From an uncultured Gammaproteobacteria bacterium (GTDB lineage Bacteria; Patescibacteriota; Patescibacteriia; Magasanikbacterales; UBA922), in contig CAYFPM010000003.1 in assembly GCA_964345045.1 (NCBI GenBank), positions 134,038-198,037 of the forward strand: a stretch of DNA of 64,000 nt, in the 5' to 3' direction. Within the stretch, counting starts at the first letter, position 1. Every line of letters starts with the position of its first letter. The notes beneath the pieces were generated by a model. That model had not been told where the DNA came from, searched no databases, and saw nothing but the letters and a program-made list of their open reading frames with translations. Made by a program: the position numbers and the translations under genes. Below are positions 1-64,000 of the stretch, one piece after another.

Positions 1-3000
1 AGCATCCAAAGCTATTATTTTGTGTTTACCACTGGTGGCATCAAAGATAGTAGCTACTCCCCCACGCACTTTTACATCTCCAAAATTGTTATACTCACTA
101 ACCAAGTAGGCAAACCTGCGCAAATCTTTTTCTTCGTCAGAAGACAAACTCTTGGCATAATCTTCCAAATTATTATTGTGTTCTGCCAAGCCAGTTTTCC
201 AAGTATCAAATTTGCCAGCATAATCCTTTAGAGCTGGGATATCTTTGATATAAGCTTGTTGTACTTTTTCGTTCAAAATTACATCGGCTGTAGCAGTGTG
301 AGACATCCCTAGGTGACTGCCTTTTTCTATTTTTAGGTATTCTGGCAATTTGAATACTTCTCTTACTTCTGGTGCTTTTGCCCCAGCTTCGGCCGGAGAC
401 AAAGACTCTGCGGCTCCGGCAGCAACCCCGGTGGCAGTTGCTCTACTATCTGGCTGGGCAACTTCTTCTAACCCCAAACTCTGCAGTATTTTATGATATT
501 GTTGACTAGTTTCTTCGTTTAAGAAAGAGCCTAATTCTTGTACAGCATGTCTGGTACCATAACCAACGGCTGCCCCAATAGCTCCACCAGCCACAGCTCC
601 TGCATATTTTCTCCAGCCACCTGTAGTTTGTAAATTTTCAATTGTTTCTTGTCGTTCTTCTTGTAGTTTGTGAACATCGCTATGCAAAGCAGCAAGCAAA
701 GCTTCGGCGCGATCATCTTTTCTTCTTATTTCGTATCTTAGTTCATCTATTCTACGCAACACATTTTTGGCTCTTACCGACAAACTTGGGTGTTCTTCCA
801 ACAAACCAAGGTTAAGTGGTGTACGAATAACTCGCATATATTCTTCTAGAGCACTATCCGATGGCCTGGCTGCTTTATCTTTGGCTGCCACACTTATTAC
901 AGTTCCTTCTTTTATATCGTAACCAGATATCAATTCTTCGGCCGTGTTTATTTTATTAACTACTTCTGTTACAAAAGCTTTTTCTTTGGCTTTTTCATCT
1001 CTACTTTCTCCAATTTTATAACCTACATAACCACCAACAGCAGTCATGACTATGGCTCTAGCTTCTGGAAAAGCTGCAAATACAGAACCCATAGTTCCAC
1101 CAACCAACATAGACACTATTATAGTTTTGGCTTTGTTTTCTTCTGCCGAACTTGTTCGCCCTTCTGCTCCTCCTGTTCCGGTTAATGTACCAGTAGGATA
1201 GCCCAAAGCTTTTTCCAAAATTGCTACGAATTTTGGATTTTTCGACATAATGTCGGCAATTTTGTCTCTCTCTTGATTTTGAACGGTGTTAAGTTCTTTG
1301 ACCAAACTTTTTAATTTCTTTTCTTGGTGTTCCAATTCTGCGCCTTCGTATTCGGCGCCAATTTTGCCAGCCAAACCTTCTTTTAGTAAGAAAGCATTTA
1401 CATCCAAATCTTCATCTTTTTTATCATAAGAGTCATAACTCCCTTCTCTTAGACCTTGGCTAAGAAAAGCCGCAATCCCTCTAGAGCTTACCTGTCTAAT
1501 TTTTTCTTCTAGTCTGTGTTGGATTTCCAAAGCATTTTTTTCTTTTACTTCTTCTAGGGCTTCTTGGGTTTTTTCTTTGGCTTGTTTTTTGGCTTTTTCT
1601 TTTCTTTTTCTCAACCAACCAAAAGCTTTGTCTATACCTTTGGTTGCACCGGTAGCAGCTCCTACCAAACCACCAGAGAGGGCTCGTATACCCATACTAC
1701 CAATACCTGTTACCATTGTCATAGCTACACCAGCTCCCATACCTACAGCAGTTGGTGCCAAATTGGCGGCCATTAATTTGGCTCGCTCTAGTATAACCTT
1801 GCGTTTTCTCCACTTGCCTTCAAGCTTATCTTCCAGTGATTGATTTTCTCCATCTCCCAACAAATCATTTAATACTCTTAGTTCTTCTTTTTGCACCCAC
1901 CCACTTAGAGCATTAAAAACTTTTAGATACAATTTTTCTCGCCACTCTTTTTTGAACTCTTCTACAGTGTAACCAAACTTATCCAAATTTCTTTGCAAAC
2001 GTTCTGCTGCCACAGGATCCATATCCATAAATAATCCTTGCAATTCTAATTCTGGATGACTAATATTGCCACGACCGGTCAGAGGGTGGACGAAACACTC
2101 TTCCATTATAGAAGCGAGTCTTTCACGTCCAACTATACTAAAAAGTTCGTTCTCTGGTATATCTATTACTTTTTTCTCTCTTGGTTTTTCTCTTTCTAGT
2201 TGTGGTCTCTTGGCAGTCTCCCACCACATAGAAAACAATTCGGCCAACTCGTTTCCAGACATTTCCTTTACACCGGTATAGTTTTCTACTTGCTCTGGGG
2301 TATACATACTAAAACCGGCAGCAATAAGCGAAATCGGCAAACTATTATTATTGTTTATTTCTTCTGGAAAACTAACGCCATCGTCGTTTGGAGCTACTAC
2401 AACATAACTTTCGGAATCATTTGGGTCTTCGACAATTTTTAATTTTCTAAATTCTCTAAATACCAAACCAGCTCTACCTTCTGATTCGGCATGAGCTTCG
2501 AGAAGATCATGATATTTATCAATTGCCCAGCGATGTACTGTGTTTTCTAATAAACGAGTATCGTTGGTTAGATTATAAAGTGCTTCTAGATTACTTCTAT
2601 CTGCTTCTGGCAAATTTTCAAAATATCTACGGCCATAACGCAAATCTGAACTGTTTATTTTTAATCCTGCTACTTCTATAACATAACCAAGCGCTTCGTC
2701 GGCAGAAGCTCCGGGTGGATCTAGTCTTAGTCTGGCATTTCTATTTAACCAATTTTCAATATTTCTTTTTTGGGTTTCTCTATCCCCCATTTCGTACTGT
2801 CTTTTTGCTTCGTTACGTTTGGCTTCTGCCTCGGCAGAAGTATGCCACCATTCACGAAAGATATCAGCAACCTCGGAAGAATCAACTCCATAAATCGAAG
2901 TCAATGGATCTTGAAAATTTGAAGCTCCATTTCTTAACTCATTTTCTATAACAAGTGGGAGAAATCCACCCAAACCATCGTTGAGGTAATCAATTAAATA

Positions 3001-5766
3001 TTTTGGTTCACTACCAGCTGGAGTTTTTGGATCTATATAAACAGGCAAAGAATCTAAGTATCTCTTGTATGTTTCTATTGCGTCTCTTATTTCTGGGTTG
3101 GCTTCACCTTCTCTACCTTTCAAATGCTCCCCGTCTGCCCATTCTAAAAATGCTTTGGAAATTAAAGAACTGTCCAAACCAAGATTTTTTAAATCTCCTG
3201 GAATAAGTTCTTCTTTTAAGTCTATAAAATAGTATACTAATTCCCCTTTTGAGAATTCTGTACCATCAAACCCAAACTTTGCAATTTTGTTTTTTCCAGC
3301 GTGGTATAGTTCTATATTATTATCAAACCAAGCATTTACATGTGCTCTTTGTTCGGGTGAAATTGTTATTACTTCTTCTTCTATGGAGCCTAAATCATGA
3401 TCCTCGTCATCTACCAGACTCTCTCCAGCAGCAGCCGATTCTGCCGGAGCAGGTTCTGTTGTTTTATCAGCTGCAGAGCCAACATCAGGACGGCTTGCCT
3501 CCGCAGAGGTTCTTTTCCGCCCAGTATCTGCCAAAATTTTATTCTTTTTTTCTTCTACCCACTCTGTGACCAAAGCTTCTGCATCTTCTTTATCAAGTCC
3601 CAAAGCATAATCTTTTGTCCCGTTTTTTTTCCCTTTCTCAAGTGGTGTAATAATAAGAGATTTAAAAATATCTACACTAAGAGTGTCTTTTGTACCTTTT
3701 TGTTTTACAAGGAACTCATTACTGTTATTGTCTATAATAACTTCATATTCTGCTTCTAGATATTCTCTTACCTTGTTTTTCTTTTCTTCTGGGGACAATT
3801 CTTCTCCACCAAAAATCTCTTCTTTCAATGATTTACCCGGCACATGCTCTTGGTAATCCCCACCAGCTTCTACGACTTCTTTTACCCAAATACGAAAAGC
3901 TTTGCTTGCTTCGGCCTGATCTATACCTATTAAATCATCTTCCTGGTTTGTAAACCAGCCAGTACCAATAAAATCAGCTACTTCGGTCACGGTTTGTGCT
4001 CTATTTGTCCCATCTAACCAAAAATCCACTTGTCCATCATCCTTTTTTTCTACCTTAATATTATTATAAAAATAATCAAATAATTTTTGTTTTTCTTCTG
4101 GAGTTATATTTAGTTCTATTTCTTCTGCTTTTTCGTATTCTTTATAATTTGTCTTCCCCTCGGCCACATCTTTGGCCCATTCTCTAAACAAGGCTCCCAC
4201 ATCTACGCCACCTGCTGCTATGGCTTCAGACAAATCACTTGCTGTTTCATCTACACCTTTGCCCTCCCCCTCTTCTCCAAAATGAAACAAAAATTGTCCA
4301 TCCGCAGTTTTTTCTACTTTTACACTTCCATAAAATGCTTTGTATAATCTTTCTTTACTTTCTTCATCTTTGTCGGCCTCAGGGCTGGTAGTGGCAGCTA
4401 CTGCTGCTTCTGCTCCACCATAAGCAGGGTTCAATTTCTTCGCAAATGCTTCTATATTTTCTGCTGCAGCCATCCATCTTTTGCGGTCATAAAGAGACAT
4501 GTAATCTTTATCTTCATATTTTTTATAATCTTTTCCTTCTTCTGATTTTCCATACACAAACTTAAGTTTGCCTACTGTAGCTTTTAAATCATTAATCACC
4601 TTCACTTTGTCAATATTTGTTTCGTTATACAAATCATCAATTCCTTCGTAACCCGAAAAAGCGTCAAAAATTTCTTTGGCTCCTTCAATCTTAGCTATTG
4701 CTTTTTCTATATTTTCTGGAGAACATTCTTCATTGCTTACATCAGTCCATTTTTTAGGGTTATCTATCCCAAAGTTAAAACTATCCAAAGATTCTAAAGT
4801 ATAATGCCATGGTGTTATATATTCTTTATCTTCGTCTTTAAAGTCTTCGTGCAAAGAAGCTACATCAAAATTAATCCCAACTTCGTCAAGTAGTCTAGCG
4901 TCTTTTTCTGTAATTTTTTGAGAAATTTCGTATAAAGTATCTTCTAAGTCAGCATAGTCATCATGGTCTTCACCTTTTTCCTCCATTTCTTTTGAAACTC
5001 TTGTAAATTCTTTTATGTCTTCGGCCAAGTTTCGTATAGCTGAAATTTTATCTTTGTCAGCATTTTTCAAAGCTTTGTATCGGGCGATAAGCTGCTCTGC
5101 ATCATTTTTTTCTGAACCGGATAAATTTTCCGTAATTTGTTCTACTTCACCAATACTAGCTTCCCACTGTGCAGATTGTTCTACAAGCGTAGATAATCTT
5201 TTCAAAGGTTTGGCCAAATTATTTAACAAATCTATACCACTTATCAAAAAGTCATCATCATTTAAACCTTTTTCTAAAAGATCCAATTCTGATTCTTCTA
5301 TTTTTAAATTTTTTTTCAAGGTTTCTTGTACAGTACTCAAAGTTGCCTCTACTTTTTCTCCCTTTTGCTTTTTTTGCTCAGCTTTACCCGAAACTTTTTG
5401 TTCACGCCCTTCCAAAACTTTTTTAGCTTCTCCCATACTTCGCAAAACTTCGTCTGCTTTACTCAACTGTTCAGCCGCATGGCTTTCAAAGGCATCTTTA
5501 TTTCTTTCGGCAACCTGTTTCAATTTTTTTAACTTTTCTCCAACTACACCCAAGTATGTATCCAATTTATCTTTTCTTGCCTTTATCTCTATCAACGCTT
5601 TTTTCTTATCTAATTCTGCATCTAAATCTATCTTTGCAGCTTCAACAGATGCACCTGCCTCTTCTACTGCAGTTTGTAACTCATTTAATTTAGAACCAAA
5701 TTCGGCCCACATTTCTGTCATCTCTGGACCATTTGATGGATTGTTACTTTGACCAGGTTCGGCCAT
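1..5766 (-). CDS. Giant repeat-rich protein, N-terminal >=1,900 aa (partial; 3' end beyond window start)
   Basis: Stop-free minus-strand frame from ATG at 5766..5764 (MAEPGQSNNPSNGPEMTEMWAEF...) to the window edge, translated by eye. It is absent from the ORF track only because no stop lies in the window. Only short shadow ORFs occur on the + strand across 1..5760. The protein has repeated Trp-containing modules (..EWAD.., ..REWW.., ..KEWREK..), coiled-coil-like stretches and Gly-zipper hydrophobic segments (GMGAGVAMTMVTGIGSMG, VSMLVGGTMGSVFAAF). Confidence 0.6.
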   Translation of the reverse strand, partial: MAEPGQSNNPSNGPEMTEMWAEFGSKLNELQTAVEEAGASVEAAKIDLDAELDKKKALIEIKARKDKLDTYLGVVGEKLKKLKQVAERNKDAFESHAAEQLSKADEVLRSMGEAKKVLEGREQKVSGKAEQKKQKGEKVEATLSTVQETLKKNLKIEESELDLLEKGLNDDDFLISGIDLLNNLAKPLKRLSTLVEQSAQWEASIGEVEQITENLSGSEKNDAEQLIARYKALKNADKDKISAIRNLAEDIKEFTRVSKEMEEKGEDHDDYADLEDTLYEISQKITEKDARLLDEVGINFDVASLHEDFKDEDKEYITPWHYTLESLDSFNFGIDNPKKWTDVSNEECSPENIEKAIAKIEGAKEIFDAFSGYEGIDDLYNETNIDKVKVINDLKATVGKLKFVYGKSEEGKDYKKYEDKDYMSLYDRKRWMAAAENIEAFAKKLNPAYGGAEAAVAATTSPEADKDEESKERLYKAFYGSVKVEKTADGQFLFHFGEEGEGKGVDETASDLSEAIAAGGVDVGALFREWAKDVAEGKTNYKEYEKAEEIELNITPEEKQKLFDYFYNNIKVEKKDDGQVDFWLDGTNRAQTVTEVADFIGTGWFTNQEDDLIGIDQAEASKAFRIWVKEVVEAGGDYQEHVPGKSLKEEIFGGEELSPEEKKNKVREYLEAEYEVIIDNNSNEFLVKQKGTKDTLSVDIFKSLIITPLEKGKKNGTKDYALGLDKEDAEALVTEWVEEKKNKILADTGRKRTSAEASRPDVGSAADKTTEPAPAESAAAGESLVDDEDHDLGSIEEEVITISPEQRAHVNAWFDNNIELYHAGKNKIAKFGFDGTEFSKGELVYYFIDLKEELIPGDLKNLGLDSSLISKAFLEWADGEHLKGREGEANPEIRDAIETYKRYLDSLPVYIDPKTPAGSEPKYLIDYLNDGLGGFLPLVIENELRNGASNFQDPLTSIYGVDSSEVADIFREWWHTSAEAEAKRNEAKRQYEMGDRETQKRNIENWLNRNARLRLDPPGASADEALGYVIEVAGLKINSSDLRYGRRYFENLPEADRSNLEALYNLTNDTRLLENTVHRWAIDKYHDLLEAHAESEGRAGLVFREFRKLKIVEDPNDSESYVVVAPNDDGVSFPEEINNNNSLPISLIAAGFSMYTPEQVENYTGVKEMSGNELAELFSMWWETAKRPQLEREKPREKKVIDIPENELFSIVGRERLASIMEECFVHPLTGRGNISHPELELQGLFMDMDPVAAERLQRNLDKFGYTVEEFKKEWREKLYLKVFNALSGWVQKEELRVLNDLLGDGENQSLEDKLEGKWRKRKVILERAKLMAANLAPTAVGMGAGVAMTMVTGIGSMGIRALSGGLVGAATGATKGIDKAFGWLRKRKEKAKKQAKEKTQEALEEVKEKNALEIQHRLEEKIRQVSSRGIAAFLSQGLREGSYDSYDKKDEDLDVNAFLLKEGLAGKIGAEYEGAELEHQEKKLKSLVKELNTVQNQERDKIADIMSKNPKFVAILEKALGYPTGTLTGTGGAEGRTSSAEENKAKTIIVSMLVGGTMGSVFAAFPEARAIVMTAVGGYVGYKIGESRDEKAKEKAFVTEVVNKINTAEELISGYDIKEGTVISVAAKDKAARPSDSALEEYMRVIRTPLNLGLLEEHPSLSVRAKNVLRRIDELRYEIRRKDDRAEALLAALHSDVHKLQEERQETIENLQTTGGWRKYAGAVAGGAIGAAVGYGTRHAVQELGSFLNEETSQQYHKILQSLGLEEVAQPDSRATATGVAAGAAESLSPAEAGAKAPEVREVFKLPEYLKIEKGSHLGMSHTATADVILNEKVQQAYIKDIPALKDYAGKFDTWKTGLAEHNNNLEDYAKSLSSDEEKDLRRFAYLVSEYNNFGDVKVRGGVATIFDATSGKHKIIALDA

Positions 5767-6036
5767 ATATTTTTCGTTAAGAATTTGAATTTTATTATAA
5801 CAAAATTAATCTAAATAACAAAAAATCCAAGCTTAAATTATCTATAACTTGGACTCTTGTTTTTCATAAAAATATTTTTTCAGAAATTAGCTACTCCTAA
5901 TTGCTAAATAGATACTTTTATTTTTGTCGATGTCCCCGGGGCACCGCCTGCATCACACTTTCGTATTCCTTACGATTGTGCAAATTGGCGGTGCCCCTTT
6001 TGGGGAGCTAGCTTAGATCAAGCGCGGGTAGCGCGT

Positions 6037-7503
6037 TCAGGAGGCCTTAGCGACGTTCTTGGCCTGGAGCATCTCGATGGTCTTCTCGTACCACTTGGCG
6101 TCGAGCTTGCCTGCTTGACGCAGCTCATCGACCACGTCGTCGGGGTTGCGCCCGTTGAACTTGTCGCCTCGGACCATCGCCAGACGTAGCGCGTCGAGAT
6201 TGATCTCCTTGTCGGCCTTCTTCTTGGGCTTGGTGTCACCCTTGCCCTTGCCAGCCGGCTTGGAGCCACCCGAGTTGTCACCTCGCTTGTTGCCCTTGCT
6301 GCCGTTCCCGTTGCGGTTGAGGTTCCCCTTGTCGGCCTTGTCGGCCGGCTTGGATCCACCGCTGCCACGACGATCACGCTTGCCGGGCTGCCTACCCTGC
6401 TCGTTCATCTTGTCCACCTGATCCAGCATGCGCCGGAAGGCCGGGTGATTCTCGAGCGCGGCACGCATCTTGGTGTCAATGTCGACACCGAACGCGCCGT
6501 TCGTCGACGCACTCGCGATGGCGCGCCGCTTGTCGTTGGCAGCCTTGACCTTGGCCTGTTCGCGCAACATCTTGCTGATCTCACCAGGCTTCTCGATGAC
6601 CACGATCTCGCCGATGTGGTTCTGCTTGACCAGGTAGCCGTCCGCGTTCTTGAAGGGTCGATTGTCCTTCTCGAACTTGGCGATCTCATCATCGTTGGCC
6701 TGGCGAAGCTCCTTGTCGTACCCGGGAACCCAGGCCCACAAGATCTGGCTCTTCATGCCCTCGAGTACCCGAATCTTGTCCTTGTCATTCTCCTCTCGAG
6801 CTCGCCTGAGCTCCTTCTTGTACGCCTCATTGCCAGCGAAAATTGCCATCTCGCCGGATACCCCCTTGCGGAGCATATCCATGACCGTGAGGGTCTCGAG
6901 GCTGACGTGAGGCTTCTTCTCAGCCTCTGGCTTACCCTCGTTCTCCCTGTCGATCTCGATGTTCATTTCCTCGATCACGCGCTCGTAGGGAGGCACCCAG
7001 GCAGTCCAGTTACCGTTGTCGTTGCGCTGATCGAGCCTCCGAATTTGCAGGGGGGTCATAGCGTAGGCGATCGGGCAAAAAAGCCCGAACGTCTCCGGCG
7101 ACTTCAGAGCCCGGGGGTCATCCTTCGAAAGGATCTCCCCCGATACGTCGTAGAAGACATCGTTGACACCGATGTGGTAGCTGAGCCTAGCCTCGGTCTC
7201 CGGATCGATGAGAGCCGAACGAAGGTTTTTCGCAGCGGCTCCCTGGAGAACTCCCAGAGTTCCCGTGCTACCCGGACCGACGCTCACGATCCCCTTGGCG
7301 GGCATAGCACGTCCCACCGCAACCTTGTAGAACTGCATCAGGTACGTGGTGATGAGAGCGGCATCCCCCTGAGTATGCAGGAGTCCGATGTTCATCAGGA
7401 ACCGCAACTCCCGAACACGCGGCTCGGGGATGACGATCTCGTTCTTCACGGGCAACTGGATGGCGCTGAGGGTCTGGTTGGCGTTGTTGCTGTTGTCGGA
7501 CAT
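6037..7503 (-). CDS. Hypothetical protein encoded in a GC-rich island, with a Gly/Lys-rich basic low-complexity C-terminal segment
   Basis: 488-aa ORF with GC-rich codon usage unlike the rest of the window. A GGAGA Shine-Dalgarno sits 7 nt upstream of the ATG at 7503. The overlapping + ORF 6445..7566 has antisense-like L/V/D/R composition. No recognisable catalytic motif. Confidence 0.6.
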   Translation of the reverse strand: MSDNSNNANQTLSAIQLPVKNEIVIPEPRVRELRFLMNIGLLHTQGDAALITTYLMQFYKVAVGRAMPAKGIVSVGPGSTGTLGVLQGAAAKNLRSALIDPETEARLSYHIGVNDVFYDVSGEILSKDDPRALKSPETFGLFCPIAYAMTPLQIRRLDQRNDNGNWTAWVPPYERVIEEMNIEIDRENEGKPEAEKKPHVSLETLTVMDMLRKGVSGEMAIFAGNEAYKKELRRAREENDKDKIRVLEGMKSQILWAWVPGYDKELRQANDDEIAKFEKDNRPFKNADGYLVKQNHIGEIVVIEKPGEISKMLREQAKVKAANDKRRAIASASTNGAFGVDIDTKMRAALENHPAFRRMLDQVDKMNEQGRQPGKRDRRGSGGSKPADKADKGNLNRNGNGSKGNKRGDNSGGSKPAGKGKGDTKPKKKADKEINLDALRLAMVRGDKFNGRNPDDVVDELRQAGKLDAKWYEKTIEMLQAKNVAKAS

Positions 7504-7890
7504 TTGGAATTCTCCACTCGGCTAGACCCATCTGGTCAGCCGGCAGTTTGTGCGGCGCCCTATTGAGGGCAGCCGAGTGTTTTCGGTTGAAGGGCGAATT
7601 GCACACAAGGATCTTGCGATCAAGTGTGCCAAAGGGAAAAAATTGGTTATATATTTTCTCCCAACAAGCAAACGCTTATCCGCTGGGAGCTTTTGTAGAC
7701 TACAATTGTAGCCACCAAAAGTTCCCAGCGAATTTCGCTAATCTAAGCTAAATTTTAAAGAACAAATAACTTGCTCCAAAAGTACCTTTTTGTACTTTAT
7801 AGAACAGAGAATTATAGCACAAAAAAGCGCTTTTGTCAAGTATCCCCCTTACAAGACAAAAGCGCTTTTTAAAAAATATTTACCAAAAAA

Positions 7891-8214
7891 TCAAGCCATT
7901 TTAGCAAGGATATCCTTTACCCTTTCCGAAAAATCCTTCAAAACCTTGCCAAATTCCTCTTCAAAATTAGGAATAGCCCCATACCAAAAATTTTTCCACT
8001 CCTCTTCGGAGGCATCGTCCTTTTCTACCAACTCAGCAAATTCTTTTAATTGATCTTCGTTTAACTTGGGCATCATTTCTAGACCAAGTTTTTCTTCGAG
8101 CAAAGCTGTAATCTGTGGAACATAAAAACTAATCTGATCCTCACTCAAGTTGTCAAAACCCTGTTGATTCAAAAGCTCTCTAACATAGCCTGATAAAAAT
8201 GAAAATTGAGCCAT
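7891..8214 (-). CDS. Small acidic hypothetical protein (107 aa)
   Basis: Unopposed ORF, acidic composition, no recognisable motif. Confidence 0.5.
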   Translation of the reverse strand: MAQFSFLSGYVRELLNQQGFDNLSEDQISFYVPQITALLEEKLGLEMMPKLNEDQLKEFAELVEKDDASEEEWKNFWYGAIPNFEEEFGKVLKDFSERVKDILAKMA

Positions 8215-8256
8215 AAAATAAATTTAAAAATAATATTACTTTTTTGTTTTAATGAA

Positions 8257-8865
8257 TTAACTATGTTTTCTAAGCGTTAGCAAACTCATCAAGGCCAAAC
8301 CAACTACAAATCCAGCAGCAAAATTTACCGGCAAATTGGGTCTGGCCGGCCATTTGCTAGCCACCGGTTGATTGACCACCTTTATTGTAACATCTCCACC
8401 AACATATTCCCAACCTCGAGCAGACAAAGTGTCGGCAGCGGCTCCGGCATAGTCGATTGCTACTTGAGGATCAGTATCGTAGGCACTAATGTTTAAAATT
8501 CCAGTTCCATAAACTACAGAAGTTTGCACAGTTTTTTGCCATAATTTTCTTTTTTTTCTTTCTGTTATTCCGGCAAACTTGCTCTGGTCCAGAGAGTAGC
8601 CAGGCTGTACCATTACTTTTTCAAAAAAATCATTGGTCTTCATAACTTGGGCCACATTCTCCCCCACTCGCTCGGCCGATTTGACCACAGTATACGGATC
8701 CACACCAGTACGAGAACGAGAAATAATAAGTACTTGAGCATCGGCTCGGTACTCTAGTGGGAAAAGAAAACTAACCGCAACCGAAACAGCCCCTACAATC
8801 AGTCCAAAAACAAAAATCGCTTTCCATCTTTTTAACAAAAGATTCAATGGTGAATGATAAAACAT
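8257..8865 (-). CDS. Wzz/CpsC-like polysaccharide chain-length determinant family membrane protein
   Basis: N-terminal TM (AIFVFGLIVGAVSVAVSFLF), a ~130-aa extracytoplasmic domain, then a Pro-rich segment (WPARPNLPVNF) followed by a GxxxG-containing C-terminal TM (AAGFVVGLALMSLL). This is the classic Wzz/CpsC/YveK topology. Confidence 0.55.
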   Translation of the reverse strand: MFYHSPLNLLLKRWKAIFVFGLIVGAVSVAVSFLFPLEYRADAQVLIISRSRTGVDPYTVVKSAERVGENVAQVMKTNDFFEKVMVQPGYSLDQSKFAGITERKKRKLWQKTVQTSVVYGTGILNISAYDTDPQVAIDYAGAAADTLSARGWEYVGGDVTIKVVNQPVASKWPARPNLPVNFAAGFVVGLALMSLLTLRKHS

Positions 8866-8968
8866 ACTTTGAAAATTTTAAATTTTAAATTTTTAATTTT
8901 AAAACAATTATTTAGTTTTTGGTTCATGATTCACCACCAACTACAACCTACTCCCTACAACCTACCCC

Positions 8969-10039
8969 CTACTTTAATTCTATTTTCTCCACTGCTATAT
9001 CCAGCTCCTCTCCATCTCGCAACACAGTTACCATTATATTTTGGGGAGCAAACAAAATTTTTCTAGATAAGTTTTCTACTATTATAGATTCTTTTTGTAT
9101 TTTTGTAATCACATCTCCTACTCCTACAGTGGTAGAGCTATTTTTGGTATTGGAATAAGAAACATAAAATCCGTTTACCCTTTGTGGCAAATCATTTTTG
9201 TTTACAAAACCATCTACCATATAACCTTGCCATGGCAAAACAGTATACAAAGTTTTGCCATTTTCCAATATTTGCGCATATTGGTTTTCTACCAACCAAC
9301 CGGGAATCAATTTTTTTTCTTTGTTTGATACCCCTACCAAATCACCTTCTGCAGACACAGCAATTGTGCCTTCTTCCAAATCTTCCGACAGGTTATAAAA
9401 GAAATTGGGTTTCCAAATATTTTCTGATTTTGTTTGGGATAGAGAAACAGTATTTTCTAATACAGATGGGGACCAATCTCCGTTTTTGTACAACCAGACC
9501 AAAGCACCGGATTCCAGATTGTCCCAATTATAAAAAGAGACAAAAGAAAAACCATCACCAACAAATTTTAGATAAACAAACTTTGAAACCGGATCATAGA
9601 TTACTTTTTCTATTTCGTACTGATAACCTTGGTAGTCATAACCTTCCCAGTTTTTTTCTACTCCCAATCTATAATTTGGATCATACATCACTGCCCAACC
9701 ATCGGTACTAAACATTACTGCCGACATTGGTTTGGTATCTTTTCTATAAAAATTGTTATCTATTTTGTCTCTACTATCGTATACATTCCAAACTCTTTGA
9801 CGCAAAGCTCGTACAATAGCTGGATCCAAATTTTCTTCTGGTGGACGTACACTTTTTACAATGCTATTGGCAGTTTGTTCTGGAAAAAAACTAGGAACAA
9901 ACCACACAACCGTAGCCAAAGTAAGTGCCACACTAGTGAGTGCAGCTACAAATATAAAAAAGAAAACCCACGACAAAGACGGACTAGTTCTATTAATCTC
10001 TTCTTCTGAAATTTTTGGTGGCAAATGTGGAGCACTCAT
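8969..10039 (-). CDS. Membrane-anchored hypothetical protein (356 aa), large extracytoplasmic domain with a possible C-terminal PDZ-like segment
   Basis: Single N-terminal TM (VFFFIFVAALTSVALTLATVVWFV). C-terminus GDVITKI...VTVLRDGEELDIAVEKIE is PDZ-like. Otherwise no motif. Confidence 0.5.
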   Translation of the reverse strand: MSAPHLPPKISEEEINRTSPSLSWVFFFIFVAALTSVALTLATVVWFVPSFFPEQTANSIVKSVRPPEENLDPAIVRALRQRVWNVYDSRDKIDNNFYRKDTKPMSAVMFSTDGWAVMYDPNYRLGVEKNWEGYDYQGYQYEIEKVIYDPVSKFVYLKFVGDGFSFVSFYNWDNLESGALVWLYKNGDWSPSVLENTVSLSQTKSENIWKPNFFYNLSEDLEEGTIAVSAEGDLVGVSNKEKKLIPGWLVENQYAQILENGKTLYTVLPWQGYMVDGFVNKNDLPQRVNGFYVSYSNTKNSSTTVGVGDVITKIQKESIIVENLSRKILFAPQNIMVTVLRDGEELDIAVEKIELK

Positions 10040-10130
10040 ATTAAATTAAGCAAAAAACATTAAATCATTAAAGCACTAGATCATTAAATCAAACCGATTT
10101 AATGTTTTAATGATTTTATGTTTTTAGGTA

Positions 10131-10904
10131 CTAAACCCAACGAACAAAAAATAACAAAATTAGTATATATAATACCAGACTAGATCCCAAAAACCACAAT
10201 TGTTTTTTCCACACCACACCTCTAGCTCCAAAATGAAATCTTATCAAAAGCTGTAATACATACCAAACCCAAGTTACAAAAAAACCAGCCGCCAAGTAAC
10301 CAAAAGGCAACAGATGTACTACCCAAACCAACTCTATCATGACAAGAGCTGTTATAGAGATCCATAGCCAATTTCTTTTCCAAGAAAAAGAAAAATACAT
10401 TGACCAAATCATATAAGACAAATAAGCAAACAAAACCCCGGCCAAAATAGTTAACATCCAAAAAGGAACTTTGTTTTGGAAAAAAATATTAAGTGCAAAA
10501 AATGTAGTAACTAGAGCATACGCATCGAACACCCAAAGCACCATCATAAACCGACGAAAAGATTTTTTGCCAATATGTATTAGGGTTCCTTCTATCATCA
10601 TAGTGCGAAACAAAACATACATAGTCAAACCACCCAAGGCAATAAAAAGCCAAAACAAAAATCGCCATTCTACCAAACTCATTAATCCAACAAAAGAAAG
10701 AGCCGTAACAACCAAAACAGGCAAAGCTCTTTGGTGGTGGGGGTGACCTTTGTGAGCTATCCATTCACCAGCTGCCAAAAACAAAAGCCAAACTACCAAT
10801 GCCGCAAAAAATATTTTTATATCTGGAAAATGTTGAATTACAAATAGAGCCAAGCTACTACAAAGCCCCATTGCCCAAGCTAACCATTTTTGTTGTACGG
10901 TCAT
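10131..10904 (-). CDS. Polytopic integral membrane protein (>=7 predicted TM), hypothetical
   Basis: 257-aa ORF dominated by hydrophobic helices. No catalytic motif recognised. Confidence 0.55.
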   Translation of the reverse strand: MTVQQKWLAWAMGLCSSLALFVIQHFPDIKIFFAALVVWLLFLAAGEWIAHKGHPHHQRALPVLVVTALSFVGLMSLVEWRFLFWLFIALGGLTMYVLFRTMMIEGTLIHIGKKSFRRFMMVLWVFDAYALVTTFFALNIFFQNKVPFWMLTILAGVLFAYLSYMIWSMYFSFSWKRNWLWISITALVMIELVWVVHLLPFGYLAAGFFVTWVWYVLQLLIRFHFGARGVVWKKQLWFLGSSLVLYILILLFFVRWV

Positions 10905-10907
10905 AAA

Positions 10908-11372
10908 CTATTCCAAACTAGCTAGTTCCCCTTGTGCTTTTTGAATTAAATTTTTTATATTTGTATCTAGTACACCAGAGCTTGCTTCAACCTCGGATTT
11001 ATTTTTCATTTGGCTAACCTTTAGAAAAAATTCCAAATGCAATTCTCGCATAGAACCAGGCACGCGTATTGCAAAAATTTTTTCTTCGATTTTGTTGATA
11101 TTTTCGTTTTCCAACTCCTGCTGCAAATTTTCTAGCTCGGAAATATAATTTTGCAAAAGCTCTTTGGGAGCAAAAGTTACCGGTTCTGAAATAATTTCTC
11201 TTTTTTGAATCTGATAATTTTCTGTATCCAAAGTACTTTCTTTTTGACTAAAAAAAATAAAAAGCAAAATAACAATTGCCAATAGCAAAAAAATACTGGA
11301 AACCAATTTCCTTTTGTTCATACTTATTATAATTATAAGCTGAATTATAGCTCTTTTTGCTTTATTAAGCAA
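10908..11372 (-). CDS. Membrane-anchored hypothetical protein
   Basis: N-terminal TM (LVSSIFLLLAIVILLFIFF) then a coiled-coil-like region. The start may be the internal Met at ~11321. Confidence 0.45.
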   Translation of the reverse strand: MLNKAKRAIIQLIIIISMNKRKLVSSIFLLLAIVILLFIFFSQKESTLDTENYQIQKREIISEPVTFAPKELLQNYISELENLQQELENENINKIEEKIFAIRVPGSMRELHLEFFLKVSQMKNKSEVEASSGVLDTNIKNLIQKAQGELASLE

Positions 11373-11470
11373 AATTAGGTATAACTAATTCTAAATTATT
11401 TCTATAAAGGGAACAATATTTTTGCAACGAGATGGTAGATTAAGCCCCAAAGTGGTAAAATAAGACAACT

Positions 11471-11917
11471 ATGCCAACTTATGCTATAAACAAAAAAGCC
11501 AAATTTGACTACGAAATTCTAGATACTTTAGAGGCTGGTTTGGTATTGACCGGACAAGAAGTAAAATCTATCCGCACCGGCCATATCAATCTCAAAAGCG
11601 GTTTTATTAGCATTTATGGCGACAATGCCTATCTTACCAATGTGCATATTTCTAAATATAAATATGCTGGGCAGCTAAAAGACTACGAACCAGAACGCAG
11701 CCGTAAACTACTTTTAAAAGCCAAAGAATTGGCTTATTTAAGAGGAAAAAGCCAGGAAAAAGGCTTGACAATAGTACCACTTTCTGTATATACTAAGGGG
11801 CCTCATATTAAGGTAGAAATAGGAATTGGTCGTGGTAAAAAGAAGTATGATAAGAGAAGAACCATAAAAGACCGCGAAACCAAACGAGAGGTAGAGAGGA
11901 AAATGAAAGGAAATTAA
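11471..11917 (+). CDS. smpB: SsrA-binding protein SmpB
   Basis: 148 aa with typical SmpB sequence (KFDYEILDTLEAGLVLTGQEVKS...GKKKYDKRR...). tmRNA lies immediately downstream. Confidence 0.9.
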   Translation: MPTYAINKKAKFDYEILDTLEAGLVLTGQEVKSIRTGHINLKSGFISIYGDNAYLTNVHISKYKYAGQLKDYEPERSRKLLLKAKELAYLRGKSQEKGLTIVPLSVYTKGPHIKVEIGIGRGKKKYDKRRTIKDRETKREVERKMKGN

Positions 11918-11990
11918 TGTACGAAATACGAAAACTACGAAAATACTAAAATTTCGTAATTTCGTATGTTTCGTCATTTCGTACATAAAT

Positions 11991-12387
11991 GGGGATGACA
12001 GGGTTCGATAGACGGACCAAGGTACCTATAAGTGCATGTCGAGGAGGTGAGCTTTCCTCGTAAATACCGGCTCACACTTGATACGTGCAAACGCTATCAG
12101 CCGAATGAAGACTAGCTTGGCTCGCGCCTTTGCTATGCCAGCATTCGCACCTGTTGCCGCTTAATTGCCGCAACCATCGCACCCACGATACTCGATAGTG
12201 GTTCTGCGGTGTTAACTTATCGAGTGTAGGTGTATATACACCTGCCATTATGCACCGAAGTTCTCTGCAGGTAACCAATTACCATTTTTGACACTTTTTT
12301 GTTGGTAGTTGGTATCCTAAAGTGTCTAAACATGTAGATCTTCTAGCTACCCCGCTCTACACCCGGGTTCAAATCCCGGCATCTCCA
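11991..12387 (+). ncRNA. ssrA: tmRNA (ssrA), tag reading frame ANAISRMKTSLARAFAMPAFAPVAA*
   Basis: 5' end GGGGAUGACAGGGUUCGAUAGACGG pairs with the 3' acceptor CAUCUCC, followed by discriminator A. The tRNA-like T-arm is GGGUUCAAAUCCCGG. The resume codon GCA at 12087 lies ~97 nt from the 5' end, and the frame ends ..VAA then TAA at 12162..12164. Position directly after smpB fits. CCA is not encoded. Confidence 0.85.
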
Positions 12388-12462
12388 CGAAAAATGGCGC
12401 AGCCATTCAACAAAACCCAGCACGAAAGTGGTGGTTTTTTGATAAAAAATAAAGTCAAACAA

Positions 12463-12491
12463 TTGACAAAAACGCTAAATTATGCGATACT
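12463..12491 (+). promoter_or_regulatory. Sigma70-like promoter candidate (TTGACA-17-GATACT) upstream of infC
   Basis: TTGACA at 12463..12468 and a -10-like hexamer at 12486..12491. Confidence 0.35.
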
Positions 12492-12516
12492 TGTAGCAAT
12501 CAATAATATTCTAAAC

Positions 12517-13062
12517 ATGAGAATCTCTAGAAAAAAAAGACCAGAAAAACCGATTATCCCCCACTACAGGATAAACGAAAGAATAAACGTACCAGAAGTA
12601 CGAATTTTGGACTTGGAAGGTAACAATCTAGGAGTAATGCCCACCAACGAAGCCTTGGCAAAAGCCAAAGAACAAGAACTAGACCTAGTAGAAGTAAACC
12701 CAAAGGCACAACCTCCGGTTTGTAAAATAATCGATTTTACCAACTTCAAATACCAAAAAGAAAAAGAAGCCAAAAAACAAAAGGCCAAATCTCATGTAAG
12801 CGACACCAAAGGAATCCGCCTATCTGTAAGAATCGGTGACCACGATATGGAAATTCGCAAAAAACAAGCAGAAAAATTCCTAGATAGAGGTGACAAGATA
12901 AAAGTAGAAGTAATCCTAAGAGGTAGAGAAAACGCCAAACCCTCTATGGCCTTTGATGTAATCGAAAAATTTTACCAACTACTAGTAGAATCCAAAGGGG
13001 TAAAATACGAACAAGCCCCAGCCAAACAAGGAAACAAAGTTACCGCCCTAATTACCAAGTAA
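12517..13062 (+). CDS. infC: Translation initiation factor IF-3
   Basis: The ORF-track ORF 12322..13062 starts inside the tmRNA. The IF-3 homology (RINERINVPEVRILDLEGNNLGV...DLVEVNPKAQPPVCKIIDF...) begins near the ATG at 12517 (MRISRKKRPEK...). A non-ATG start nearby cannot be excluded, as is common for infC. Confidence 0.85.
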   Translation: MRISRKKRPEKPIIPHYRINERINVPEVRILDLEGNNLGVMPTNEALAKAKEQELDLVEVNPKAQPPVCKIIDFTNFKYQKEKEAKKQKAKSHVSDTKGIRLSVRIGDHDMEIRKKQAEKFLDRGDKIKVEVILRGRENAKPSMAFDVIEKFYQLLVESKGVKYEQAPAKQGNKVTALITK

Positions 13063-13095
13063 AAAACTAGGCTAAAATTAGCCACAGAAGACAGC

Positions 13096-13124
13096 TTGAC
13101 ACCTGTAGAAAAAGCTGGTATTAT
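13096..13124 (+). promoter_or_regulatory. Sigma70-like promoter (TTGACA-17-TATTAT) upstream of rpmI
   Basis: TTGACA 13096..13101, 17-nt spacer, TATTAT 13119..13124. Confidence 0.45.
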
Positions 13125-13224
13125 GTAGACCTATTGTAAATAGGCACATGGCCGATAGCCAATAGTTCATAAAATTTATACAAAGCCGATTGGCTACGAA
13201 CTATGGACTACGAACTAATATAAT

Positions 13225-13431
13225 ATGCCAAAAATCAAAACTCACAAGGCAACAGCCAAGAGATTTAAAGTAAAAAAATCAAAATCTGGTATCAAAGTTC
13301 TAAAAAGAACAGATGGCCAGGATCATTTTAATGCTCGTCAAACCGGTAAGAAAAAGAGAAACAAAAGATCAGACAAGACCCTAGCCAACGGAGCACATAA
13401 AACCATTATTAAATCTGTACCACACGCTTAA
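13225..13431 (+). CDS. rpmI: 50S ribosomal protein L35
   Basis: MPKIKTHKATAKRFKVKKSKSGIKVLKR... is typical L35. Sits in the conserved infC-rpmI-rplT context. Confidence 0.9.
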   Translation: MPKIKTHKATAKRFKVKKSKSGIKVLKRTDGQDHFNARQTGKKKRNKRSDKTLANGAHKTIIKSVPHA

Positions 13432-13521
13432 AAGAAGCCAAAGAGGCCAAAGAGGCCGGAGAAGCCTAAAAACATCTCCAGCATCTACGGCATCTATAGC
13501 TTCTCTAGCTTTTATAAAAAT

Positions 13522-13866
13522 ATGCCCAGAGTAAAACGTGGATTAATACACAACAAAAAAAGAAGTGCTCTTAAAAAGAGAACTAAAGGTTTTGGACAAG
13601 GCCGCAAAAGCTTGGTAAAACAAGCCAAAACAGCCGACACCAAAGCCGGCATGCACGCTTATCGCGATCGTCGTCGCAAAAAACGCGATTTTCGTCGCCT
13701 ATGGCAAGTTAGAATCAATGCTGCTGTTAGAATGTTCGATACTAGTTACAGCAAATTCATTGGTGGACTAAAGAAAAAAGACGTTGCCCTAGACAGAAAA
13801 GTACTATCCGAAATAGCAGAACAAGAGCCAAAAGTATTTGAAAAGATTGTAGATTTTGTAAAATAA
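13522..13866 (+). CDS. rplT: 50S ribosomal protein L20
   Basis: MPRVKRGLIHNKKRSALKKRTKGFGQGRKS...RDRRRKKRDFRRLWQVRINAA is typical L20. Confidence 0.9.
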   Translation: MPRVKRGLIHNKKRSALKKRTKGFGQGRKSLVKQAKTADTKAGMHAYRDRRRKKRDFRRLWQVRINAAVRMFDTSYSKFIGGLKKKDVALDRKVLSEIAEQEPKVFEKIVDFVK

Positions 13867-13988
13867 AATCAAGCAAAATACCCTAAAATAGGGGTTTGTA
13901 AAAAACAATCCACAGGCAAAAGCACAAAAGCCTTGACAAAAAAAAAATAATGTGCTATTTTGTCTAACAACATAAAGTAATAAATAAA

Positions 13989-14075
13989 GACCTTGATATC
14001 GGTTGGCGAAGGCGGGAGTGCCCCCTCCTTCACTCCATATGCCGCCGCCGACCGTTATCAGGGTCTTTTTTTGTT
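13989..14075 (+). terminator. Long hairpin followed by a T-run; intrinsic terminator after rplT
   Basis: GACCTTGATATCGGTTGGCG ... CGCCGACCGTTATCAGGGTC (G·U-tolerant 20-bp stem with a structured interior GGAGTG..CACTCC) followed by TTTTTTT. Confidence 0.6.
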
Positions 14076-14208
14076 TTTATAAAAACTTTCTCCTCCCCCT
14101 ATTAGGGGGAGTTAGAGGGGGTCTGATATAAGATTTGCCCTAGCTATGATGCACCGTAGTTGACATGATCCTCTTAGAAAGAAATCTTTAATGGTATAAT
14201 TATGCTCT

Positions 14209-14682
14209 ATGCTATTATCCAATAGACGTAATTACAACAAAAGCAACAAAATTACCGCTGTAAAATTCCCTATCTCTGTAAGAGCCAAAAATATCACAAA
14301 AAAGCTTCTAGGCAGCAAATCCGAAGAATCCCGCCAAAGTCTAAGTGACGGCCTATTAGACGAGCTGGCCGACATGGCCGAAATAGATATTGTGAACTTA
14401 AAAATCTCAAAGGCCAAACAATACCACAAAAAGAGAAATGGTCGCGTAGCCTTTAAGCAATATGGCTATTATAAACCTAGGAGTAAATACATCTACATAA
14501 ACAACCGTACCGCAGTCAGAGGCCAAATTTTGGCTCCTAAGACTTTTTTGGACACTCTCCTCCATGAATGGATGCACCACTATGACCATAGCAAATTAGG
14601 GCTAAATTCTATCCATACGGCTGGTTTCTATAGTCGGCTAAAAGATCTAAAAGAAAAACTAGGTTACTTTGATGCCACGTAA
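14209..14682 (+). CDS. YgjP/DUF45-like HExxH zinc-dependent hydrolase family protein
   Basis: LLHEWMHHYDHSKLGLNSIHTAGFYSRL matches the HExxH..(N/D)HS..F(W/Y) signature of the YgjP/M48-like family. Family-level call only. Confidence 0.55.
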   Translation: MLLSNRRNYNKSNKITAVKFPISVRAKNITKKLLGSKSEESRQSLSDGLLDELADMAEIDIVNLKISKAKQYHKKRNGRVAFKQYGYYKPRSKYIYINNRTAVRGQILAPKTFLDTLLHEWMHHYDHSKLGLNSIHTAGFYSRLKDLKEKLGYFDAT

Positions 14683-14687
14683 CAGTG

Positions 14688-14716
14688 TTGACAATTTTTG
14701 TAGAATCTTGTATTAT
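14688..14716 (+). promoter_or_regulatory. Sigma70-like promoter (TTGACA-17-TATTAT) upstream of a small basic ORF and tRNA-Asp
   Basis: TTGACA 14688..14693, 17-nt spacer, TATTAT 14711..14716. Confidence 0.45.
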
Positions 14717-14739
14717 ATTTGCACTTGTAAAAAAACATA

Positions 14740-14865
14740 TGGGAATTAGAAAAAGATTAAGAACCAAGTGGAAAAAAGAAAGAAAAGAAAATATCCGCAA
14801 GGTTAGCGCCCAAAGACTAAAAAAAGCGCAAAAACAAGCTGCCAAGCAAACAGAAGCTGCTTAGT
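14740..14865 (+). CDS. Small basic ORF (41 aa, MGIRKRLRTKWKKERKENIRKVSAQRLKKAQKQAAKQTEAA), possible ribosome-associated/leader peptide
   Basis: Short K/R-rich ORF just downstream of a consensus promoter. It is below the ORF-track size cutoff and has no homology support. Confidence 0.25.
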
Positions 14866-14902
14866 AGTTTAAAAACTAATAATATATTTTAAAAAGCTCT
14901 GC

Positions 14903-14976
14903 GGACCGGTAGTTCAACTGGTTAGAGCACCGCCCTGTCACGGCGGAAGTTGCGGGTTCGAGTCCCGTCCGGTCCG
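14903..14976 (+). tRNA. tRNA-Asp (GTC)
   Basis: GGACCGG|TA|GTTC..GAGC|A|CCGCC CTGTCAC GGCGG|AAGTT|GCGGG TTCGAGT CCCGT|CCGGTCC|G. Nearly collinear with E. coli tRNA-Asp. Anticodon GUC. CCA not encoded. Confidence 0.9.
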
Positions 14977-15002
14977 CTGAGCTTTTTATTTTTTGGATAA
15001 AC

Positions 15003-15031
15003 AAAAACCCTGGATTGAGTCCAGGGTTTTT
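15003..15031. terminator. Bidirectional intrinsic terminator (AAAAACCCTGGATTGAGTCCAGGGTTTTT)
   Basis: 8-bp GC-rich stem flanked by an A-run and a T-run, between convergent tRNA-Asp (+) and ppsA (-). Confidence 0.65.
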
Positions 15032-15059
15032 AAATTAAAAATTGTAAATTTACAATTAA

Positions 15060-18000
15060 CTAAATATCTCCCTCGTCACATACCTGCCAATGCTCTGGCA
15101 CATCGCATGGCGTAGGAAAGGCCTGGCACTGCCCAGCAGAGTTTTGCCTAGCATAGGTAATCACTTGTATACAGGTTCTGCCTTCGCGAATATCCCAGTG
15201 GTTAAGATTACGATCTGGCAAAGACAACTCATCTTTAAAACTAAAACTATCAATAATCTTGTCAAAAACCTCTCGCTCAGTTTGGGCATTGATTTCCAAA
15301 ATATCACCATTGTATTCGAGTTCAACTATAAAAATATCAACATCATTTTCTGGTAGTTTGTCTTGGTAAAATTCTCCATCTACACCTCCAACCGTTATTT
15401 TTTGCCTATCTGACTCTGGCACCGGGTGACTAACAATTTGTTTGAAAACACTTACAAACTCACCAGTGTCTTCGCTTTTCATACTTACTCCGCTATCCCA
15501 GTGTTGCACCTTCCATACACTGGGGTATTGCATAACAAAATCTGCAAAAGTACTTTCTGCGAGCGTAGTCATACGATTGGCGATTTCTTCGTCTTTTTGA
15601 CGCAAAGCTTCTTCGGCATCACGCCTTACTTTTTCGGTTAGACTTTCTCTTAATTCGGCAATAGACGGCTCGGCAGCTTGGCTACGAGAGACTTCGTCGT
15701 AGCCCGTAATACTGGCACACCCCCCACCCAGACCAATAAGACTAGCTCCTATCAAACCAATCGAAACTACCAAACTTAGATACTTCTTGTTGGTCTTTTT
15801 ACCGGTTTTGCCCAATGTCTTTTCTGTATGAGCAATTCTTTCTCTGGTAGAGACTACGGTATCTGGATTGAGCGAGATACTGTCTACTCCTTCTCGTACC
15901 AAAAATTCGGCAAACTCTGGGTAGTCGCTTGGGGCTTGGCCACAAATACCAATTTTTTTCTTGTACTTGTGAGCTACTTTTATTACATTTCTAATCAAAT
16001 TTTTTACTGATTCATTTTTTTCGTCGTAAATATGAGAGACCAAGGCAGAATCTCGGTCTACCCCCAAAGCAAGTTGAGTCAAATCGTTGGAACCAATACT
16101 AAAACCATCAAAAATCTTGGCAAACTCTTCGGCCAAAATTACATTTGAGGGGATCTCGCACATTACATAAACTTGCAAACCATTTGTCCCTCGCTTCAAA
16201 CCAAATTTGGACATAGTTGCCAAAACTTTTTCTCCTTCTTCTGGCGTACGACAAAACGGCACCATAGGGATTACATTATTCAATCCCCATTCTTCTCTTA
16301 CTTTTTTTATAGCTTCACATTCTATCTTAAAACCTTCTTTGTATTCTTTGGAGTAATAACGACTAGCTCCGCGCCAACCTAGCATCGGATTTTCTTCTTT
16401 TGGTTCAAATTCTTTTCCCCCAATTAGAGTGGCGTATTCATTGGTTTTGAAATCACTAAAACGAATAATACAATCATTGGGATAAACAGAGGCAGCCAAC
16501 CTGGCCATACCCTCGGCCAATTTTTCGACTGCATAATCTTTTTTCTTTTTGTAACCTTGAGTTATTTCGGCAATTTTTTTCTTGGCAGCTTTGTCTTTTA
16601 ATTTGTTGTAATTAATAAGAGCCAAAGGATGAATACGAATAAAGTTGGAAAAAATAAATTCTTCTCTGGCCAAACCAATGCCATCATTTGGCAAAAATGA
16701 CATAGCAAAAGCATTGTCCGGATCACCTACATTTAACATTATTTTTGTCTTGGTTTTCTTGGTCTTTTTTATCTCGGTTCTTTTTACTTCGAACGGTAGG
16801 ATCCCGCTATACACATACCCCTCGTCACCTTCGGCGCAACTAACAGTTACTTTTTTGCCGGTTTTTAAAGCTTTTCTGGCTCCCCGAGCGCCTACCAAGG
16901 CCGGTACCCCCAGCTCACGAGAGACAATGGCGGCATGGCTGGTTTTGCCGCCTTGTTCGGTAATAATAGCACTGGCGATTCTCATAATCGGCTCCCAGTC
17001 GGGATCAGTAATTCTAGTTACCAAAATTTCACCTTTTTTAAAGGATTTCATTTGCGCAGGTTTTTCGATTACTCGCACTTTGCCGGCTCCGATTTTTTGT
17101 CCTACGGCTGTTCCGGTCAGTAACACTTTGCCTTTTTTGTTTAATTTGTATTGCTCAATTACAGCGTGATTGGATCTGGCTTTTACAGTTTCTGGTCTGG
17201 CTTGTACAATGTATAGTTTGCCTGTGTTTCCATCCTTGGCCCATTCTATATCTTGAGGTTTTTTGTAATGATCTGCAATCTTCATGGCCCATTTGGAAAG
17301 TTGCATTATATCTTCTTCTGAAATAGAAAATTTATTGCGGTCACTCTTTTTCACTCCTACTTGCAAGGTTCCAGATTTTTTTCCATAAACAAGCTTAACC
17401 TCTTTGCTACCGAGCTGACGACTAATAATTGATTTTTTGCCTTTTTTAATTCCCTCTTTGAAAACATAAAATTGATCGGGTGTTACCCTGCCCTTCACCA
17501 CATATTCACCCAAACCATAAGAAGAGTTGATAAGTATAACTTTGTCAAAACCAGACTCGGTGTCCATAGTAAACATAACTCCACTAGAACCAATATCTGA
17601 TCGGATCATTTCTTGTACTGTGACTGACAAAGCTACATTCAAATGGTCGTAACCAAGACCTTCGCGATAAGAAATAGCTCGGTTGGTAAAAAGAGAAGCT
17701 ATACAATTTTTTACAGCTTTTAATAATTCTTTTTCTCCACGAACATTTAGATAAGTTTCTTGTTGACCGGCAAAACTGGCATCTGGGAGATCTTCGGCCG
17801 TAGCACTAGAGCGTACTGCCACGGAAACATTTTTCTTTTTACCGGATAATTTTTTGTAATCTGCCAAAATTTCTTTTTCAATTTGTTTTGGCAAGGCTGT
17901 TTTTTTTATTAGTTCTCTTATTTTTTTCCCGGCGGCAGACAAAGCTTTTACATCGGTTACGTCTAACCCACTAAGATATTTTTTTATTTTTTTATCAATT

Positions 18001-18209
18001 CCCCCATTTTCTAAAAATTGCCAATAAGCGGCAGCTGTTATGGCGAATCCATTTGGGATAGAGATTCCTTCTTTGGTAAGTTTGGAATACATTTCTCCAA
18101 GAGAGGCATTTTTGCCACCAACCAAAGAGACATCTTTTATTGAGATGTCTTTAAACCATAATGTTAGTTGCTCATTTCTTTTTTTTGTACTCTTTTTTGC
18201 TTTTGGCAT
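15060..18209 (-). CDS. ppsA: Phosphoenolpyruvate synthase (pyruvate, water dikinase) with an unusual ~270-aa C-terminal extension containing a transmembrane helix
   Basis: N-terminal ~780 aa carries the PEP-utilising-enzyme hallmarks: the mobile His domain GGKTSHAAIVSRELGVPALVG and the C-terminal PEP-binding ..IGICGQAPSDYPEFAEFLV. Then comes a TM segment (YLSLVVSIGLIGASLIGLGGGCA) and ~230 aa of unknown domain, ending ..CDVPEHWQVCDEGDI. Confidence 0.85.
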   Translation of the reverse strand: MPKAKKSTKKRNEQLTLWFKDISIKDVSLVGGKNASLGEMYSKLTKEGISIPNGFAITAAAYWQFLENGGIDKKIKKYLSGLDVTDVKALSAAGKKIRELIKKTALPKQIEKEILADYKKLSGKKKNVSVAVRSSATAEDLPDASFAGQQETYLNVRGEKELLKAVKNCIASLFTNRAISYREGLGYDHLNVALSVTVQEMIRSDIGSSGVMFTMDTESGFDKVILINSSYGLGEYVVKGRVTPDQFYVFKEGIKKGKKSIISRQLGSKEVKLVYGKKSGTLQVGVKKSDRNKFSISEEDIMQLSKWAMKIADHYKKPQDIEWAKDGNTGKLYIVQARPETVKARSNHAVIEQYKLNKKGKVLLTGTAVGQKIGAGKVRVIEKPAQMKSFKKGEILVTRITDPDWEPIMRIASAIITEQGGKTSHAAIVSRELGVPALVGARGARKALKTGKKVTVSCAEGDEGYVYSGILPFEVKRTEIKKTKKTKTKIMLNVGDPDNAFAMSFLPNDGIGLAREEFIFSNFIRIHPLALINYNKLKDKAAKKKIAEITQGYKKKKDYAVEKLAEGMARLAASVYPNDCIIRFSDFKTNEYATLIGGKEFEPKEENPMLGWRGASRYYSKEYKEGFKIECEAIKKVREEWGLNNVIPMVPFCRTPEEGEKVLATMSKFGLKRGTNGLQVYVMCEIPSNVILAEEFAKIFDGFSIGSNDLTQLALGVDRDSALVSHIYDEKNESVKNLIRNVIKVAHKYKKKIGICGQAPSDYPEFAEFLVREGVDSISLNPDTVVSTRERIAHTEKTLGKTGKKTNKKYLSLVVSIGLIGASLIGLGGGCASITGYDEVSRSQAAEPSIAELRESLTEKVRRDAEEALRQKDEEIANRMTTLAESTFADFVMQYPSVWKVQHWDSGVSMKSEDTGEFVSVFKQIVSHPVPESDRQKITVGGVDGEFYQDKLPENDVDIFIVELEYNGDILEINAQTEREVFDKIIDSFSFKDELSLPDRNLNHWDIREGRTCIQVITYARQNSAGQCQAFPTPCDVPEHWQVCDEGDI

Positions 18210-18454
18210 AGTTAGTTAGCAGAAGAGTTTTTGAAATATAATTCTGAAATTACTATTTTTGCAGCGAGGACGTTTGCGAGAGCAGAGCGAGCCTGCTTCC
18301 GCAGCAAAAAAATAATGATTTCAGAATATTTCGTAATTCAAACTTATTAAACTTAATTATAGCACACCTAAAATCTTTATTTTTTAACCATCTGGACAAA
18401 TAGTGGATAATGTTTTGGGGCTAAATTATAAATTTATTTACCCTTTTTAACCCT

Positions 18455-18709
18455 TTAATCGTACCTGAGTTTGAGATACAAAATAGATAATGATATTGCA
18501 AAAGCAATTATATTCATAATTATCATTGGGCCGTTGTTTATTGTTAGTCCATAAATAATCCAAAGAATTACCCCCATGATATAAATTATATATCGCCACA
18601 GCGAAAGATCATTTGTAGATTTTGTCTTCCAACTTTTTATAAATTGTGGCAACAAAGAAAAAACTACACAAATTCCTGCCAAGTACCCTATTAAATCAAC
18701 TTGTGCCAT
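18455..18709 (-). CDS. SemiSWEET/PQ-loop family small sugar transporter-like membrane protein (84 aa, 3 TM)
   Basis: Three TM helices in 84 aa with a PQ motif in TM1 (FSLLPQFIKSWKTKSTNDLSL), as in MtN3/SemiSWEET. Confidence 0.55.
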   Translation of the reverse strand: MAQVDLIGYLAGICVVFSLLPQFIKSWKTKSTNDLSLWRYIIYIMGVILWIIYGLTINNGPMIIMNIIAFAISLSILYLKLRYD

Positions 18710-18724
18710 ATTAGAAAAAAATAT

Positions 18725-20164
18725 TTAAACCACTTCCCTCACTTCCAAAAGATTTACATGCCCAGCATGACCAACCGGCTCTCCAGCTACAACTACTATT
18801 TTGTCACCATCTTTTACAATATTTTTCTTTTTCAAAAAAACCAAAGATCTTTCTACCAACTCTTCTATAGAATTGCAAGGCTCTAATATAAAAGGTTTAA
18901 CCCCCCAAGACAAATTGAGTTGATGCAAAACTCTGGGAGTGCTGGTACCAACCACTATAGGAATCTCTGGACGGTGTCTAGAAATAAGTCTCCCAGTCTC
19001 TCCAGAGATAGAGGCCGCCAAAATCAATTTGGCATCTACTTGCTCGGACAAAAGTCTTGATAATTGACTAATAATATCATCTATATGAAATTTTTTGTTA
19101 GAACCAACAGCTACCTCCAAATCATCGTAAACAGATTTTTCTGTCTCTTCTATTATGCTAGACATAGTCTCTACAGTCTGAATTGGGTATCTCCCGGTAG
19201 CAGTTTCGTTCGAAAGCATAAGAGCATCAGCATGATCAATTACAGCGTTGGCCACATCAGACACTTCTGCTCTAGTTGGCCTGGGATTTTGTTGCATAGA
19301 ATCTAGCATTTGGGTAGCCACAATCACCGGCTTGGCCGCATCGAGCGCTGCGTCTATTAGCCTTTTTTGTACCAGTGGCAAATCTTCTGCCGGGGTCTCT
19401 ATACCCAGATCCCCTCTGGCAATCATAATGCCATCGACAACTTCTAGTATCTCTTTAATATTTTCTACAGCTGCGGCTCTTTCTATCTTGGCAATTATTC
19501 TTATAGGTTGCCTATCTTTTATTCCCAGTTCTTTTTCGTATTCTTTTATTAGATAACGCAAATCTATGATATCTTTGGCTCTGGTTACAAAAGATAGGGC
19601 GATTATATCTACATCGTGTTCTACTCCAAACCGAGCGTCTCTTCTATCTTTTTCTGTAAGGGCACTAACATCCAAATTGGAATCCGGGATATTAATCCCT
19701 TTGTGCGAAGTTATTACACCACCTACTATAACTTCGGCTTCTATTTTTGTTCCATCTACTGATTTTACTTTTACTTCGGATTTTCCATCGTTCAAAAGTA
19801 TTCTTTCACCAGTTTTTACAAAATTATGCAAAACCCTATAATCTACTGGGATAATGTTTTCTCTATACTCAACCGAAGATGTATCAAAAAAAATTGTTTG
19901 TCCTTCCTTTAGATTTATTCCTTTTTCTGGCAACACTCCTACTCTTATTTTGGGTCCTTGCAAATCTTGCATTATACCAACTGGCTCTTCCAATTTGGTG
20001 GAGACTTTTCTTATATTTTTGATAAGTGTTTTGTGATTTTCGTAAGTGCCATGAGAAAAATTAAGTCTGGCCACATTCATACCCGCTTTTACCATTTTTT
20101 CCAAAACATCAAGACTTTCAGAGGCTGGACCAATGGTGCATACAATTTTTGTTCTTTTTTTCAT
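18725..20164 (-). CDS. pyk: Pyruvate kinase
   Basis: MKKRTKIVCTIGPASESLDVLEKMVKAGMNVARLNFSHG..., ..MIARGDLGIE.., ..MLDSM... Full-length canonical PK. Confidence 0.95.
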   Translation of the reverse strand: MKKRTKIVCTIGPASESLDVLEKMVKAGMNVARLNFSHGTYENHKTLIKNIRKVSTKLEEPVGIMQDLQGPKIRVGVLPEKGINLKEGQTIFFDTSSVEYRENIIPVDYRVLHNFVKTGERILLNDGKSEVKVKSVDGTKIEAEVIVGGVITSHKGINIPDSNLDVSALTEKDRRDARFGVEHDVDIIALSFVTRAKDIIDLRYLIKEYEKELGIKDRQPIRIIAKIERAAAVENIKEILEVVDGIMIARGDLGIETPAEDLPLVQKRLIDAALDAAKPVIVATQMLDSMQQNPRPTRAEVSDVANAVIDHADALMLSNETATGRYPIQTVETMSSIIEETEKSVYDDLEVAVGSNKKFHIDDIISQLSRLLSEQVDAKLILAASISGETGRLISRHRPEIPIVVGTSTPRVLHQLNLSWGVKPFILEPCNSIEELVERSLVFLKKKNIVKDGDKIVVVAGEPVGHAGHVNLLEVREVV

Positions 20165-20466
20165 AAGAAATATAAAAATTTTTCCAAATCTACTTTTTTG
20201 TTTTTACAAATTACACCTTCCTCTTGGAGCAATGATATTTTCTTTTTTATACCACCAGCATAGCCACCCAAACTACCATCGCTTCTCAATACTCTATGAC
20301 AAGGAATCACCACCAAATTTTTATTTCTTCCCAAAGCATTGCCAACGGCTCTGGCAGATTTTGGTTTGCCTATAGCTTTGGCCACATCCGAATAAATCAT
20401 TACTTTTCCTTTGGGAATTTTTTTTACAATTTCATAAACATCTTCTGTAAAATTTTTTCCCGACAT
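20161..20466 (-). CDS. MGMT-family protein (O6-alkylguanine-DNA alkyltransferase C-terminal DNA-binding domain)
   Basis: 101 aa with the ..VIPCHRVLRSDGSLGGY.. active-site PCHR motif. Domain-only protein, either Ogt C-domain-like or Atl-like. Confidence 0.75.
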   Translation of the reverse strand: MSGKNFTEDVYEIVKKIPKGKVMIYSDVAKAIGKPKSARAVGNALGRNKNLVVIPCHRVLRSDGSLGGYAGGIKKKISLLQEEGVICKNKKVDLEKFLYFL

Positions 20467-20469
20467 AAA

Positions 20470-20925
20470 TTAGTTATTGTTTACACTTTGTAACAAATCT
20501 TGTATTTGTTGAGTAGATATTTGAGAAATAATATCATTTAGCTGCAAACCTTGATTCAAAGCTGATCCAGACCCAACTCCGGATAACAAATTTCCATACT
20601 GTTCCCAAAAATTTTCTACAATTGGCGGTAAATAGTAAATAGCCAACAAAAGTGGAATTATAATAATTGCTAAACGCAAATAACTACCAAAAAGCATCCA
20701 GCCCATTCTTCTTTTAATTTTTCTATTTTGTTCGTAGATAACCTGAGACCACTTTATATTTTTTTCTATCAATTCTTGTAGGGTCTCATTTTTTGCTGTT
20801 GCTACAGTTTTGGGTTTTGTTGGCTCTTTTTCATCGTCATTTACTTCTACAGGCTTGTTAAACTCTATTTTGTTTTTAGATTTTTTATCCATTTCTGGAT
20901 TTTTTTCTTCTTTTTTCATAGTCAA
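20470..20925 (-). CDS. Hypothetical membrane protein (151 aa)
   Basis: Lys/Glu-rich N-terminus, one central TM (LRLAIIIIPLLLAIYYL). No motif. Confidence 0.45.
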   Translation of the reverse strand: MTMKKEEKNPEMDKKSKNKIEFNKPVEVNDDEKEPTKPKTVATAKNETLQELIEKNIKWSQVIYEQNRKIKRRMGWMLFGSYLRLAIIIIPLLLAIYYLPPIVENFWEQYGNLLSGVGSGSALNQGLQLNDIISQISTQQIQDLLQSVNNN

Positions 20926-20930
20926 AAAAT

Positions 20931-21401
20931 TTACTTCTTTTTATTTTTTTCTAGAGATCTAATTTCTTTTTTAAATTTGCCTACATCTTCGAAGGCTCTA
21001 TATATAGAAGCAAATCTAATATAGGCCACTTTATCAAACTTGATTAAATGTTTCATTACCAATTCTCCCAATTCTTGACTGGTCAGTTCTTTTTTCTTTT
21101 TCTTTTGGATATCTCTTTCTATAGAGTGTATCAAACGATCAAAACTTTCTCTAGTATAAGGTCTTTTTGTGAGTGATTCTATAATTCCTTTTGTTAGTTT
21201 CGTCCTAGCATAAGACTCTCTTTTACCGTCTCTTTTTACTACTACAATATCCAAAAGTTCCATTTCTTCTGTGGTAGAAAAACGATAATGACATTTTTCA
21301 CATTCACGTCTTCTTCTTATAGTCATACCATCTTGAGCTAATCTAGAATCAACTACACTGGTTTTTTTGGATCTACATACAGGACAATGCATATAACACA
21401 A
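20931..21401 (-). CDS. nrdR: Transcriptional repressor NrdR
   Basis: N-terminal zinc ribbon CPVCRSKKTSVVDSR...CEKCHYRFSTTE followed by the ATP-cone region (..VVKRDGKRESY..). The start is likely the internal MHCPVCR. Confidence 0.88.
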   Translation of the reverse strand: MCYMHCPVCRSKKTSVVDSRLAQDGMTIRRRRECEKCHYRFSTTEEMELLDIVVVKRDGKRESYARTKLTKGIIESLTKRPYTRESFDRLIHSIERDIQKKKKKELTSQELGELVMKHLIKFDKVAYIRFASIYRAFEDVGKFKKEIRSLEKNKKK

Positions 21402-21517
21402 AATAAGTGAAAAACTTAAATCAAAAATTAAGTTTGTATTCTGACTACATTATACAAGACAAAAGACAAATAAAAAAGGCCTCATTTAAGGCCAATTTTA
21501 AAATCAAGATTTGCTTG

Positions 21518-22804
21518 TTATAGTCCCATTTTTTTTCGTATAAAAGCCGGAATTTCCAAATCTTCTTCGTCATCTTTTTTATTTTCTTTGACAATCGGTT
21601 CTATATCATTCTTTTTTTCATCCAAGTTTGAATTATTTGTAGATGAACCGCTTACTGGTTTGCTACTAAACCCAACAAAAGGAGTCTTTTTCTCTGTAGA
21701 ATTTTCTTTTTCTTCTTCGGTTTTTTCTTCTTTTGATTTTAGTTGTTTTTTGCCAAACATCTGAGAACCGGAATAAAAAGGCTTTTTATTGTTTATATAA
21801 TCCATGCCGCTTTCTATATTTTCCGGCAAAGTAACCTTTCTTTCTCTATCTCGATCTTCAAAACCAGTAGCTATTACTGTTATTCGAATATCTTCTCCCA
21901 TTGACTCGTCTATCACAGCCCCAAAAATAACTTTGGCGTTGTCGTCTGCCGAGCTGGTAATAACTTTGGCAGCTTCTGATACTTCTTGCATACCCAGCCC
22001 GGTACCACCGGTAATCGTAAATAGAATTCCTCTGGCTCCGTCTATAGACAATTCCAAAAGTGGGCTAGAGATAGCTGCCTTGGCAGCTGTAGCAGCCCTG
22101 TCTTCTCCTGATCCAAGTCCAATCCCCATTAGAGATGAACCTGTATCGCTCATGATAGTTTTTACATCGGCAAAGTCTACATTGATAAGCCCCGGCACAG
22201 TAATAAGTTCTGAAATTCCCTGTACACCTTGACGCAAAACATCGTCTACAATTTTGAAAGCATCGAGTAAAGAAGTTTTTTTGTCTATGATTTGTAAAAC
22301 CCTATCGTTTGGAATGGTAATAATAGTATCTACATTTCTGGCCAAATTTTCGTAAGCTTCTTCGGCAATCCCATTTCTTTGGGGACCTTCGAAAGAAAAA
22401 GGTTTTGTTACCACGGCTACTGTAAGAGCTCCTAGATCTTTGGCAATTTCTGCAATTACAGGACTAGCTCCAGAACCGGTTCCGCCACCCAAGCCGCAAG
22501 TTATAAAAACCATGTCGGCATCTTTTAGAGATTCTCTAATTTCGTTTTGGGATTCTTCGGCGCTTCTTTTGCCCATTTCAGGATCCATACCGGCTCCCAA
22601 TCCTCTGGTAACGGTTTTACCTATATGAAGTTTTTTGCTGGCACTATTGTGGTGCAAAGCTTGCACATCGGTATTCATGGCCATAAATTCTACACCACGA
22701 ATTCCACTTTTTACCATTCTGTCTACAGCAGAACCACCGGAGCCTCCAACACCGATTACTTTTATTTTTGCGAATGTTTCAATTGCAGGTTTTACTTGAG
22801 GCAT
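21518..22804 (-). CDS. ftsZ: Cell division protein FtsZ
   Basis: [17 protein letters not shown]..., [18 protein letters not shown] (tubulin signature), and a C-terminal conserved peptide [11 protein letters not shown]. Confidence 0.95.
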
Positions 22805-23064
22805 ATCATTTTTATAAGTACTGAGTCCACAGATCTTATGTGATTTTTATAATTGAATAGTAATGAATACATTTTTTATTCAATATAAAAATTTTGGATA
22901 AAAAATGTATTTACTAACCATAGTTTATACTCTGATATCTTTAGTGTCAAGAATACAAATAAAAACTAATTGGAAAAAAATCAATCTAAGCATTCATAAC
23001 CTATGAATACATCTAAGATCTAAAAATGAAACAAAGGGGTCTAGGGGGCAGCCTTAGCGCCCAA

Positions 23065-23090
23065 CCAAAAAACCACTGTTTATCAGTGGC
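23065..23090 (-). terminator. Intrinsic terminator after ftsA (CCACTG-ATAAA-CAGTGG + T-run on the minus strand)
   Basis: Reverse complement reads GGCCACTGATAAACAGTGGTTTTTTGG immediately downstream of the ftsA stop. Confidence 0.5.
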
Positions 23091-23110
23091 CGACTCTAAC
23101 AAAAAAATCA

Positions 23111-24376
23111 TTATGGCATTAGCCACTCCCCTGCTTTTCTCAATTGATTCAAGATTTTTTTAGTACTAATTGGATTTTTGGAACTTGGTCTAGCAATCCC
23201 AGCTCTAGGATTATCGTTTAGTTTGGCTCCCCATTTTACCAAGCCAATCGCACTAGTAAATGATATATCATTAGATTGAGACGTAATACTAGGAATATCA
23301 ATTGGGTATCCAATAGAAGCTGGCAATTTTAATACGTCTTTAGAAAGATCAATTAAACCTCCAATTTTTGCTCCACCTCCTGTAAATACTATACCGGCAG
23401 GGAGAAGCCCACTTTTCCCTATTTTTATAAGTTCATCATTTATTTTTTCTAGTATCTCTGTAGCTCTAGCTTCTACAATTTGTGAAATATAATTTCTAGT
23501 AACAACTTCTTCTGATCCAAATGGGGACAAATCTACTTTCTCTCTTTTTGGAATATGAGAAGAAACACAATAACCATGCTCAATTTTTATTTTTTCTGCT
23601 ACATCTATAGAGGTACGCAAACCAATAGCCAAATCATTGGTAATATGTTCCGAACCAATTGGTAAAACGGCTGTATGGATAACATCACCAGATTCATAAA
23701 CTACCAAACTACTGGTAGAACCGCCTATATTTACCACCCCCACACCAATTTCTTTTTGTCGGCTAGTAACAACAGCATCGGCAGTAGCCAAGGCAGACAA
23801 GACAATATCATCTATATCAATTCCTGTACGATAAACTGATTTACTAACATTTTTTAGATGAGAAGAAATTCCATGAATAATTTGTGTATCCACTTCCAAT
23901 CTTAAACCTGTCATGCCCACCGGATCTTTTATACCATGTTGACCGTCTACAGTATAACTGCGAGGCATTACATGTAACATATCATAATTTAATGGTACAG
24001 CAATAGTTCTGGCTGCTTCTATTGCTCTTTCCACATCTTCTGGAGAAATTTCTCCATCAGCTTTGGCAACCGAAATAACTCCCCGACTATTTTCACTTAT
24101 TATATCTGTACCGGTAATTCCCACCCAGGTATTTTCAATTGGTACTCCAACTAGTCTTTCTATTTTTTCTAGAGCATGAGACACAGAAGAAATAGCTTCT
24201 TCTATACTAACAACAACCCCTTTTTGGATACCATAAGAAGGCACTTCTGCAGCACCAACTATTTGTAAACTAGCTCTACCATCTGCTTCGTATGTCAATT
24301 GACCTACAGCCACTCTAATAGCGGTAGAGCCAATATCTAGCCCCGTGATCATTTCTGTTTTTTTTCTTGCTACCAT
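23111..24376 (-). CDS. ftsA: Cell division protein FtsA
   Basis: Actin-like ATPase: ITGLDIGSTAIRVAVGQ..., ..VVNIGGSTSSLVVYESG.., ..GIVFTGGGAKIGGL... Placed upstream of ftsZ. Confidence 0.9.
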   Translation of the reverse strand: MVARKKTEMITGLDIGSTAIRVAVGQLTYEADGRASLQIVGAAEVPSYGIQKGVVVSIEEAISSVSHALEKIERLVGVPIENTWVGITGTDIISENSRGVISVAKADGEISPEDVERAIEAARTIAVPLNYDMLHVMPRSYTVDGQHGIKDPVGMTGLRLEVDTQIIHGISSHLKNVSKSVYRTGIDIDDIVLSALATADAVVTSRQKEIGVGVVNIGGSTSSLVVYESGDVIHTAVLPIGSEHITNDLAIGLRTSIDVAEKIKIEHGYCVSSHIPKREKVDLSPFGSEEVVTRNYISQIVEARATEILEKINDELIKIGKSGLLPAGIVFTGGGAKIGGLIDLSKDVLKLPASIGYPIDIPSITSQSNDISFTSAIGLVKWGAKLNDNPRAGIARPSSKNPISTKKILNQLRKAGEWLMP

Positions 24377-24732
24377 AAATTACTAAAATAAGGCCAAAAA
24401 ATCAGTACCCCCACAATTACAGCTCCAATAGATACTAATAGTACTGTGGCTGCCATTATATCTTTTATCACTCCAATCTGAATATGTAGCCTTGGCTTCA
24501 ATATATCTACAAACTTTTCTATAGCACTATTGATCATTTCCAAGGACAAAACAGCCAAAATCAATAATAACAGTACTATCATCTCACTTTTCTTGATACT
24601 TAAAGATAGCATAAAAAAAACAACAAGAAAAGCGAAAAATAGCTGGATACGAAAATTCTTCTCGTGCTTATAAACAAAAGAGATACCACGAAAAGCATCT
24701 TTAAAACTTTGTTTTAATTGTCTTTTTTTCAT
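24370..24732 (-). CDS. dgkA: Diacylglycerol/undecaprenol kinase DgkA family
   Basis: 120 aa, 3 TM, DAGK_prokar-like ..NFRIQLFFAFLVV...EMINSAIE... Confidence 0.75.
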   Translation of the reverse strand: MKKRQLKQSFKDAFRGISFVYKHEKNFRIQLFFAFLVVFFMLSLSIKKSEMIVLLLLILAVLSLEMINSAIEKFVDILKPRLHIQIGVIKDIMAATVLLVSIGAVIVGVLIFWPYFSNLW

Positions 24733-25184
24733 AAAAAAATATTAGAACCTTTAACATCTTTTACAAATTTGGCTAACAATTTTTCTTGTAATGGCAACAT
24801 TACCTTGGCGTCTCTTTTTTTTATGTGGTCATAACCTGCCAAGTGTAAAATTCCATGAACCAACATTCTAACTAATTCTTCTTCAAATTTTATTTTGTTT
24901 TCTTTGGCTTGTTTTTTTATTTGTGGGATTGATATAAATATATCTCCCCAATCTTTGTTATCAAATGCATCTCCTTCTTGCATAGCAAAAGCCAAAACAT
25001 CCGTAGTTTTGTCTTTGTTCCTATATGTTCTGTTCAAAGTTCTCATTCTCTTGTCCCCCACAAAATGTACACTAATCTCGGCTTCTTTGTGGTGTAAAGA
25101 TTGTAAAACCTTGTTTACTATATTTTCTACCCTTCTTTTGGCAATACCAACCTTGTCTATCGTTTGTAGAACATAGCATGGCAT
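24729..25184 (-). CDS. ybeY: rRNA maturation endoribonuclease YbeY
   Basis: Signature HGILHLAGYDH zinc-binding motif. 151 aa. Confidence 0.9.
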   Translation of the reverse strand: MPCYVLQTIDKVGIAKRRVENIVNKVLQSLHHKEAEISVHFVGDKRMRTLNRTYRNKDKTTDVLAFAMQEGDAFDNKDWGDIFISIPQIKKQAKENKIKFEEELVRMLVHGILHLAGYDHIKKRDAKVMLPLQEKLLAKFVKDVKGSNIFL

Positions 25185-25194
25185 AGGAATAACT

Positions 25195-26370
25195 TTATTC
25201 TATACTAGTAGTAACCGAATCTGCTGGCAAATTTGTTTCTAAATTTTCCAAATTAGTATCTTCTTGAAAAGAAGGACCCGTAAAAATATTTTCTCCTGTT
25301 GTACCTGGCAGGATAGCTTGTTCTGGCAAAGCCTCTCCCCCCAATTGCGGTCTAAAACTTTGATAAAACATTTGAAAAACTCTACGAAATGGGATGGTTT
25401 CGGCAGTACTACCAGGTTGATAAATAAGTACAAAAACTTTGTCTCCGGTAGTAACATAAGCTACCAAGTTATCTACTCTTCTTACCCCTTCTATACTAAA
25501 TCTATTTACAAATTTTGTTAAATCAGAAAAAGATTCTCCAGAAATATTATTGGCAAACCAACTAGCAAAATCTTCGTTTATCTCTTTGTAAAAAGTTCTT
25601 ATTTCTATATAGTCCCCGGTAATACTACTAAACAAAACATGTTTACCATCGGCATCTACTTCGGCGGCTTCCCAATTTAATGGATAGTAAACCCTATAGC
25701 CAAATGGTTGACTGATATATTCTCTAATTAAGCCTGAGTCAATTAGTCTAACTGGAGCAAAACCTCTTGGGTTGTACAAGTTTACCACTTCTTGACCATC
25801 GTAATAACCATCTTGGTCTGAATCCCAGATTCCACTGTCGGTATCAAATATTTCTTCTTCCAAATCAGACAAAGTATCGCTATCCAAATCAACGCTATCT
25901 GCCAAAATTATTCTAGGAAAAGTTAGTGGCCTCTCTGGAATAGTTGGAGTACTAGTAGGTGCTTCTAATTCTGGTTCTTCCACAATTGGTTCTTCTATTA
26001 TTGGCTCTGGTTCTATTATTGGTTCTGGTGAAACATCTTCTATTACAACTCTTTCGGTTGGAGTTGTTGTCTCGGTAGCACTATAAAAAAAGAAATACCA
26101 AGTACCTGCCCCTACAGCTAATAATAAAACTAATATTACCAAAAACATCCAAAGTCTACTTGGTTTGGAAACTGGAGTAGATTTTGACGCCATTGGTTTT
26201 TTCTTCTTGGGGATTTCTTTGATCTTTACTGGTTTTTCTTTTTTTTGTTTTGGCTTGTGATAAACCAAGGGGTCTTTACCACCATAAAAATCTTCTGGGA
26301 TAGTAGCCAGTTTTATGTTTTTTTCTTTAGGAGTTTTATCTGTTTTTTTCTCTTTCTTCTTACCAAACAT
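25195..26370 (-). CDS. Membrane protein with a thrombospondin-type-3-like Ca-binding Asp-rich motif (paralog 1 of 3), plus an extra C-terminal domain
   Basis: K-rich N-terminus, TM (LWMFLVILVLLLAVGAGTWYFFF), acidic repeats and DLDSDTLSDLEEEIFDTDSGIWDSDQDGYYDGQEVVNLYNPRG. The same motif family appears in the two adjacent genes. Confidence 0.6.
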   Translation of the reverse strand: MFGKKKEKKTDKTPKEKNIKLATIPEDFYGGKDPLVYHKPKQKKEKPVKIKEIPKKKKPMASKSTPVSKPSRLWMFLVILVLLLAVGAGTWYFFFYSATETTTPTERVVIEDVSPEPIIEPEPIIEEPIVEEPELEAPTSTPTIPERPLTFPRIILADSVDLDSDTLSDLEEEIFDTDSGIWDSDQDGYYDGQEVVNLYNPRGFAPVRLIDSGLIREYISQPFGYRVYYPLNWEAAEVDADGKHVLFSSITGDYIEIRTFYKEINEDFASWFANNISGESFSDLTKFVNRFSIEGVRRVDNLVAYVTTGDKVFVLIYQPGSTAETIPFRRVFQMFYQSFRPQLGGEALPEQAILPGTTGENIFTGPSFQEDTNLENLETNLPADSVTTSIE

Positions 26371-26375
26371 AAATA

Positions 26376-27389
26376 CTAATTTGTAAAGCCGGTAATGTCT
26401 TCTTCTGTTGGAGGTTCAAAGATTCTACCGTCACCAGCTGGGTTATAACCATTTTTCACTTCTACCCCATCCATATAAGTATCGCCATCCGTATCTGGAT
26501 TCAAGGGATCTGTCTTCCAAATAATTACTTCGTCTCCATCGCTTAGCTCATCGCCATCGGTATCCCAGTTGGCTGGGTCTGTCCCCAAAATTTGTTCTCT
26601 AGCATTGTCGAGATTGTCACTATCGGCATCAATTGCTTCTCCAAACAAAACAGAATCATCAAAACTAACTTCTTCGGTGTCTCTACCTGTTGTATCTATA
26701 TCGCCGACAGTTTGCCCTGGGGTAACGCCATCTTCAATAGTAGTTGTGCCGTTTGGCAAAATAGTTGTATCTTCCACAACAGGAGGAGTATCGTCAAAGT
26801 CAACTCCGCTACCACGAGGAGAGGTCTCGAGAAAATTATTTTGATTGGTAGTAGGCAGTGGAGTACTGGCTGGCTCACTTGTAAAAAAATAACTATAGGC
26901 GAACCAACCCAAACCTAAAATCCCTACTATAACCAAAATAACCACAACAAAAATCATTATCCCTTTGGCAGATTTAGGAGATTTTATATTGTTTTCCATT
27001 CCTTTCATAGGACTCATATCCTTTGGAGGAATATGCATAGCCGGAGCAGCTGGAGCACCTGGAGCCGGAGTTCCAGCCATGCTAGGCGTAGCCATTGGTT
27101 CGGCCATAGTAGGAGCAGAGGATTCTGGTCTATCTCCCCCTACTGGAGTAAGTCTGCCTGTTTCCATAGCAGTTGGGATATTGGCAGCAGCATTTTCTGC
27201 TTCAGCACTTGGAGGGGGATTAAAAGGAGCTGCTGCCGAAGACGAAGGTGTCGCAGCCGGGGCAGGTTCTTGGTTAGGAGGCGTTCCTCCACCAACGTCG
27301 GGGGTACCAGCAAAAATATCTTCTGGTTCTCCCAAAGGAAGATTGCTTGGTGGAACTCCACCAGGAGTTTGGTTGTTATCGTCAAACAT
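26376..27389 (-). CDS. Pro/Ala-rich membrane protein with a C-terminal TSP3-like Ca-binding motif (paralog 2 of 3)
   Basis: P/A-rich N-terminal half, TM (IMIFVVVILVIVGILGLGWFAY), and C-terminal DTDGDELSDGDEVIIWKTDPLNPDTDGDTYMDGVEVKNGYNPAGDG. Confidence 0.6.
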   Translation of the reverse strand: MFDDNNQTPGGVPPSNLPLGEPEDIFAGTPDVGGGTPPNQEPAPAATPSSSAAAPFNPPPSAEAENAAANIPTAMETGRLTPVGGDRPESSAPTMAEPMATPSMAGTPAPGAPAAPAMHIPPKDMSPMKGMENNIKSPKSAKGIMIFVVVILVIVGILGLGWFAYSYFFTSEPASTPLPTTNQNNFLETSPRGSGVDFDDTPPVVEDTTILPNGTTTIEDGVTPGQTVGDIDTTGRDTEEVSFDDSVLFGEAIDADSDNLDNAREQILGTDPANWDTDGDELSDGDEVIIWKTDPLNPDTDGDTYMDGVEVKNGYNPAGDGRIFEPPTEEDITGFTN

Positions 27390-27402
27390 AAGCTTGTAAT
27401 TA

Positions 27403-27855
27403 TTATTGATCTAATTTTCCTTCTCCATTTGGATTATAACCGCCATAGACTTCAAAACCATCGGCATAACCATCGCCATCTGTATCTGGGTTATTAGGAT
27501 CAGTCCCCCAAATATTTATTTCCAAATTATCCGACAAACCATCGGCGTCACTATCGAATTCATTGCTACTGGTTCCCAAATTTTCTTCTTCTTGATTAGA
27601 AATACCATCACCATCAAAGTCATCTTCGCTCACGCCAGAAAAAATTATTTCTTGTGGTTCTTCTTGACTAGAAATTAATTCATTTGGCTCAAGCGCTCTT
27701 TGTTTTTGTCTAAACCTAGAAAAAGAGAAAATAAAAACCAAAATTACAATAGAAACAACAAACAAAACCAAGGCCTTTTTTCTATTTTTATTTGGATCAA
27801 CCAATTCGTAATCTTCTATCTTTCTTTCTTCTAGTGGAAGATTCTCATTTTCCAT
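27403..27855 (-). CDS. Small membrane protein with a C-terminal TSP3-like Ca-binding motif (paralog 3 of 3)
   Basis: TM (ALVLFVVSIVILVFIFSF), then FDGDGISNQEEENLGTSSNEFDSDADGLSDNLEINIWGTDPNNPDTDGDGYADGFEVYGGYNPNGEG. Confidence 0.6.
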   Translation of the reverse strand: MENENLPLEERKIEDYELVDPNKNRKKALVLFVVSIVILVFIFSFSRFRQKQRALEPNELISSQEEPQEIIFSGVSEDDFDGDGISNQEEENLGTSSNEFDSDADGLSDNLEINIWGTDPNNPDTDGDGYADGFEVYGGYNPNGEGKLDQ

Positions 27856-27968
27856 ACATTTTGTTTATTATACCATTAAAACTCTTATTATAAAAAATCT
27901 CTCAATCCAACCTCCAACAACTACAACCTACCCACTACCCACTACTCACTACTCACTAAATACCTATT

Positions 27969-30900
27969 CTAAGAACAAAGATTATTTACACAACTAAGCC
28001 CGGTCTGACAAGCAGCATCTACACTACAAGCTCCTCCGCTAGCCACACTATTTGGAACTACACAAGACGATTGTCCTGACACAGTATTCCAAACACCACC
28101 GGCTACTGATTCACAATCGGATTGGTTAACACAGCCCACCAAATTTCCAGCTCTACAATCTGGAGTACAACTTTGACTTAGCGGCGGTTGAACAGCACTG
28201 GCATTGGCACAGCTAGTATTTATAAGTGTACAAACTCTACTGCGAGTACCAGAAACCGGACAACTTGTGGGGAAAGGTTGGCAATTCCAATCGGCGGCAG
28301 TACAAGCAACAACTGTATTGGGGCTGGTAGAACCTTGCGAAGTTGAACCAATAAGTTGGGAGAGAACTTCATTAAAACCACTTTTGATTTGTTCTACTGG
28401 AGTTATGGTATAACCACTATTGGTAGCACTTAAATTAAAGACTTGCCAATAACGAGCCAAAGAATTGGAGCTAGTTCCTGCAGCAGTAGTTATGTTAAAG
28501 TTTCTGGTAGGTTTGTATATAGACAATCCCGGATTTTGACCAACTCTAGATTCGTATATTTCTACTTGCAAATTACTATTTTCAAAATTAATTATTGGAA
28601 CAGAACTGATTTGACCTATACTTTCTACAAAAAAAGCATACGGTCTAGCATCAACCAACTCGGCAGTATCTATAGTAAAGGTTTGAGAAAAGGTTTTTTG
28701 TAAATTATTTCTACTATGAACCCAAACAGCTCCGTTCCCACCATTTGTCAAAGATGGACTACAACCAGACGGTACCCAATAACCAGCCGTATCTTGAGCT
28801 ATTCTACTACAAATCCCATTAGGGATTATACTTGTAGCAAAACCATAAGTAATTGGTTGTCGACGATTTGGGTTTGGATCATTAGAAAAACTTTCGTTGT
28901 AAAGAGCTCCTCCAAAGGTAACTCCTTCGTTATTTTCAGCTTCTGTCCAACGAACTACTACTCTTATGGTTCCTGGCGCTACAGCCGGAGAAACCAAAAT
29001 TTCGTGACCAACTGTTTGGCTATCACTGTTTACCGGATAGTTATAAACACTACCTTGCACTGTTTGGGTAACCGAATTATTAAACTCTACTCCATAAGTA
29101 CCACTACAAAGAGCATTTGATTCTAATCCTCCATCTACAATATTACCAGTGTTCAAAAATCTTTTTTGCGTAGTGTAAGATTGAGTAGATTGACCAGAGT
29201 ATAATTGCAAATTCATTTCTCCTCTGGCTACATAAAAACCAGCTTCTCTTACACGCAAATAAGCGTTAGTTGCCGTGGCCCAAGCTGTAGCATTAATAGC
29301 AGCTCCATCTTCTATCACATTTAAGATTGCCAAACTAGGAGCTACCCCACCTTGGCTAATATTTTTGCTACCACAAGGAATACAATTATCAATATAAGTA
29401 GTACAAGAATTTTGGCAAGCTCTTTGGCCAACATTTACTGTGAAAAAATTAGTTGGTTGATTGTAATTGCTACCAGTACACTGGGTTCTAACGTATCTTT
29501 GGGCATCTGGCTTGGTCACATCTGGATCAATCAAGATAAATCCGCCATCTACTTCACAGGCTTCGTAGACAGGTTGCCCAGCGGAATCAGTTGTAATAAT
29601 CTCTAATTCTCTATTCCCACAATATCCGGCAGCATCTACTGTAAGGACAGCATCACAACTATTGGAACAATATGTACAAGATTCATTATAACTTGGTATA
29701 CAAGCTACCCCATTTTGACTACCCAAATCACAAGCTTCTCCCGGATCAGTTACTCCATTGCCACAACCAACGCTTTGGCTAATAATGGCACTACTTTGGG
29801 CAGCAGCGCGAACCAAACATAAATTGCTACAAGCATCATTATTTATATTGTTTCCATCATCACATTCTTCGAACTGTGGTTGAACTACTCCGTCTCCACA
29901 GTATCCACCTGGTCCCTGACAATCAAAAGCACAAGAATTTTGTTGATCTATATGGTAGGTTGGGGTGTCCCCCGCCAAACAAGTATTATTAGCCCCACAA
30001 TCAGAATCTACCGCACACAAACGTAAACCTGTTTTCAAAATTGTACCTTGTGAACCAACTGTCCAAGCCCCTACACCACTAGCATGCAAATCATTAAGGG
30101 TAATAGTGGAACCAACATTGGTATTGGCTCTTACCCAAGACAATCCTCCATCTGTAGTTTTTAAAATATTGTTATTGACGTCAATTATATAACCATCAAA
30201 ATTATCTACAAAATACACTTTTTGTAAATTTGTATTAACTGGGGATTGTTGGATTTGCCAACTAGTTCCTCCATCTTTGGTAGACAAAATTATACCGCTA
30301 TCCCCCACGGCCCAACCATCTTGACTGTCTACAAAATAAACGCCTCGCATCAAATGGCTATTGCCAGGTTGCCCTGGGCTGTAATACTGATAAGAAAGGT
30401 TCCAAGTGTTTCCAGAATCTGTAGTTCTGTAAATAAAACCAGCCGCATTGTAAGTTTGGTTATTGTTGTCTGTAGTAGACCCACCAGAAGCTGCCCAACC
30501 TTCGGTAGCACTTACAAAATGAATTGAATTAAAATTATTTGGTAAAGCATTGCCTTGTGTCCAATTTCTTCCACCATCAATCGTTCTAAAAATTCTATTA
30601 CCAGAAGCCGACACCCAACCATTATTTCTATCAACAAAATTCATATCGAAATAAATATTTGGCAAAGTAAACGTACCACTACCCAAACGAGGGAAGGTGG
30701 TATTGCTTTGAACCCAAGTAGAACCACCGTCTATAGTTCTCCATACCAAATTATTATTGGAATCCAACAACCAACCGGTATTCACATCAACAAATTTGAT
30801 ACTGTTTACATTATGAGTATTGGCTATGGTTGGTAAATTTTGAGTTTGCCAAGTAACCCCACCGTCGTTGGTACGCAACAATGTACTATTGTTACCACCA

Positions 30901-33900
30901 GCCCAACCGTTTTGTTCATCTACAAAGTGTACCGCCGACAAAGCTTGGTTGGTGCCAGAAGTTTGTACTCCAAAACCATCCCTTTCTACACTACAAAAAC
31001 CTTTGGCATTGATCCCTTGGAAATTGGCAATTTCACAATATTCCACAGCTCTACCACCCACAATATCCGGTGAGCCACCATTACCACAATATTGTGGATG
31101 AGGGCCTCTACAATCCGATGCACAGTTGCCATAAGTACCATTTCTGGCTCCATCATCACACTGCTCGGTAGCAGGATCTACCCTACCGTCACCACAAACT
31201 CCACCAGCCTGGCAACTACCATACTGCAGTTGACATTGAGAATCACAAACTGCTTGAGCTACTTGTTGAGCCGGACAAGCTCCTATGACCGGATTTTGGA
31301 TTGTCCCCCCAACACATTGGGCTTTGGAAATATCTTTAAAAGCTTTGGCTTGGAACAGAGGAGCACATGTAAAATCAAGTTTGCTAGCAGGGTTTCTAGG
31401 AACTTTTGCTACATTGGTGCCACTATTTAAGCCTGGATGAAAAGTTGAATAATTTGCTCTACCAGTAGCAATTTGATTTACCAAAATATTTACACAATCA
31501 GCAGAAGTGTTACAACTAACAGCTGGCAAAACGGCTGGTGGTGTATTTGATTGGCTAGAGTCCGGATACATAACAGCATTAAGATACTGACATACTGTTT
31601 GGCCAGAACCCATTTCTACAGAAACATCTGGATTGAAAAGAGGCCGACCAGAAACTATAGAACCACTCGAACCTGGCACTGGATTTTCAAACAAACTAAT
31701 TGAACAATCTACATCTGTGTTACAAATTTGTGATTGATTGGTCCCTTGATAAGCACAAACTCCGGCAGTGGCCACCCCAGTAATACCTGTAGTTCCCAAT
31801 TGAGTTCGACCAGGAGGATCACACTGTTCAGTAGCTGGGTTGAGCACACCATCTCCACAAACAGCACTAAATGGACTTTGTACTTGGAATGGCGCCGAAC
31901 AAACTCTATTGGTACTAAAACTATTTGGATCAATAAATTCTTGGACTATATTACTTTGACTAGTAAAGTATTCTAGTTGAGCATGTACTGTATAATTTTG
32001 ATTTGAAACAGCAGAATATTCAAAAATATTAGAATCTCTTGGACAAACAAAACTAGAAGATTGTTCATCCCAACAAGTTTGATTATCTATTAGAGAACAG
32101 GTATTGCCTGCACCTGGGCAATCGGCATCACTACCACAACCTTGTGGGACAGTTTGGCTACAGACACCAAGAGCAGTACAAGTATTGCCTACCCCAGGAC
32201 AATCTAGATTAGATACACAGCTAGTAGAGATACCCTGCGCACAAACACCACAACTACTCCACTTGTTAACTGGATCTGTTTTGAGTCCTCCAACTTGACT
32301 CCCTAGTAGACCCCAAGAAGGCCATTTGGAAGTAGAATAACCCGGAATATAACTACCCGAACTCAAAGTTGGAACATTTATATTGCCAGAAGCATCTCTT
32401 AGAGAACTTAATTTTTGCTGAGCTTCTCTTATACTATGCAATCTTTCCCAGTCTCTTATGAATTTGGTTTTTGAAGATGAACAAATTCCATTGGTATTTG
32501 GAAGTGGAGTACCATCTACGTCTTTACAGTCAAAATTATCTGCACACTGCACGCTGGAAATAGGCAAAGCCCCTGTTTCGCCCACCCTAGTGGTAGCGGC
32601 AGAAACAGTATTTGCCAAACAATACCCAACATCACTAATATTGATATTGAATTCCAAACCATTTAACAATTGATCAAAAACTTCTCGGGTACTTTCGCTA
32701 GCATTTTGATTTATACTAAACAAATAAACATTGTTAAATATGCCTCCACCAGAACTTTGATTTAGAGCATTAACATAGTAATTGTCACCATCGGTGATAG
32801 CTTCGTAACCTGCAATTCTTACATCTCTAAAATCACTTGGGACAAAGCCTAACTCCGGTTGTTTTTCGTACCATTGTCTAACACTATCTCTACCTGTATT
32901 TTGGAAAATTTGAATACCAACTACGTCTTCATTAGTATCGTTAAAAAATAACATTTGTTTAAGCAATCCGGTTCTTTGTATCTGGCTGGTAGAAGCTAGG
33001 GCCCCCTGACAAGTATTGAGCTGGCCACTACAATCTGTATCGGCAAAACAACTAGTGTTGGTTCTAGAACAAGTTCCGGCAGTCACCAAATTACCAAATA
33101 CAAATGGTTTCAAATAAGGAAGGTCGTCGCTAGTATCTCCAGAAGCTCCGGCATCGGCACAATAGCTGGTTCCAAAATTAAAGTACTGTCCGTTTACTCC
33201 ACCAGTTCCAGCAGCTACATTGGCAGCAGGCAAAGCCGTTCCATCGAAAACTCCGGCAGCGTCCACACCATCATTATTAACATTAGCTCCAAAAGGAACC
33301 CCTTCTTCAAATGGAAAATATGCTACCGGTGGCCAAGGTCTTTCACAAAACAAAGCGGTTAGATCTGTTTTGCCAGAAAAAACTTCTCCCGCTTGATTGG
33401 TTTGTGTATCCGAATCAAAAGTAACCGTGGCATTGGCAGAAGCAGTTCTAGAACCTTCTAAATTATTAGAAGCAATTTTGATAATTGAAGTGTCGGTTGG
33501 AGATAAGCTTGGAGTACAAGCACTAACATCGTACTGACAAGTAGTTACATTACAACTAAGATTGCCTCCTGTGTAATTTCTACCAGGGATAGCACTACAT
33601 TGTGTGGCTCTAAGCAAAGGTCCATCACAATCTTCGCCAACATCGAGCACCCCATTGCCACAAGTGGCCGGAGGCACTGTACTTGGGATAGAAAAAATTT
33701 GGTCACCCTGTGGTTGCCAATCCCAAGACCATTCATATTGGCCTGGTATAGATACAATACTTTGATCATTGGTACTAACTGCATTAGCTACAAACACAGT
33801 ACTGGTGTTTGGGGCAGAGAAAATATATTTATTTGGCAAAATTCCAACTGAATTTAATTTACAAATATCTGTACCTGTTCTAAACAAAATACTATCATCT

Positions 33901-36900
33901 AATCTTGTTACATTTGAATCTGGAGAACCAATCCCCACTCCTCTTAAGTCCTTGATACCAGAAACTCCGCCTCTTAGAACTACAGCATAACTAGTATTTT
34001 CTTCGAGTACACTATTTATAGACAAAATCCCATCTGTCCCTACTACATTGCCAACTGTATCATAAGCCGGAGTAGCATTGGTTTCAAAAGTGACATCGCC
34101 GGCACACCACACAACTACGTTTGGATCATTGGTTCCAGAAGCATGGACTACTCCAAACCATAATCTAGCAAAAAAAGTTTTAATACCTTGCCATAATTTG
34201 TGCCACAAACTTTTTGGAGCCAAATCTGTAGCAATATCATTTAGAGCCAAAGTTCTATTAACCAAATTAGTTACATCAAATTCTCCAGCTGGACAGTTAC
34301 CTTGATTTTGTCCAGCAGTAGTTTTGTCTGCCAAAGCTTGTACCTCTCCAGATCTTATAACTCTTTTTTCAATCGTAACTTCATCCAAAAGACCATTATA
34401 TAAAGAAGTATAATTAACAGCTCCTGCACTAGAGACATTTACATTCGCTCCAATATTTAATGAATAGGTTGCAGAATTGGCGACTCCGTTTATCGGATTA
34501 TTATTGTAAGCAGCGATATTGGTAGAATCTTCTAACAAACCATCTATATACAATCTCATTTCACCGTCTCTATCCAAAGACAAGGCCACATGATGCCATC
34601 TATCATCGGCCAAATTAGAATTGGCAGTAACAGTAGCACACGCCGGAGTTTGACCATTTTGACAAATTTGACCATTTGGAACTCCATTTTGTAAATCAAG
34701 TACCCACCTGTTTGTAGAATAACCTTGAGAAGCTATAGTCTCGATCTGAGCAGTGCTGCTTGTTTTGATCCAACCATGAACTGTAAAGTCGGCAGTAGCA
34801 AAATCATAGGCCGGGACAACGCTATTTGGGGTAGCCGTATCTGGCAAACTTTGTAATCTATCCACCAAGCCATCAAAATAATAAGCACTGCTTACAATTC
34901 CTGTATCCGTGGTTACACCACCTACGTCACTCAAATTGTTTATATAAGCGTTATCTGCATTGCTGCTATTGCCTACATTTTGACTTTGGGTATAACCTTT
35001 GGCCAAAAATAAATTTCTATTTAATGTATCTTCGTCAAGAACAGTATCGAAGGTAATACTAATTGCAGTGTTTCTACACACGGGAGCAGCCAAGGCTGGT
35101 GTAGCCGCATTGGCAAATCCTTGACCATCGGCTGGGTAAGAAGAACTTCTGGTAGGCCTGTTGTAACAACAAGAATTAGTGCCTACACCATCGGTAGCAT
35201 TTGGACAATCATTAAATCTAAAAGTATTAACTCCTGAAACGTTTACCGTTCTTGGTTCGGCAAACTCGGTAAATCCACATTGCAAAGCATAATTACCCGT
35301 GCCTGTTATCTGATCGGCAAGAGGCAAAGTAATTACCGATTGACTGGTCGCATCCAAAGTTGCAATAGCAGTGGCATCAACAGTAGTTTCTTGATTACCA
35401 GTTTGTGGATTGGTGTTTCCTTGACCAATGGCTTCTACTACTTGGATTGGATTTTGACCCAAAGATTGCAAGTTGGCAATCTCTACAGCAGTGTATTCAC
35501 ACCAACTTGTTTCTCCCAAACCAACAACGCCATCACCACAAACAGAGGCTGTAGAATATCTAGAAACAGAAGATCCAGACAAAGTACAATCAACATTACA
35601 ATCTTCGTCTGTAATATCGTTACAACGCAAACGACCGGCTCCAACATCTGGTACATCGGTATTACAAATATTTTGCAATAAACATCTGTTGCTACAAGAG
35701 CTTATAGGAGCATTTGTTACAATTCCCCTACCAGGCTGAGTCGGATCGTATACAACGACAACATTAGATCCTCCACTAGAGACCACTTCACACTCTTCGC
35801 CAAATTCTATCAACCCATTACCACATACACTAGAAGCATCGGTACATTCTAGGCTGGCTCCGGCAGTAAGGTTGCCAATATTCAAACTGGCATTGACCGG
35901 ATCATCACACCAAGCTTGAGACAGTTGACTACCCAAATGTACACAAGAGTTAGAACAATATTCACTAGACTCGGCACCAGCACCACTAATTTCACAATCT
36001 TCACCAGCTTCTAGTAACCCATCTCCCCCACAAAAGGTTCCTGGGACCCCTGCAAAAGTATCGAAAGATGGAGTACCTTGATTGGTACAAGTAGCTGAAC
36101 AATTTTGCGCATTTGGAGCGGCAGGATCACATTCTTCTCCAAAAAGAGGTTCTACAATCCCATTGCCACATTGATTGGCGCCTGTCCCTACCGTGCCATT
36201 ACCCGGACGCAAACAGCTTAGATTACAACTAATCCCTGGTATTTCTGCTGTATTTGTACCTGGCACATTAGCGGCCACATCACAATCTTCGCCAGCTTCC
36301 ACTACACCATTACCACAAATAGAGCTTGGATTACTTTGGTGAGTAGCACTATCTATATCCGAACCTCCCGGCAAACAACCGTTGGTACAATTATTTTTTG
36401 GCAAAGCTGCTGTAGAAAAATTAGATACAGTGGCTATATTGGTATCGGCCACATTCCATTGCCATCCAAAACTCCAAGGATTTAGATCTTGTCCTTCTAC
36501 ATTACAACTATCTGGATTGGTTCTTGGTATTACGGTGTATTTAGTTTTTTGACCAATTACCAAAGCTGTAAAAGGATCTGGAGAAATTCTGGCATTGTCT
36601 GCCACACAAATTTCTCCAGTGGCTTTGGTTTTGAAAATCCAATTGGTAGGAGTAAGGGATGGCCCAAACGAAGTAATACCTCCGGCAGCATTTACACTAG
36701 CTACCGACAAAATTGCACCGGTTAATTCTGCATAGTACCAAGTATCGGGTTGCAAAACTGCTCCTGCCGTCGGACGGGCGTGCAGTTCTTTTCGGTTGGA
36801 TAATTGTTGGTCAACTGTAAACGGCACTCGATTATTTCTGTTTACCGTATTCGAAGTACAATTGGCGCGATCTGTACAAGTATAAACATTGAGACCATTT

Positions 36901-39900
36901 TGATAACGTCTGTCATCCATGTCTCGATTGAACTTGGCTCCCAAGGTAGCATTGGCACAAGCTTCGCTACAGTTTGGCCAAAATTCTATAGCTCTTGGGG
37001 TACCAAGATCTACAGTCAAATCGCTTACCACAGTTCCAATGTTGCTATTTTGTAATTGAGAACGACTTTCTTTTTCCAAAGTAAACGCAGTCAATCTACC
37101 ATCTAGATAATAATTATCTGGAACTCCAACAGGATTGGCGGAAAGCATACCAATCAAAATATCTCCACCAATATTTCTTACTGTAGTTGCCCCGGCATTA
37201 CCTTCTCCCACCATATAAAGTGGAGAGTTTTGAGTAACATTTCTCCACCACATACGCCAGTTAGTTCCGTTTTGGGTTATTTGAATTTCAAACTCATCAA
37301 AAAATTCTGTATCCGGAATATACCAAACCAATGGATTATTAGCATCTTGAGCAATATGATAATTACTAGAAGGTGTAGTATTGTTGTAACCTCTCTGTAT
37401 ACTTTGCCCAGTGTTTACATCGAGTGAGCTTGGGATTACCCAATTACCATTACCAATATTGGTTGGCAAAGCTTGAGACCAATTTTGGATTCTAGAGGTA
37501 ATAACAGTCATGGAAAAATTAGGCGTATCATTTTTGAAAAATCTAAAATCTCGACGACGTTGGTTTTGGCCTCTGTTACCAAAAGTTTGCAACCTTACAC
37601 TGTAGTCGCCTTTGGCTGCCACCATTTTTACTTTTTGAGCACTAGCGGCTCCGGCACCAAATTGCCAACCGTTGGCAACACTAACAGGATCATCATTATT
37701 CAAAACCATTCTAATAGTCATGGTGGCACTATTGGTGTAATCAAAAGTATAGATATTACTTGGATCTGGAATAACAATAGGATTGCCACCTACAGGTACA
37801 TCTAATGGAACCCCAGCCAAAGCCGCAAAATCAGACACCGTAGAATTACCAGTCCCAGCAGTAACTCCACCCGGTAAGCTAGCTTCTATTTGCACACTTT
37901 GAGGGGCAGTGGATCTAAATGCTCTGGCAGTAGCTCTAGAATCTCTATAACCATTGCCTGGAGCAATACTAACAGTAACTGCACTAGCAAGTGGATTGGT
38001 AGCTGCAGCTACACGCCAATTCCAACCCAAACCATCTACGTTAAGCACAGCACAAGTTTGGTCTCCTCTACCCCATAGTTTGTAATAAAGTGGTTGATTA
38101 TCTGAAACCGGATAAGCCGGATCAAGCACAGTTCCCAATCTATCGGTAACATGCGCTGGGGGTTCTATACCAGCTCCGGTTAGGGCACACATATTATTTG
38201 GCCCACCGGTTTTAAATTCAAAACAATAAGCTGTTCCAGAACCACAATTTCTAGTTGCTTGTAATGGTTGATTGACAATTCGACTACTACCAAATTCTGT
38301 TATCACTTCTTGAGATTGAATAGAGGATCCTAGTTCAACTCGGTACCAAGTATCTGGTTGCAAATTATTAGTGTTGTTTAATGGAGCTGGTCTAATAGTC
38401 AAAACTCGGCTGGTGTAATTTAGATTAACTTGATTGCTAATATCTATTTTGTTTCCTCCTGAACAATCGATTCTTCCATTGGAAGCTTCGGCACAAGTAA
38501 ACAAAGAAACATTGCCTGCAAAAGAATTTGGATCCATGTCCATATTAAACATAACGGCTATGTCTCTGTTTAGACAAACATCATCTCCTTGTTGCCAACC
38601 ATCCCATGGAGTTGGAGATGGAAAAGCTACGGCTCTGTTGCCAATCCATCTTTCTTGATTACAAGCTTCTAACACCAGTGGAACACTAGCTATACGGCCA
38701 GTAGTAAACCGCCATACATAACCACCATCACGAACTTCTCCTGGACAACTAAAGCTCGCTGGACGAAATACTCCGGCCGAAGGTCCTTCGGTACAACATC
38801 TTTGACCAGCTGGGATTTGGTTGGAAGGGATATCTCTACAGTCGGTCACTGTATATTCTACAGAATTACTAACTTGTAAATTATTTCCCGAACCTGCGGT
38901 TACTACAATTGGACCAGTTTGCATAGAATAACCATTTTGAACTGGAATTGGGGTAGTCACCGTATCGCCGGCTGTCAAAGAGTTGGCTACTGTAATTTGG
39001 TTACCACTGGTAGATAACCAAGTATTTAATTCTGTATTGGTAAGAGGATTGGCTGTAAGACTATTTCTGCCCCAAAAACGAACAGTGGGACTATTGGAAA
39101 AATTAACTCCAGTAATAGTAAGGGGGTTCACACCACCAACCGGCAAAAGCGGAGCCGGACCACTGTTTGGATTAACTGCACAGATACTAGGCAATGGAGC
39201 GCCATTGTTTACGTTTATAACACTTGTAGCGTTTGGCACACTTTGGATATTGGTATCGCCACTTTCAACAATTACATTATAACCACCAATTGCTAAATTG
39301 GCCGGTAATTCCATAATAATTTGGGTATCTTGCCAAGCTAAAGAACCACAGACTGTTGGCAAATTGGCAACAGTACAACCAGCCCCCGGACAAGTGGTAG
39401 TTCCTTGTGCCAAATAAATTGTTCCCGGAGATTGACCAAATCGACTACCGGTAATAGTAACAAAACTACCCGGAGTAGAAGAGCTAGGATTAATTGCTTC
39501 GATCACCGGAGTTTGATTTTGTAAAGTTGTTAATATTTGAAATGGAATGCCATTGCTATCTTCTCCGCTGGCAGAAGTAACAATCACGCCTACTCTACCG
39601 GGTTGTATATTGGCAGGGATAGTAGCGTCTATTTGGGTAGCCGACCAACTGGAAACCTGAGATTGTACTCCCCCAAAATTCAATTGTGCTCCACTAGCAG
39701 GGCCAAAAGATTTTCCAATAGCGGTAACATTGGTGCCAGCTATAGCGGCAGTAGCTCCGACCGGAGTAGTTTGACCAGGAGAAACTCTTACACTACACAA
39801 ACTTGGACGAACCAGACTATTGTCTTTTCTAAAAAATCCTTGTCTTGGCCCAGATCTAGAACCACGACCATCGGCAGTAGTGTCTGACAAATTGCCTCCA

Positions 39901-41546
39901 CCGGCTCTTGTAACTCTAATTACACTGTCACTATTATTTGGCAAAGCAGCGTCGTTTGGTGGGACTTCTACTATTATCCAACTATCTGTCCAAACATCTT
40001 CGGTTCCACATTGAGCCAAACTAGCCGGTACCCACTGATCCGGAGATCCATCGGTATCAGTATCTATTCCAAATTCTACAGTACCATTGGCGTCACCAAA
40101 AAATTGACCAAGAATTGTAACCCAGTTGCCACCAGCGCCATCCCAAAGATTTACATCGGTAATAAGTGGGACAGCTGCACATTGGCCAGTAGTTTGCCCT
40201 GGTGGAATTACACATCTACCAGAAGCACAATCAGCATTTTGAGTACAGCCAGCATTTTGTCTACATCCAGGATTTGTACCAAAACCAGTACCAAACTGAC
40301 AAGATTGATCTACGACAGTAAATTGAAAAGTTTGGCTGCTAAGATTACCATCTATATCGTAAACTTCTAACAAACCATCGTAAGTAACATTGGTAGCAGC
40401 ATTGGCTGCTAAAACTAGTTGATAATTATAAGTATAAGGATTGGAGGCAGTTGCTGCAGAGCCATTTGAAATAAGTGGGGCATCGTAATTTTCTATTACA
40501 GTTCCCCCACCTTGTGGAGTTAATCTAACATGAGCATACCCAATACCATTGTCGTCCGACAAATCTGCCCCGATTAAATATGTTTGCCCCCTTGGCAAAG
40601 CTGGAGCGCCACCATACTGAACTCCATTGTATGTAACAGTATTGTTTGGGATAGTCGGAACCACCGAATCCATTACTACATTAGTGTTTACTTGGAAGGT
40701 AGTAGCTGTTGGGAAATTGCCACATTGGGTAGTAGTTTGCAAAGAATTTCCTCCAGCCGATTGCAGATTTGGTTGTACGCTAATGCTGTAATTACCGGCA
40801 GACAAAGTAGCATTGATAGGCGCAGCTTCTAGCACTGTTCTAGCTGTATCTAAATATGCAAAATTAAATTCACTATTAACATTGGCTCCATCACGCAAAA
40901 TAGTTAGAACACTATCTGCAGCTGTAGCAGCCGACACAGATTGACTAAAAATTGCCCGGACTGAAAAATTATTTATGTCCACAGTTCCATTGTTTGGCGC
41001 GCTTGGAGTAATCGTTCTTACTACGAATTGTTGGCTACTATTGCCAGTACACGGGTTGAATCCTCCACCAGGCCCTCCTCCGGCTCCACACTGAGTAGGA
41101 TTGGCAGCCGCATAAGCAGGGTCACTACAATTGGCCACTACCCCCGTACCTGTAGCTGCTCCCAACTGAGTCAGTACAAATTGAGTTATAGCAAAAGCAG
41201 ATAAGATTATGACCAAACCAATACTGCCATTTATCATTATTTTCTTGGCTTGAGAAACTTTTTCTTCGTTACCTCCGGCGGTCATATATGTATAGCCCCC
41301 GTAAATCATGATTACCAAAGCAATAATCCCTAGTAATCCAAGAGCTACTCGAATAATTCTGGCAATCGTTACTCGGATATCTTGGCCTCCTAGACCTGTA
41401 CTTTGACTAACTCTACCCAAACCAAAAACATTGTTGGTCTGTGTTTGAGCCAAAACATCATTGGCAAAAAGAAAACCTAGACCAACAAAAAAGGTTAGCC
41501 CCAAAAAGATAAATATTTTTTTTAATTTTATACTTTTGTTTATCAT
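27969..41546 (-). CDS. Giant (4,525 aa) multidomain surface protein: N-terminal T4SS-pilin-like (VirB2/TrbC-topology) membrane module, Ig-like regions, LamG/ConA-like lectin domain, Cys-rich CG(N/D)G..GE(E/D)CD repeats, six-blade BNR/Asp-box propeller, Cys-rich C-terminus
   Basis: Single uninterrupted ORF. N-term: signal/anchor + helix(ALGLLGIIALVIMIYGGYTYM)-TAGGNEEK-helix(GSIGLVIILSAFAITQFVL). LamG-like ..RWHHVALSLDRDGEMRLYIDGLL.. (~34,350..34,900). Cys-rich repeats such as CGNGVVEAGEDCD, CGNGLIEFGEECE, CGDGRVDPATEQCDDGARNG, YCGDGVVQPQFEECDDGNN (~29,700..36,400). Asp-box repeats TNDGGVTW, TIDGGSTW, TIDGGRNW, TTDSGNTW, TKDGGTSW, TTDGGLSW (~30,250..30,880). Confidence 0.85.
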   Translation of the reverse strand: MINKSIKLKKIFIFLGLTFFVGLGFLFANDVLAQTQTNNVFGLGRVSQSTGLGGQDIRVTIARIIRVALGLLGIIALVIMIYGGYTYMTAGGNEEKVSQAKKIMINGSIGLVIILSAFAITQFVLTQLGAATGTGVVANCSDPAYAAANPTQCGAGGGPGGGFNPCTGNSSQQFVVRTITPSAPNNGTVDINNFSVRAIFSQSVSAATAADSVLTILRDGANVNSEFNFAYLDTARTVLEAAPINATLSAGNYSISVQPNLQSAGGNSLQTTTQCGNFPTATTFQVNTNVVMDSVVPTIPNNTVTYNGVQYGGAPALPRGQTYLIGADLSDDNGIGYAHVRLTPQGGGTVIENYDAPLISNGSAATASNPYTYNYQLVLAANAATNVTYDGLLEVYDIDGNLSSQTFQFTVVDQSCQFGTGFGTNPGCRQNAGCTQNADCASGRCVIPPGQTTGQCAAVPLITDVNLWDGAGGNWVTILGQFFGDANGTVEFGIDTDTDGSPDQWVPASLAQCGTEDVWTDSWIIVEVPPNDAALPNNSDSVIRVTRAGGGNLSDTTADGRGSRSGPRQGFFRKDNSLVRPSLCSVRVSPGQTTPVGATAAIAGTNVTAIGKSFGPASGAQLNFGGVQSQVSSWSATQIDATIPANIQPGRVGVIVTSASGEDSNGIPFQILTTLQNQTPVIEAINPSSSTPGSFVTITGSRFGQSPGTIYLAQGTTTCPGAGCTVANLPTVCGSLAWQDTQIIMELPANLAIGGYNVIVESGDTNIQSVPNATSVINVNNGAPLPSICAVNPNSGPAPLLPVGGVNPLTITGVNFSNSPTVRFWGRNSLTANPLTNTELNTWLSTSGNQITVANSLTAGDTVTTPIPVQNGYSMQTGPIVVTAGSGNNLQVSNSVEYTVTDCRDIPSNQIPAGQRCCTEGPSAGVFRPASFSCPGEVRDGGYVWRFTTGRIASVPLVLEACNQERWIGNRAVAFPSPTPWDGWQQGDDVCLNRDIAVMFNMDMDPNSFAGNVSLFTCAEASNGRIDCSGGNKIDISNQVNLNYTSRVLTIRPAPLNNTNNLQPDTWYRVELGSSIQSQEVITEFGSSRIVNQPLQATRNCGSGTAYCFEFKTGGPNNMCALTGAGIEPPAHVTDRLGTVLDPAYPVSDNQPLYYKLWGRGDQTCAVLNVDGLGWNWRVAAATNPLASAVTVSIAPGNGYRDSRATARAFRSTAPQSVQIEASLPGGVTAGTGNSTVSDFAALAGVPLDVPVGGNPIVIPDPSNIYTFDYTNSATMTIRMVLNNDDPVSVANGWQFGAGAASAQKVKMVAAKGDYSVRLQTFGNRGQNQRRRDFRFFKNDTPNFSMTVITSRIQNWSQALPTNIGNGNWVIPSSLDVNTGQSIQRGYNNTTPSSNYHIAQDANNPLVWYIPDTEFFDEFEIQITQNGTNWRMWWRNVTQNSPLYMVGEGNAGATTVRNIGGDILIGMLSANPVGVPDNYYLDGRLTAFTLEKESRSQLQNSNIGTVVSDLTVDLGTPRAIEFWPNCSEACANATLGAKFNRDMDDRRYQNGLNVYTCTDRANCTSNTVNRNNRVPFTVDQQLSNRKELHARPTAGAVLQPDTWYYAELTGAILSVASVNAAGGITSFGPSLTPTNWIFKTKATGEICVADNARISPDPFTALVIGQKTKYTVIPRTNPDSCNVEGQDLNPWSFGWQWNVADTNIATVSNFSTAALPKNNCTNGCLPGGSDIDSATHQSNPSSICGNGVVEAGEDCDVAANVPGTNTAEIPGISCNLSCLRPGNGTVGTGANQCGNGIVEPLFGEECDPAAPNAQNCSATCTNQGTPSFDTFAGVPGTFCGGDGLLEAGEDCEISGAGAESSEYCSNSCVHLGSQLSQAWCDDPVNASLNIGNLTAGASLECTDASSVCGNGLIEFGEECEVVSSGGSNVVVVYDPTQPGRGIVTNAPISSCSNRCLLQNICNTDVPDVGAGRLRCNDITDEDCNVDCTLSGSSVSRYSTASVCGDGVVGLGETSWCEYTAVEIANLQSLGQNPIQVVEAIGQGNTNPQTGNQETTVDATAIATLDATSQSVITLPLADQITGTGNYALQCGFTEFAEPRTVNVSGVNTFRFNDCPNATDGVGTNSCCYNRPTRSSSYPADGQGFANAATPALAAPVCRNTAISITFDTVLDEDTLNRNLFLAKGYTQSQNVGNSSNADNAYINNLSDVGGVTTDTGIVSSAYYFDGLVDRLQSLPDTATPNSVVPAYDFATADFTVHGWIKTSSTAQIETIASQGYSTNRWVLDLQNGVPNGQICQNGQTPACATVTANSNLADDRWHHVALSLDRDGEMRLYIDGLLEDSTNIAAYNNNPINGVANSATYSLNIGANVNVSSAGAVNYTSLYNGLLDEVTIEKRVIRSGEVQALADKTTAGQNQGNCPAGEFDVTNLVNRTLALNDIATDLAPKSLWHKLWQGIKTFFARLWFGVVHASGTNDPNVVVWCAGDVTFETNATPAYDTVGNVVGTDGILSINSVLEENTSYAVVLRGGVSGIKDLRGVGIGSPDSNVTRLDDSILFRTGTDICKLNSVGILPNKYIFSAPNTSTVFVANAVSTNDQSIVSIPGQYEWSWDWQPQGDQIFSIPSTVPPATCGNGVLDVGEDCDGPLLRATQCSAIPGRNYTGGNLSCNVTTCQYDVSACTPSLSPTDTSIIKIASNNLEGSRTASANATVTFDSDTQTNQAGEVFSGKTDLTALFCERPWPPVAYFPFEEGVPFGANVNNDGVDAAGVFDGTALPAANVAAGTGGVNGQYFNFGTSYCADAGASGDTSDDLPYLKPFVFGNLVTAGTCSRTNTSCFADTDCSGQLNTCQGALASTSQIQRTGLLKQMLFFNDTNEDVVGIQIFQNTGRDSVRQWYEKQPELGFVPSDFRDVRIAGYEAITDGDNYYVNALNQSSGGGIFNNVYLFSINQNASESTREVFDQLLNGLEFNINISDVGYCLANTVSAATTRVGETGALPISSVQCADNFDCKDVDGTPLPNTNGICSSSKTKFIRDWERLHSIREAQQKLSSLRDASGNINVPTLSSGSYIPGYSTSKWPSWGLLGSQVGGLKTDPVNKWSSCGVCAQGISTSCVSNLDCPGVGNTCTALGVCSQTVPQGCGSDADCPGAGNTCSLIDNQTCWDEQSSSFVCPRDSNIFEYSAVSNQNYTVHAQLEYFTSQSNIVQEFIDPNSFSTNRVCSAPFQVQSPFSAVCGDGVLNPATEQCDPPGRTQLGTTGITGVATAGVCAYQGTNQSQICNTDVDCSISLFENPVPGSSGSIVSGRPLFNPDVSVEMGSGQTVCQYLNAVMYPDSSQSNTPPAVLPAVSCNTSADCVNILVNQIATGRANYSTFHPGLNSGTNVAKVPRNPASKLDFTCAPLFQAKAFKDISKAQCVGGTIQNPVIGACPAQQVAQAVCDSQCQLQYGSCQAGGVCGDGRVDPATEQCDDGARNGTYGNCASDCRGPHPQYCGNGGSPDIVGGRAVEYCEIANFQGINAKGFCSVERDGFGVQTSGTNQALSAVHFVDEQNGWAGGNNSTLLRTNDGGVTWQTQNLPTIANTHNVNSIKFVDVNTGWLLDSNNNLVWRTIDGGSTWVQSNTTFPRLGSGTFTLPNIYFDMNFVDRNNGWVSASGNRIFRTIDGGRNWTQGNALPNNFNSIHFVSATEGWAASGGSTTDNNNQTYNAAGFIYRTTDSGNTWNLSYQYYSPGQPGNSHLMRGVYFVDSQDGWAVGDSGIILSTKDGGTSWQIQQSPVNTNLQKVYFVDNFDGYIIDVNNNILKTTDGGLSWVRANTNVGSTITLNDLHASGVGAWTVGSQGTILKTGLRLCAVDSDCGANNTCLAGDTPTYHIDQQNSCAFDCQGPGGYCGDGVVQPQFEECDDGNNINNDACSNLCLVRAAAQSSAIISQSVGCGNGVTDPGEACDLGSQNGVACIPSYNESCTYCSNSCDAVLTVDAAGYCGNRELEIITTDSAGQPVYEACEVDGGFILIDPDVTKPDAQRYVRTQCTGSNYNQPTNFFTVNVGQRACQNSCTTYIDNCIPCGSKNISQGGVAPSLAILNVIEDGAAINATAWATATNAYLRVREAGFYVARGEMNLQLYSGQSTQSYTTQKRFLNTGNIVDGGLESNALCSGTYGVEFNNSVTQTVQGSVYNYPVNSDSQTVGHEILVSPAVAPGTIRVVVRWTEAENNEGVTFGGALYNESFSNDPNPNRRQPITYGFATSIIPNGICSRIAQDTAGYWVPSGCSPSLTNGGNGAVWVHSRNNLQKTFSQTFTIDTAELVDARPYAFFVESIGQISSVPIINFENSNLQVEIYESRVGQNPGLSIYKPTRNFNITTAAGTSSNSLARYWQVFNLSATNSGYTITPVEQIKSGFNEVLSQLIGSTSQGSTSPNTVVACTAADWNCQPFPTSCPVSGTRSRVCTLINTSCANASAVQPPLSQSCTPDCRAGNLVGCVNQSDCESVAGGVWNTVSGQSSCVVPNSVASGGACSVDAACQTGLSCVNNLCS

Positions 41547-41550
41547 GCTT

Positions 41551-43638
41551 TTAGATTACAGGACTTAGCTGTTGCAGTCTGTTTATACACGTTTGAATAT
41601 CTGGTTGGATTAGGTCTCCTGGACTAACGGCTTGTACACAAGCAGTGTCTGTGTCTCTTACTCCATTTACAGCAGCACAATTAGCATTACAATTTACTAC
41701 ACCGGTTACAGGATCTGTGTTACAAACACATTGTGGAGAAGTCCCTCCTGGCCCCACCGGACCACGACCAGGATAAACACAATTTTGGTTAACACTTTTT
41801 ACCGTACTCGGAATACTAGTAAAGTAATAAGCATTAATTCCATTTGGTTTGAATAATCTATGATCAACTATAACTTGTGTTTTACCGTTTATTAGATTTC
41901 CTCTGGCTCTATAAGCTAGTGGTGGAACTGGTGGTTGAGTGTTGGCTGGGATACCATACTCGGTAATAGCGATACCAGAGAGAGTTCCCATCCACATAGG
42001 ATGACTAAAGTTAATTTGTACAGGCACGTCGTCTGGAACATTTTGTCCATCTATTGCAGGGCTAATAGTTTCTATATTTGGGGCAGTTCTATCTATAGTA
42101 TTTTCTACTACAAAATCCCAAAGATAATTATCCGGAGCGTCTTCGTTTGGTGGGCTGGTCAAAGCACCGATTCTTTTGAAAGTATCGCTTGGCATAGTTG
42201 GTTTGCCATCTGGGATTCCATCGGCGTTTCCATCCAAAACATTGTCGGCAAAATCAACCACACCACTAAATGGGATTGCTTCGAAACTACCACTACCTGG
42301 ATTCAACAGATTACCGGTACGAATAAGAATGTTGTGATTTTGGTTGGAACAGTTTGGATTGGCAGCTGGACAAGTGATTTGTAAACAATACATGGGATCA
42401 CCACAACTATTGGCTCCGCAAGCAATGTCTGGCACAAATTCTACTGTTTGGTAAGAGTTACTTACTTTCCATTCTCCGGTTACATTTTGATCACCAAAAA
42501 TTATATTATAAAAACCTGGATTTTGTGCCAAACCAGTTACAGAAATTGGATTAATCGGTTCGTCGAAATTGATTTGAACAATAGTATTTCTAGGTACAGT
42601 AGCTCCAAGCGGTGGATAAACACTAGAAACAATTGGAGGATCTGTATCTAAAAAAGTACCGGTTTCAAATATCCAAACATATCTGCCTCCCCTATCGTTT
42701 ACAAAAGCACTGGTACTGCCATCGGCCTTCAAAATATTACCTGTAAGTTCTACTTGGTATTCTTCTATATCCACATCACTACCCAGTGGGCTAAGTGGCC
42801 TAAACACAAAAGTTAGATAATCACTAGTATTTGGTCCTTCTGGAGTAGACAAAGCAATCATGTCGAGTGCTCCCCCAGGATTGCCAGTAGCTTTGTCGAG
42901 AAGAGCTACTACTACGTTTCTAGTATCTATATGATCACAATCATTGTTCCAATCAAAATTCGGTTGACCAGTATTAATACAATCTCCAAAGATATTATTG
43001 TTGTTGCTGTCCAAAATTACACTGGCCGGATCAATTGGCTCGTTAAAAGTAACCGTAATGTTGGTATTTCTGGCTACGTCTTTTTGGTCACGAAATGGAT
43101 AATGGTCTCTAATTACTCTACCTAGCGATCCACTGCCGGCAAAAGATTGAGCAGAAGGAGCACCAAGACTGGCCGAACCTACACCGGTAGTAGCTCCGGT
43201 AGCAGCGGCTAATCTGGTAATAAGAAATTGCACGATAGCAAAAGCAGATAAGATTATGGCCAAACCAATAGTAGCGTTTATAATTATTTTTTTACCGGTA
43301 GCGATTTTTTCTTCGTTACCTCCGGCTGTCATTATGGTATAACCGGCATAAATAATAAGTACAAGCGCTATTATTCCAAGCAAGCCCAAAGCAGCTCTAA
43401 TTATCCTGGCGATAACTAGTCTAATATCTTCTTGTCCCAAACCAGTGGCAGGGGCTACTTGATCCAAACCAAATACATTGGTAGATCCACCAGGGACAGG
43501 CGGGCTAGCCGGAGCAGTCTGAGCCAAAGCAACATCCGCAAACATTAAAAATGAAACAAAAAAAACTGCTACCAAAACAAAAATTTGCATGGCAACAGTC
43601 TTTTTGGAATTTTTTTTCATGCGAATCCACGGAAGCAT
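41551..43638 (-). CDS. 695-aa surface protein, paralogous over its N-terminal ~110 aa to the giant protein (same T4SS-pilin-like two-helix module), divergent Ig-like extracellular region
   Basis: N-terminal ..TNVFGLDQVAPATGLGQEDIRLVIARIIRAALGLLGIIALVLIIYAGYTIMTAGGNEEKIATGKKIIINATIGLAIILSAFAIVQFLITRLAAATG is ~75% identical to the corresponding region of 27969..41546. It sits 4 nt upstream of the giant gene on the same strand. Confidence 0.8.
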   Translation of the reverse strand: MLPWIRMKKNSKKTVAMQIFVLVAVFFVSFLMFADVALAQTAPASPPVPGGSTNVFGLDQVAPATGLGQEDIRLVIARIIRAALGLLGIIALVLIIYAGYTIMTAGGNEEKIATGKKIIINATIGLAIILSAFAIVQFLITRLAAATGATTGVGSASLGAPSAQSFAGSGSLGRVIRDHYPFRDQKDVARNTNITVTFNEPIDPASVILDSNNNNIFGDCINTGQPNFDWNNDCDHIDTRNVVVALLDKATGNPGGALDMIALSTPEGPNTSDYLTFVFRPLSPLGSDVDIEEYQVELTGNILKADGSTSAFVNDRGGRYVWIFETGTFLDTDPPIVSSVYPPLGATVPRNTIVQINFDEPINPISVTGLAQNPGFYNIIFGDQNVTGEWKVSNSYQTVEFVPDIACGANSCGDPMYCLQITCPAANPNCSNQNHNILIRTGNLLNPGSGSFEAIPFSGVVDFADNVLDGNADGIPDGKPTMPSDTFKRIGALTSPPNEDAPDNYLWDFVVENTIDRTAPNIETISPAIDGQNVPDDVPVQINFSHPMWMGTLSGIAITEYGIPANTQPPVPPLAYRARGNLINGKTQVIVDHRLFKPNGINAYYFTSIPSTVKSVNQNCVYPGRGPVGPGGTSPQCVCNTDPVTGVVNCNANCAAVNGVRDTDTACVQAVSPGDLIQPDIQTCINRLQQLSPVI

Positions 43639-43709
43639 GGGACCAATGGACTCATCTACCCAAATGAATGGTGTAGATCCTTCATAAAAATTATGAAGGT
43701 GAATAATTA

Positions 43710-44159
43710 TTAGTTTTTGTTTAACTCTTTGGAAACCATTTCTTTGACTCTGTTTCCGTCTGCCAATCCTTTGACTTCTTGCATTACAGTCCCCATTACC
43801 TTGCCCATATCAGCCGGGCTACTAGCTCCTAATTTTTCTACAGTATTTTTTACCACTTCTGCCAATTTTTCATCAGACATTTGCTCTGGCAAATAGGCAG
43901 CTAATATTTCTACCTCTTGCTTGGCTTGGTCTGCGAGATCGTCTCTTCCTCCGGCGGCATATTCTTTGATAGCGTCTTGCAATTGTTTGACTTGTTTGGC
44001 TACCACAGTTTGTATACCGGCATCATCCAATTCTTTTTGATCTACTATTTCTTGATTTTTGATTGCACTCAAAAGCAATCTAATTGTAGATAATTTTGCT
44101 TTTTCTCCAGATTTCATGGCCTCTTTTTGGGCTGTTTGCAAATCTTGTCTTATGGACAT
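43710..44159 (-). CDS. GatB/YqeY domain protein
   Basis: 149 aa with the YqeY-like pattern (..LLLSAIKNQEI...ILAAYLPEQ...MGKVMG.V...). Confidence 0.8.
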   Translation of the reverse strand: MSIRQDLQTAQKEAMKSGEKAKLSTIRLLLSAIKNQEIVDQKELDDAGIQTVVAKQVKQLQDAIKEYAAGGRDDLADQAKQEVEILAAYLPEQMSDEKLAEVVKNTVEKLGASSPADMGKVMGTVMQEVKGLADGNRVKEMVSKELNKN

Positions 44160-44171
44160 AGCTTGTGTTTT

Positions 44172-44423
44172 TTAACGTCTGCCAAATCTTTTTTCTTCTG
44201 GTGGCATCTTACCGATCTTTCTTAGGTAAGCAGTCTTTGAGTCTTGTTTGGCTTTACTGACAGTCTTTTTTCTGTTTACATTCTTACTTTTGGTAGGAAC
44301 GTGAAATTGAATCTTTTTGGCTTGCAAAATCTTACCTGATTTTTGCCATTGTCTTTTTACACGACGAATAAAACCTTCAAAAGATTCTCCTTTTTTTCTT
44401 TTAATTTCGGACACATGATTCAC
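44172..44423 (-). CDS. rpsU: 30S ribosomal protein S21
   Basis: 83 aa, basic. VSEIKRKKGESFEGFIRRVKRQWQKSGKI..VPTKSKNVNRKKTVSKAK parallels E. coli S21 ([27 protein letters not shown]..). Confidence 0.7.
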   Translation of the reverse strand: MNHVSEIKRKKGESFEGFIRRVKRQWQKSGKILQAKKIQFHVPTKSKNVNRKKTVSKAKQDSKTAYLRKIGKMPPEEKRFGRR

Positions 44424-44490
44424 CTCCCGGGTGATTTAGTTAAATAATAAGATAATGCCATTATATAGCAAAAAATCTATTTAGTCAAAC

Positions 44491-45945
44491 CTACTGTTGA
44501 GTTCTTTTTATTATTTTTAGAAGTTCATTTTTGGCCTTTTTCTGATCTACAATTTCTTGATTTCCAGATTCCATATCACGAATTATCACAGTTCCGTCCT
44601 GAACTTCTTTTTGACCCAGTATAAGCGCATGGGTAACCTCAAATTTATTGGCTTGTTCCAGTTGGGTTTTTAGAGATGATTTGGCCAAATTGTGGTGGAC
44701 AAAAATATCTTCTTGTCGCAAATCTTCTATCATACGAAGAGCTCTTCTTCTGGCTTGCTCACCCAGTTGCGCAAAATAAATTTTTGAAATTCCATCATCT
44801 TTTAATTTTTCTCCACTTTGTTCTTCGGCTCTTCTTATAGCGGATACAGCTCTTTCCATACCAATAGCAAAACCACAGGCCGGAACTTGCTTGCCACCTA
44901 TCTGCTCTACCAAACCATCGTATCTACCTCCCCCACCAAGTGAACTTTGTGAACCTTCTTGTTGATTTTCGTCTACCAATTCAAATACTGTATCGGAATA
45001 ATAGTCCAAACCTCTTACCAAAGTTGGTTTTAGATTGTATGGAACTTCCAATTCATCCAGATATTCCAAAACTTTCATAAAGTAATCTTTGGATTCTTCG
45101 CTTAGCCAATCAATTATTTGTGGAGCTTCTTCCAAAACAGCGATATCATTTTCATCTTTGGAATCCAATACTCGCAAAGGATTTTTGTTAATTCTTTTTC
45201 TTGATTCTTCGGACAAGTAACTTCTTTTGCTACGCAAATAACCTACCAATTCTATAATATATCTTTCTCTATCTTCTTTTGTACCGATACTATTTATGTG
45301 TACCTGAGCAGAGATCCCCAAATCTTTCAAAAAATTGTAAGCCATTACCACCAACTCAGCGTCTATGGCTGGGTGTCTTTCGCCAAGAACATCGCAATCG
45401 AACTGATGGAACTGTCGGTATCTACCAGCTTGTGGTCTGTCGTGACGAAACATAGGACCCATGTGCCACAGTTTTACCGGTTGTGGCCAGCTTTGCATAC
45501 CATGACCAATGTAGGCTCTGGCCATAGGCGCAGTCCCTTCTGGACGCAAGGCTACCTTGCTGCCATCTTTGTCTTCAAATACATACATCTCTTTGTCTAC
45601 AATATCGGTTCCCTTACCAACACTGCGAATAAACAAAGGAGCTTCTTCTACAATTGGAGTTTCTATATAACCATAACCATAAGCTTTGGTAATATTCATA
45701 GCAGTCATCCACATTTTTTTCCAGTACAATTCTTCTCTTGGAACTATGTCTTTCATCCCACGCAAAAGAGTTGGGACTTTGGGAGATCTGGTTGTTTTGG
45801 GGCTGAATTTTTCGGCAGTCTTTTTGGCAACTGTTTTTTTTGTAACAACTTTTTTCTTAGCTGGTTTTTTGGCAGTTGTTTTTTTTGCTGCAACTTTTTT
45901 CTTGGTTACAGTTTTTTTTGCAGTGGTCTTCTTTTTGGCTGGCAT
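44491..45945 (-). CDS. hisS: Histidine--tRNA ligase with a ~45-aa Lys/Ala/Thr-rich N-terminal extension
   Basis: Class II aaRS motifs (..GMKDIVPREELYW.., ..FRHDRPQAGRYRQFHQFDCDVLG.., ..GGGGRYDGL..) plus an anticodon-binding C-terminus. The N-terminal KKTTAKKTVTKKKVAAKK.. tail is histone-H1-like. Confidence 0.9.
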   Translation of the reverse strand: MPAKKKTTAKKTVTKKKVAAKKTTAKKPAKKKVVTKKTVAKKTAEKFSPKTTRSPKVPTLLRGMKDIVPREELYWKKMWMTAMNITKAYGYGYIETPIVEEAPLFIRSVGKGTDIVDKEMYVFEDKDGSKVALRPEGTAPMARAYIGHGMQSWPQPVKLWHMGPMFRHDRPQAGRYRQFHQFDCDVLGERHPAIDAELVVMAYNFLKDLGISAQVHINSIGTKEDRERYIIELVGYLRSKRSYLSEESRKRINKNPLRVLDSKDENDIAVLEEAPQIIDWLSEESKDYFMKVLEYLDELEVPYNLKPTLVRGLDYYSDTVFELVDENQQEGSQSSLGGGGRYDGLVEQIGGKQVPACGFAIGMERAVSAIRRAEEQSGEKLKDDGISKIYFAQLGEQARRRALRMIEDLRQEDIFVHHNLAKSSLKTQLEQANKFEVTHALILGQKEVQDGTVIIRDMESGNQEIVDQKKAKNELLKIIKRTQQ

Positions 45946-45977
45946 ATGGTAAATTACTTTAACTAGTTCAAATTAAT

Positions 45978-46589
45978 TTATAAATTATATTCTGGCTTTT
46001 GAAAAGTGGTCACCCGGTCTAGTGGCCATCCTCTAAACCAAGCTCTACCTACAATATCTTCTTCTGAAATTGCTCCAAATCTACGAGAATCAAAACTGGC
46101 ATCTCTATTGTCTCCCAAAACAAAATATTCTTCTTCTCCAACTGTAACAGTGATAGAACCAGGCGTATCCTCTACCAAATAATTTTCTTCTATTACCAAC
46201 CCTTGGGGATATTCTGAATTATAAATAATTACTTGACCTTCTTCTATTTTGACTCTGTCTCCCGGCACACCTACAACTCTTTTTAGATAAAAATCTTTGT
46301 GTTCGATAGGAGCTTCAAAAACTACGACTTCCCCTCTTTGTGGTTCTCTAAATCTGTAGGTTATCTCATCTATAATTAGATATTCTTTTTCCATAAAAGT
46401 TGGCTCCATGGATTGCCCTTTTACATAAAATGGTTTGAACAAAAAATGTCTAACCAAAAAAATAGTTAGCCCGGCCAATATGGCAACTTTTGTTAATTCC
46501 AAAAAAAATAGACCGATCATCCCCAAAACGCTTTTTTCTAGATCTTCGGTATTTTTGTTTATTTCATTGTTGGAATTTTCGTTATTCAT
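45978..46589 (-). CDS. lepB: Signal peptidase I
   Basis: N-terminal TM, catalytic Ser box (GQSMEPTF), ..VVGVPGDRV.., Lys box region (..YFVLGDNRDASFDSRRFG..). Confidence 0.9.
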   Translation of the reverse strand: MNNENSNNEINKNTEDLEKSVLGMIGLFFLELTKVAILAGLTIFLVRHFLFKPFYVKGQSMEPTFMEKEYLIIDEITYRFREPQRGEVVVFEAPIEHKDFYLKRVVGVPGDRVKIEEGQVIIYNSEYPQGLVIEENYLVEDTPGSITVTVGEEEYFVLGDNRDASFDSRRFGAISEEDIVGRAWFRGWPLDRVTTFQKPEYNL

Positions 46590-46739
46590 ACGAATTATTT
46601 TTTATTATAAAACAAATACTTTGCTTATACAAACAAAAGATTCCTCCTCGGAATCTTTATCTACCTACCAAATCAAAAGTATTTATTTTCATAATTTTTT
46701 TCTGGAAACAACCGTATTCTGTTTTCATTATAGTCAGTG

Positions 46740-46813
46740 TGGATCCAAGAAGATTCGAACTTCTGACCTCTACAATGTCAATGTAGCGCTCTAACCAACT
46801 GAGCTATGGATCC
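46740..46813 (-). tRNA. tRNA-Val (GAC)
   Basis: Reverse complement GGATCCA|TA|GCTCAGTTGGTTAGAGC|G|CTACA TTGACAT TGTAG|AGGTC|AGAAG TTCGAAT CTTCT|TGGATCC|A. Anticodon GAC. Confidence 0.88.
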
Positions 46814-46831
46814 TTAAAAGGATCTTGTTGT

Positions 46832-46960
46832 GGGCGATCGAGCCAGCCTCCGGCTCCTGCCCGCCAGTCGCTTGGGCTTCAGACCATGGCAGGCGGGGAT
46901 CACCCGTAGGGTGAGAATTGAACCCTGAACCTCGTCATTGATTTGCGATAACAATCTTTT
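46832..46960 (-). pseudogene. tRNA-Ile 3'-half fragment/pseudogene with a ~75-nt GC-rich insertion
   Basis: 13-nt GTGGGCGATCGAG (the tRNA-Ile 3' acceptor/T-stem, on +) is duplicated at 46832..46844 and 46977..46989. The copy at 46832 continues with the related ..GAGAATTGAACCCTGAACCTCGTCATT.. but is interrupted by a GC-rich insert (CCAGCCTCCGGCTCCTGCCCGCCAGTCGCTTGGGCTTCAGACCATGGCAGGCGGGGATCACCCGTAGGGT) and lacks a 5' half. Confidence 0.55.
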
Positions 46961-46977
46961 AACAAAACAACAATCTG

Positions 46978-47051
46978 TGGGCGATCGAGGAATTGAACCT
47001 CGGACCTCGTCATTATCAGTGACGCGCTCTAACCATCTGAGCTAATCGCCC
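46978..47051 (-). tRNA. tRNA-Ile (GAT)
   Basis: Reverse complement GGGCGAT|TA|GCTCAGATGGTTAGAGC|G|CGTCA CTGATAA TGACG|AGGTC|CGAGG TTCAATT CCTCG|ATCGCCC|A. Anticodon GAU. Confidence 0.88.
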
Positions 47052-47143
47052 GTGTAAACGTGGGAAAAGTATAGCTTACTCAAGTTTATTTGTCAACAAT
47101 AAAACCCGCTCCTACATATGTTGGAACGGGTTTATGCTCTTGT

Positions 47144-47467
47144 TTAGATGTTTAGGTTCTCGACAGCACTTGTGTCTACATCGTCGCTCATACTTGGAGC
47201 AGCGCTTTGTGGGGCGCGTCCACCTTCTGGTTCATTGATTTTCAAGTTAACGCGAGCGTTATTCTTGGCACCAACGATTTTTAGAAGTGTACGAATAGAG
47301 CGAGCGGTTTGACCTTGACGACCGATAACGTAACCCATGTCACTTGGATTGATATCCAAAGTGATAAGTACGCCACGTTCGTCAACTGTTCTGGTAGTTT
47401 TTACATCGTCTGGATTGTTTACAATCGCTTTGACAACGTAATCCACGAACTGTTGATCGCTTTCCAT
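47144..47467 (-). CDS. KH-domain RNA-binding protein (KhpA/YlqC-like)
   Basis: ..VIGRQGQTARSIRTLLKIVGAK.. GxxG KH motif. 107 aa. Typical neighbour of rpsP. Confidence 0.75.
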   Translation of the reverse strand: MESDQQFVDYVVKAIVNNPDDVKTTRTVDERGVLITLDINPSDMGYVIGRQGQTARSIRTLLKIVGAKNNARVNLKINEPEGGRAPQSAAPSMSDDVDTSAVENLNI

Positions 47468-47712
47468 AATTTCTAACTTTTACTGTATAACGAACTGTCG
47501 ACATGTCCAAAACTCAGTGTCCGGACCAGTTCTTGTGGAAATAAGTATAACACAAAATTTGTTGTCTGTCAATTTGGCCGATCTGGCTGTTGATAAACAA
47601 TTTTTTAGTATTATTCGACCCCCCCTGACCTCCCCTTTGGAAGGGGAGGAACTAACTAAGGGACTCCTTTTATAAATAAAAAACGCCTCTGTTTGAGGAC
47701 GTTTTTTTATTT

Positions 47713-48249
47713 TTAAGCTTCCTTTTTTTCTTCAGTTTTTTCTGCTGGTTTTTCTTCTTTCACCTCGCCAGAGCCTTCGGCGTCGGCGGGTTCTTTTGCT
47801 TCTTCGGTAGGAGCTTCAGAAGCTTCGGCTTCTTCTGTAGCTTTGGCTTCAGCAGCAGCTTTTTCGGCCTCTTCTGCAGCTTTGGCTTCTTCCTCTGCAG
47901 CCTTGGCAGCTTCGGCAGCTTGTTTTTTGGCTTCTTCGTCTGCAGCTTTTTTCTCATCAATCTTAGCTTGTCTTTTTTTGCTAATAGCGACTGATTTCTT
48001 TTTGTTGCCGGAAACGATTCCTTGGCTTAGTAGTAAATTGTGAACTGTCTCAGATGCTTGGGCACCATTTTTGATCAATTCTTTTATTTTTTCTACTTTT
48101 AGATCTATAACTTTTGGATTGGCTACTGGATTGTAAATTCCTAGTATTTCCAAAGCACGGCCTTGGGTATCTTTTATTTTTTCACTGGCAACCAAGCGAT
48201 AAGACGGGCTTTTTTTCTTACCAATTCTTTGTAATCTAATCATTAACAT
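47713..48249 (-). CDS. rpsP: 30S ribosomal protein S16 with a ~95-aa Ala/Glu/Lys-rich C-terminal tail
   Basis: N-terminal MLMIRLQRIGKKKSPSYRLVASEKIKDTQGRALEILGIYNP is canonical S16. The tail is low-complexity (AEEEAKAAEEAEKAAAEAKA..) and contains the EPADAEGSGEVKEE repeat unit. Confidence 0.88.
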   Translation of the reverse strand: MLMIRLQRIGKKKSPSYRLVASEKIKDTQGRALEILGIYNPVANPKVIDLKVEKIKELIKNGAQASETVHNLLLSQGIVSGNKKKSVAISKKRQAKIDEKKAADEEAKKQAAEAAKAAEEEAKAAEEAEKAAAEAKATEEAEASEAPTEEAKEPADAEGSGEVKEEKPAEKTEEKKEA

Positions 48250-48505
48250 AATTTTTTTGTGAAGTTATCAATAAATTAATTTATTGACGGTTGTAATCCA
48301 TTTGGGTTTGTGAATCCCACTGGATTGAGAGCGACGCTACTATACCTTATATATATGTAAATGTCAAGAGAATGACTCCTAAATCAAAAAACCACCATAA
48401 CTGGTGATCTTTTGATTGGGGCCGAGATTCTAGAGTACTCGGCGAAAAAACTCCTTCTCTAGCGAAGCTCTGCTAAAGGTGCCCAGGGGGTGGGCTTTTT
48501 GTGGG

Positions 48506-48766
48506 TCAGTCCGCAGCGTCCTCGCTGCTTTCCGGGGCGATCTCGTCGACCCCCTCATCAGACAAGGAAGCCTCGTCGTCGAGTCGTTGCATCTCATAGA
48601 AGAGACCAGCAGCCAGGGCGTGAGCTGCTTTGGTCGATTCTTCGACCATCTTGGCTAGACGCCTAGCCTCTTCAGGAGTTTTAACTTCCCATGGTTTAGG
48701 CAAAACTACCTCCTGGTTCGATCCTACGATCGAAGTTAAGGGTCCTCTTGTCTTGCGACACCTCAA
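48506..48766 (-). CDS. Hypothetical small acidic protein in the moderate-GC accessory block (true start uncertain, possibly internal MVEEST..)
   Basis: ORF in the compositionally distinct 48.3..50.07-kb block. No homology recognised. Confidence 0.3.
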   Translation of the reverse strand: MRCRKTRGPLTSIVGSNQEVVLPKPWEVKTPEEARRLAKMVEESTKAAHALAAGLFYEMQRLDDEASLSDEGVDEIAPESSEDAAD

Positions 48767-48904
48767 CCGTTGGTCTTCCAGGGGGGCTAAGCTTGCGGAC
48801 TAAATTGTGGGGAACCTACTTACCTCGCAAGGTGTTCGGTGTGTGTCCTCTCAGGACTCTTCGTCTTGCGACTCCGAATCCTCTAAGATTTCAGCCCAAA
48901 GACC

Positions 48905-49078
48905 CTAGTTGAGTCTATGAGCCTCGAGGTTTTCCAGTTCGAGTGCCTGGCTAATGAGGAGTAATGCGACCTCCTCGCTAGCAGCCACGAGATCTTCTCG
49001 GGCATCTTCAAAAGCCCGATTTTGCTCCTCTCTCGACAGCTCACCAAAGCGTTTCGGATGTTGGGTGTTGTTGCTCAT
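48905..49078 (-). CDS. Small hypothetical protein (57 aa, MSNNTQHPKRFGELSREEQNRAFEDAREDLVAASEEVALLLISQALELENLEAHRLN)
   Basis: GGAGA Shine-Dalgarno 6 nt upstream of the ATG at 49078. Below the ORF-track size threshold. Helical acidic protein; an antitoxin/RHH-like function is speculative. Confidence 0.35.
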   Translation of the reverse strand: MSNNTQHPKRFGELSREEQNRAFEDAREDLVAASEEVALLLISQALELENLEAHRLN

Positions 49079-49223
49079 CTTCAATCTCCTTCCAGAATTT
49101 GATTATTCTTAGATAGACTAAAGTAGAGCTGTCGAACAAAGCAATATACAACAAAAGGCCTCCTTTGTCAAGATCCCCCCACAAACAGTTGCTAAAATAA
49201 GCCAAATATGCTAGCGTTAAGAT

Positions 49224-49571
49224 ATGACTACCGATGAGCAACAAGCTCGTATCAAAAAAAGACTGCGTCATTTGAGGCTGCAACAACGAAACGGTCCCGC
49301 TCCAGAATCTGCCTCTCCAGAAACCATAGCAACCATTTCGGATGCCCTAGACCATGCAGTCGCAGTAACCGTGGAACGAAGCCTGGCAGAACATGGACGG
49401 ACGTCCCCATACGGTTCTGCCCAAGAGACCATGGAAGAAATCCTCGACGAATTGGCCGAGGAACCCGCCGACGCCGAAGGCTCTGGCGTGGTGAAAGAAG
49501 AACGAGATCCTACCGCCGATCTGGACGACGAATATCGTCGGCAACCTTCAAGTGGGGGAAAGAAAAAGTGA
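49224..49571 (+). CDS. Hypothetical protein (115 aa) carrying the EPADAEGSGVVKEE repeat unit
   Basis: ORF in the moderate-GC block. Contains a 42-nt segment nearly identical to one in rpsP and related to one in smc. Confidence 0.4.
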   Translation: MTTDEQQARIKKRLRHLRLQQRNGPAPESASPETIATISDALDHAVAVTVERSLAEHGRTSPYGSAQETMEEILDELAEEPADAEGSGVVKEERDPTADLDDEYRRQPSSGGKKK

Positions 49572-49768
49572 AGAACCTCAAGGCAGCAGTGAAATATCTT
49601 CCTTTGTTAGTAGTGGGGATTATGGCAATAGCCATTTTCATCCCCCTACTCCTCACAAAAGCCTTGCAAAGAGCACTCTTGGACATTTTGAAAGTCATCT
49701 GCCATCTGGATCCCACAATGTATCTATACGGTGTTCTGATCTTTCTCTTCCCAAATGAATGGGACTAA
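49568..49768 (+). CDS. Small membrane protein (66 aa, 2 TM)
   Basis: Overlaps the stop of the upstream ORF by 4 nt. Hydrophobic helices LPLLVVGIMAIAIFIPLLL and YLYGVLIFLF. Confidence 0.35.
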   Translation: MKNLKAAVKYLPLLVVGIMAIAIFIPLLLTKALQRALLDILKVICHLDPTMYLYGVLIFLFPNEWD

Positions 49769-50074
49769 GTAGTCAAACCTGCCATCTACAATCGGGGCAA
49801 GAAGGAAGGAGACCGATGGCACAATCAAAAAACAGCTTTGTAAAAGGCTGTTTTTTGTTTTTAGAATAGACTTTCTAGTCTAGTTCCTCCCCTGCCAAGG
49901 GGAGGGCAGGTGGGGTTTGACACAAGCTGGCTCCATAGTCCCAGAGGGCTATGGAGCCTATATGCTAAAATCATAGACCAAGCAAAATAGCTCCACAGGG
50001 CTACGCCACTATGGAGCTGGCCGGAGATCCTTCATCCCGACTTTGGTCGGGATTCAGGATGACGTGGTGTAAAA

Positions 50075-53000
50075 CTATTTAGACTCCTCTACCACCTTCT
50101 CTGCTTGCTCTAGCTTGACCGAAAGCAGATGACTAATCCCGTCGTTACCCATAGTTACTCCGTAGAGTGCATCGGTAGCGTGCATGGTAGCGCGGTTGTG
50201 AGTAATAAGAATAAATTGAGAACTCTTGGCCAACTCTTTGAGAATCTTCGTAAATCTTAGAGTGTTGGCTTCGTCTAGAGCGGCCTCTACCTCGTCTAGT
50301 ATTACAAACGGTGGTGGATTGGTATGGAGGATAGCACAGATAAGAGCAATCGAAGTCATCGTGCGCTCTCCACCAGAGAGAGCTGCCAAATTTTTGATTT
50401 TTTTGCCTGGCGGACAAGCATTAACCTCGATCCCAGTCAGAATCTTCTTTCTTCTTTTTTTCTTTGGCTCATCTTCCAGTTCTTCATCTTCTTCACTCTC
50501 TTCTTTTACCACGCCAGAGCTTTCAGCGGAGGCGGGTGCTTCCACCCCATATACTTCAACTAAATCTGCTTTACCTCCTTCAAACAACAGACTAAAGTAT
50601 CTCTGAAATTCTTTTTTGATTTCTTTAAAACCTTTGGCGCGGCGTTTTTTCATTATCTCATCTAGCTCTACTACCAACTTTTCCAAATCTTTCATAGCTT
50701 TTTCTAGGTCGTCTAGCTGGCTGGTTAGGCCTTCGTGACGTTCGGCTGTTTCTTTGTACTCGGCTACGACTTCTTCGTCAATCCCACCAATAAGAGAAAG
50801 TTTGTATTTTAATTTTTGAATTTGGGTTTGCAATTCTTCTAGTTTTTCTAATTCAACTAATGGCGGTTGTCTTTTTACAATCGATTCAATTGAAAAATGT
50901 AATTCTTGATAAACTTCGTTTAACAAGTCTTCTTGCTTGGTTTCTATTTTGGCCAGAGATACTCTACCATCGTTTCGTTTGTTACTTATGTCGTTAAGTT
51001 TGTTTTGCTCGGCTTGCATAGCATCTTGCAAAGCAAAAATTCTTTCTTTTTTCTTTTCTTCTTCTTCATTAAACTCGGAAATTTTATTTTTAATTCCCAA
51101 AATTTTGTTCTCTAACTCGTTTATTTTTTTGCCCAAATCATCTTTTTGCACAGAGATATCTTTCATAGCTGCCGAGTAGTCGCTCTCGCTCATGGTAGAA
51201 AGATTCATTTCTTGTTCCAAAGAAGCAATTTCCGAATCAATTTCTTTTTTTTGATCACTAATGTATTGTTGTTTTTTTAATTCTACTTCGGTGTTGGTTT
51301 GCAAATCACGAAGCAAATCTTGCATTCTTTCATAATCAATTTCGGTTCTGTCCAATTCTCTTTTTGTTTCTTCTATTTTTTCGGTGTGATCCATTAACTC
51401 TCCCTGCATCATATGTGGCGCATGAGCTTGTGAAAAACTAAGTCCGGTAGTTCTTTTTCTACGGAAACCACCTTTCATACTACCACTAGTTTCTAATATG
51501 TCCCCGTCTAGGGTTACCATGCGGATTCTGCCAATCCCGATTTCTCTAGCCACATCTATACTCTCTACAATAATAGTGTTGCCAAAAACATAAGAAAAAA
51601 TATTTTCAAATCTTTTGTCAAAACTGGCCAAGTCTGTAGCCAAACCATGCACCCCCGGATGAGCCAAGTATCTGTCTATATCGTGTGGTACAAATCTAGG
51701 TTTAATTTTGCTAATTGGCAAAAATGTGGCAACTCCCAATTGATTATCACGAAGATATCTAATTCCTTGTTTGGCCACTTCGTCGTCGGCTACTACTACA
51801 GAAGACAGATGTGCTCCTGCCGCTACGTCCATAGCCAATTGATACTTCTCGGCCACTTCGGCTAGTTGAGCTACTGCTCCAAAAACTCTGCCAAATCTAT
51901 TTTGCTCTTCTAGTATAGCTTGTACTGCCCGGAGGCCGGTAAGCTGAAAAAAGTTTTGCTCACTTTTGGCAGTAGCGAGCGAGGACTCCAAACTAGATAA
52001 TTTGGATTTCAATTCTGTTTTGTTTATACCAAGCTCTTCTACTTCGCTTTTTTTACCAGCAATTTCTGTATGCAAATTTTGCAAGTGATCATTTACTTGC
52101 TTTAATTCTTTTTCTATTTTTTGTTGTTCGGTTTTAAGAGAAGTTATTTTGTTTTCTAGCCAACTAATATTGTGCTTGCCGGCTTTGCTGTACTCTACTT
52201 GCATCTTGCCGGTAAGAGCAGCATGATCTCTTTCCAAAGCATTTTTTTCTTGAGTTAATTCTTGAAAAGAACTTTGAAGTTCATTGTAAATTTCTTGCCG
52301 AGAAGATTCTTTGGCCAGATCAGATAATTCTAATTGAATTTTTTCTAACTTACCTTGCGAATCTGTATAATCACTTTCGATTGTTTTTAGGTTGTTTTGA
52401 ATTTCGTCTAGCTGAGTTTGATTGTGACTCCACAAAGTAGCGTAGTAAGACTCTTGAGATTCGCGCAAAGTGTTTTCTACTTCGTGTCTTTCTTCCAGCT
52501 TTTTTACTTGTCGAGACAAACTCTTTAGGCGAGGAGAAACTTCGTTCAAAAGGGCTTCGGCTTGGGTAATATTTTCTTTGGTTCGAGAAAGTTTGAGAAT
52601 TGCTTGATGACGTTTGATCTGGAATTCTTTTATACCAAAAGCTTCATCAAAAAAATCTTTTCTCTCGGCCGGACTTTGAAGTAGCATTTTGTCTATCATC
52701 CCCTGCCCTACCACACTATAAGATCCTTGGCCAAACTGGGCCTTGGCCAAAAGTAACTGCAAATCCAACAATCTAACCTGGTGGCCATTGATAATATATT
52801 CACCATCTCCCTCACGATAAACCTTTCTTTCTATAACCAATTCTTCTTGGTCTATTGGCAATGTAGCATCACTATTATCTATAATCATTTTTACACTGGC
52901 AAATCCCATTTTTCCTTTGGCAGCCGAACCACCAAATATAATGTCTTCGCTCTTCTTACCACGCAGCATTTTCATGCTTTGCTCACCCAGCACCCAGCGA

Positions 53001-53149
53001 ATAGCATCGGCCACATTGGATTTGCCACTACCGTTTGGCCCTACTATAGCCGTAATGCTTTGGGAGGCCTTGGTACCAGGCATAAATGCCAAAACAGTCT
53101 TTTCGGCAAAAGACTTGAATCCTTGTATTTCTAGACTCTTTAGGTACAT
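50075..53149 (-). CDS. smc: Chromosome partition protein SMC (with an in-frame acidic insertion near the C-terminal head)
   Basis: N-terminal Walker A (GPNGSGKSNVADAI), long coiled coils, hinge region, and the C-terminal signature ..LSGGERTMTSIALICAIL.. with Walker B FVILDEVEAALD. An ..APASAESSGVVKEESEEDEELEDEPKKKRRKK.. insertion lies before the signature motif. Confidence 0.92.
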   Translation of the reverse strand: MYLKSLEIQGFKSFAEKTVLAFMPGTKASQSITAIVGPNGSGKSNVADAIRWVLGEQSMKMLRGKKSEDIIFGGSAAKGKMGFASVKMIIDNSDATLPIDQEELVIERKVYREGDGEYIINGHQVRLLDLQLLLAKAQFGQGSYSVVGQGMIDKMLLQSPAERKDFFDEAFGIKEFQIKRHQAILKLSRTKENITQAEALLNEVSPRLKSLSRQVKKLEERHEVENTLRESQESYYATLWSHNQTQLDEIQNNLKTIESDYTDSQGKLEKIQLELSDLAKESSRQEIYNELQSSFQELTQEKNALERDHAALTGKMQVEYSKAGKHNISWLENKITSLKTEQQKIEKELKQVNDHLQNLHTEIAGKKSEVEELGINKTELKSKLSSLESSLATAKSEQNFFQLTGLRAVQAILEEQNRFGRVFGAVAQLAEVAEKYQLAMDVAAGAHLSSVVVADDEVAKQGIRYLRDNQLGVATFLPISKIKPRFVPHDIDRYLAHPGVHGLATDLASFDKRFENIFSYVFGNTIIVESIDVAREIGIGRIRMVTLDGDILETSGSMKGGFRRKRTTGLSFSQAHAPHMMQGELMDHTEKIEETKRELDRTEIDYERMQDLLRDLQTNTEVELKKQQYISDQKKEIDSEIASLEQEMNLSTMSESDYSAAMKDISVQKDDLGKKINELENKILGIKNKISEFNEEEEKKKERIFALQDAMQAEQNKLNDISNKRNDGRVSLAKIETKQEDLLNEVYQELHFSIESIVKRQPPLVELEKLEELQTQIQKLKYKLSLIGGIDEEVVAEYKETAERHEGLTSQLDDLEKAMKDLEKLVVELDEIMKKRRAKGFKEIKKEFQRYFSLLFEGGKADLVEVYGVEAPASAESSGVVKEESEEDEELEDEPKKKRRKKILTGIEVNACPPGKKIKNLAALSGGERTMTSIALICAILHTNPPPFVILDEVEAALDEANTLRFTKILKELAKSSQFILITHNRATMHATDALYGVTMGNDGISHLLSVKLEQAEKVVEESK

Positions 53150-53257
53150 AAATAAAAGAAGCTTGAACAGCCAGAGAGGCCAAAAAGGCCTAAAATTCTT
53201 GAAAAAACTCTATTTTTAGGTATATAGATAATTTATCTTGGCTAAATTATACTAGAC

Positions 53258-53286
53258 TTGACAGTTATGAACAAGTCCGTTATACT
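53258..53286 (+). promoter_or_regulatory. Consensus sigma70-like promoter (TTGACA-17-TATACT) upstream of nrnA
   Basis: TTGACA 53258..53263, 17-nt spacer, TATACT 53281..53286. ~128 nt upstream of the nrnA ATG. Confidence 0.5.
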
Positions 53287-53413
53287 CATTAGCTTGATCA
53301 AACTTAACCAGTAAACAGTAAACTAAAAATAGTAAATAGAGTTTAGATGCGGATTCTAAATTTAATAAAAAACTCCATTTACAGTTTACTATTTACAATT
53401 TACCAAAAATACA

Positions 53414-54403
53414 ATGCACCGAATCGCTAGGCAAATTTATCACACGATAAACCAAGCCAACAAAATCATGCTAATTCCTCACCCCAATCCAGACGGGGAT
53501 GCTTTGGGTTCGGTATCTGCCTTTATGCAATATCTAAGGAGCCTCGGCAAAAGTCATGTGGTTTATTGCAAGACCAAGGCTTCACCAAAACTTAATTTTT
53601 TACCTCACACAGACTACCTTACTTACGACCCAAATATCTGGACAGACTACCAACCAGATTTGCTAGTAGTTTTTGATACTGGAGATCTCAACTATGCCGG
53701 GATAAAAGAACTTATTGAAAAATTAGACAAAAAACCAAAAATAGTAAATTTTGATCACCACAATACCAATGTAATGTTTGGCGATTTGAATATGGTACAA
53801 AAGACTGCTAGTTCTACTACCGAAGTTTTATACGATTTTTTTCGCTACAATAATATCAAAATAAATGCCGAAACTTCCACCTGCCTTTTGACCGGACTTA
53901 TGACTGATACTGATAATTTTACCAACGGCGCTACCACTATCAAATCTATGTCGATTGCCAGTGACCTTATTAACAAAGGTGGCAATGCCGAATTGATTCG
54001 TGGTTGGGTTTTCAAAGACAAATCAATCAATGCTCTTAAACTTTGGGGGGCGGTTCTCTCTAGACTAGAAAAACACGAAAAGCACGATATTGCCCATACT
54101 TATCTTACCCAAAAAGATTTGAAAAAATATAATGTAACAGACGACGAAGCCGAAGGAATTGCCAACTTTATGAATTCTCTAAAAGATGGTCGAGCCGCTC
54201 TAATTCTAAAAGAAATTTCTGACAAAGAAGTAAAGGGTAGTTTTCGTACTACAAGAGACGATACCGATGTCTCTATATGGGCCAAAGCTCTAGGCGGAGG
54301 GGGCCACAAAAAAGCTGCCGGTTTTACCATCCTTGGCAGTATTGAACACGCCTTGGAACAAGTTTTTTCTGTTATCGAATTATCCGAACAAACAGAAGCC
54401 TAA
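53414..54403 (+). CDS. nrnA: DHH-family phosphoesterase, NrnA-like (oligoribonuclease/pAp phosphatase)
   Basis: DHH motifs (..LIPHPNPDGDALGS.., ..FDHHNTN..) and the DHHA1 C-terminal GGGGHKKAAGF. Confidence 0.82.
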   Translation: MHRIARQIYHTINQANKIMLIPHPNPDGDALGSVSAFMQYLRSLGKSHVVYCKTKASPKLNFLPHTDYLTYDPNIWTDYQPDLLVVFDTGDLNYAGIKELIEKLDKKPKIVNFDHHNTNVMFGDLNMVQKTASSTTEVLYDFFRYNNIKINAETSTCLLTGLMTDTDNFTNGATTIKSMSIASDLINKGGNAELIRGWVFKDKSINALKLWGAVLSRLEKHEKHDIAHTYLTQKDLKKYNVTDDEAEGIANFMNSLKDGRAALILKEISDKEVKGSFRTTRDDTDVSIWAKALGGGGHKKAAGFTILGSIEHALEQVFSVIELSEQTEA

Positions 54404-54660
54404 AAATGATTTTGACTACGCAACTACGTTTTGCTAGACTTCAATAGTTCTTGGTTCAAGAACCATAAAAACATAAAATCATGAAAACCAGCCTTCGGCT
54501 GATCACCCGAAGGGGGGCATTAAAACAAAAAATAAACTCTAATATTTGATTCTTCAAACTAATTTTTTACTATTTACTGTTTACAGCTTACTGATTACTA
54601 CAACTAATCCACTTCAAACTTACTACAAACTACTCCCTACTCACTAACACCTAAAATAGT

Positions 54661-55260
54661 ATGACTGCTCAAAACCCAACCTCACAATACCTAATTCCAA
54701 CCGTAATCGAAAAAACTAGTCATGGCGAAAGAGCTTATGATATTTATTCTCGCCTGCTAAAAGACAGAATTATTTTTCTTGGTAGCGCTATAGACGATGC
54801 CGTGGCCAATACTATTATTGCCCAATTACTTTTTTTAGAAAATCAAGATCCAGACAAAGATATTAAACTATATATCAATTCTCCTGGAGGTTCTGTAACA
54901 TCTGGCATGGCTATCTACGACACCATGCAATATGTGAAACCAAATGTATCTACTATCTGCGTAGGGATGGCTGCTAGTATGGGTTCTGTACTTCTAGCTG
55001 CTGGAGAAAAAGGCAAAAGATTCTGCCTACCAAATTCCGAAGTTATGATCCATCAAGTTCTTGGTGGTACCCAAGGTCAAGCTAGTGATATCAAAATCCA
55101 TGCTGAAAGAATTTTGAAAATGAAAAATGAACTTAACGCTATACTTGCCAAACACACTGGCCAAGACGTAAAAAAGATCGAAAAAGATGGTGATCGTGAT
55201 TACTTTATGAGTTCCAGAGAAGCTATGGAGTATGGTTTGGTAGATAAAGTTATAGAATAA
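54661..55260 (+). CDS. clpP: ATP-dependent Clp protease proteolytic subunit
   Basis: ..[20 protein letters not shown].. (catalytic Ser), ..[16 protein letters not shown].., ..MIHQV.. (His). 199 aa. Confidence 0.95.
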
Positions 55261-55344
55261 ATATAACAAGATGGAAGATGGAAATCCGAAATCTTAAATG
55301 TATTAAATAAATTAAAAGATACAAGAGACAAGAAACAAAAATAT

Positions 55345-55701
55345 ATGGAGGGAAGAAAATTTGATTTAGAAGAAAGAACTTTGGAGTTCTCCAAAAGGAT
55401 TATTTCAATGACAAACGCATTGCTTAGCAATGACACTAACAGAATACTAAAAAATCAATGTGTTAGGTCGGCTACTTCTGTAGGTGCAAATTATAGAGAA
55501 GCAAATGACGCACTGGGAGATAAGGACTTTTTACATAGGATTGGTATATCTAGAAAAGAAGCCAAAGAGACTACTTATTGGATTGATCTAATTATAGAAA
55601 ATAATATTTCAATGAAAGAAAGAATTTTGCCCTTGAGACAAGAAAGTGTAGAATTAACCAAAATATTATCTACTATATTAAAGAATAAGAAGAAAAAATA
55701 A
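55345..55701 (+). CDS. Four-helix-bundle protein of the 23S rRNA intervening-sequence protein family
   Basis: 118 aa. ..SATSVGANYREANDA..GDKDFLHRIGISRKEAKETTYWIDL.. matches the helix-2 NIAEG-like / helix-3 pattern of PF05635/TIGR02436 proteins. Confidence 0.65.
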   Translation: MEGRKFDLEERTLEFSKRIISMTNALLSNDTNRILKNQCVRSATSVGANYREANDALGDKDFLHRIGISRKEAKETTYWIDLIIENNISMKERILPLRQESVELTKILSTILKNKKKK

Positions 55702-55741
55702 TTTGTATCTTGTTTCTTTGTTATTTGAATTTAAAAAATAA

Positions 55742-55775
55742 AGACCCGGCCAAAAGGCCGGGCTTTAATTTTTAT
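55742..55775 (+). terminator. Intrinsic terminator (GACCCGGCC-AAAA-GGCCGGGC + T-run)
   Basis: GC-rich 8-bp stem followed by TTTAATTTTTATTT, directly after the four-helix-bundle gene. Confidence 0.65.
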
Positions 55776-55779
55776 TTGA

Positions 55780-56300
55780 GGGGTTGCCCCCAAAATACTG
55801 CACCCAAGAAGGTGTGTCGTAGGAGAAGACGAGCCTAAGCCTGTACTACCCTATAACACACCCCCATGCTTGTCGTGGGCACAGAAGGAAATTTATTTCT
55901 TCAAGTGTTAAATTCTTCTTGAGAATAAACTTTCTTCTATGCCTTTATCCGTCAGAATCTCTTATAACTAAGAAATTCAGTTCGGAAGGGGAGTGAGTGG
56001 CTTGCAGTTGTCGTGGGCTATTATCGTAGAGCCCAGACTTGACAGCGCCAAAAGCGCCGGTCCTGCATTAAGAGATGGGTATTCGGCCCCAGTCTCAAGC
56101 CACTCACTCCCCTGTTCAAGTGAAAGCACCTAGGTGTCTCCACTCGGGTAACGCTTACGCATTCCCTAACTCCCTTCTTTATCCACACATTGAAAAACAG
56201 TTGTCTCTTGCCCAGGTGGGCTAGTCTGTCAATCGATCATGGTTTGCCGAGTCAGGCAAGCTTGTTTTAGCAACTCGCTTGCTGAGCCGACCCCACAGAA
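55780..56300. ncRNA. Unassigned structured noncoding region (candidate ncRNA), strand unknown
   Basis: ~520 nt with no ORF, elevated GC, and bracketed by terminators on both sides. It contains an 18-bp perfect stem (AGGGGAGTGAGTGGCTTG 55988..56005 pairing with CAAGCCACTCACTCCCCT 56097..56114). Nested hairpins lie inside it (TGGGCT..AGCCCA, GCGC-CAAAA-GCGC). TTGTCGTGGGC is repeated at ~55872 and ~56012. Confidence 0.35.
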
Positions 56301-56304
56301 TACC

Positions 56305-56330
56305 ACAAAAAAGACCCTGTGTCAAGGGTC
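56305..56330 (-). terminator. Intrinsic terminator after the VanW-family gene (GACCCT-TGACAC-AGGGTC + TTTTTT on the minus strand)
   Basis: Hairpin at 56313..56330 with a T-run on the minus strand at 56305..56312, 30 nt beyond the stop at 56362. Confidence 0.6.
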
Positions 56331-56361
56331 TATTGTGGAAAGGTTTATTTTTTGGCTAATT

Positions 56362-58359
56362 TTAGGTATTTTCTTCTGCTTCTGGAATAGCAATACTCCC
56401 ATCGGGATTGAAGATATTTTGCTCTTCTGGAGCACAACTAGTACTGCCATCTGGTAATTCTTGGCATTTGTTGAGCTCTGCTACCCCTACCAAACAAATT
56501 TCTGGCAGTGGCCGGTAGTAACTTTCAAAAACTTGCTCTTCTTTGGTGCCATCTGGTAATTCTCGTACATAGGTAAAAGCGGCTTCGGCTCCAGTATAGG
56601 CGTGTTGGCACTCTCTTTCTCCAGGAGCTAGTTTGGTGGTCTCTATAATCTTGGTCTCTCCATGCGGAATCCAACGTTTTACAATTGGTTTTTCATAATA
56701 ACCTTCTCTACCATCACTAGTCCCCCACAAAATAAAATTGAGTCGACTATTTGCCAAATCCATTTCTGTTTGGATCAAAATATAATTATCTGTATCATTT
56801 TTAAACTTAAAATCCGGAGCCGGTTCGTAAATAGTAGCATCAGTTCCTGGCAAACCATTTTGCAAATCATTGTAATAACCCACTACCAAAGAATGATTCC
56901 TGCGCTGGGTAATTGGCAAGCCACTATTCATAGCCATACGAAACAGAGTAGTTCCAATTTGGCACAGCCCTCCACCAATCTCTGGTTTTATTTCATCTCC
57001 TTTTATTACCAATTCTGGCAAATAACCCCCTTCTAGAGTATATGGCTGAGTATGTTCTATGGTAGAAAATTCTTCTCCCGGCTTTACCAAAATTCCATTC
57101 AATTTGTTAACTGCGTTTCTAATATTTTTTATTCTATTCGATGGACTACCAGAAAAATCCGATACCCCGATTCCCAAAATTTCGGTAATTCCCAAATCAT
57201 TGGCCTCGCCAGTGCTGACACTAGGTTCTACCAAATCTACTACAACAGTAATATTTTTGCCCACACCTTCGTTGTGACTAGCTCTTTGGTAGATTACCTC
57301 ATTTATTAATTTGGAAGTTTCTTCTATATTTAATTTTATACCTGGTCTTGATCCTTGAAATTCTTTGACCTCTTTATTTTGTTCTATTTCAAACTTGGCA
57401 TCTCGGGCTTCTCTATCTATTTTATTTCCTACTACAGAATTAAGATAAATCTCCAAATCATCGTGGTCAAAACCAAAAGCATATTCGCCTTCTGTTTTCT
57501 CTTGGACTTCCAACCAATCTTTGAAAATATTTTTTTTCAAAACCCAACTTTCAGAAAAACCGGTCTGAGGATCTTTGTAAGACAAATTTATAGAACCCAA
57601 AGCAAAAATCTTTGGTAAGCTTTTCAAAACTTGATCCAAATTTTTTGAATCTACTTTTGGATTGGTTGTTTTTTGTTCTATCTCCACTACAGCTGGTTGC
57701 AAGATAGACCAACTATTTCTTATCTCCGACAAAGCTTCTTCGTAAGCAAATTCCAATCCAGGGGTAGAACTAACTAGATTGTATTCCAAAGGATCTGTGC
57801 TAATAATATCCACCCCAGCATCCACTGCCGGAGTTTCGTACTCTCCAAATTTGTCTGCCAATTCTTGTTTCAAGGCTTCTTCATTTATATATACGTTTTG
57901 CAATACCAAGTCTTTGTCTTGTAAAAAAACACCTGAAAAGATATTAAATCCTGTGATTATTGGATTTTTACTTTTGCCTAGTGTGATTAATCTATCAACT
58001 TCTTTTTCTATGTCCAAACTAGCAAATTCTACAACAGTACCTTCTGTAGCTACCACCGGATATATGAGGATATCTTGTTTTTTTCCATTATAAGCAAAAT
58101 TAAATTGCAAACCTTCGTTAGTCAATTTTTCACTCATGTCTTGCAAAAATCTGGTCAACTCTTCTTTTTCCATTCCCCCAATCGACAAACTTCCAATATA
58201 TATGCCCGGATTAACTTTTTCCTTGTAACTAGAAGCATAGAAAAAAGAACCACCAAATACCAACAAAAATAATACTGCCGTAAAAATGGCAAAAAATCCA
58301 AAAAACTTCCAATCTCTATTGGACTTTTTTACTCTTTCTTTTATAAAATTTTCATCCAT
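56362..58359 (-). CDS. VanW-family protein (membrane-anchored, with N-terminal accessory domains)
   Basis: N-terminal TM (FFGFFAIFTAVLFLLVFGGSFFY). C-terminal VanW-like core ..GGGLCQIGTTLFRMAMNSGLPITQRRNHS... 665 aa. Confidence 0.72.
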   Translation of the reverse strand: MDENFIKERVKKSNRDWKFFGFFAIFTAVLFLLVFGGSFFYASSYKEKVNPGIYIGSLSIGGMEKEELTRFLQDMSEKLTNEGLQFNFAYNGKKQDILIYPVVATEGTVVEFASLDIEKEVDRLITLGKSKNPIITGFNIFSGVFLQDKDLVLQNVYINEEALKQELADKFGEYETPAVDAGVDIISTDPLEYNLVSSTPGLEFAYEEALSEIRNSWSILQPAVVEIEQKTTNPKVDSKNLDQVLKSLPKIFALGSINLSYKDPQTGFSESWVLKKNIFKDWLEVQEKTEGEYAFGFDHDDLEIYLNSVVGNKIDREARDAKFEIEQNKEVKEFQGSRPGIKLNIEETSKLINEVIYQRASHNEGVGKNITVVVDLVEPSVSTGEANDLGITEILGIGVSDFSGSPSNRIKNIRNAVNKLNGILVKPGEEFSTIEHTQPYTLEGGYLPELVIKGDEIKPEIGGGLCQIGTTLFRMAMNSGLPITQRRNHSLVVGYYNDLQNGLPGTDATIYEPAPDFKFKNDTDNYILIQTEMDLANSRLNFILWGTSDGREGYYEKPIVKRWIPHGETKIIETTKLAPGERECQHAYTGAEAAFTYVRELPDGTKEEQVFESYYRPLPEICLVGVAELNKCQELPDGSTSCAPEEQNIFNPDGSIAIPEAEENT

Positions 58360-58361
58360 AC

Positions 58362-58883
58362 TTAATCTTCTACCACTGTAACCGGTATTCTGGCGTTACT
58401 TTGTTTTTTGGGAATTTTTATAATCAAAATACCATTTTTATAATCGGCTCTGGCCAAATCTCCTTTTACATCTACCGGCAAAACTACTGTTCTAGAAAAA
58501 GGTCCCCAAAAACATTCTTCGTGAAAACATTCTGTTTTTTCATTCAATTCCAGAGGTCTTTTTCTTGTACCTCTTATAGTCAAAAGATCGTTGTGTACAT
58601 ACACTTCTATTTTTTCCGAATCAGCTCCGGCCATGGTAGAGACAACAATTACGTTTTCTTTGTCTTCGGCAACATCTACAGACAATTGACCTTCTTCTAC
58701 AGGTTCGTTCCAATTTGAATTTTGTGATGACAAAACCGAAGGGCTAGAGTCGCCTTCTTTCATAGAGTCTAATATTAACTCAAAAACATCCGGGTCTGAA
58801 TTCTTTTCTTGGAACATATACCAAAAGTTAGCAATGCTTTTATGTTTTTTTGCTTTATTGCTTTCTTGACCTAAGTATAGCAA
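58362..58883 (-). CDS. Hsp20/alpha-crystallin family small heat-shock protein
   Basis: ACD core (..LSVDVAEDKENVIVVSTMAGADSEKIEVYVHNDLLTIRGTRK...ADYKNGILIIKIPKK..). The start is possibly the internal Met (MFQEKNS..). Confidence 0.82.
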   Translation of the reverse strand: MLYLGQESNKAKKHKSIANFWYMFQEKNSDPDVFELILDSMKEGDSSPSVLSSQNSNWNEPVEEGQLSVDVAEDKENVIVVSTMAGADSEKIEVYVHNDLLTIRGTRKRPLELNEKTECFHEECFWGPFSRTVVLPVDVKGDLARADYKNGILIIKIPKKQSNARIPVTVVED

Positions 58884-59017
58884 AAAATATATGTAAGCAA
58901 AAGAAAAAAGAGTCTATCTAACCTTAAATTAATAAATACAACACTAAAATCAATATTTTAGGGTATTTAGTAATTTATAGTCTTTTAGACTCTTTTTAAG
59001 ATAACTCAATATATCAG

Positions 59018-59104
59018 CGGAGGGACAGGGATTCGAACCCTGGGTGGGCGTTAACCCACAACGGTTTTCAAGACCGCCGCCTTAAACCGCTCAGCCATCC
59101 CTCC
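59018..59104 (-). tRNA. tRNA-Ser (TGA), long variable arm
   Basis: Reverse complement GGAGGGA|TG|GCTGAGCGGTTTAAGGCG|GCGGT CTTGAAA ACCGT|TGTGGGTTAACGCCCACC|CAGGG TTCGAAT CCCTG|TCCCTCC|G. Anticodon UGA. Confidence 0.85.
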
Positions 59105-59170
59105 GCTGATAGATCGATTATTAAAAAATGCAGCTTGCCTTCACCTTTTAAAGGTTCAGCGTACCACAGG

Positions 59171-59257
59171 CGGAGAGGGCGGGATTCGAACCCGCGGACC
59201 GGTTTCCCGGTCAACACATTAGCAGTGTGCCCCTTTCGACCACTCAGGCACCTCTCC
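59171..59257 (-). tRNA. tRNA-Ser (GCT), long variable arm
   Basis: Reverse complement GGAGAGG|TG|CCTGAGTGGTCGAAAGGG|GCACA CTGCTAA TGTGT|TGACCGGGAAACCGGTC|CGCGGGTTCGAATCCCGC|CCTCTCC|G. Anticodon GCU. Confidence 0.85.
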
Positions 59258-59516
59258 ATGGTTCATGATACAAACATTGTTTATAGCATAAACTATTCAG
59301 AAGCAATATAGAAAAAGGATCCCCTGAAGTCTATCCCGATTGACGCAAAGCGCTATCGGGAACCACCCAGCTTGCCTCTCTATTATTACAATTGACACTT
59401 AACTATTGACCTTTGACAATATAAACAAAAGTTAAATGTCAGGTGTCAAATATCAGATGTTAAGTATCAGGTATGATTTCAAAGCTCTGTCATTCTATAG
59501 GAAAACCAGGCTTTCG

Positions 59517-60215
59517 TCAACCTCTTGCCAAAGTAAAACCGTGTACAACCTCTACCCCTCCTAGAGTTAAGACTCTGGCAGCTTCTTGCATAGTACTGCC
59601 AGTAGTATATACGTCGTCTACCAATAAGATTCTTTTGCCCTCTAGGTTTACTCCCTCCTCTATGGCAAAAGCTTCTTTTACATTTTTTGCCCTATTTTCT
59701 TTGTCCAATTTGGCCTGAATTTGGGTTTCTTTTTGTCTTTTTAATGCTCCCAAAACCGGTCTCCCCAAATTATTGCCCACAATTTTGGCCAAAAATTCTG
59801 CTTGGTTAAAACCTCTTTCGGCCAATCTCTTTTTGTGCAAAGGAATAGGTACTACAAAATCTATTTCAAAACCAAAATTATTATTGGCAAAATACAAATC
59901 CAAAATACTCTCTATGGGAGAGAGTAGATCTTCTATATAATTATATTTCAAAGCATGTATTATCTTGGATACAGTATCACCTTCTCTATAAACAAATACA
60001 GCTCTTTCGGATTGCAAAAAAGATTTTTCTTGACAATTATCACAACAAGTTCCATCTATATTTTCTTTGTGACAAATTGGGCAAGCTGCTAAATCTATTA
60101 TTTTTAGTTTTGAAAAACAACTATCACAAAGCCAAACTCCTTCTTTGTTACAACCCAGGCAATTTATTGGAAAAATATAATCCTTTAAATTTTTGAAAAC
60201 CCCTCCTAAATTCAT
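59517..60215 (-). CDS. comFC: ComF family protein (ComFC-type phosphoribosyltransferase-domain competence protein)
   Basis: N-terminal 4-Cys zinc finger (CLGCNKEGVWLCDSC...CPICHK) plus a PRTase fold with the PRPP-binding loop (RILLVDDVYTTGSTMQEAARVL). Confidence 0.82.
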   Translation of the reverse strand: MNLGGVFKNLKDYIFPINCLGCNKEGVWLCDSCFSKLKIIDLAACPICHKENIDGTCCDNCQEKSFLQSERAVFVYREGDTVSKIIHALKYNYIEDLLSPIESILDLYFANNNFGFEIDFVVPIPLHKKRLAERGFNQAEFLAKIVGNNLGRPVLGALKRQKETQIQAKLDKENRAKNVKEAFAIEEGVNLEGKRILLVDDVYTTGSTMQEAARVLTLGGVEVVHGFTLARG

Positions 60216-60220
60216 ATTTC

Positions 60221-60805
60221 TTAATTATCCCAATACAAGCCATCTATTTTCCAATCATTTCCGACTCTCACCAATTCTACCCTACCGGTACGGTAACTAG
60301 TTTCCACACCGAGGGCAGCAGATGTTCTTACCTGAGCTCCTACAGATACTTCGGCGTCATTTTCTGTAATTTCGGTAACACTCGTAGATATTACATTGGT
60401 AGTTACACCCAAATATTCTTGTCCTTCTTCTATAGTTTGAGTTTGTAGCCATCTAGCCATAGTCTCTGTAGAGAGAGCCAAGGCATCTTCTATATGTTTG
60501 TTATCATTTTGGTTGGAATAACTACCAAATCTTTCTACAAATATTTTTGATAACTGTTTTACATAAATCTCTTCCGGAGGTAAATCCGGAGTAATAAGAT
60601 TGAATTGTCCTTGTCCCGGGGCAAGAGTTCCGTTTTGAGATGCTCTTGAACCTGTCTGCGTTCCAATAATTCCATTGCCCTCCAAATCAGTTTCTGTATC
60701 AAACTTTGGTTCTCTAATAAATACTACCCAAACAAAAATCAAAATAACGGCCAAGGCTATCCCCGCCCACATAAAAATTTTTTTTCTTAAATCCATCATA
60801 TTCAT
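60221..60805 (-). CDS. Bitopic membrane protein (194 aa), candidate VirB8-like T4SS component
   Basis: Short cytoplasmic N-terminus, one TM (IFMWAGIALAVILIFVWVVFI), ~160-aa extracytoplasmic domain. Size, topology and position directly after a VirB4-family ATPase match the VirB8-like proteins of Gram-positive-type T4SS. No sequence motif confirms it. Confidence 0.35.
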   Translation of the reverse strand: MNMMDLRKKIFMWAGIALAVILIFVWVVFIREPKFDTETDLEGNGIIGTQTGSRASQNGTLAPGQGQFNLITPDLPPEEIYVKQLSKIFVERFGSYSNQNDNKHIEDALALSTETMARWLQTQTIEEGQEYLGVTTNVISTSVTEITENDAEVSVGAQVRTSAALGVETSYRTGRVELVRVGNDWKIDGLYWDN

Positions 60806-60897
60806 TAAAACATTAAATAGTTCATAGTTAGTGGTTCATAGCCAATCGGTCTACTTGAATTATATGAACCATTGGCTATTGGCCATGAACTACTTTC

Positions 60898-62757
60898 TTA
60901 TCCTACTTGCTGTTCAAATTCTTTTTTAGCTTTTTCTATTTCAAGTAATTGTTTTGGATCGGTGGTGATTAATTGATCTTCGGTATACGAAGCTACTACT
61001 TTTATAGCAGCATGTTTTAGGCCAGCAAAAAATATTCCTTCTCCAACAGCACTCTCGAGTAGTAGATATTTTTCTCCTTGGGTCAACAAAAAAGTTTTTT
61101 GAATCAGATCTATAGAAGCGGCCGACTGACGCAGTAACAACTGCAAGGCAGAGTTAGTTACAATAGCTTGACCATAAGGTGATCGCAAAAAATCATTTAC
61201 ATCTTGGGTAATGGTAGTTACTCCCAAATAATACTTACGAGATCTTTTTACCAAAGCGTAGATAAATTTGGCACTGTCTTCGTGTTGTAGTAGCCACCAA
61301 GCCTCGTCTATAACCAAAATTCTTTTTTTATGTTCGGATCGAACTACATTCCAAATATAATTTACCAAAGTATAGATAGCCATAGGCCGGAGCTCGTCTT
61401 CCAAATCTCTTACACTAAAAACTACCAATTTGTTATTCATGGTTACGGTAGTTGGTGAATTGAATAGTCCGGCAAAAGTACCAGTGGTATATTTTTGTAA
61501 CTTCAAAACCAAATCTCCTGCTCCTTGCATACCTTCTAAAACATCTAACAAATCTTGCATAATCGGGGGTTCGGCAGTAGAGAGATCTGTAGAAGGAGTA
61601 ATATCTTTTTTGGCAAAAGTTTCGAGTAAGGCTCTATCCATTATAGAATCTTCTTCGGCAGTTAATCTGCCAAACATAATACGGATAAGACCTTTTAGGG
61701 TGATAACCGCGCTACGAATAATATCTTCGGTAGATACTTCTTGCCCTACCGGTCGTGGCAAGTCAAAAGGATTTACCTTACTTGGAGAAGACAAAGAAAT
61801 ATTTACATAAGTTCCACCAACTGCATCCGAGAGGTGTCTGTATTCCATTTCTGGATCGATTACAATTACTTCGGTGCCTAGCATCAAGCTTCTCAAAATT
61901 TCTAGTTTAACAGCATAAGATTTACCAGCACCAGAAGTAGCAAATACTACCATGTTGGCATTTTGCAAACTAAATCTATCGAAAAGAATCAGACTATTGT
62001 TGTGCCTGTTTATACCGTATAAAATTCCACTATCGCTAGTAAGTTCACTCGAAATAAAAGGAAAAGAAGAAGCAATTGGACTAGAATTCATGTTGAAAGA
62101 AACTTGCAGTTCATCTATACCTAGTGGCAAAGTAGAAGTAAAACCTTGTTCAGCCTGAAACAAAACATCTTTGGTATTTATAAGCTTGGCACCAAAAATA
62201 TTTTCTATGTCTTCTGTAGTTTTGTCTAATTCTTTTTTGTCTTTTGAATAAATTGTGACATAAAAAGCATACTGAAAAAAATGTTCTGTTCCTTGTGTCA
62301 AAGAATCTCTCAATTGCTCTATGTCTCGCAAAGCTGTTTCACGAATTGGATCGCGCGGAGCTCCTTTTTCGGCATCGGCACTTATCTGAGCTTCTAGTTC
62401 ACCTACTTTTTTCTTTAGCTGTTTCAAGATTATGCCGGATTTTACAGGGTAGAAAAACATGGATATATCCATGGTGTTGTTCATGTTTAGTATAGGAGCA
62501 CTCCAACCTACAGATATATAACGAGGGTAGCTAACCACAAAAATAGTGCGTAAAAAAACATTCCCCAACTGCAAAAAGCTAGATTCAACTTTTAGCGCCG
62601 AAGGAGCAATTAAATCTCGGACAGTTACAGTTCCCTCTCGAAAAGTTCGCTCTTCTTCCAAAGTTATTAGACTTTTGTCTATTTCTTTTTGCTTTTTCTG
62701 TTTGGCATCTTTTGGATCAACACCTCTTTTGCTAGTTGTAATTGGCTTAAAGGCCAT
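60898..62757 (-). CDS. VirB4/TraC/PrgJ-family T4SS ATPase
   Basis: Walker A ..VVFATSGAGKSYAVK.. and the hallmark Walker B ..RILVIDEAWWLL.. (DEAW). 619 aa. Confidence 0.78.
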   Translation of the reverse strand: MAFKPITTSKRGVDPKDAKQKKQKEIDKSLITLEEERTFREGTVTVRDLIAPSALKVESSFLQLGNVFLRTIFVVSYPRYISVGWSAPILNMNNTMDISMFFYPVKSGIILKQLKKKVGELEAQISADAEKGAPRDPIRETALRDIEQLRDSLTQGTEHFFQYAFYVTIYSKDKKELDKTTEDIENIFGAKLINTKDVLFQAEQGFTSTLPLGIDELQVSFNMNSSPIASSFPFISSELTSDSGILYGINRHNNSLILFDRFSLQNANMVVFATSGAGKSYAVKLEILRSLMLGTEVIVIDPEMEYRHLSDAVGGTYVNISLSSPSKVNPFDLPRPVGQEVSTEDIIRSAVITLKGLIRIMFGRLTAEEDSIMDRALLETFAKKDITPSTDLSTAEPPIMQDLLDVLEGMQGAGDLVLKLQKYTTGTFAGLFNSPTTVTMNNKLVVFSVRDLEDELRPMAIYTLVNYIWNVVRSEHKKRILVIDEAWWLLQHEDSAKFIYALVKRSRKYYLGVTTITQDVNDFLRSPYGQAIVTNSALQLLLRQSAASIDLIQKTFLLTQGEKYLLLESAVGEGIFFAGLKHAAIKVVASYTEDQLITTDPKQLLEIEKAKKEFEQQVG

Positions 62758-62789
62758 AAAATATTAAATTTGAAATTTTAAATTCGACA

Positions 62790-63476
62790 TTAGGTTGTCT
62801 CAATTTGAAGATCTCTTATGTCTCCCAGTTGTTCGGCAAAAGCAATGTCGGGATTATAAGTTGAATAATATAATTCTATCAAACTTTGGGTATCCATTCT
62901 AACTACGTTCAATCCAATCCCCTGCAAACCACTATCTACCTGCCTTATTCTAGCTTCTAGATCTTCTTTTCTTTGCATAAATCTTTCTGTTTTTAGCCGA
63001 ACTGTTAAAGCGGGTTTTAGAATTTCTTGAAACCTGGCAAAAAAAGATTTTTTCTTGTTGCTAATAGGATCGTATGGAACAACTACATAAAATTTCTTAG
63101 TCATAATTTGTCCAATATCTACCAATTCTTGAACAAAAGCACGGTAGTCGGCAATTTGGATACGCAATAATTCATTTTGCATAGTTTTTTCTGTCTCGGC
63201 CAATTTGTCCAGATACGGTTGCATTTGCAATCTTCTTGATTGCACTACTATCTGAATTGGAAAATCTAGTGAATTCAAAAATCCAACATAAGAAGAAATC
63301 AAAGCATTTTGTTCATCTTCGGATTTTAGAGCAAAGTTAATACTGGAAACCATCAAAACTGCGCGAAGCGTCCCATCTTTTAGCACCACTGTATTTTCTT
63401 TTACTTCTGCTATCGGCAAGTGGGTTTGGGTAGCCGGTTTTTTGCTTTTGGTTTTTTTTACTTTTTTATCTTTCAT
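62790..63476 (-). CDS. Hypothetical protein (~228 aa) upstream of the VirB4-family ATPase; T4SS-associated by position
   Basis: The ORF-track ORF 62790..63641 overlaps the upstream gene by 163 nt. The internal Met (MKDKKVKKTKSKK..., ~63476) abuts the upstream stop instead. Basic N-terminus, then a globular domain. Confidence 0.45.
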   Translation of the reverse strand: MKDKKVKKTKSKKPATQTHLPIAEVKENTVVLKDGTLRAVLMVSSINFALKSEDEQNALISSYVGFLNSLDFPIQIVVQSRRLQMQPYLDKLAETEKTMQNELLRIQIADYRAFVQELVDIGQIMTKKFYVVVPYDPISNKKKSFFARFQEILKPALTVRLKTERFMQRKEDLEARIRQVDSGLQGIGLNVVRMDTQSLIELYYSTYNPDIAFAEQLGDIRDLQIETT

Positions 63477-63478
63477 AA

Positions 63479-63907
63479 TTATTCTTCTCCTTGGTAATAC
63501 CCCCCGGTATTTACAATCAAAGATAAATCTTGAATTCTTTTTCTTTTGGCTCTTTTTACTGGGATTTGTTCTATTTCTTTTATCTCTGGAGCTTTTTTTC
63601 TTAGGTAGTCCAAATCTTTGTTGGAATAATCTTTGCGCCAAATTCGTAAACTTGGTTTTTTGGCTGTTTGAAATACGTTTAACAAAAAGTAATGAAAGTC
63701 TTGCCCTTTAACTTTTACAAAAGCAAAAGTCAAACTAAGTCCACCAACTACTGCCAAAACGGTAGCAAAGAGTGCCAAATCTCCGTAGCGAAAAGCCAAA
63801 AAGCAAGTTAGACCACCGGCCAACAAAATCAAAAATTGGCGAACTGTAATCGGTCCAAATATTTTGGTTTCTACATCTATAAATTGTGGCACTACAAATT
63901 GTTGCAT
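63479..63907 (-). CDS. Small two-TM membrane protein, PrgI/TcpE/VirB3-like candidate
   Basis: 142 aa. Two adjacent TM helices (FLILLAGGLTCFLAFRY / LALFATVLAVVGGLSLTFAFV) near the N-terminus and a basic cytoplasmic tail. Immediately upstream of the VirB4-like operon, as in Gram-positive T4SS loci. Confidence 0.4.
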   Translation of the reverse strand: MQQFVVPQFIDVETKIFGPITVRQFLILLAGGLTCFLAFRYGDLALFATVLAVVGGLSLTFAFVKVKGQDFHYFLLNVFQTAKKPSLRIWRKDYSNKDLDYLRKKAPEIKEIEQIPVKRAKRKRIQDLSLIVNTGGYYQGEE

Positions 63908-64000
63908 TTTAAAAAATTTAAAGTCTAAAGTCTAAAATCATAAATATTATTTTATCACACTAGACAAATATATTCATTTAAACTAATTCTTTATTTACAT

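Follow-up and report, generated by a model that had tools for sequence, protein, structure and literature searches.

A predicted Patescibacteria non-coding RNA with a conserved 93-nt hairpin module and a lineage-specific 5′ domain

The bacterial signal recognition particle (SRP, 4.5S) RNA consists of one long hairpin (about 100-135 nt) that has its own promoter and is present once per genome. Its function resides in a conserved internal-loop region, in which one loop is strongly asymmetric, with a long 5′ strand facing one 3′ nucleotide. 6S RNA is a stable, rod-like RNA with a strong sigma-70 promoter and a single-stranded stretch between long irregular helices, and it is sometimes made with a 5′ leader. 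Among larger structured RNAs, OLE, raiA, and ROOL/GOLLD stand out as GC-rich, ORF-free intergenic signals with strong covariation, and some are shared with phages. The locus described here resembles each of these in the features just named. Patescibacteria (the CPR) account for a large share of bacterial diversity and have minimal genomes. Apart from rRNA, tRNA, tmRNA, and RNase P, their non-coding RNAs are, to our knowledge, almost uncharted.

The interval and its predicted transcription unit

The interval 55780-56300 lies within a 64-kb stretch of DNA that was analyzed as a whole (the window). The initial annotation described it as lacking ORFs of 60 aa or more, enriched in GC, and highly structured, and all three descriptions hold. 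No ORF of at least 60 aa is contained in the interval, the longest being 55, 50, 49, and 46 aa; a 72-aa plus-strand ORF (56239..56457) starts within it and overruns the end of the neighboring VanW gene. GC content is 0.42-0.515, compared with 0.28-0.34 in the left flank and 0.31-0.45 in the right flank. The minimum free energy of the predicted fold is -221 kcal/mol on the minus strand (z = -9.3) and -188 kcal/mol on the plus strand (z = -6.3), and none of 100 shuffled sequences folds as well as either. A repeated motif had also been pointed out. This motif, TTGTCGTGGGC, occurs at 55870-55880 and again at 56008-56018, and it is meaningful, as it is the reverse complement of GCCCACGACAA, the invariant signature of the RNA family described below. 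The sequence CCACGACAA is found three times in the 64-kb window against 0.26 expected.

Terminators had been proposed on both flanks, and both are present. On the right, the upstream VanW gene (58359..56362, minus strand) ends in a hairpin at 56331..56312 (AGACCCTTGACACAGGGTCT followed by TTTTTTGTGG) that is a terminator on the minus strand only. Its loop bears the -35 element of a predicted sigma-70-type promoter for the RNA (56297..56325, minus strand), which consists of TTGACA at 56325-56320, a 17-nt spacer, and TGgTATTCT with the -10 element at 56302-56297. The promoter matches the consensus at 10 of 12 positions and has the TG extension. The window contains 12 matches to the pattern TTGACA-N15-19-TATNNT, far above the 1.05 expected. 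The overlap of terminator and promoter is also present in relatives, and a matching promoter (TTGACA-N17-TGnTAnnnT) precedes the conserved element by 59-783 nt in 18 of 19 Magasanikbacteria-type loci. On the left, a bidirectional hairpin (55744-55763) with GCCCGGCCUUUUGGCCGGGU followed by CUUUAUUUUU forms the predicted intrinsic terminator of the RNA (55735..55763, minus strand) and also closes the plus-strand gene next to it. On the minus strand, no terminator-like site lies between the promoter and the conserved module, and the only candidate ahead of the terminator is a weak 5-bp match within the module itself (55814..55801).

From these signals, we infer that the promoter is used, that transcription starts near 56291, and that the 5′ domain is co-transcribed with the module. 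With a start at about 56291 and the terminator at 55763..55744, the predicted RNA would be about 555 nt long. Its strand, as read from sequence features, is the minus strand, which folds better and carries the promoter, the terminators, and nearly invariant G.U pairs; in other lineages, U-tails point the same way. The three nearly invariant G.U pairs would be A.C on the other strand and thus fix the strand as minus. The interval is very probably a minus-strand non-coding RNA gene that contains the conserved module of a new family.

The conserved module, its distribution, and its identity

The organism is a Magasanikbacteria-like patescibacterium, and comparative analysis used 80 VanW-homologue loci (28-51% identity) from GTDB species representatives. 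When the minus-strand region was used as an nhmmer query, only query positions 414-546 matched other loci (more than 45 of the 80), and the matches lay mostly within a few hundred nucleotides of the VanW stop codon, on either strand. The conserved part, described by model R1, spans 93 nt at 55795..55887 on the minus strand (92.4 bits, E = 1.6e-22). It is the one strong R1 match in the 64-kb window, the next best scoring 16 bits. The conserved, covarying part of the region sits at the left edge of the interval that had been flagged, and not in the 400 nt that the initial annotation highlighted.

All features that define the R1 family are found in 55795..55887. Helix P2 (9 bp, 55884-55876 / 55806-55798) shows covariation and leads into an internal loop, CGACAAGCAU (55875-55866), which lies opposite a single U at 55807. 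Helix P3 follows (about 11 bp, 55865-55855 / 55818-55808) and opens with G-C, G.U, and G.U/A-U pairs. P4 (AGG/CCU) and the P5 hairpin, with an invariant GG / CUC and a UNCG-like tetraloop, complete the structure within the same 93 nt. In all aligned sequences, the CGACAAGCAU loop and its facing U are identical; C-G and A-U pairs border them at one end, and a G-C pair with tandem G.U pairs borders them at the other. The apical tetraloop varies (UUAG, UUCG, UCCG, UACG, and others). Beyond the module, a small hairpin, P6 (GGGGGCAACCCC, 55780..55791), is replaced in relatives by a hairpin of other sequence in the same place, and an A-rich linker (55764-55779) follows it. In Parcubacteria- and Uhrbacteria-type sequences, an outer helix, P1, extends the hairpin into a rod of about 135 nt that ends in a U-tract.

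The fold is supported by two alignments, A1 and A2, of 51 and 41 sequences. RNAalifold predicts a single long hairpin with compensatory changes in 29 of 37 pairs, and in the 28-pair structure, 21 pairs have changes on both sides. Standard pairs fill 93.5% of the paired alignment cells, compared with 72% after shuffling and 39-50% when partners are slid by one to three columns. None of 500 shuffles reached the observed covariation score of the 28-pair structure. The 93-nt bait and the covariance model provide a concrete handle for finding the role of the RNA.

Among 84 Patescibacteria loci, R1 yields 74 matches, in more than 70 genomes and almost always beside Hsp20-VanW. Each positive locus has one copy, except for two tandem copies in L053. 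Positive loci are labeled as Magasanikbacteria, Uhrbacteria, Falkowbacteria, Nomurabacteria, and the Parcubacteria group. The loci of Saccharibacteria, Spechtbacteria, and Paceibacterota have no R1 match at the locus, and copies elsewhere in those genomes are possible. The order Hsp20-VanW-[RNA] is kept in distant lineages, often with ClpP next, convergent or co-directional. The RNA lies on either strand in the convergent gap 3′ of VanW, and a terminator follows it; stand-alone copies have their own promoter and their own U-tail or terminator. Because the host RNA runs into a terminator and lies in either orientation relative to VanW, it is not the leader of a host gene. As for a riboswitch-like or leader position in general, host copies are followed by a terminator and convergent genes, and phage copies precede ORFs.

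The plus-strand neighbor (55345-55701) belongs, as had been proposed, to the 23S rRNA intervening-sequence family (PF05635, 23S_rRNA_IVP; E = 2e-18). The suggested tie between this gene and the RNA is not supported. In the closest relatives (L086-L088, with VanW 53-55% identical), the order is Hsp20-VanW-RNA-ClpP and the PF05635 gene is missing, so the gene is an insertion adjoining the RNA terminator rather than a partner of the RNA. The same loci speak against an rRNA intervening sequence, since they have the RNA without the PF05635 gene, and no rRNA lies in the window.

The module has no counterpart among catalogued families. A cmscan search of the window against Rfam 15 at the gathering score returned tmRNA and five tRNAs and nothing in the 55780-56300 region, and 12 related loci had no match at the module site at that score. 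At E ≤ 10, a search of both strands of 55600-56450 gave only short noise on the terminator, and a 161-nt representative gave no match. ARAGORN found nothing in the region. A limited full-text search of the literature on CPR/Patescibacteria non-coding RNAs found no description of the R1 RNA. Judged against Rfam 15 and a limited full-text literature, the module is a new RNA family. By its alignments and model matches, it belongs to an uncatalogued family that is structurally conserved and widespread in Patescibacteria. The region had been listed as an unassigned structured RNA to be checked against Rfam, and the lack of a family match bears out that description.

Several identities had been suggested, of which a CPR-specific structured RNA stands. 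RNase P, SRP, and 6S RNA fall away, as none has an Rfam match at E ≤ 10 and their defining motifs are missing. For RNase P (RF00010/RF00011), neither strand has a match, the 5′ strand of its P4 (GAGGAAAGUCC) is missing from the region, as had been recognized, and only 93 nt are conserved where about 330-400 nt would be expected. The RNase P-like words that had attracted attention, GGGTAACGC and ACAGAA, do occur, though on the plus strand, opposite the RNA. For SRP RNA (RF00169/RF01854), there is no Rfam match, and the apical loop is variable and UNCG-like with no GNRA; a regular-expression search of low power for SRP helix 8 gave no match in 1.06 Mb. For 6S RNA, which also has no Rfam match, the internal loop is 10/1 in place of a two-sided bubble. 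Hammerhead, twister, twister-sister, pistol, hatchet, and HDV-like ribozymes have no Rfam match at E ≤ 10, and group I and II introns and known large ornate RNAs have none in the region.

A highly diverged housekeeping RNA that Rfam does not see is an improbable alternative. In its main form, the module would be a 6S-like, RNA polymerase-binding RNA whose 10-nt loop mimics a template strand; a non-canonical SRP RNA is less likely. The Parcubacteria-type rod of about 135 nt, with its strong promoter and U-tail, and the single copy per locus fit such an RNA, and the loop would template an RNA starting AUG..., presumably read towards the closing stem, as in 6S product RNAs. A low-power search also found no 6S or SRP RNA in the window or 12 other loci. 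However, the loop sets 10 nt opposite 1 nt and is not a two-sided bubble, the variable UNCG-like tetraloop is not GNRA, the AGG/AGCA symmetric loop is missing, and the Rfam 6S, SRP, and RNase P models are empty at E ≤ 10 on the 161-nt representative. The Saccharibacteria, Spechtbacteria, and Paceibacterota loci also lack the module, which could lie elsewhere in those genomes.

The invariance of the loop throughout the phylum fits a protein or machine partner rather than a base-pairing seed. The CGACAAGCAU loop would then be where a conserved protein or a core machine docks, and the RNA would act in trans as a stable RNA. Such a protein- or machine-binding, trans-acting mechanism is plausible, if still short of an even chance. 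The competing proposal, that the module is a base-pairing sRNA whose loop (complement AUGCUUGUCG) is a seed for mRNAs, for example around the start codon, is very unlikely. It draws on the single-stranded, invariant 10-mer, which offers a complement of AUG on a stable scaffold, and on a 9-nt complement (CUUGUCGUG) found about 100 nt 5′ of the element in phage contig L123. However, seeds are rarely invariant across the classes of a phylum, neither a chaperone nor a target is known, and the 64-kb window has no convincing complementary site, its best matches being scattered and carrying three mismatches.

The 5′ domain and the alternative helix P0

Upstream of the module, the predicted RNA has a 5′ domain of about 403 nt from start site to element. 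Its main body (55948..56291, minus strand) consists of GC-rich predicted hairpins, namely H1 (56246-56291), H3/H4 (56118-56166), H5 (55987-56113), and H6 (55948-55986). Folded alone, 55900-56292 (393 nt) reaches -150 kcal/mol (z = -7.7). An 18-bp perfect stem had been described here. A long perfect stem exists, but it has 17 bp (55988-56004 / 56096-56112) and lies one position away from where it had been placed; within H5 (55988..56112), it encloses branched hairpins and forms part of longer arms of 29 nt with 83% complementarity. A perfect stem of 17 bp has the look of a recent evolutionary origin. In a sister assembly, a single SNP (56097 A>C) breaks one H5 pair. A second copy of the signature GCCCACGACAA, which in the module covers the last part of the 5′ strand of P2 and runs halfway into the invariant loop, is found at 56008..56018. 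R1 with filters off detects no second full module copy in the 5′ domain.

The sequence of the 5′ domain was seen only in this lineage. No homologue of its 396 nt was found below E of about 0.3 in the masked window or about 90 loci (nhmmer --max, blastn word size 7), and blastn against INPHARED phages and PLSDB plasmids gave no match. Near-identical contigs came only from the same sequencing project and differ by one SNP, and among 5.8 billion proteins, the best VanW homologue is only 55% identical. The predicted fold of the domain, including the 17-bp stem, is therefore a single-sequence prediction. The long stem, the nested hairpins, and the RNase P-like words, which the initial annotation stressed, all fall in this domain and lack comparative support. 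The covariation by which the annotation proposed to judge the region is found in the 93-nt module, which is conserved, while the 5′ domain has no homologue.

Relatives have 5′ domains of their own. Their lengths range from 59 to 783 nt (403 nt in the window, 783 nt in L012, 275 nt in L089, and 59-226 nt in the remaining loci), and their sequences are unrelated, with the first transcribed bases alike (AGUYGUU-like). GC content is 0.47 in the window's 5′ domain against 0.39 for the window, and L012 and L089, which have the other long domains, show GC enrichment there as well. The two longest domains contain four extra copies of CCACGAC (0.11 expected), all on the sense strand. In L012, three units about 110 nt apart share UCUGUAUCCACGAC ... 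UGGGUAUAGA. These repeats suggest that the 5′ domains are expansions particular to each lineage, built up at least in part by duplicating the module. Titrator RNAs such as CsrB/RsmZ are similar in their fast evolution by duplication and in having tandem hairpin units that share a short signature, as seen in some lineages here (the three units of L012 and the second GCCCACGACAA of the window). Unlike those titrators, most genomes have a single unit, and the signature is not a GGA loop. CsrA is not known to occur generally in Patescibacteria.

Alternatively, the 400-nt 5′ part could be non-functional, a selfish or neutral sequence that recently came to separate promoter and module by insertion or by palindromic expansion. 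This view is doubtful, though it deserves some weight. It accounts for the lack of homologues in the window, about 90 loci, phages, and plasmids, for the unrelated 5′ regions of 59-783 nt in relatives, and for the near-identical assemblies of one project being the sole close sequences; the perfect 17-bp stem, too, suggests a recent origin. However, neutral sequence would drift towards AT, whereas this domain combines a GC content of 0.47 in a 0.39 genome with a z of -7.7, and the long 5′ domains of L012 and L089 share the GC enrichment. It carries a sense-strand copy of the family signature. Neither a transposase nor terminal repeats with a target duplication were seen, and the window contains the domain only once. 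The variable 5′ domains and the competing helices provide a natural series on how a small RNA gains regulatory domains.

One such helix, P0, connects the 5′ region to the module. Its upstream strand, GGCAUAGAAG (55934..55943, minus strand), pairs with 55878-55887, which comprises the 5′ flank and the 5′ strand of P2, and an AU-rich hairpin/linker (55888..55933) forms its loop. Most of the 19 Magasanikbacteria-type loci have a P0 strand, usually 24-45 nt (up to 76 nt) upstream, which pairs across the P2 boundary with the preceding 3-5 nt and the greater part of the 5′ strand of P2. P0 and P2 are thus mutually exclusive. P0 covaries at flank positions outside P2, with AU:8/GC:8 at one position and five pair types at the next. 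Since the MAFFT alignment misplaced three sequences for P0, a pairing-anchored pseudo-alignment was used, which is biased towards P0. In it, the P0 covariation score is 0.359 compared with 0.204 for shuffled sequences (0 of 500 reach it) and peaks clearly against slid registers.

In 12 of 18 loci, energy predictions favor P0 over P2 by 4-14 kcal/mol, which means that the canonical fold is perhaps not the prevailing one in the Magasanikbacteria-type lineage. Through P0, the 5′ domain could sequester the P2 5′ strand; the canonical fold would then form only once the 5′ part is processed or a partner binds. P0/P2 may be a functional switch or maturation device, a tentative reading with somewhat less than an even chance. 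The Hsp20, ClpP, and GroESL neighbors suggest an RNA thermometer, but a simple one is unlikely because the sign of the P0-P2 energy gap stays the same from 10 to 65 °C.

Phage copies and comparison with known systems

IMG/VR phage contigs were scanned, and R1 was then applied. At least three groups of phage contigs carry R1 copies. The best scores are those of L110 (61.3 bits, 65% GC) and L093 (59.5 bits), followed by a 74-nt short form in L108, L123, and L124 (40.3 bits) and a copy in L116 and L135 (31.3 bits). L109 (23 bits) is doubtful, and L094 (16 bits) was dismissed as chance. Genes on the L093 contig include those for GroEL, terminase, and a ParB-methyltransferase. The R1 copy there is preceded by a promoter region resembling that of hosts and by a 5′ domain of about 210 nt; 23 nt beyond it begins an ORF, with GroES, GroEL, and, further on, terminase after that. 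In L123, the copy separates a structural/terminase operon from a divergently oriented replication module with a DnaD-like loader and a DnaB-like helicase, and the L116 copy lies between two co-directional ORFs. Overall, the phage copies are within or head operons, 23-215 nt before the next ORF; those of L110 and L135 are near contig ends. The phage copies are full-length, and their helices have diverged with compensatory changes.

That the conserved element acts as DNA, be it as an attachment site for phage or as the hairpin of a single-strand origin, is scarcely credible. Copies do occur in phage contigs, some near contig ends (L110, L135), and tRNA- and tmRNA-like genes are classic integration sites. 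However, full-length copies with compensated helix divergence are not identical 3′ fragments and hence not attachment-site fragments. No integrase was seen beside the phage copies, and the invariant G.U pairs, promoter, and terminators point to an RNA.

The positions of the phage copies in operons add weight to cis-acting or processing readings, and also to recruitment or titration of a host factor. A free RNA acting in trans fits such placement in phage operons less well than a role in cis or in processing does. An explanation of this kind would make the module a processing or stability element that acts in cis on its own transcript, such as a self-cleaving ribozyme of a new type, a nuclease site, or an antitermination site. 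The host gene would then encode a processed precursor, with the 5′ domain as a cut-off leader. It is unlikely but has several points of contact with the data, including the phage copies within or at the head of operons (L093, L123, L116), the packing of invariant nucleotides in one loop between covarying helices, as in small ribozymes, the tandem partial units of L012, and the P0 helix that joins leader to module. However, host copies are always followed by a terminator or U-tail and convergent genes, with nothing downstream to act on, and single-copy, syntenic conservation across the phylum differs from the patchy spread of known self-cleaving ribozymes. Hammerhead, twister, pistol, hatchet, and HDV-like models do not match, and a cleavage site is not predictable.

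The T7 RNase III sites, HK022 put, and lambda nut are the nearest phage analogues, being irregular hairpins with an asymmetric internal loop that head phage operons or lie between their genes, as in L093, L123, and L116. They differ from the module in having no conserved stand-alone chromosomal gene as a counterpart. They also show no sequence or model similarity to it, and host copies of the module end in terminators.

The element is kept beside the same genes across classes, has an invariant loop, and has been copied by phages; it therefore likely has a basic cellular role. The overall explanation, a trans-acting minus-strand non-coding RNA of about 555 nt with a conserved 3′ module and a lineage-specific 5′ domain, is given about even chances. 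A bolder version is unlikely as a whole. It holds that the module is a new RNA class of the CPR and their phages, a self-cleaving or processing ribozyme or a ligand of a core machine (RNA polymerase or ribosome), with a P0/P2 switch fed, in Magasanikbacteria-type genomes, by large and rapidly evolving 5′ sensor or expansion domains like the 400 nt of the window.

OLE, raiA, and ROOL/GOLLD have other sequences, sizes, and taxa, whereas the core here is only about 93 nt and carries hypervariable 5′ expansions. Unlike SRP RNA, the module has neither a GNRA tetraloop nor an AGG/AGCA symmetric loop; its invariant loop is unrelated in sequence and lies far from the apex, and the module is not seen in some Patescibacteria classes among the loci examined. 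Compared with 6S RNA, the module has a bubble on one side only (10/1) and belongs to a shorter RNA (about 135 nt); there is no Rfam match, and the loop is invariant in sequence, whereas 6S bubbles are not. By analogy, the new family would nevertheless work most like 4.5S and 6S RNA, free-standing hairpins in which a protein or machine meets a conserved internal loop.

Predicted transcription start and 5' domain of the RNA

The terminator of the VanW gene and the predicted promoter of the RNA overlap compactly (window 56297-56337), and the same arrangement is found in the relatives. The -35 box of the RNA promoter lies within the loop of the VanW terminator hairpin, while the U-tract of the terminator continues into the extended -10 element (TTTTGTGGTATTCT). 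The terminator arms, CCACAA...TTGTGG, are kept in the relatives and in the phage contig L093.

Among five assemblies of the locus, the sole difference is an A>C substitution at window position 56097, found in the assembly L004. This change would disrupt one pair of the predicted 17-bp stem. The 5' domain also holds a mini-ORF of 10 codons (AUG CGU AAG ... UAG; window 56132-56164, minus strand), which falls within the predicted hairpins H3/H4 and is preceded by AAGGGAG at Shine-Dalgarno distance. The mini-ORF and its AAGGGAG probably reflect chance.

Tandem, shortened, and GC-rich forms of the module

The conserved hairpin module also occurs in tandem. In the Magasanikbacterium locus L012 (which, together with L090-L092, represents one organism), three tandem units spaced by ~110 nt (L012:3680-4070) have the P2 stem and CGAC in common and differ in their interiors. 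Upstream of these units lies ~450 nt of structured, GC-rich sequence, and the resulting RNA would be ~930 nt long. At L053:1035-1286, two complete module copies stand in tandem on the same strand, scoring 73.7 and 71.1 bits.

Versions of the module also occur in viral contigs other than L093 (L123:6389-6462, L108, L124, L116:4209-4307, L135:1-99, and L110:2467-2562). The 74-nt short form in L123, L108, and L124 retains just P2 and P3, the invariant loop between them, and a small cap. A 9-nt stretch complementary to this loop (CUUGUCGUG) is present in L123, ~100 nt upstream of the module. The L110 version has a GC content of 65% and is located ~350 nt from one end of its contig. UUCUUGG, on the module's 3' strand, is faintly reminiscent of boxA, a similarity considered weak.

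Gene neighborhoods in hosts and in a phage

The closest relatives, L086-L088, lack the PF05635 four-helix-bundle gene (window 55345-55701) at this position, and the gene appears to have been inserted between ClpP and the terminator of the RNA. In one lineage, a NusB-NUDIX fusion gene adjoins the RNA (L043:8525-9388). Two features elsewhere in the window are unrelated to the RNA: a minus-strand ORF of 4525 aa (27969-41546) and a tmRNA of the standard one-piece type (11991-12390, 120 bits).

A full-length copy of the RNA (2510-2601, 59.5 bits) is found in phage contig L093 (IMG/VR UViG_3300033066_000406, region 2290-4640), which encodes a terminase, a ParB-methyltransferase, and GroES/GroEL. This copy has a terminator-promoter region resembling that of the hosts and a 5' domain of ~210 nt. 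A small ORF begins 23 nt downstream, and GroES-GroEL come after it. The host RNA is flanked by Hsp20-VanW on one side and ClpP on the other; thus, protein-quality-control genes accompany the RNA in both settings.
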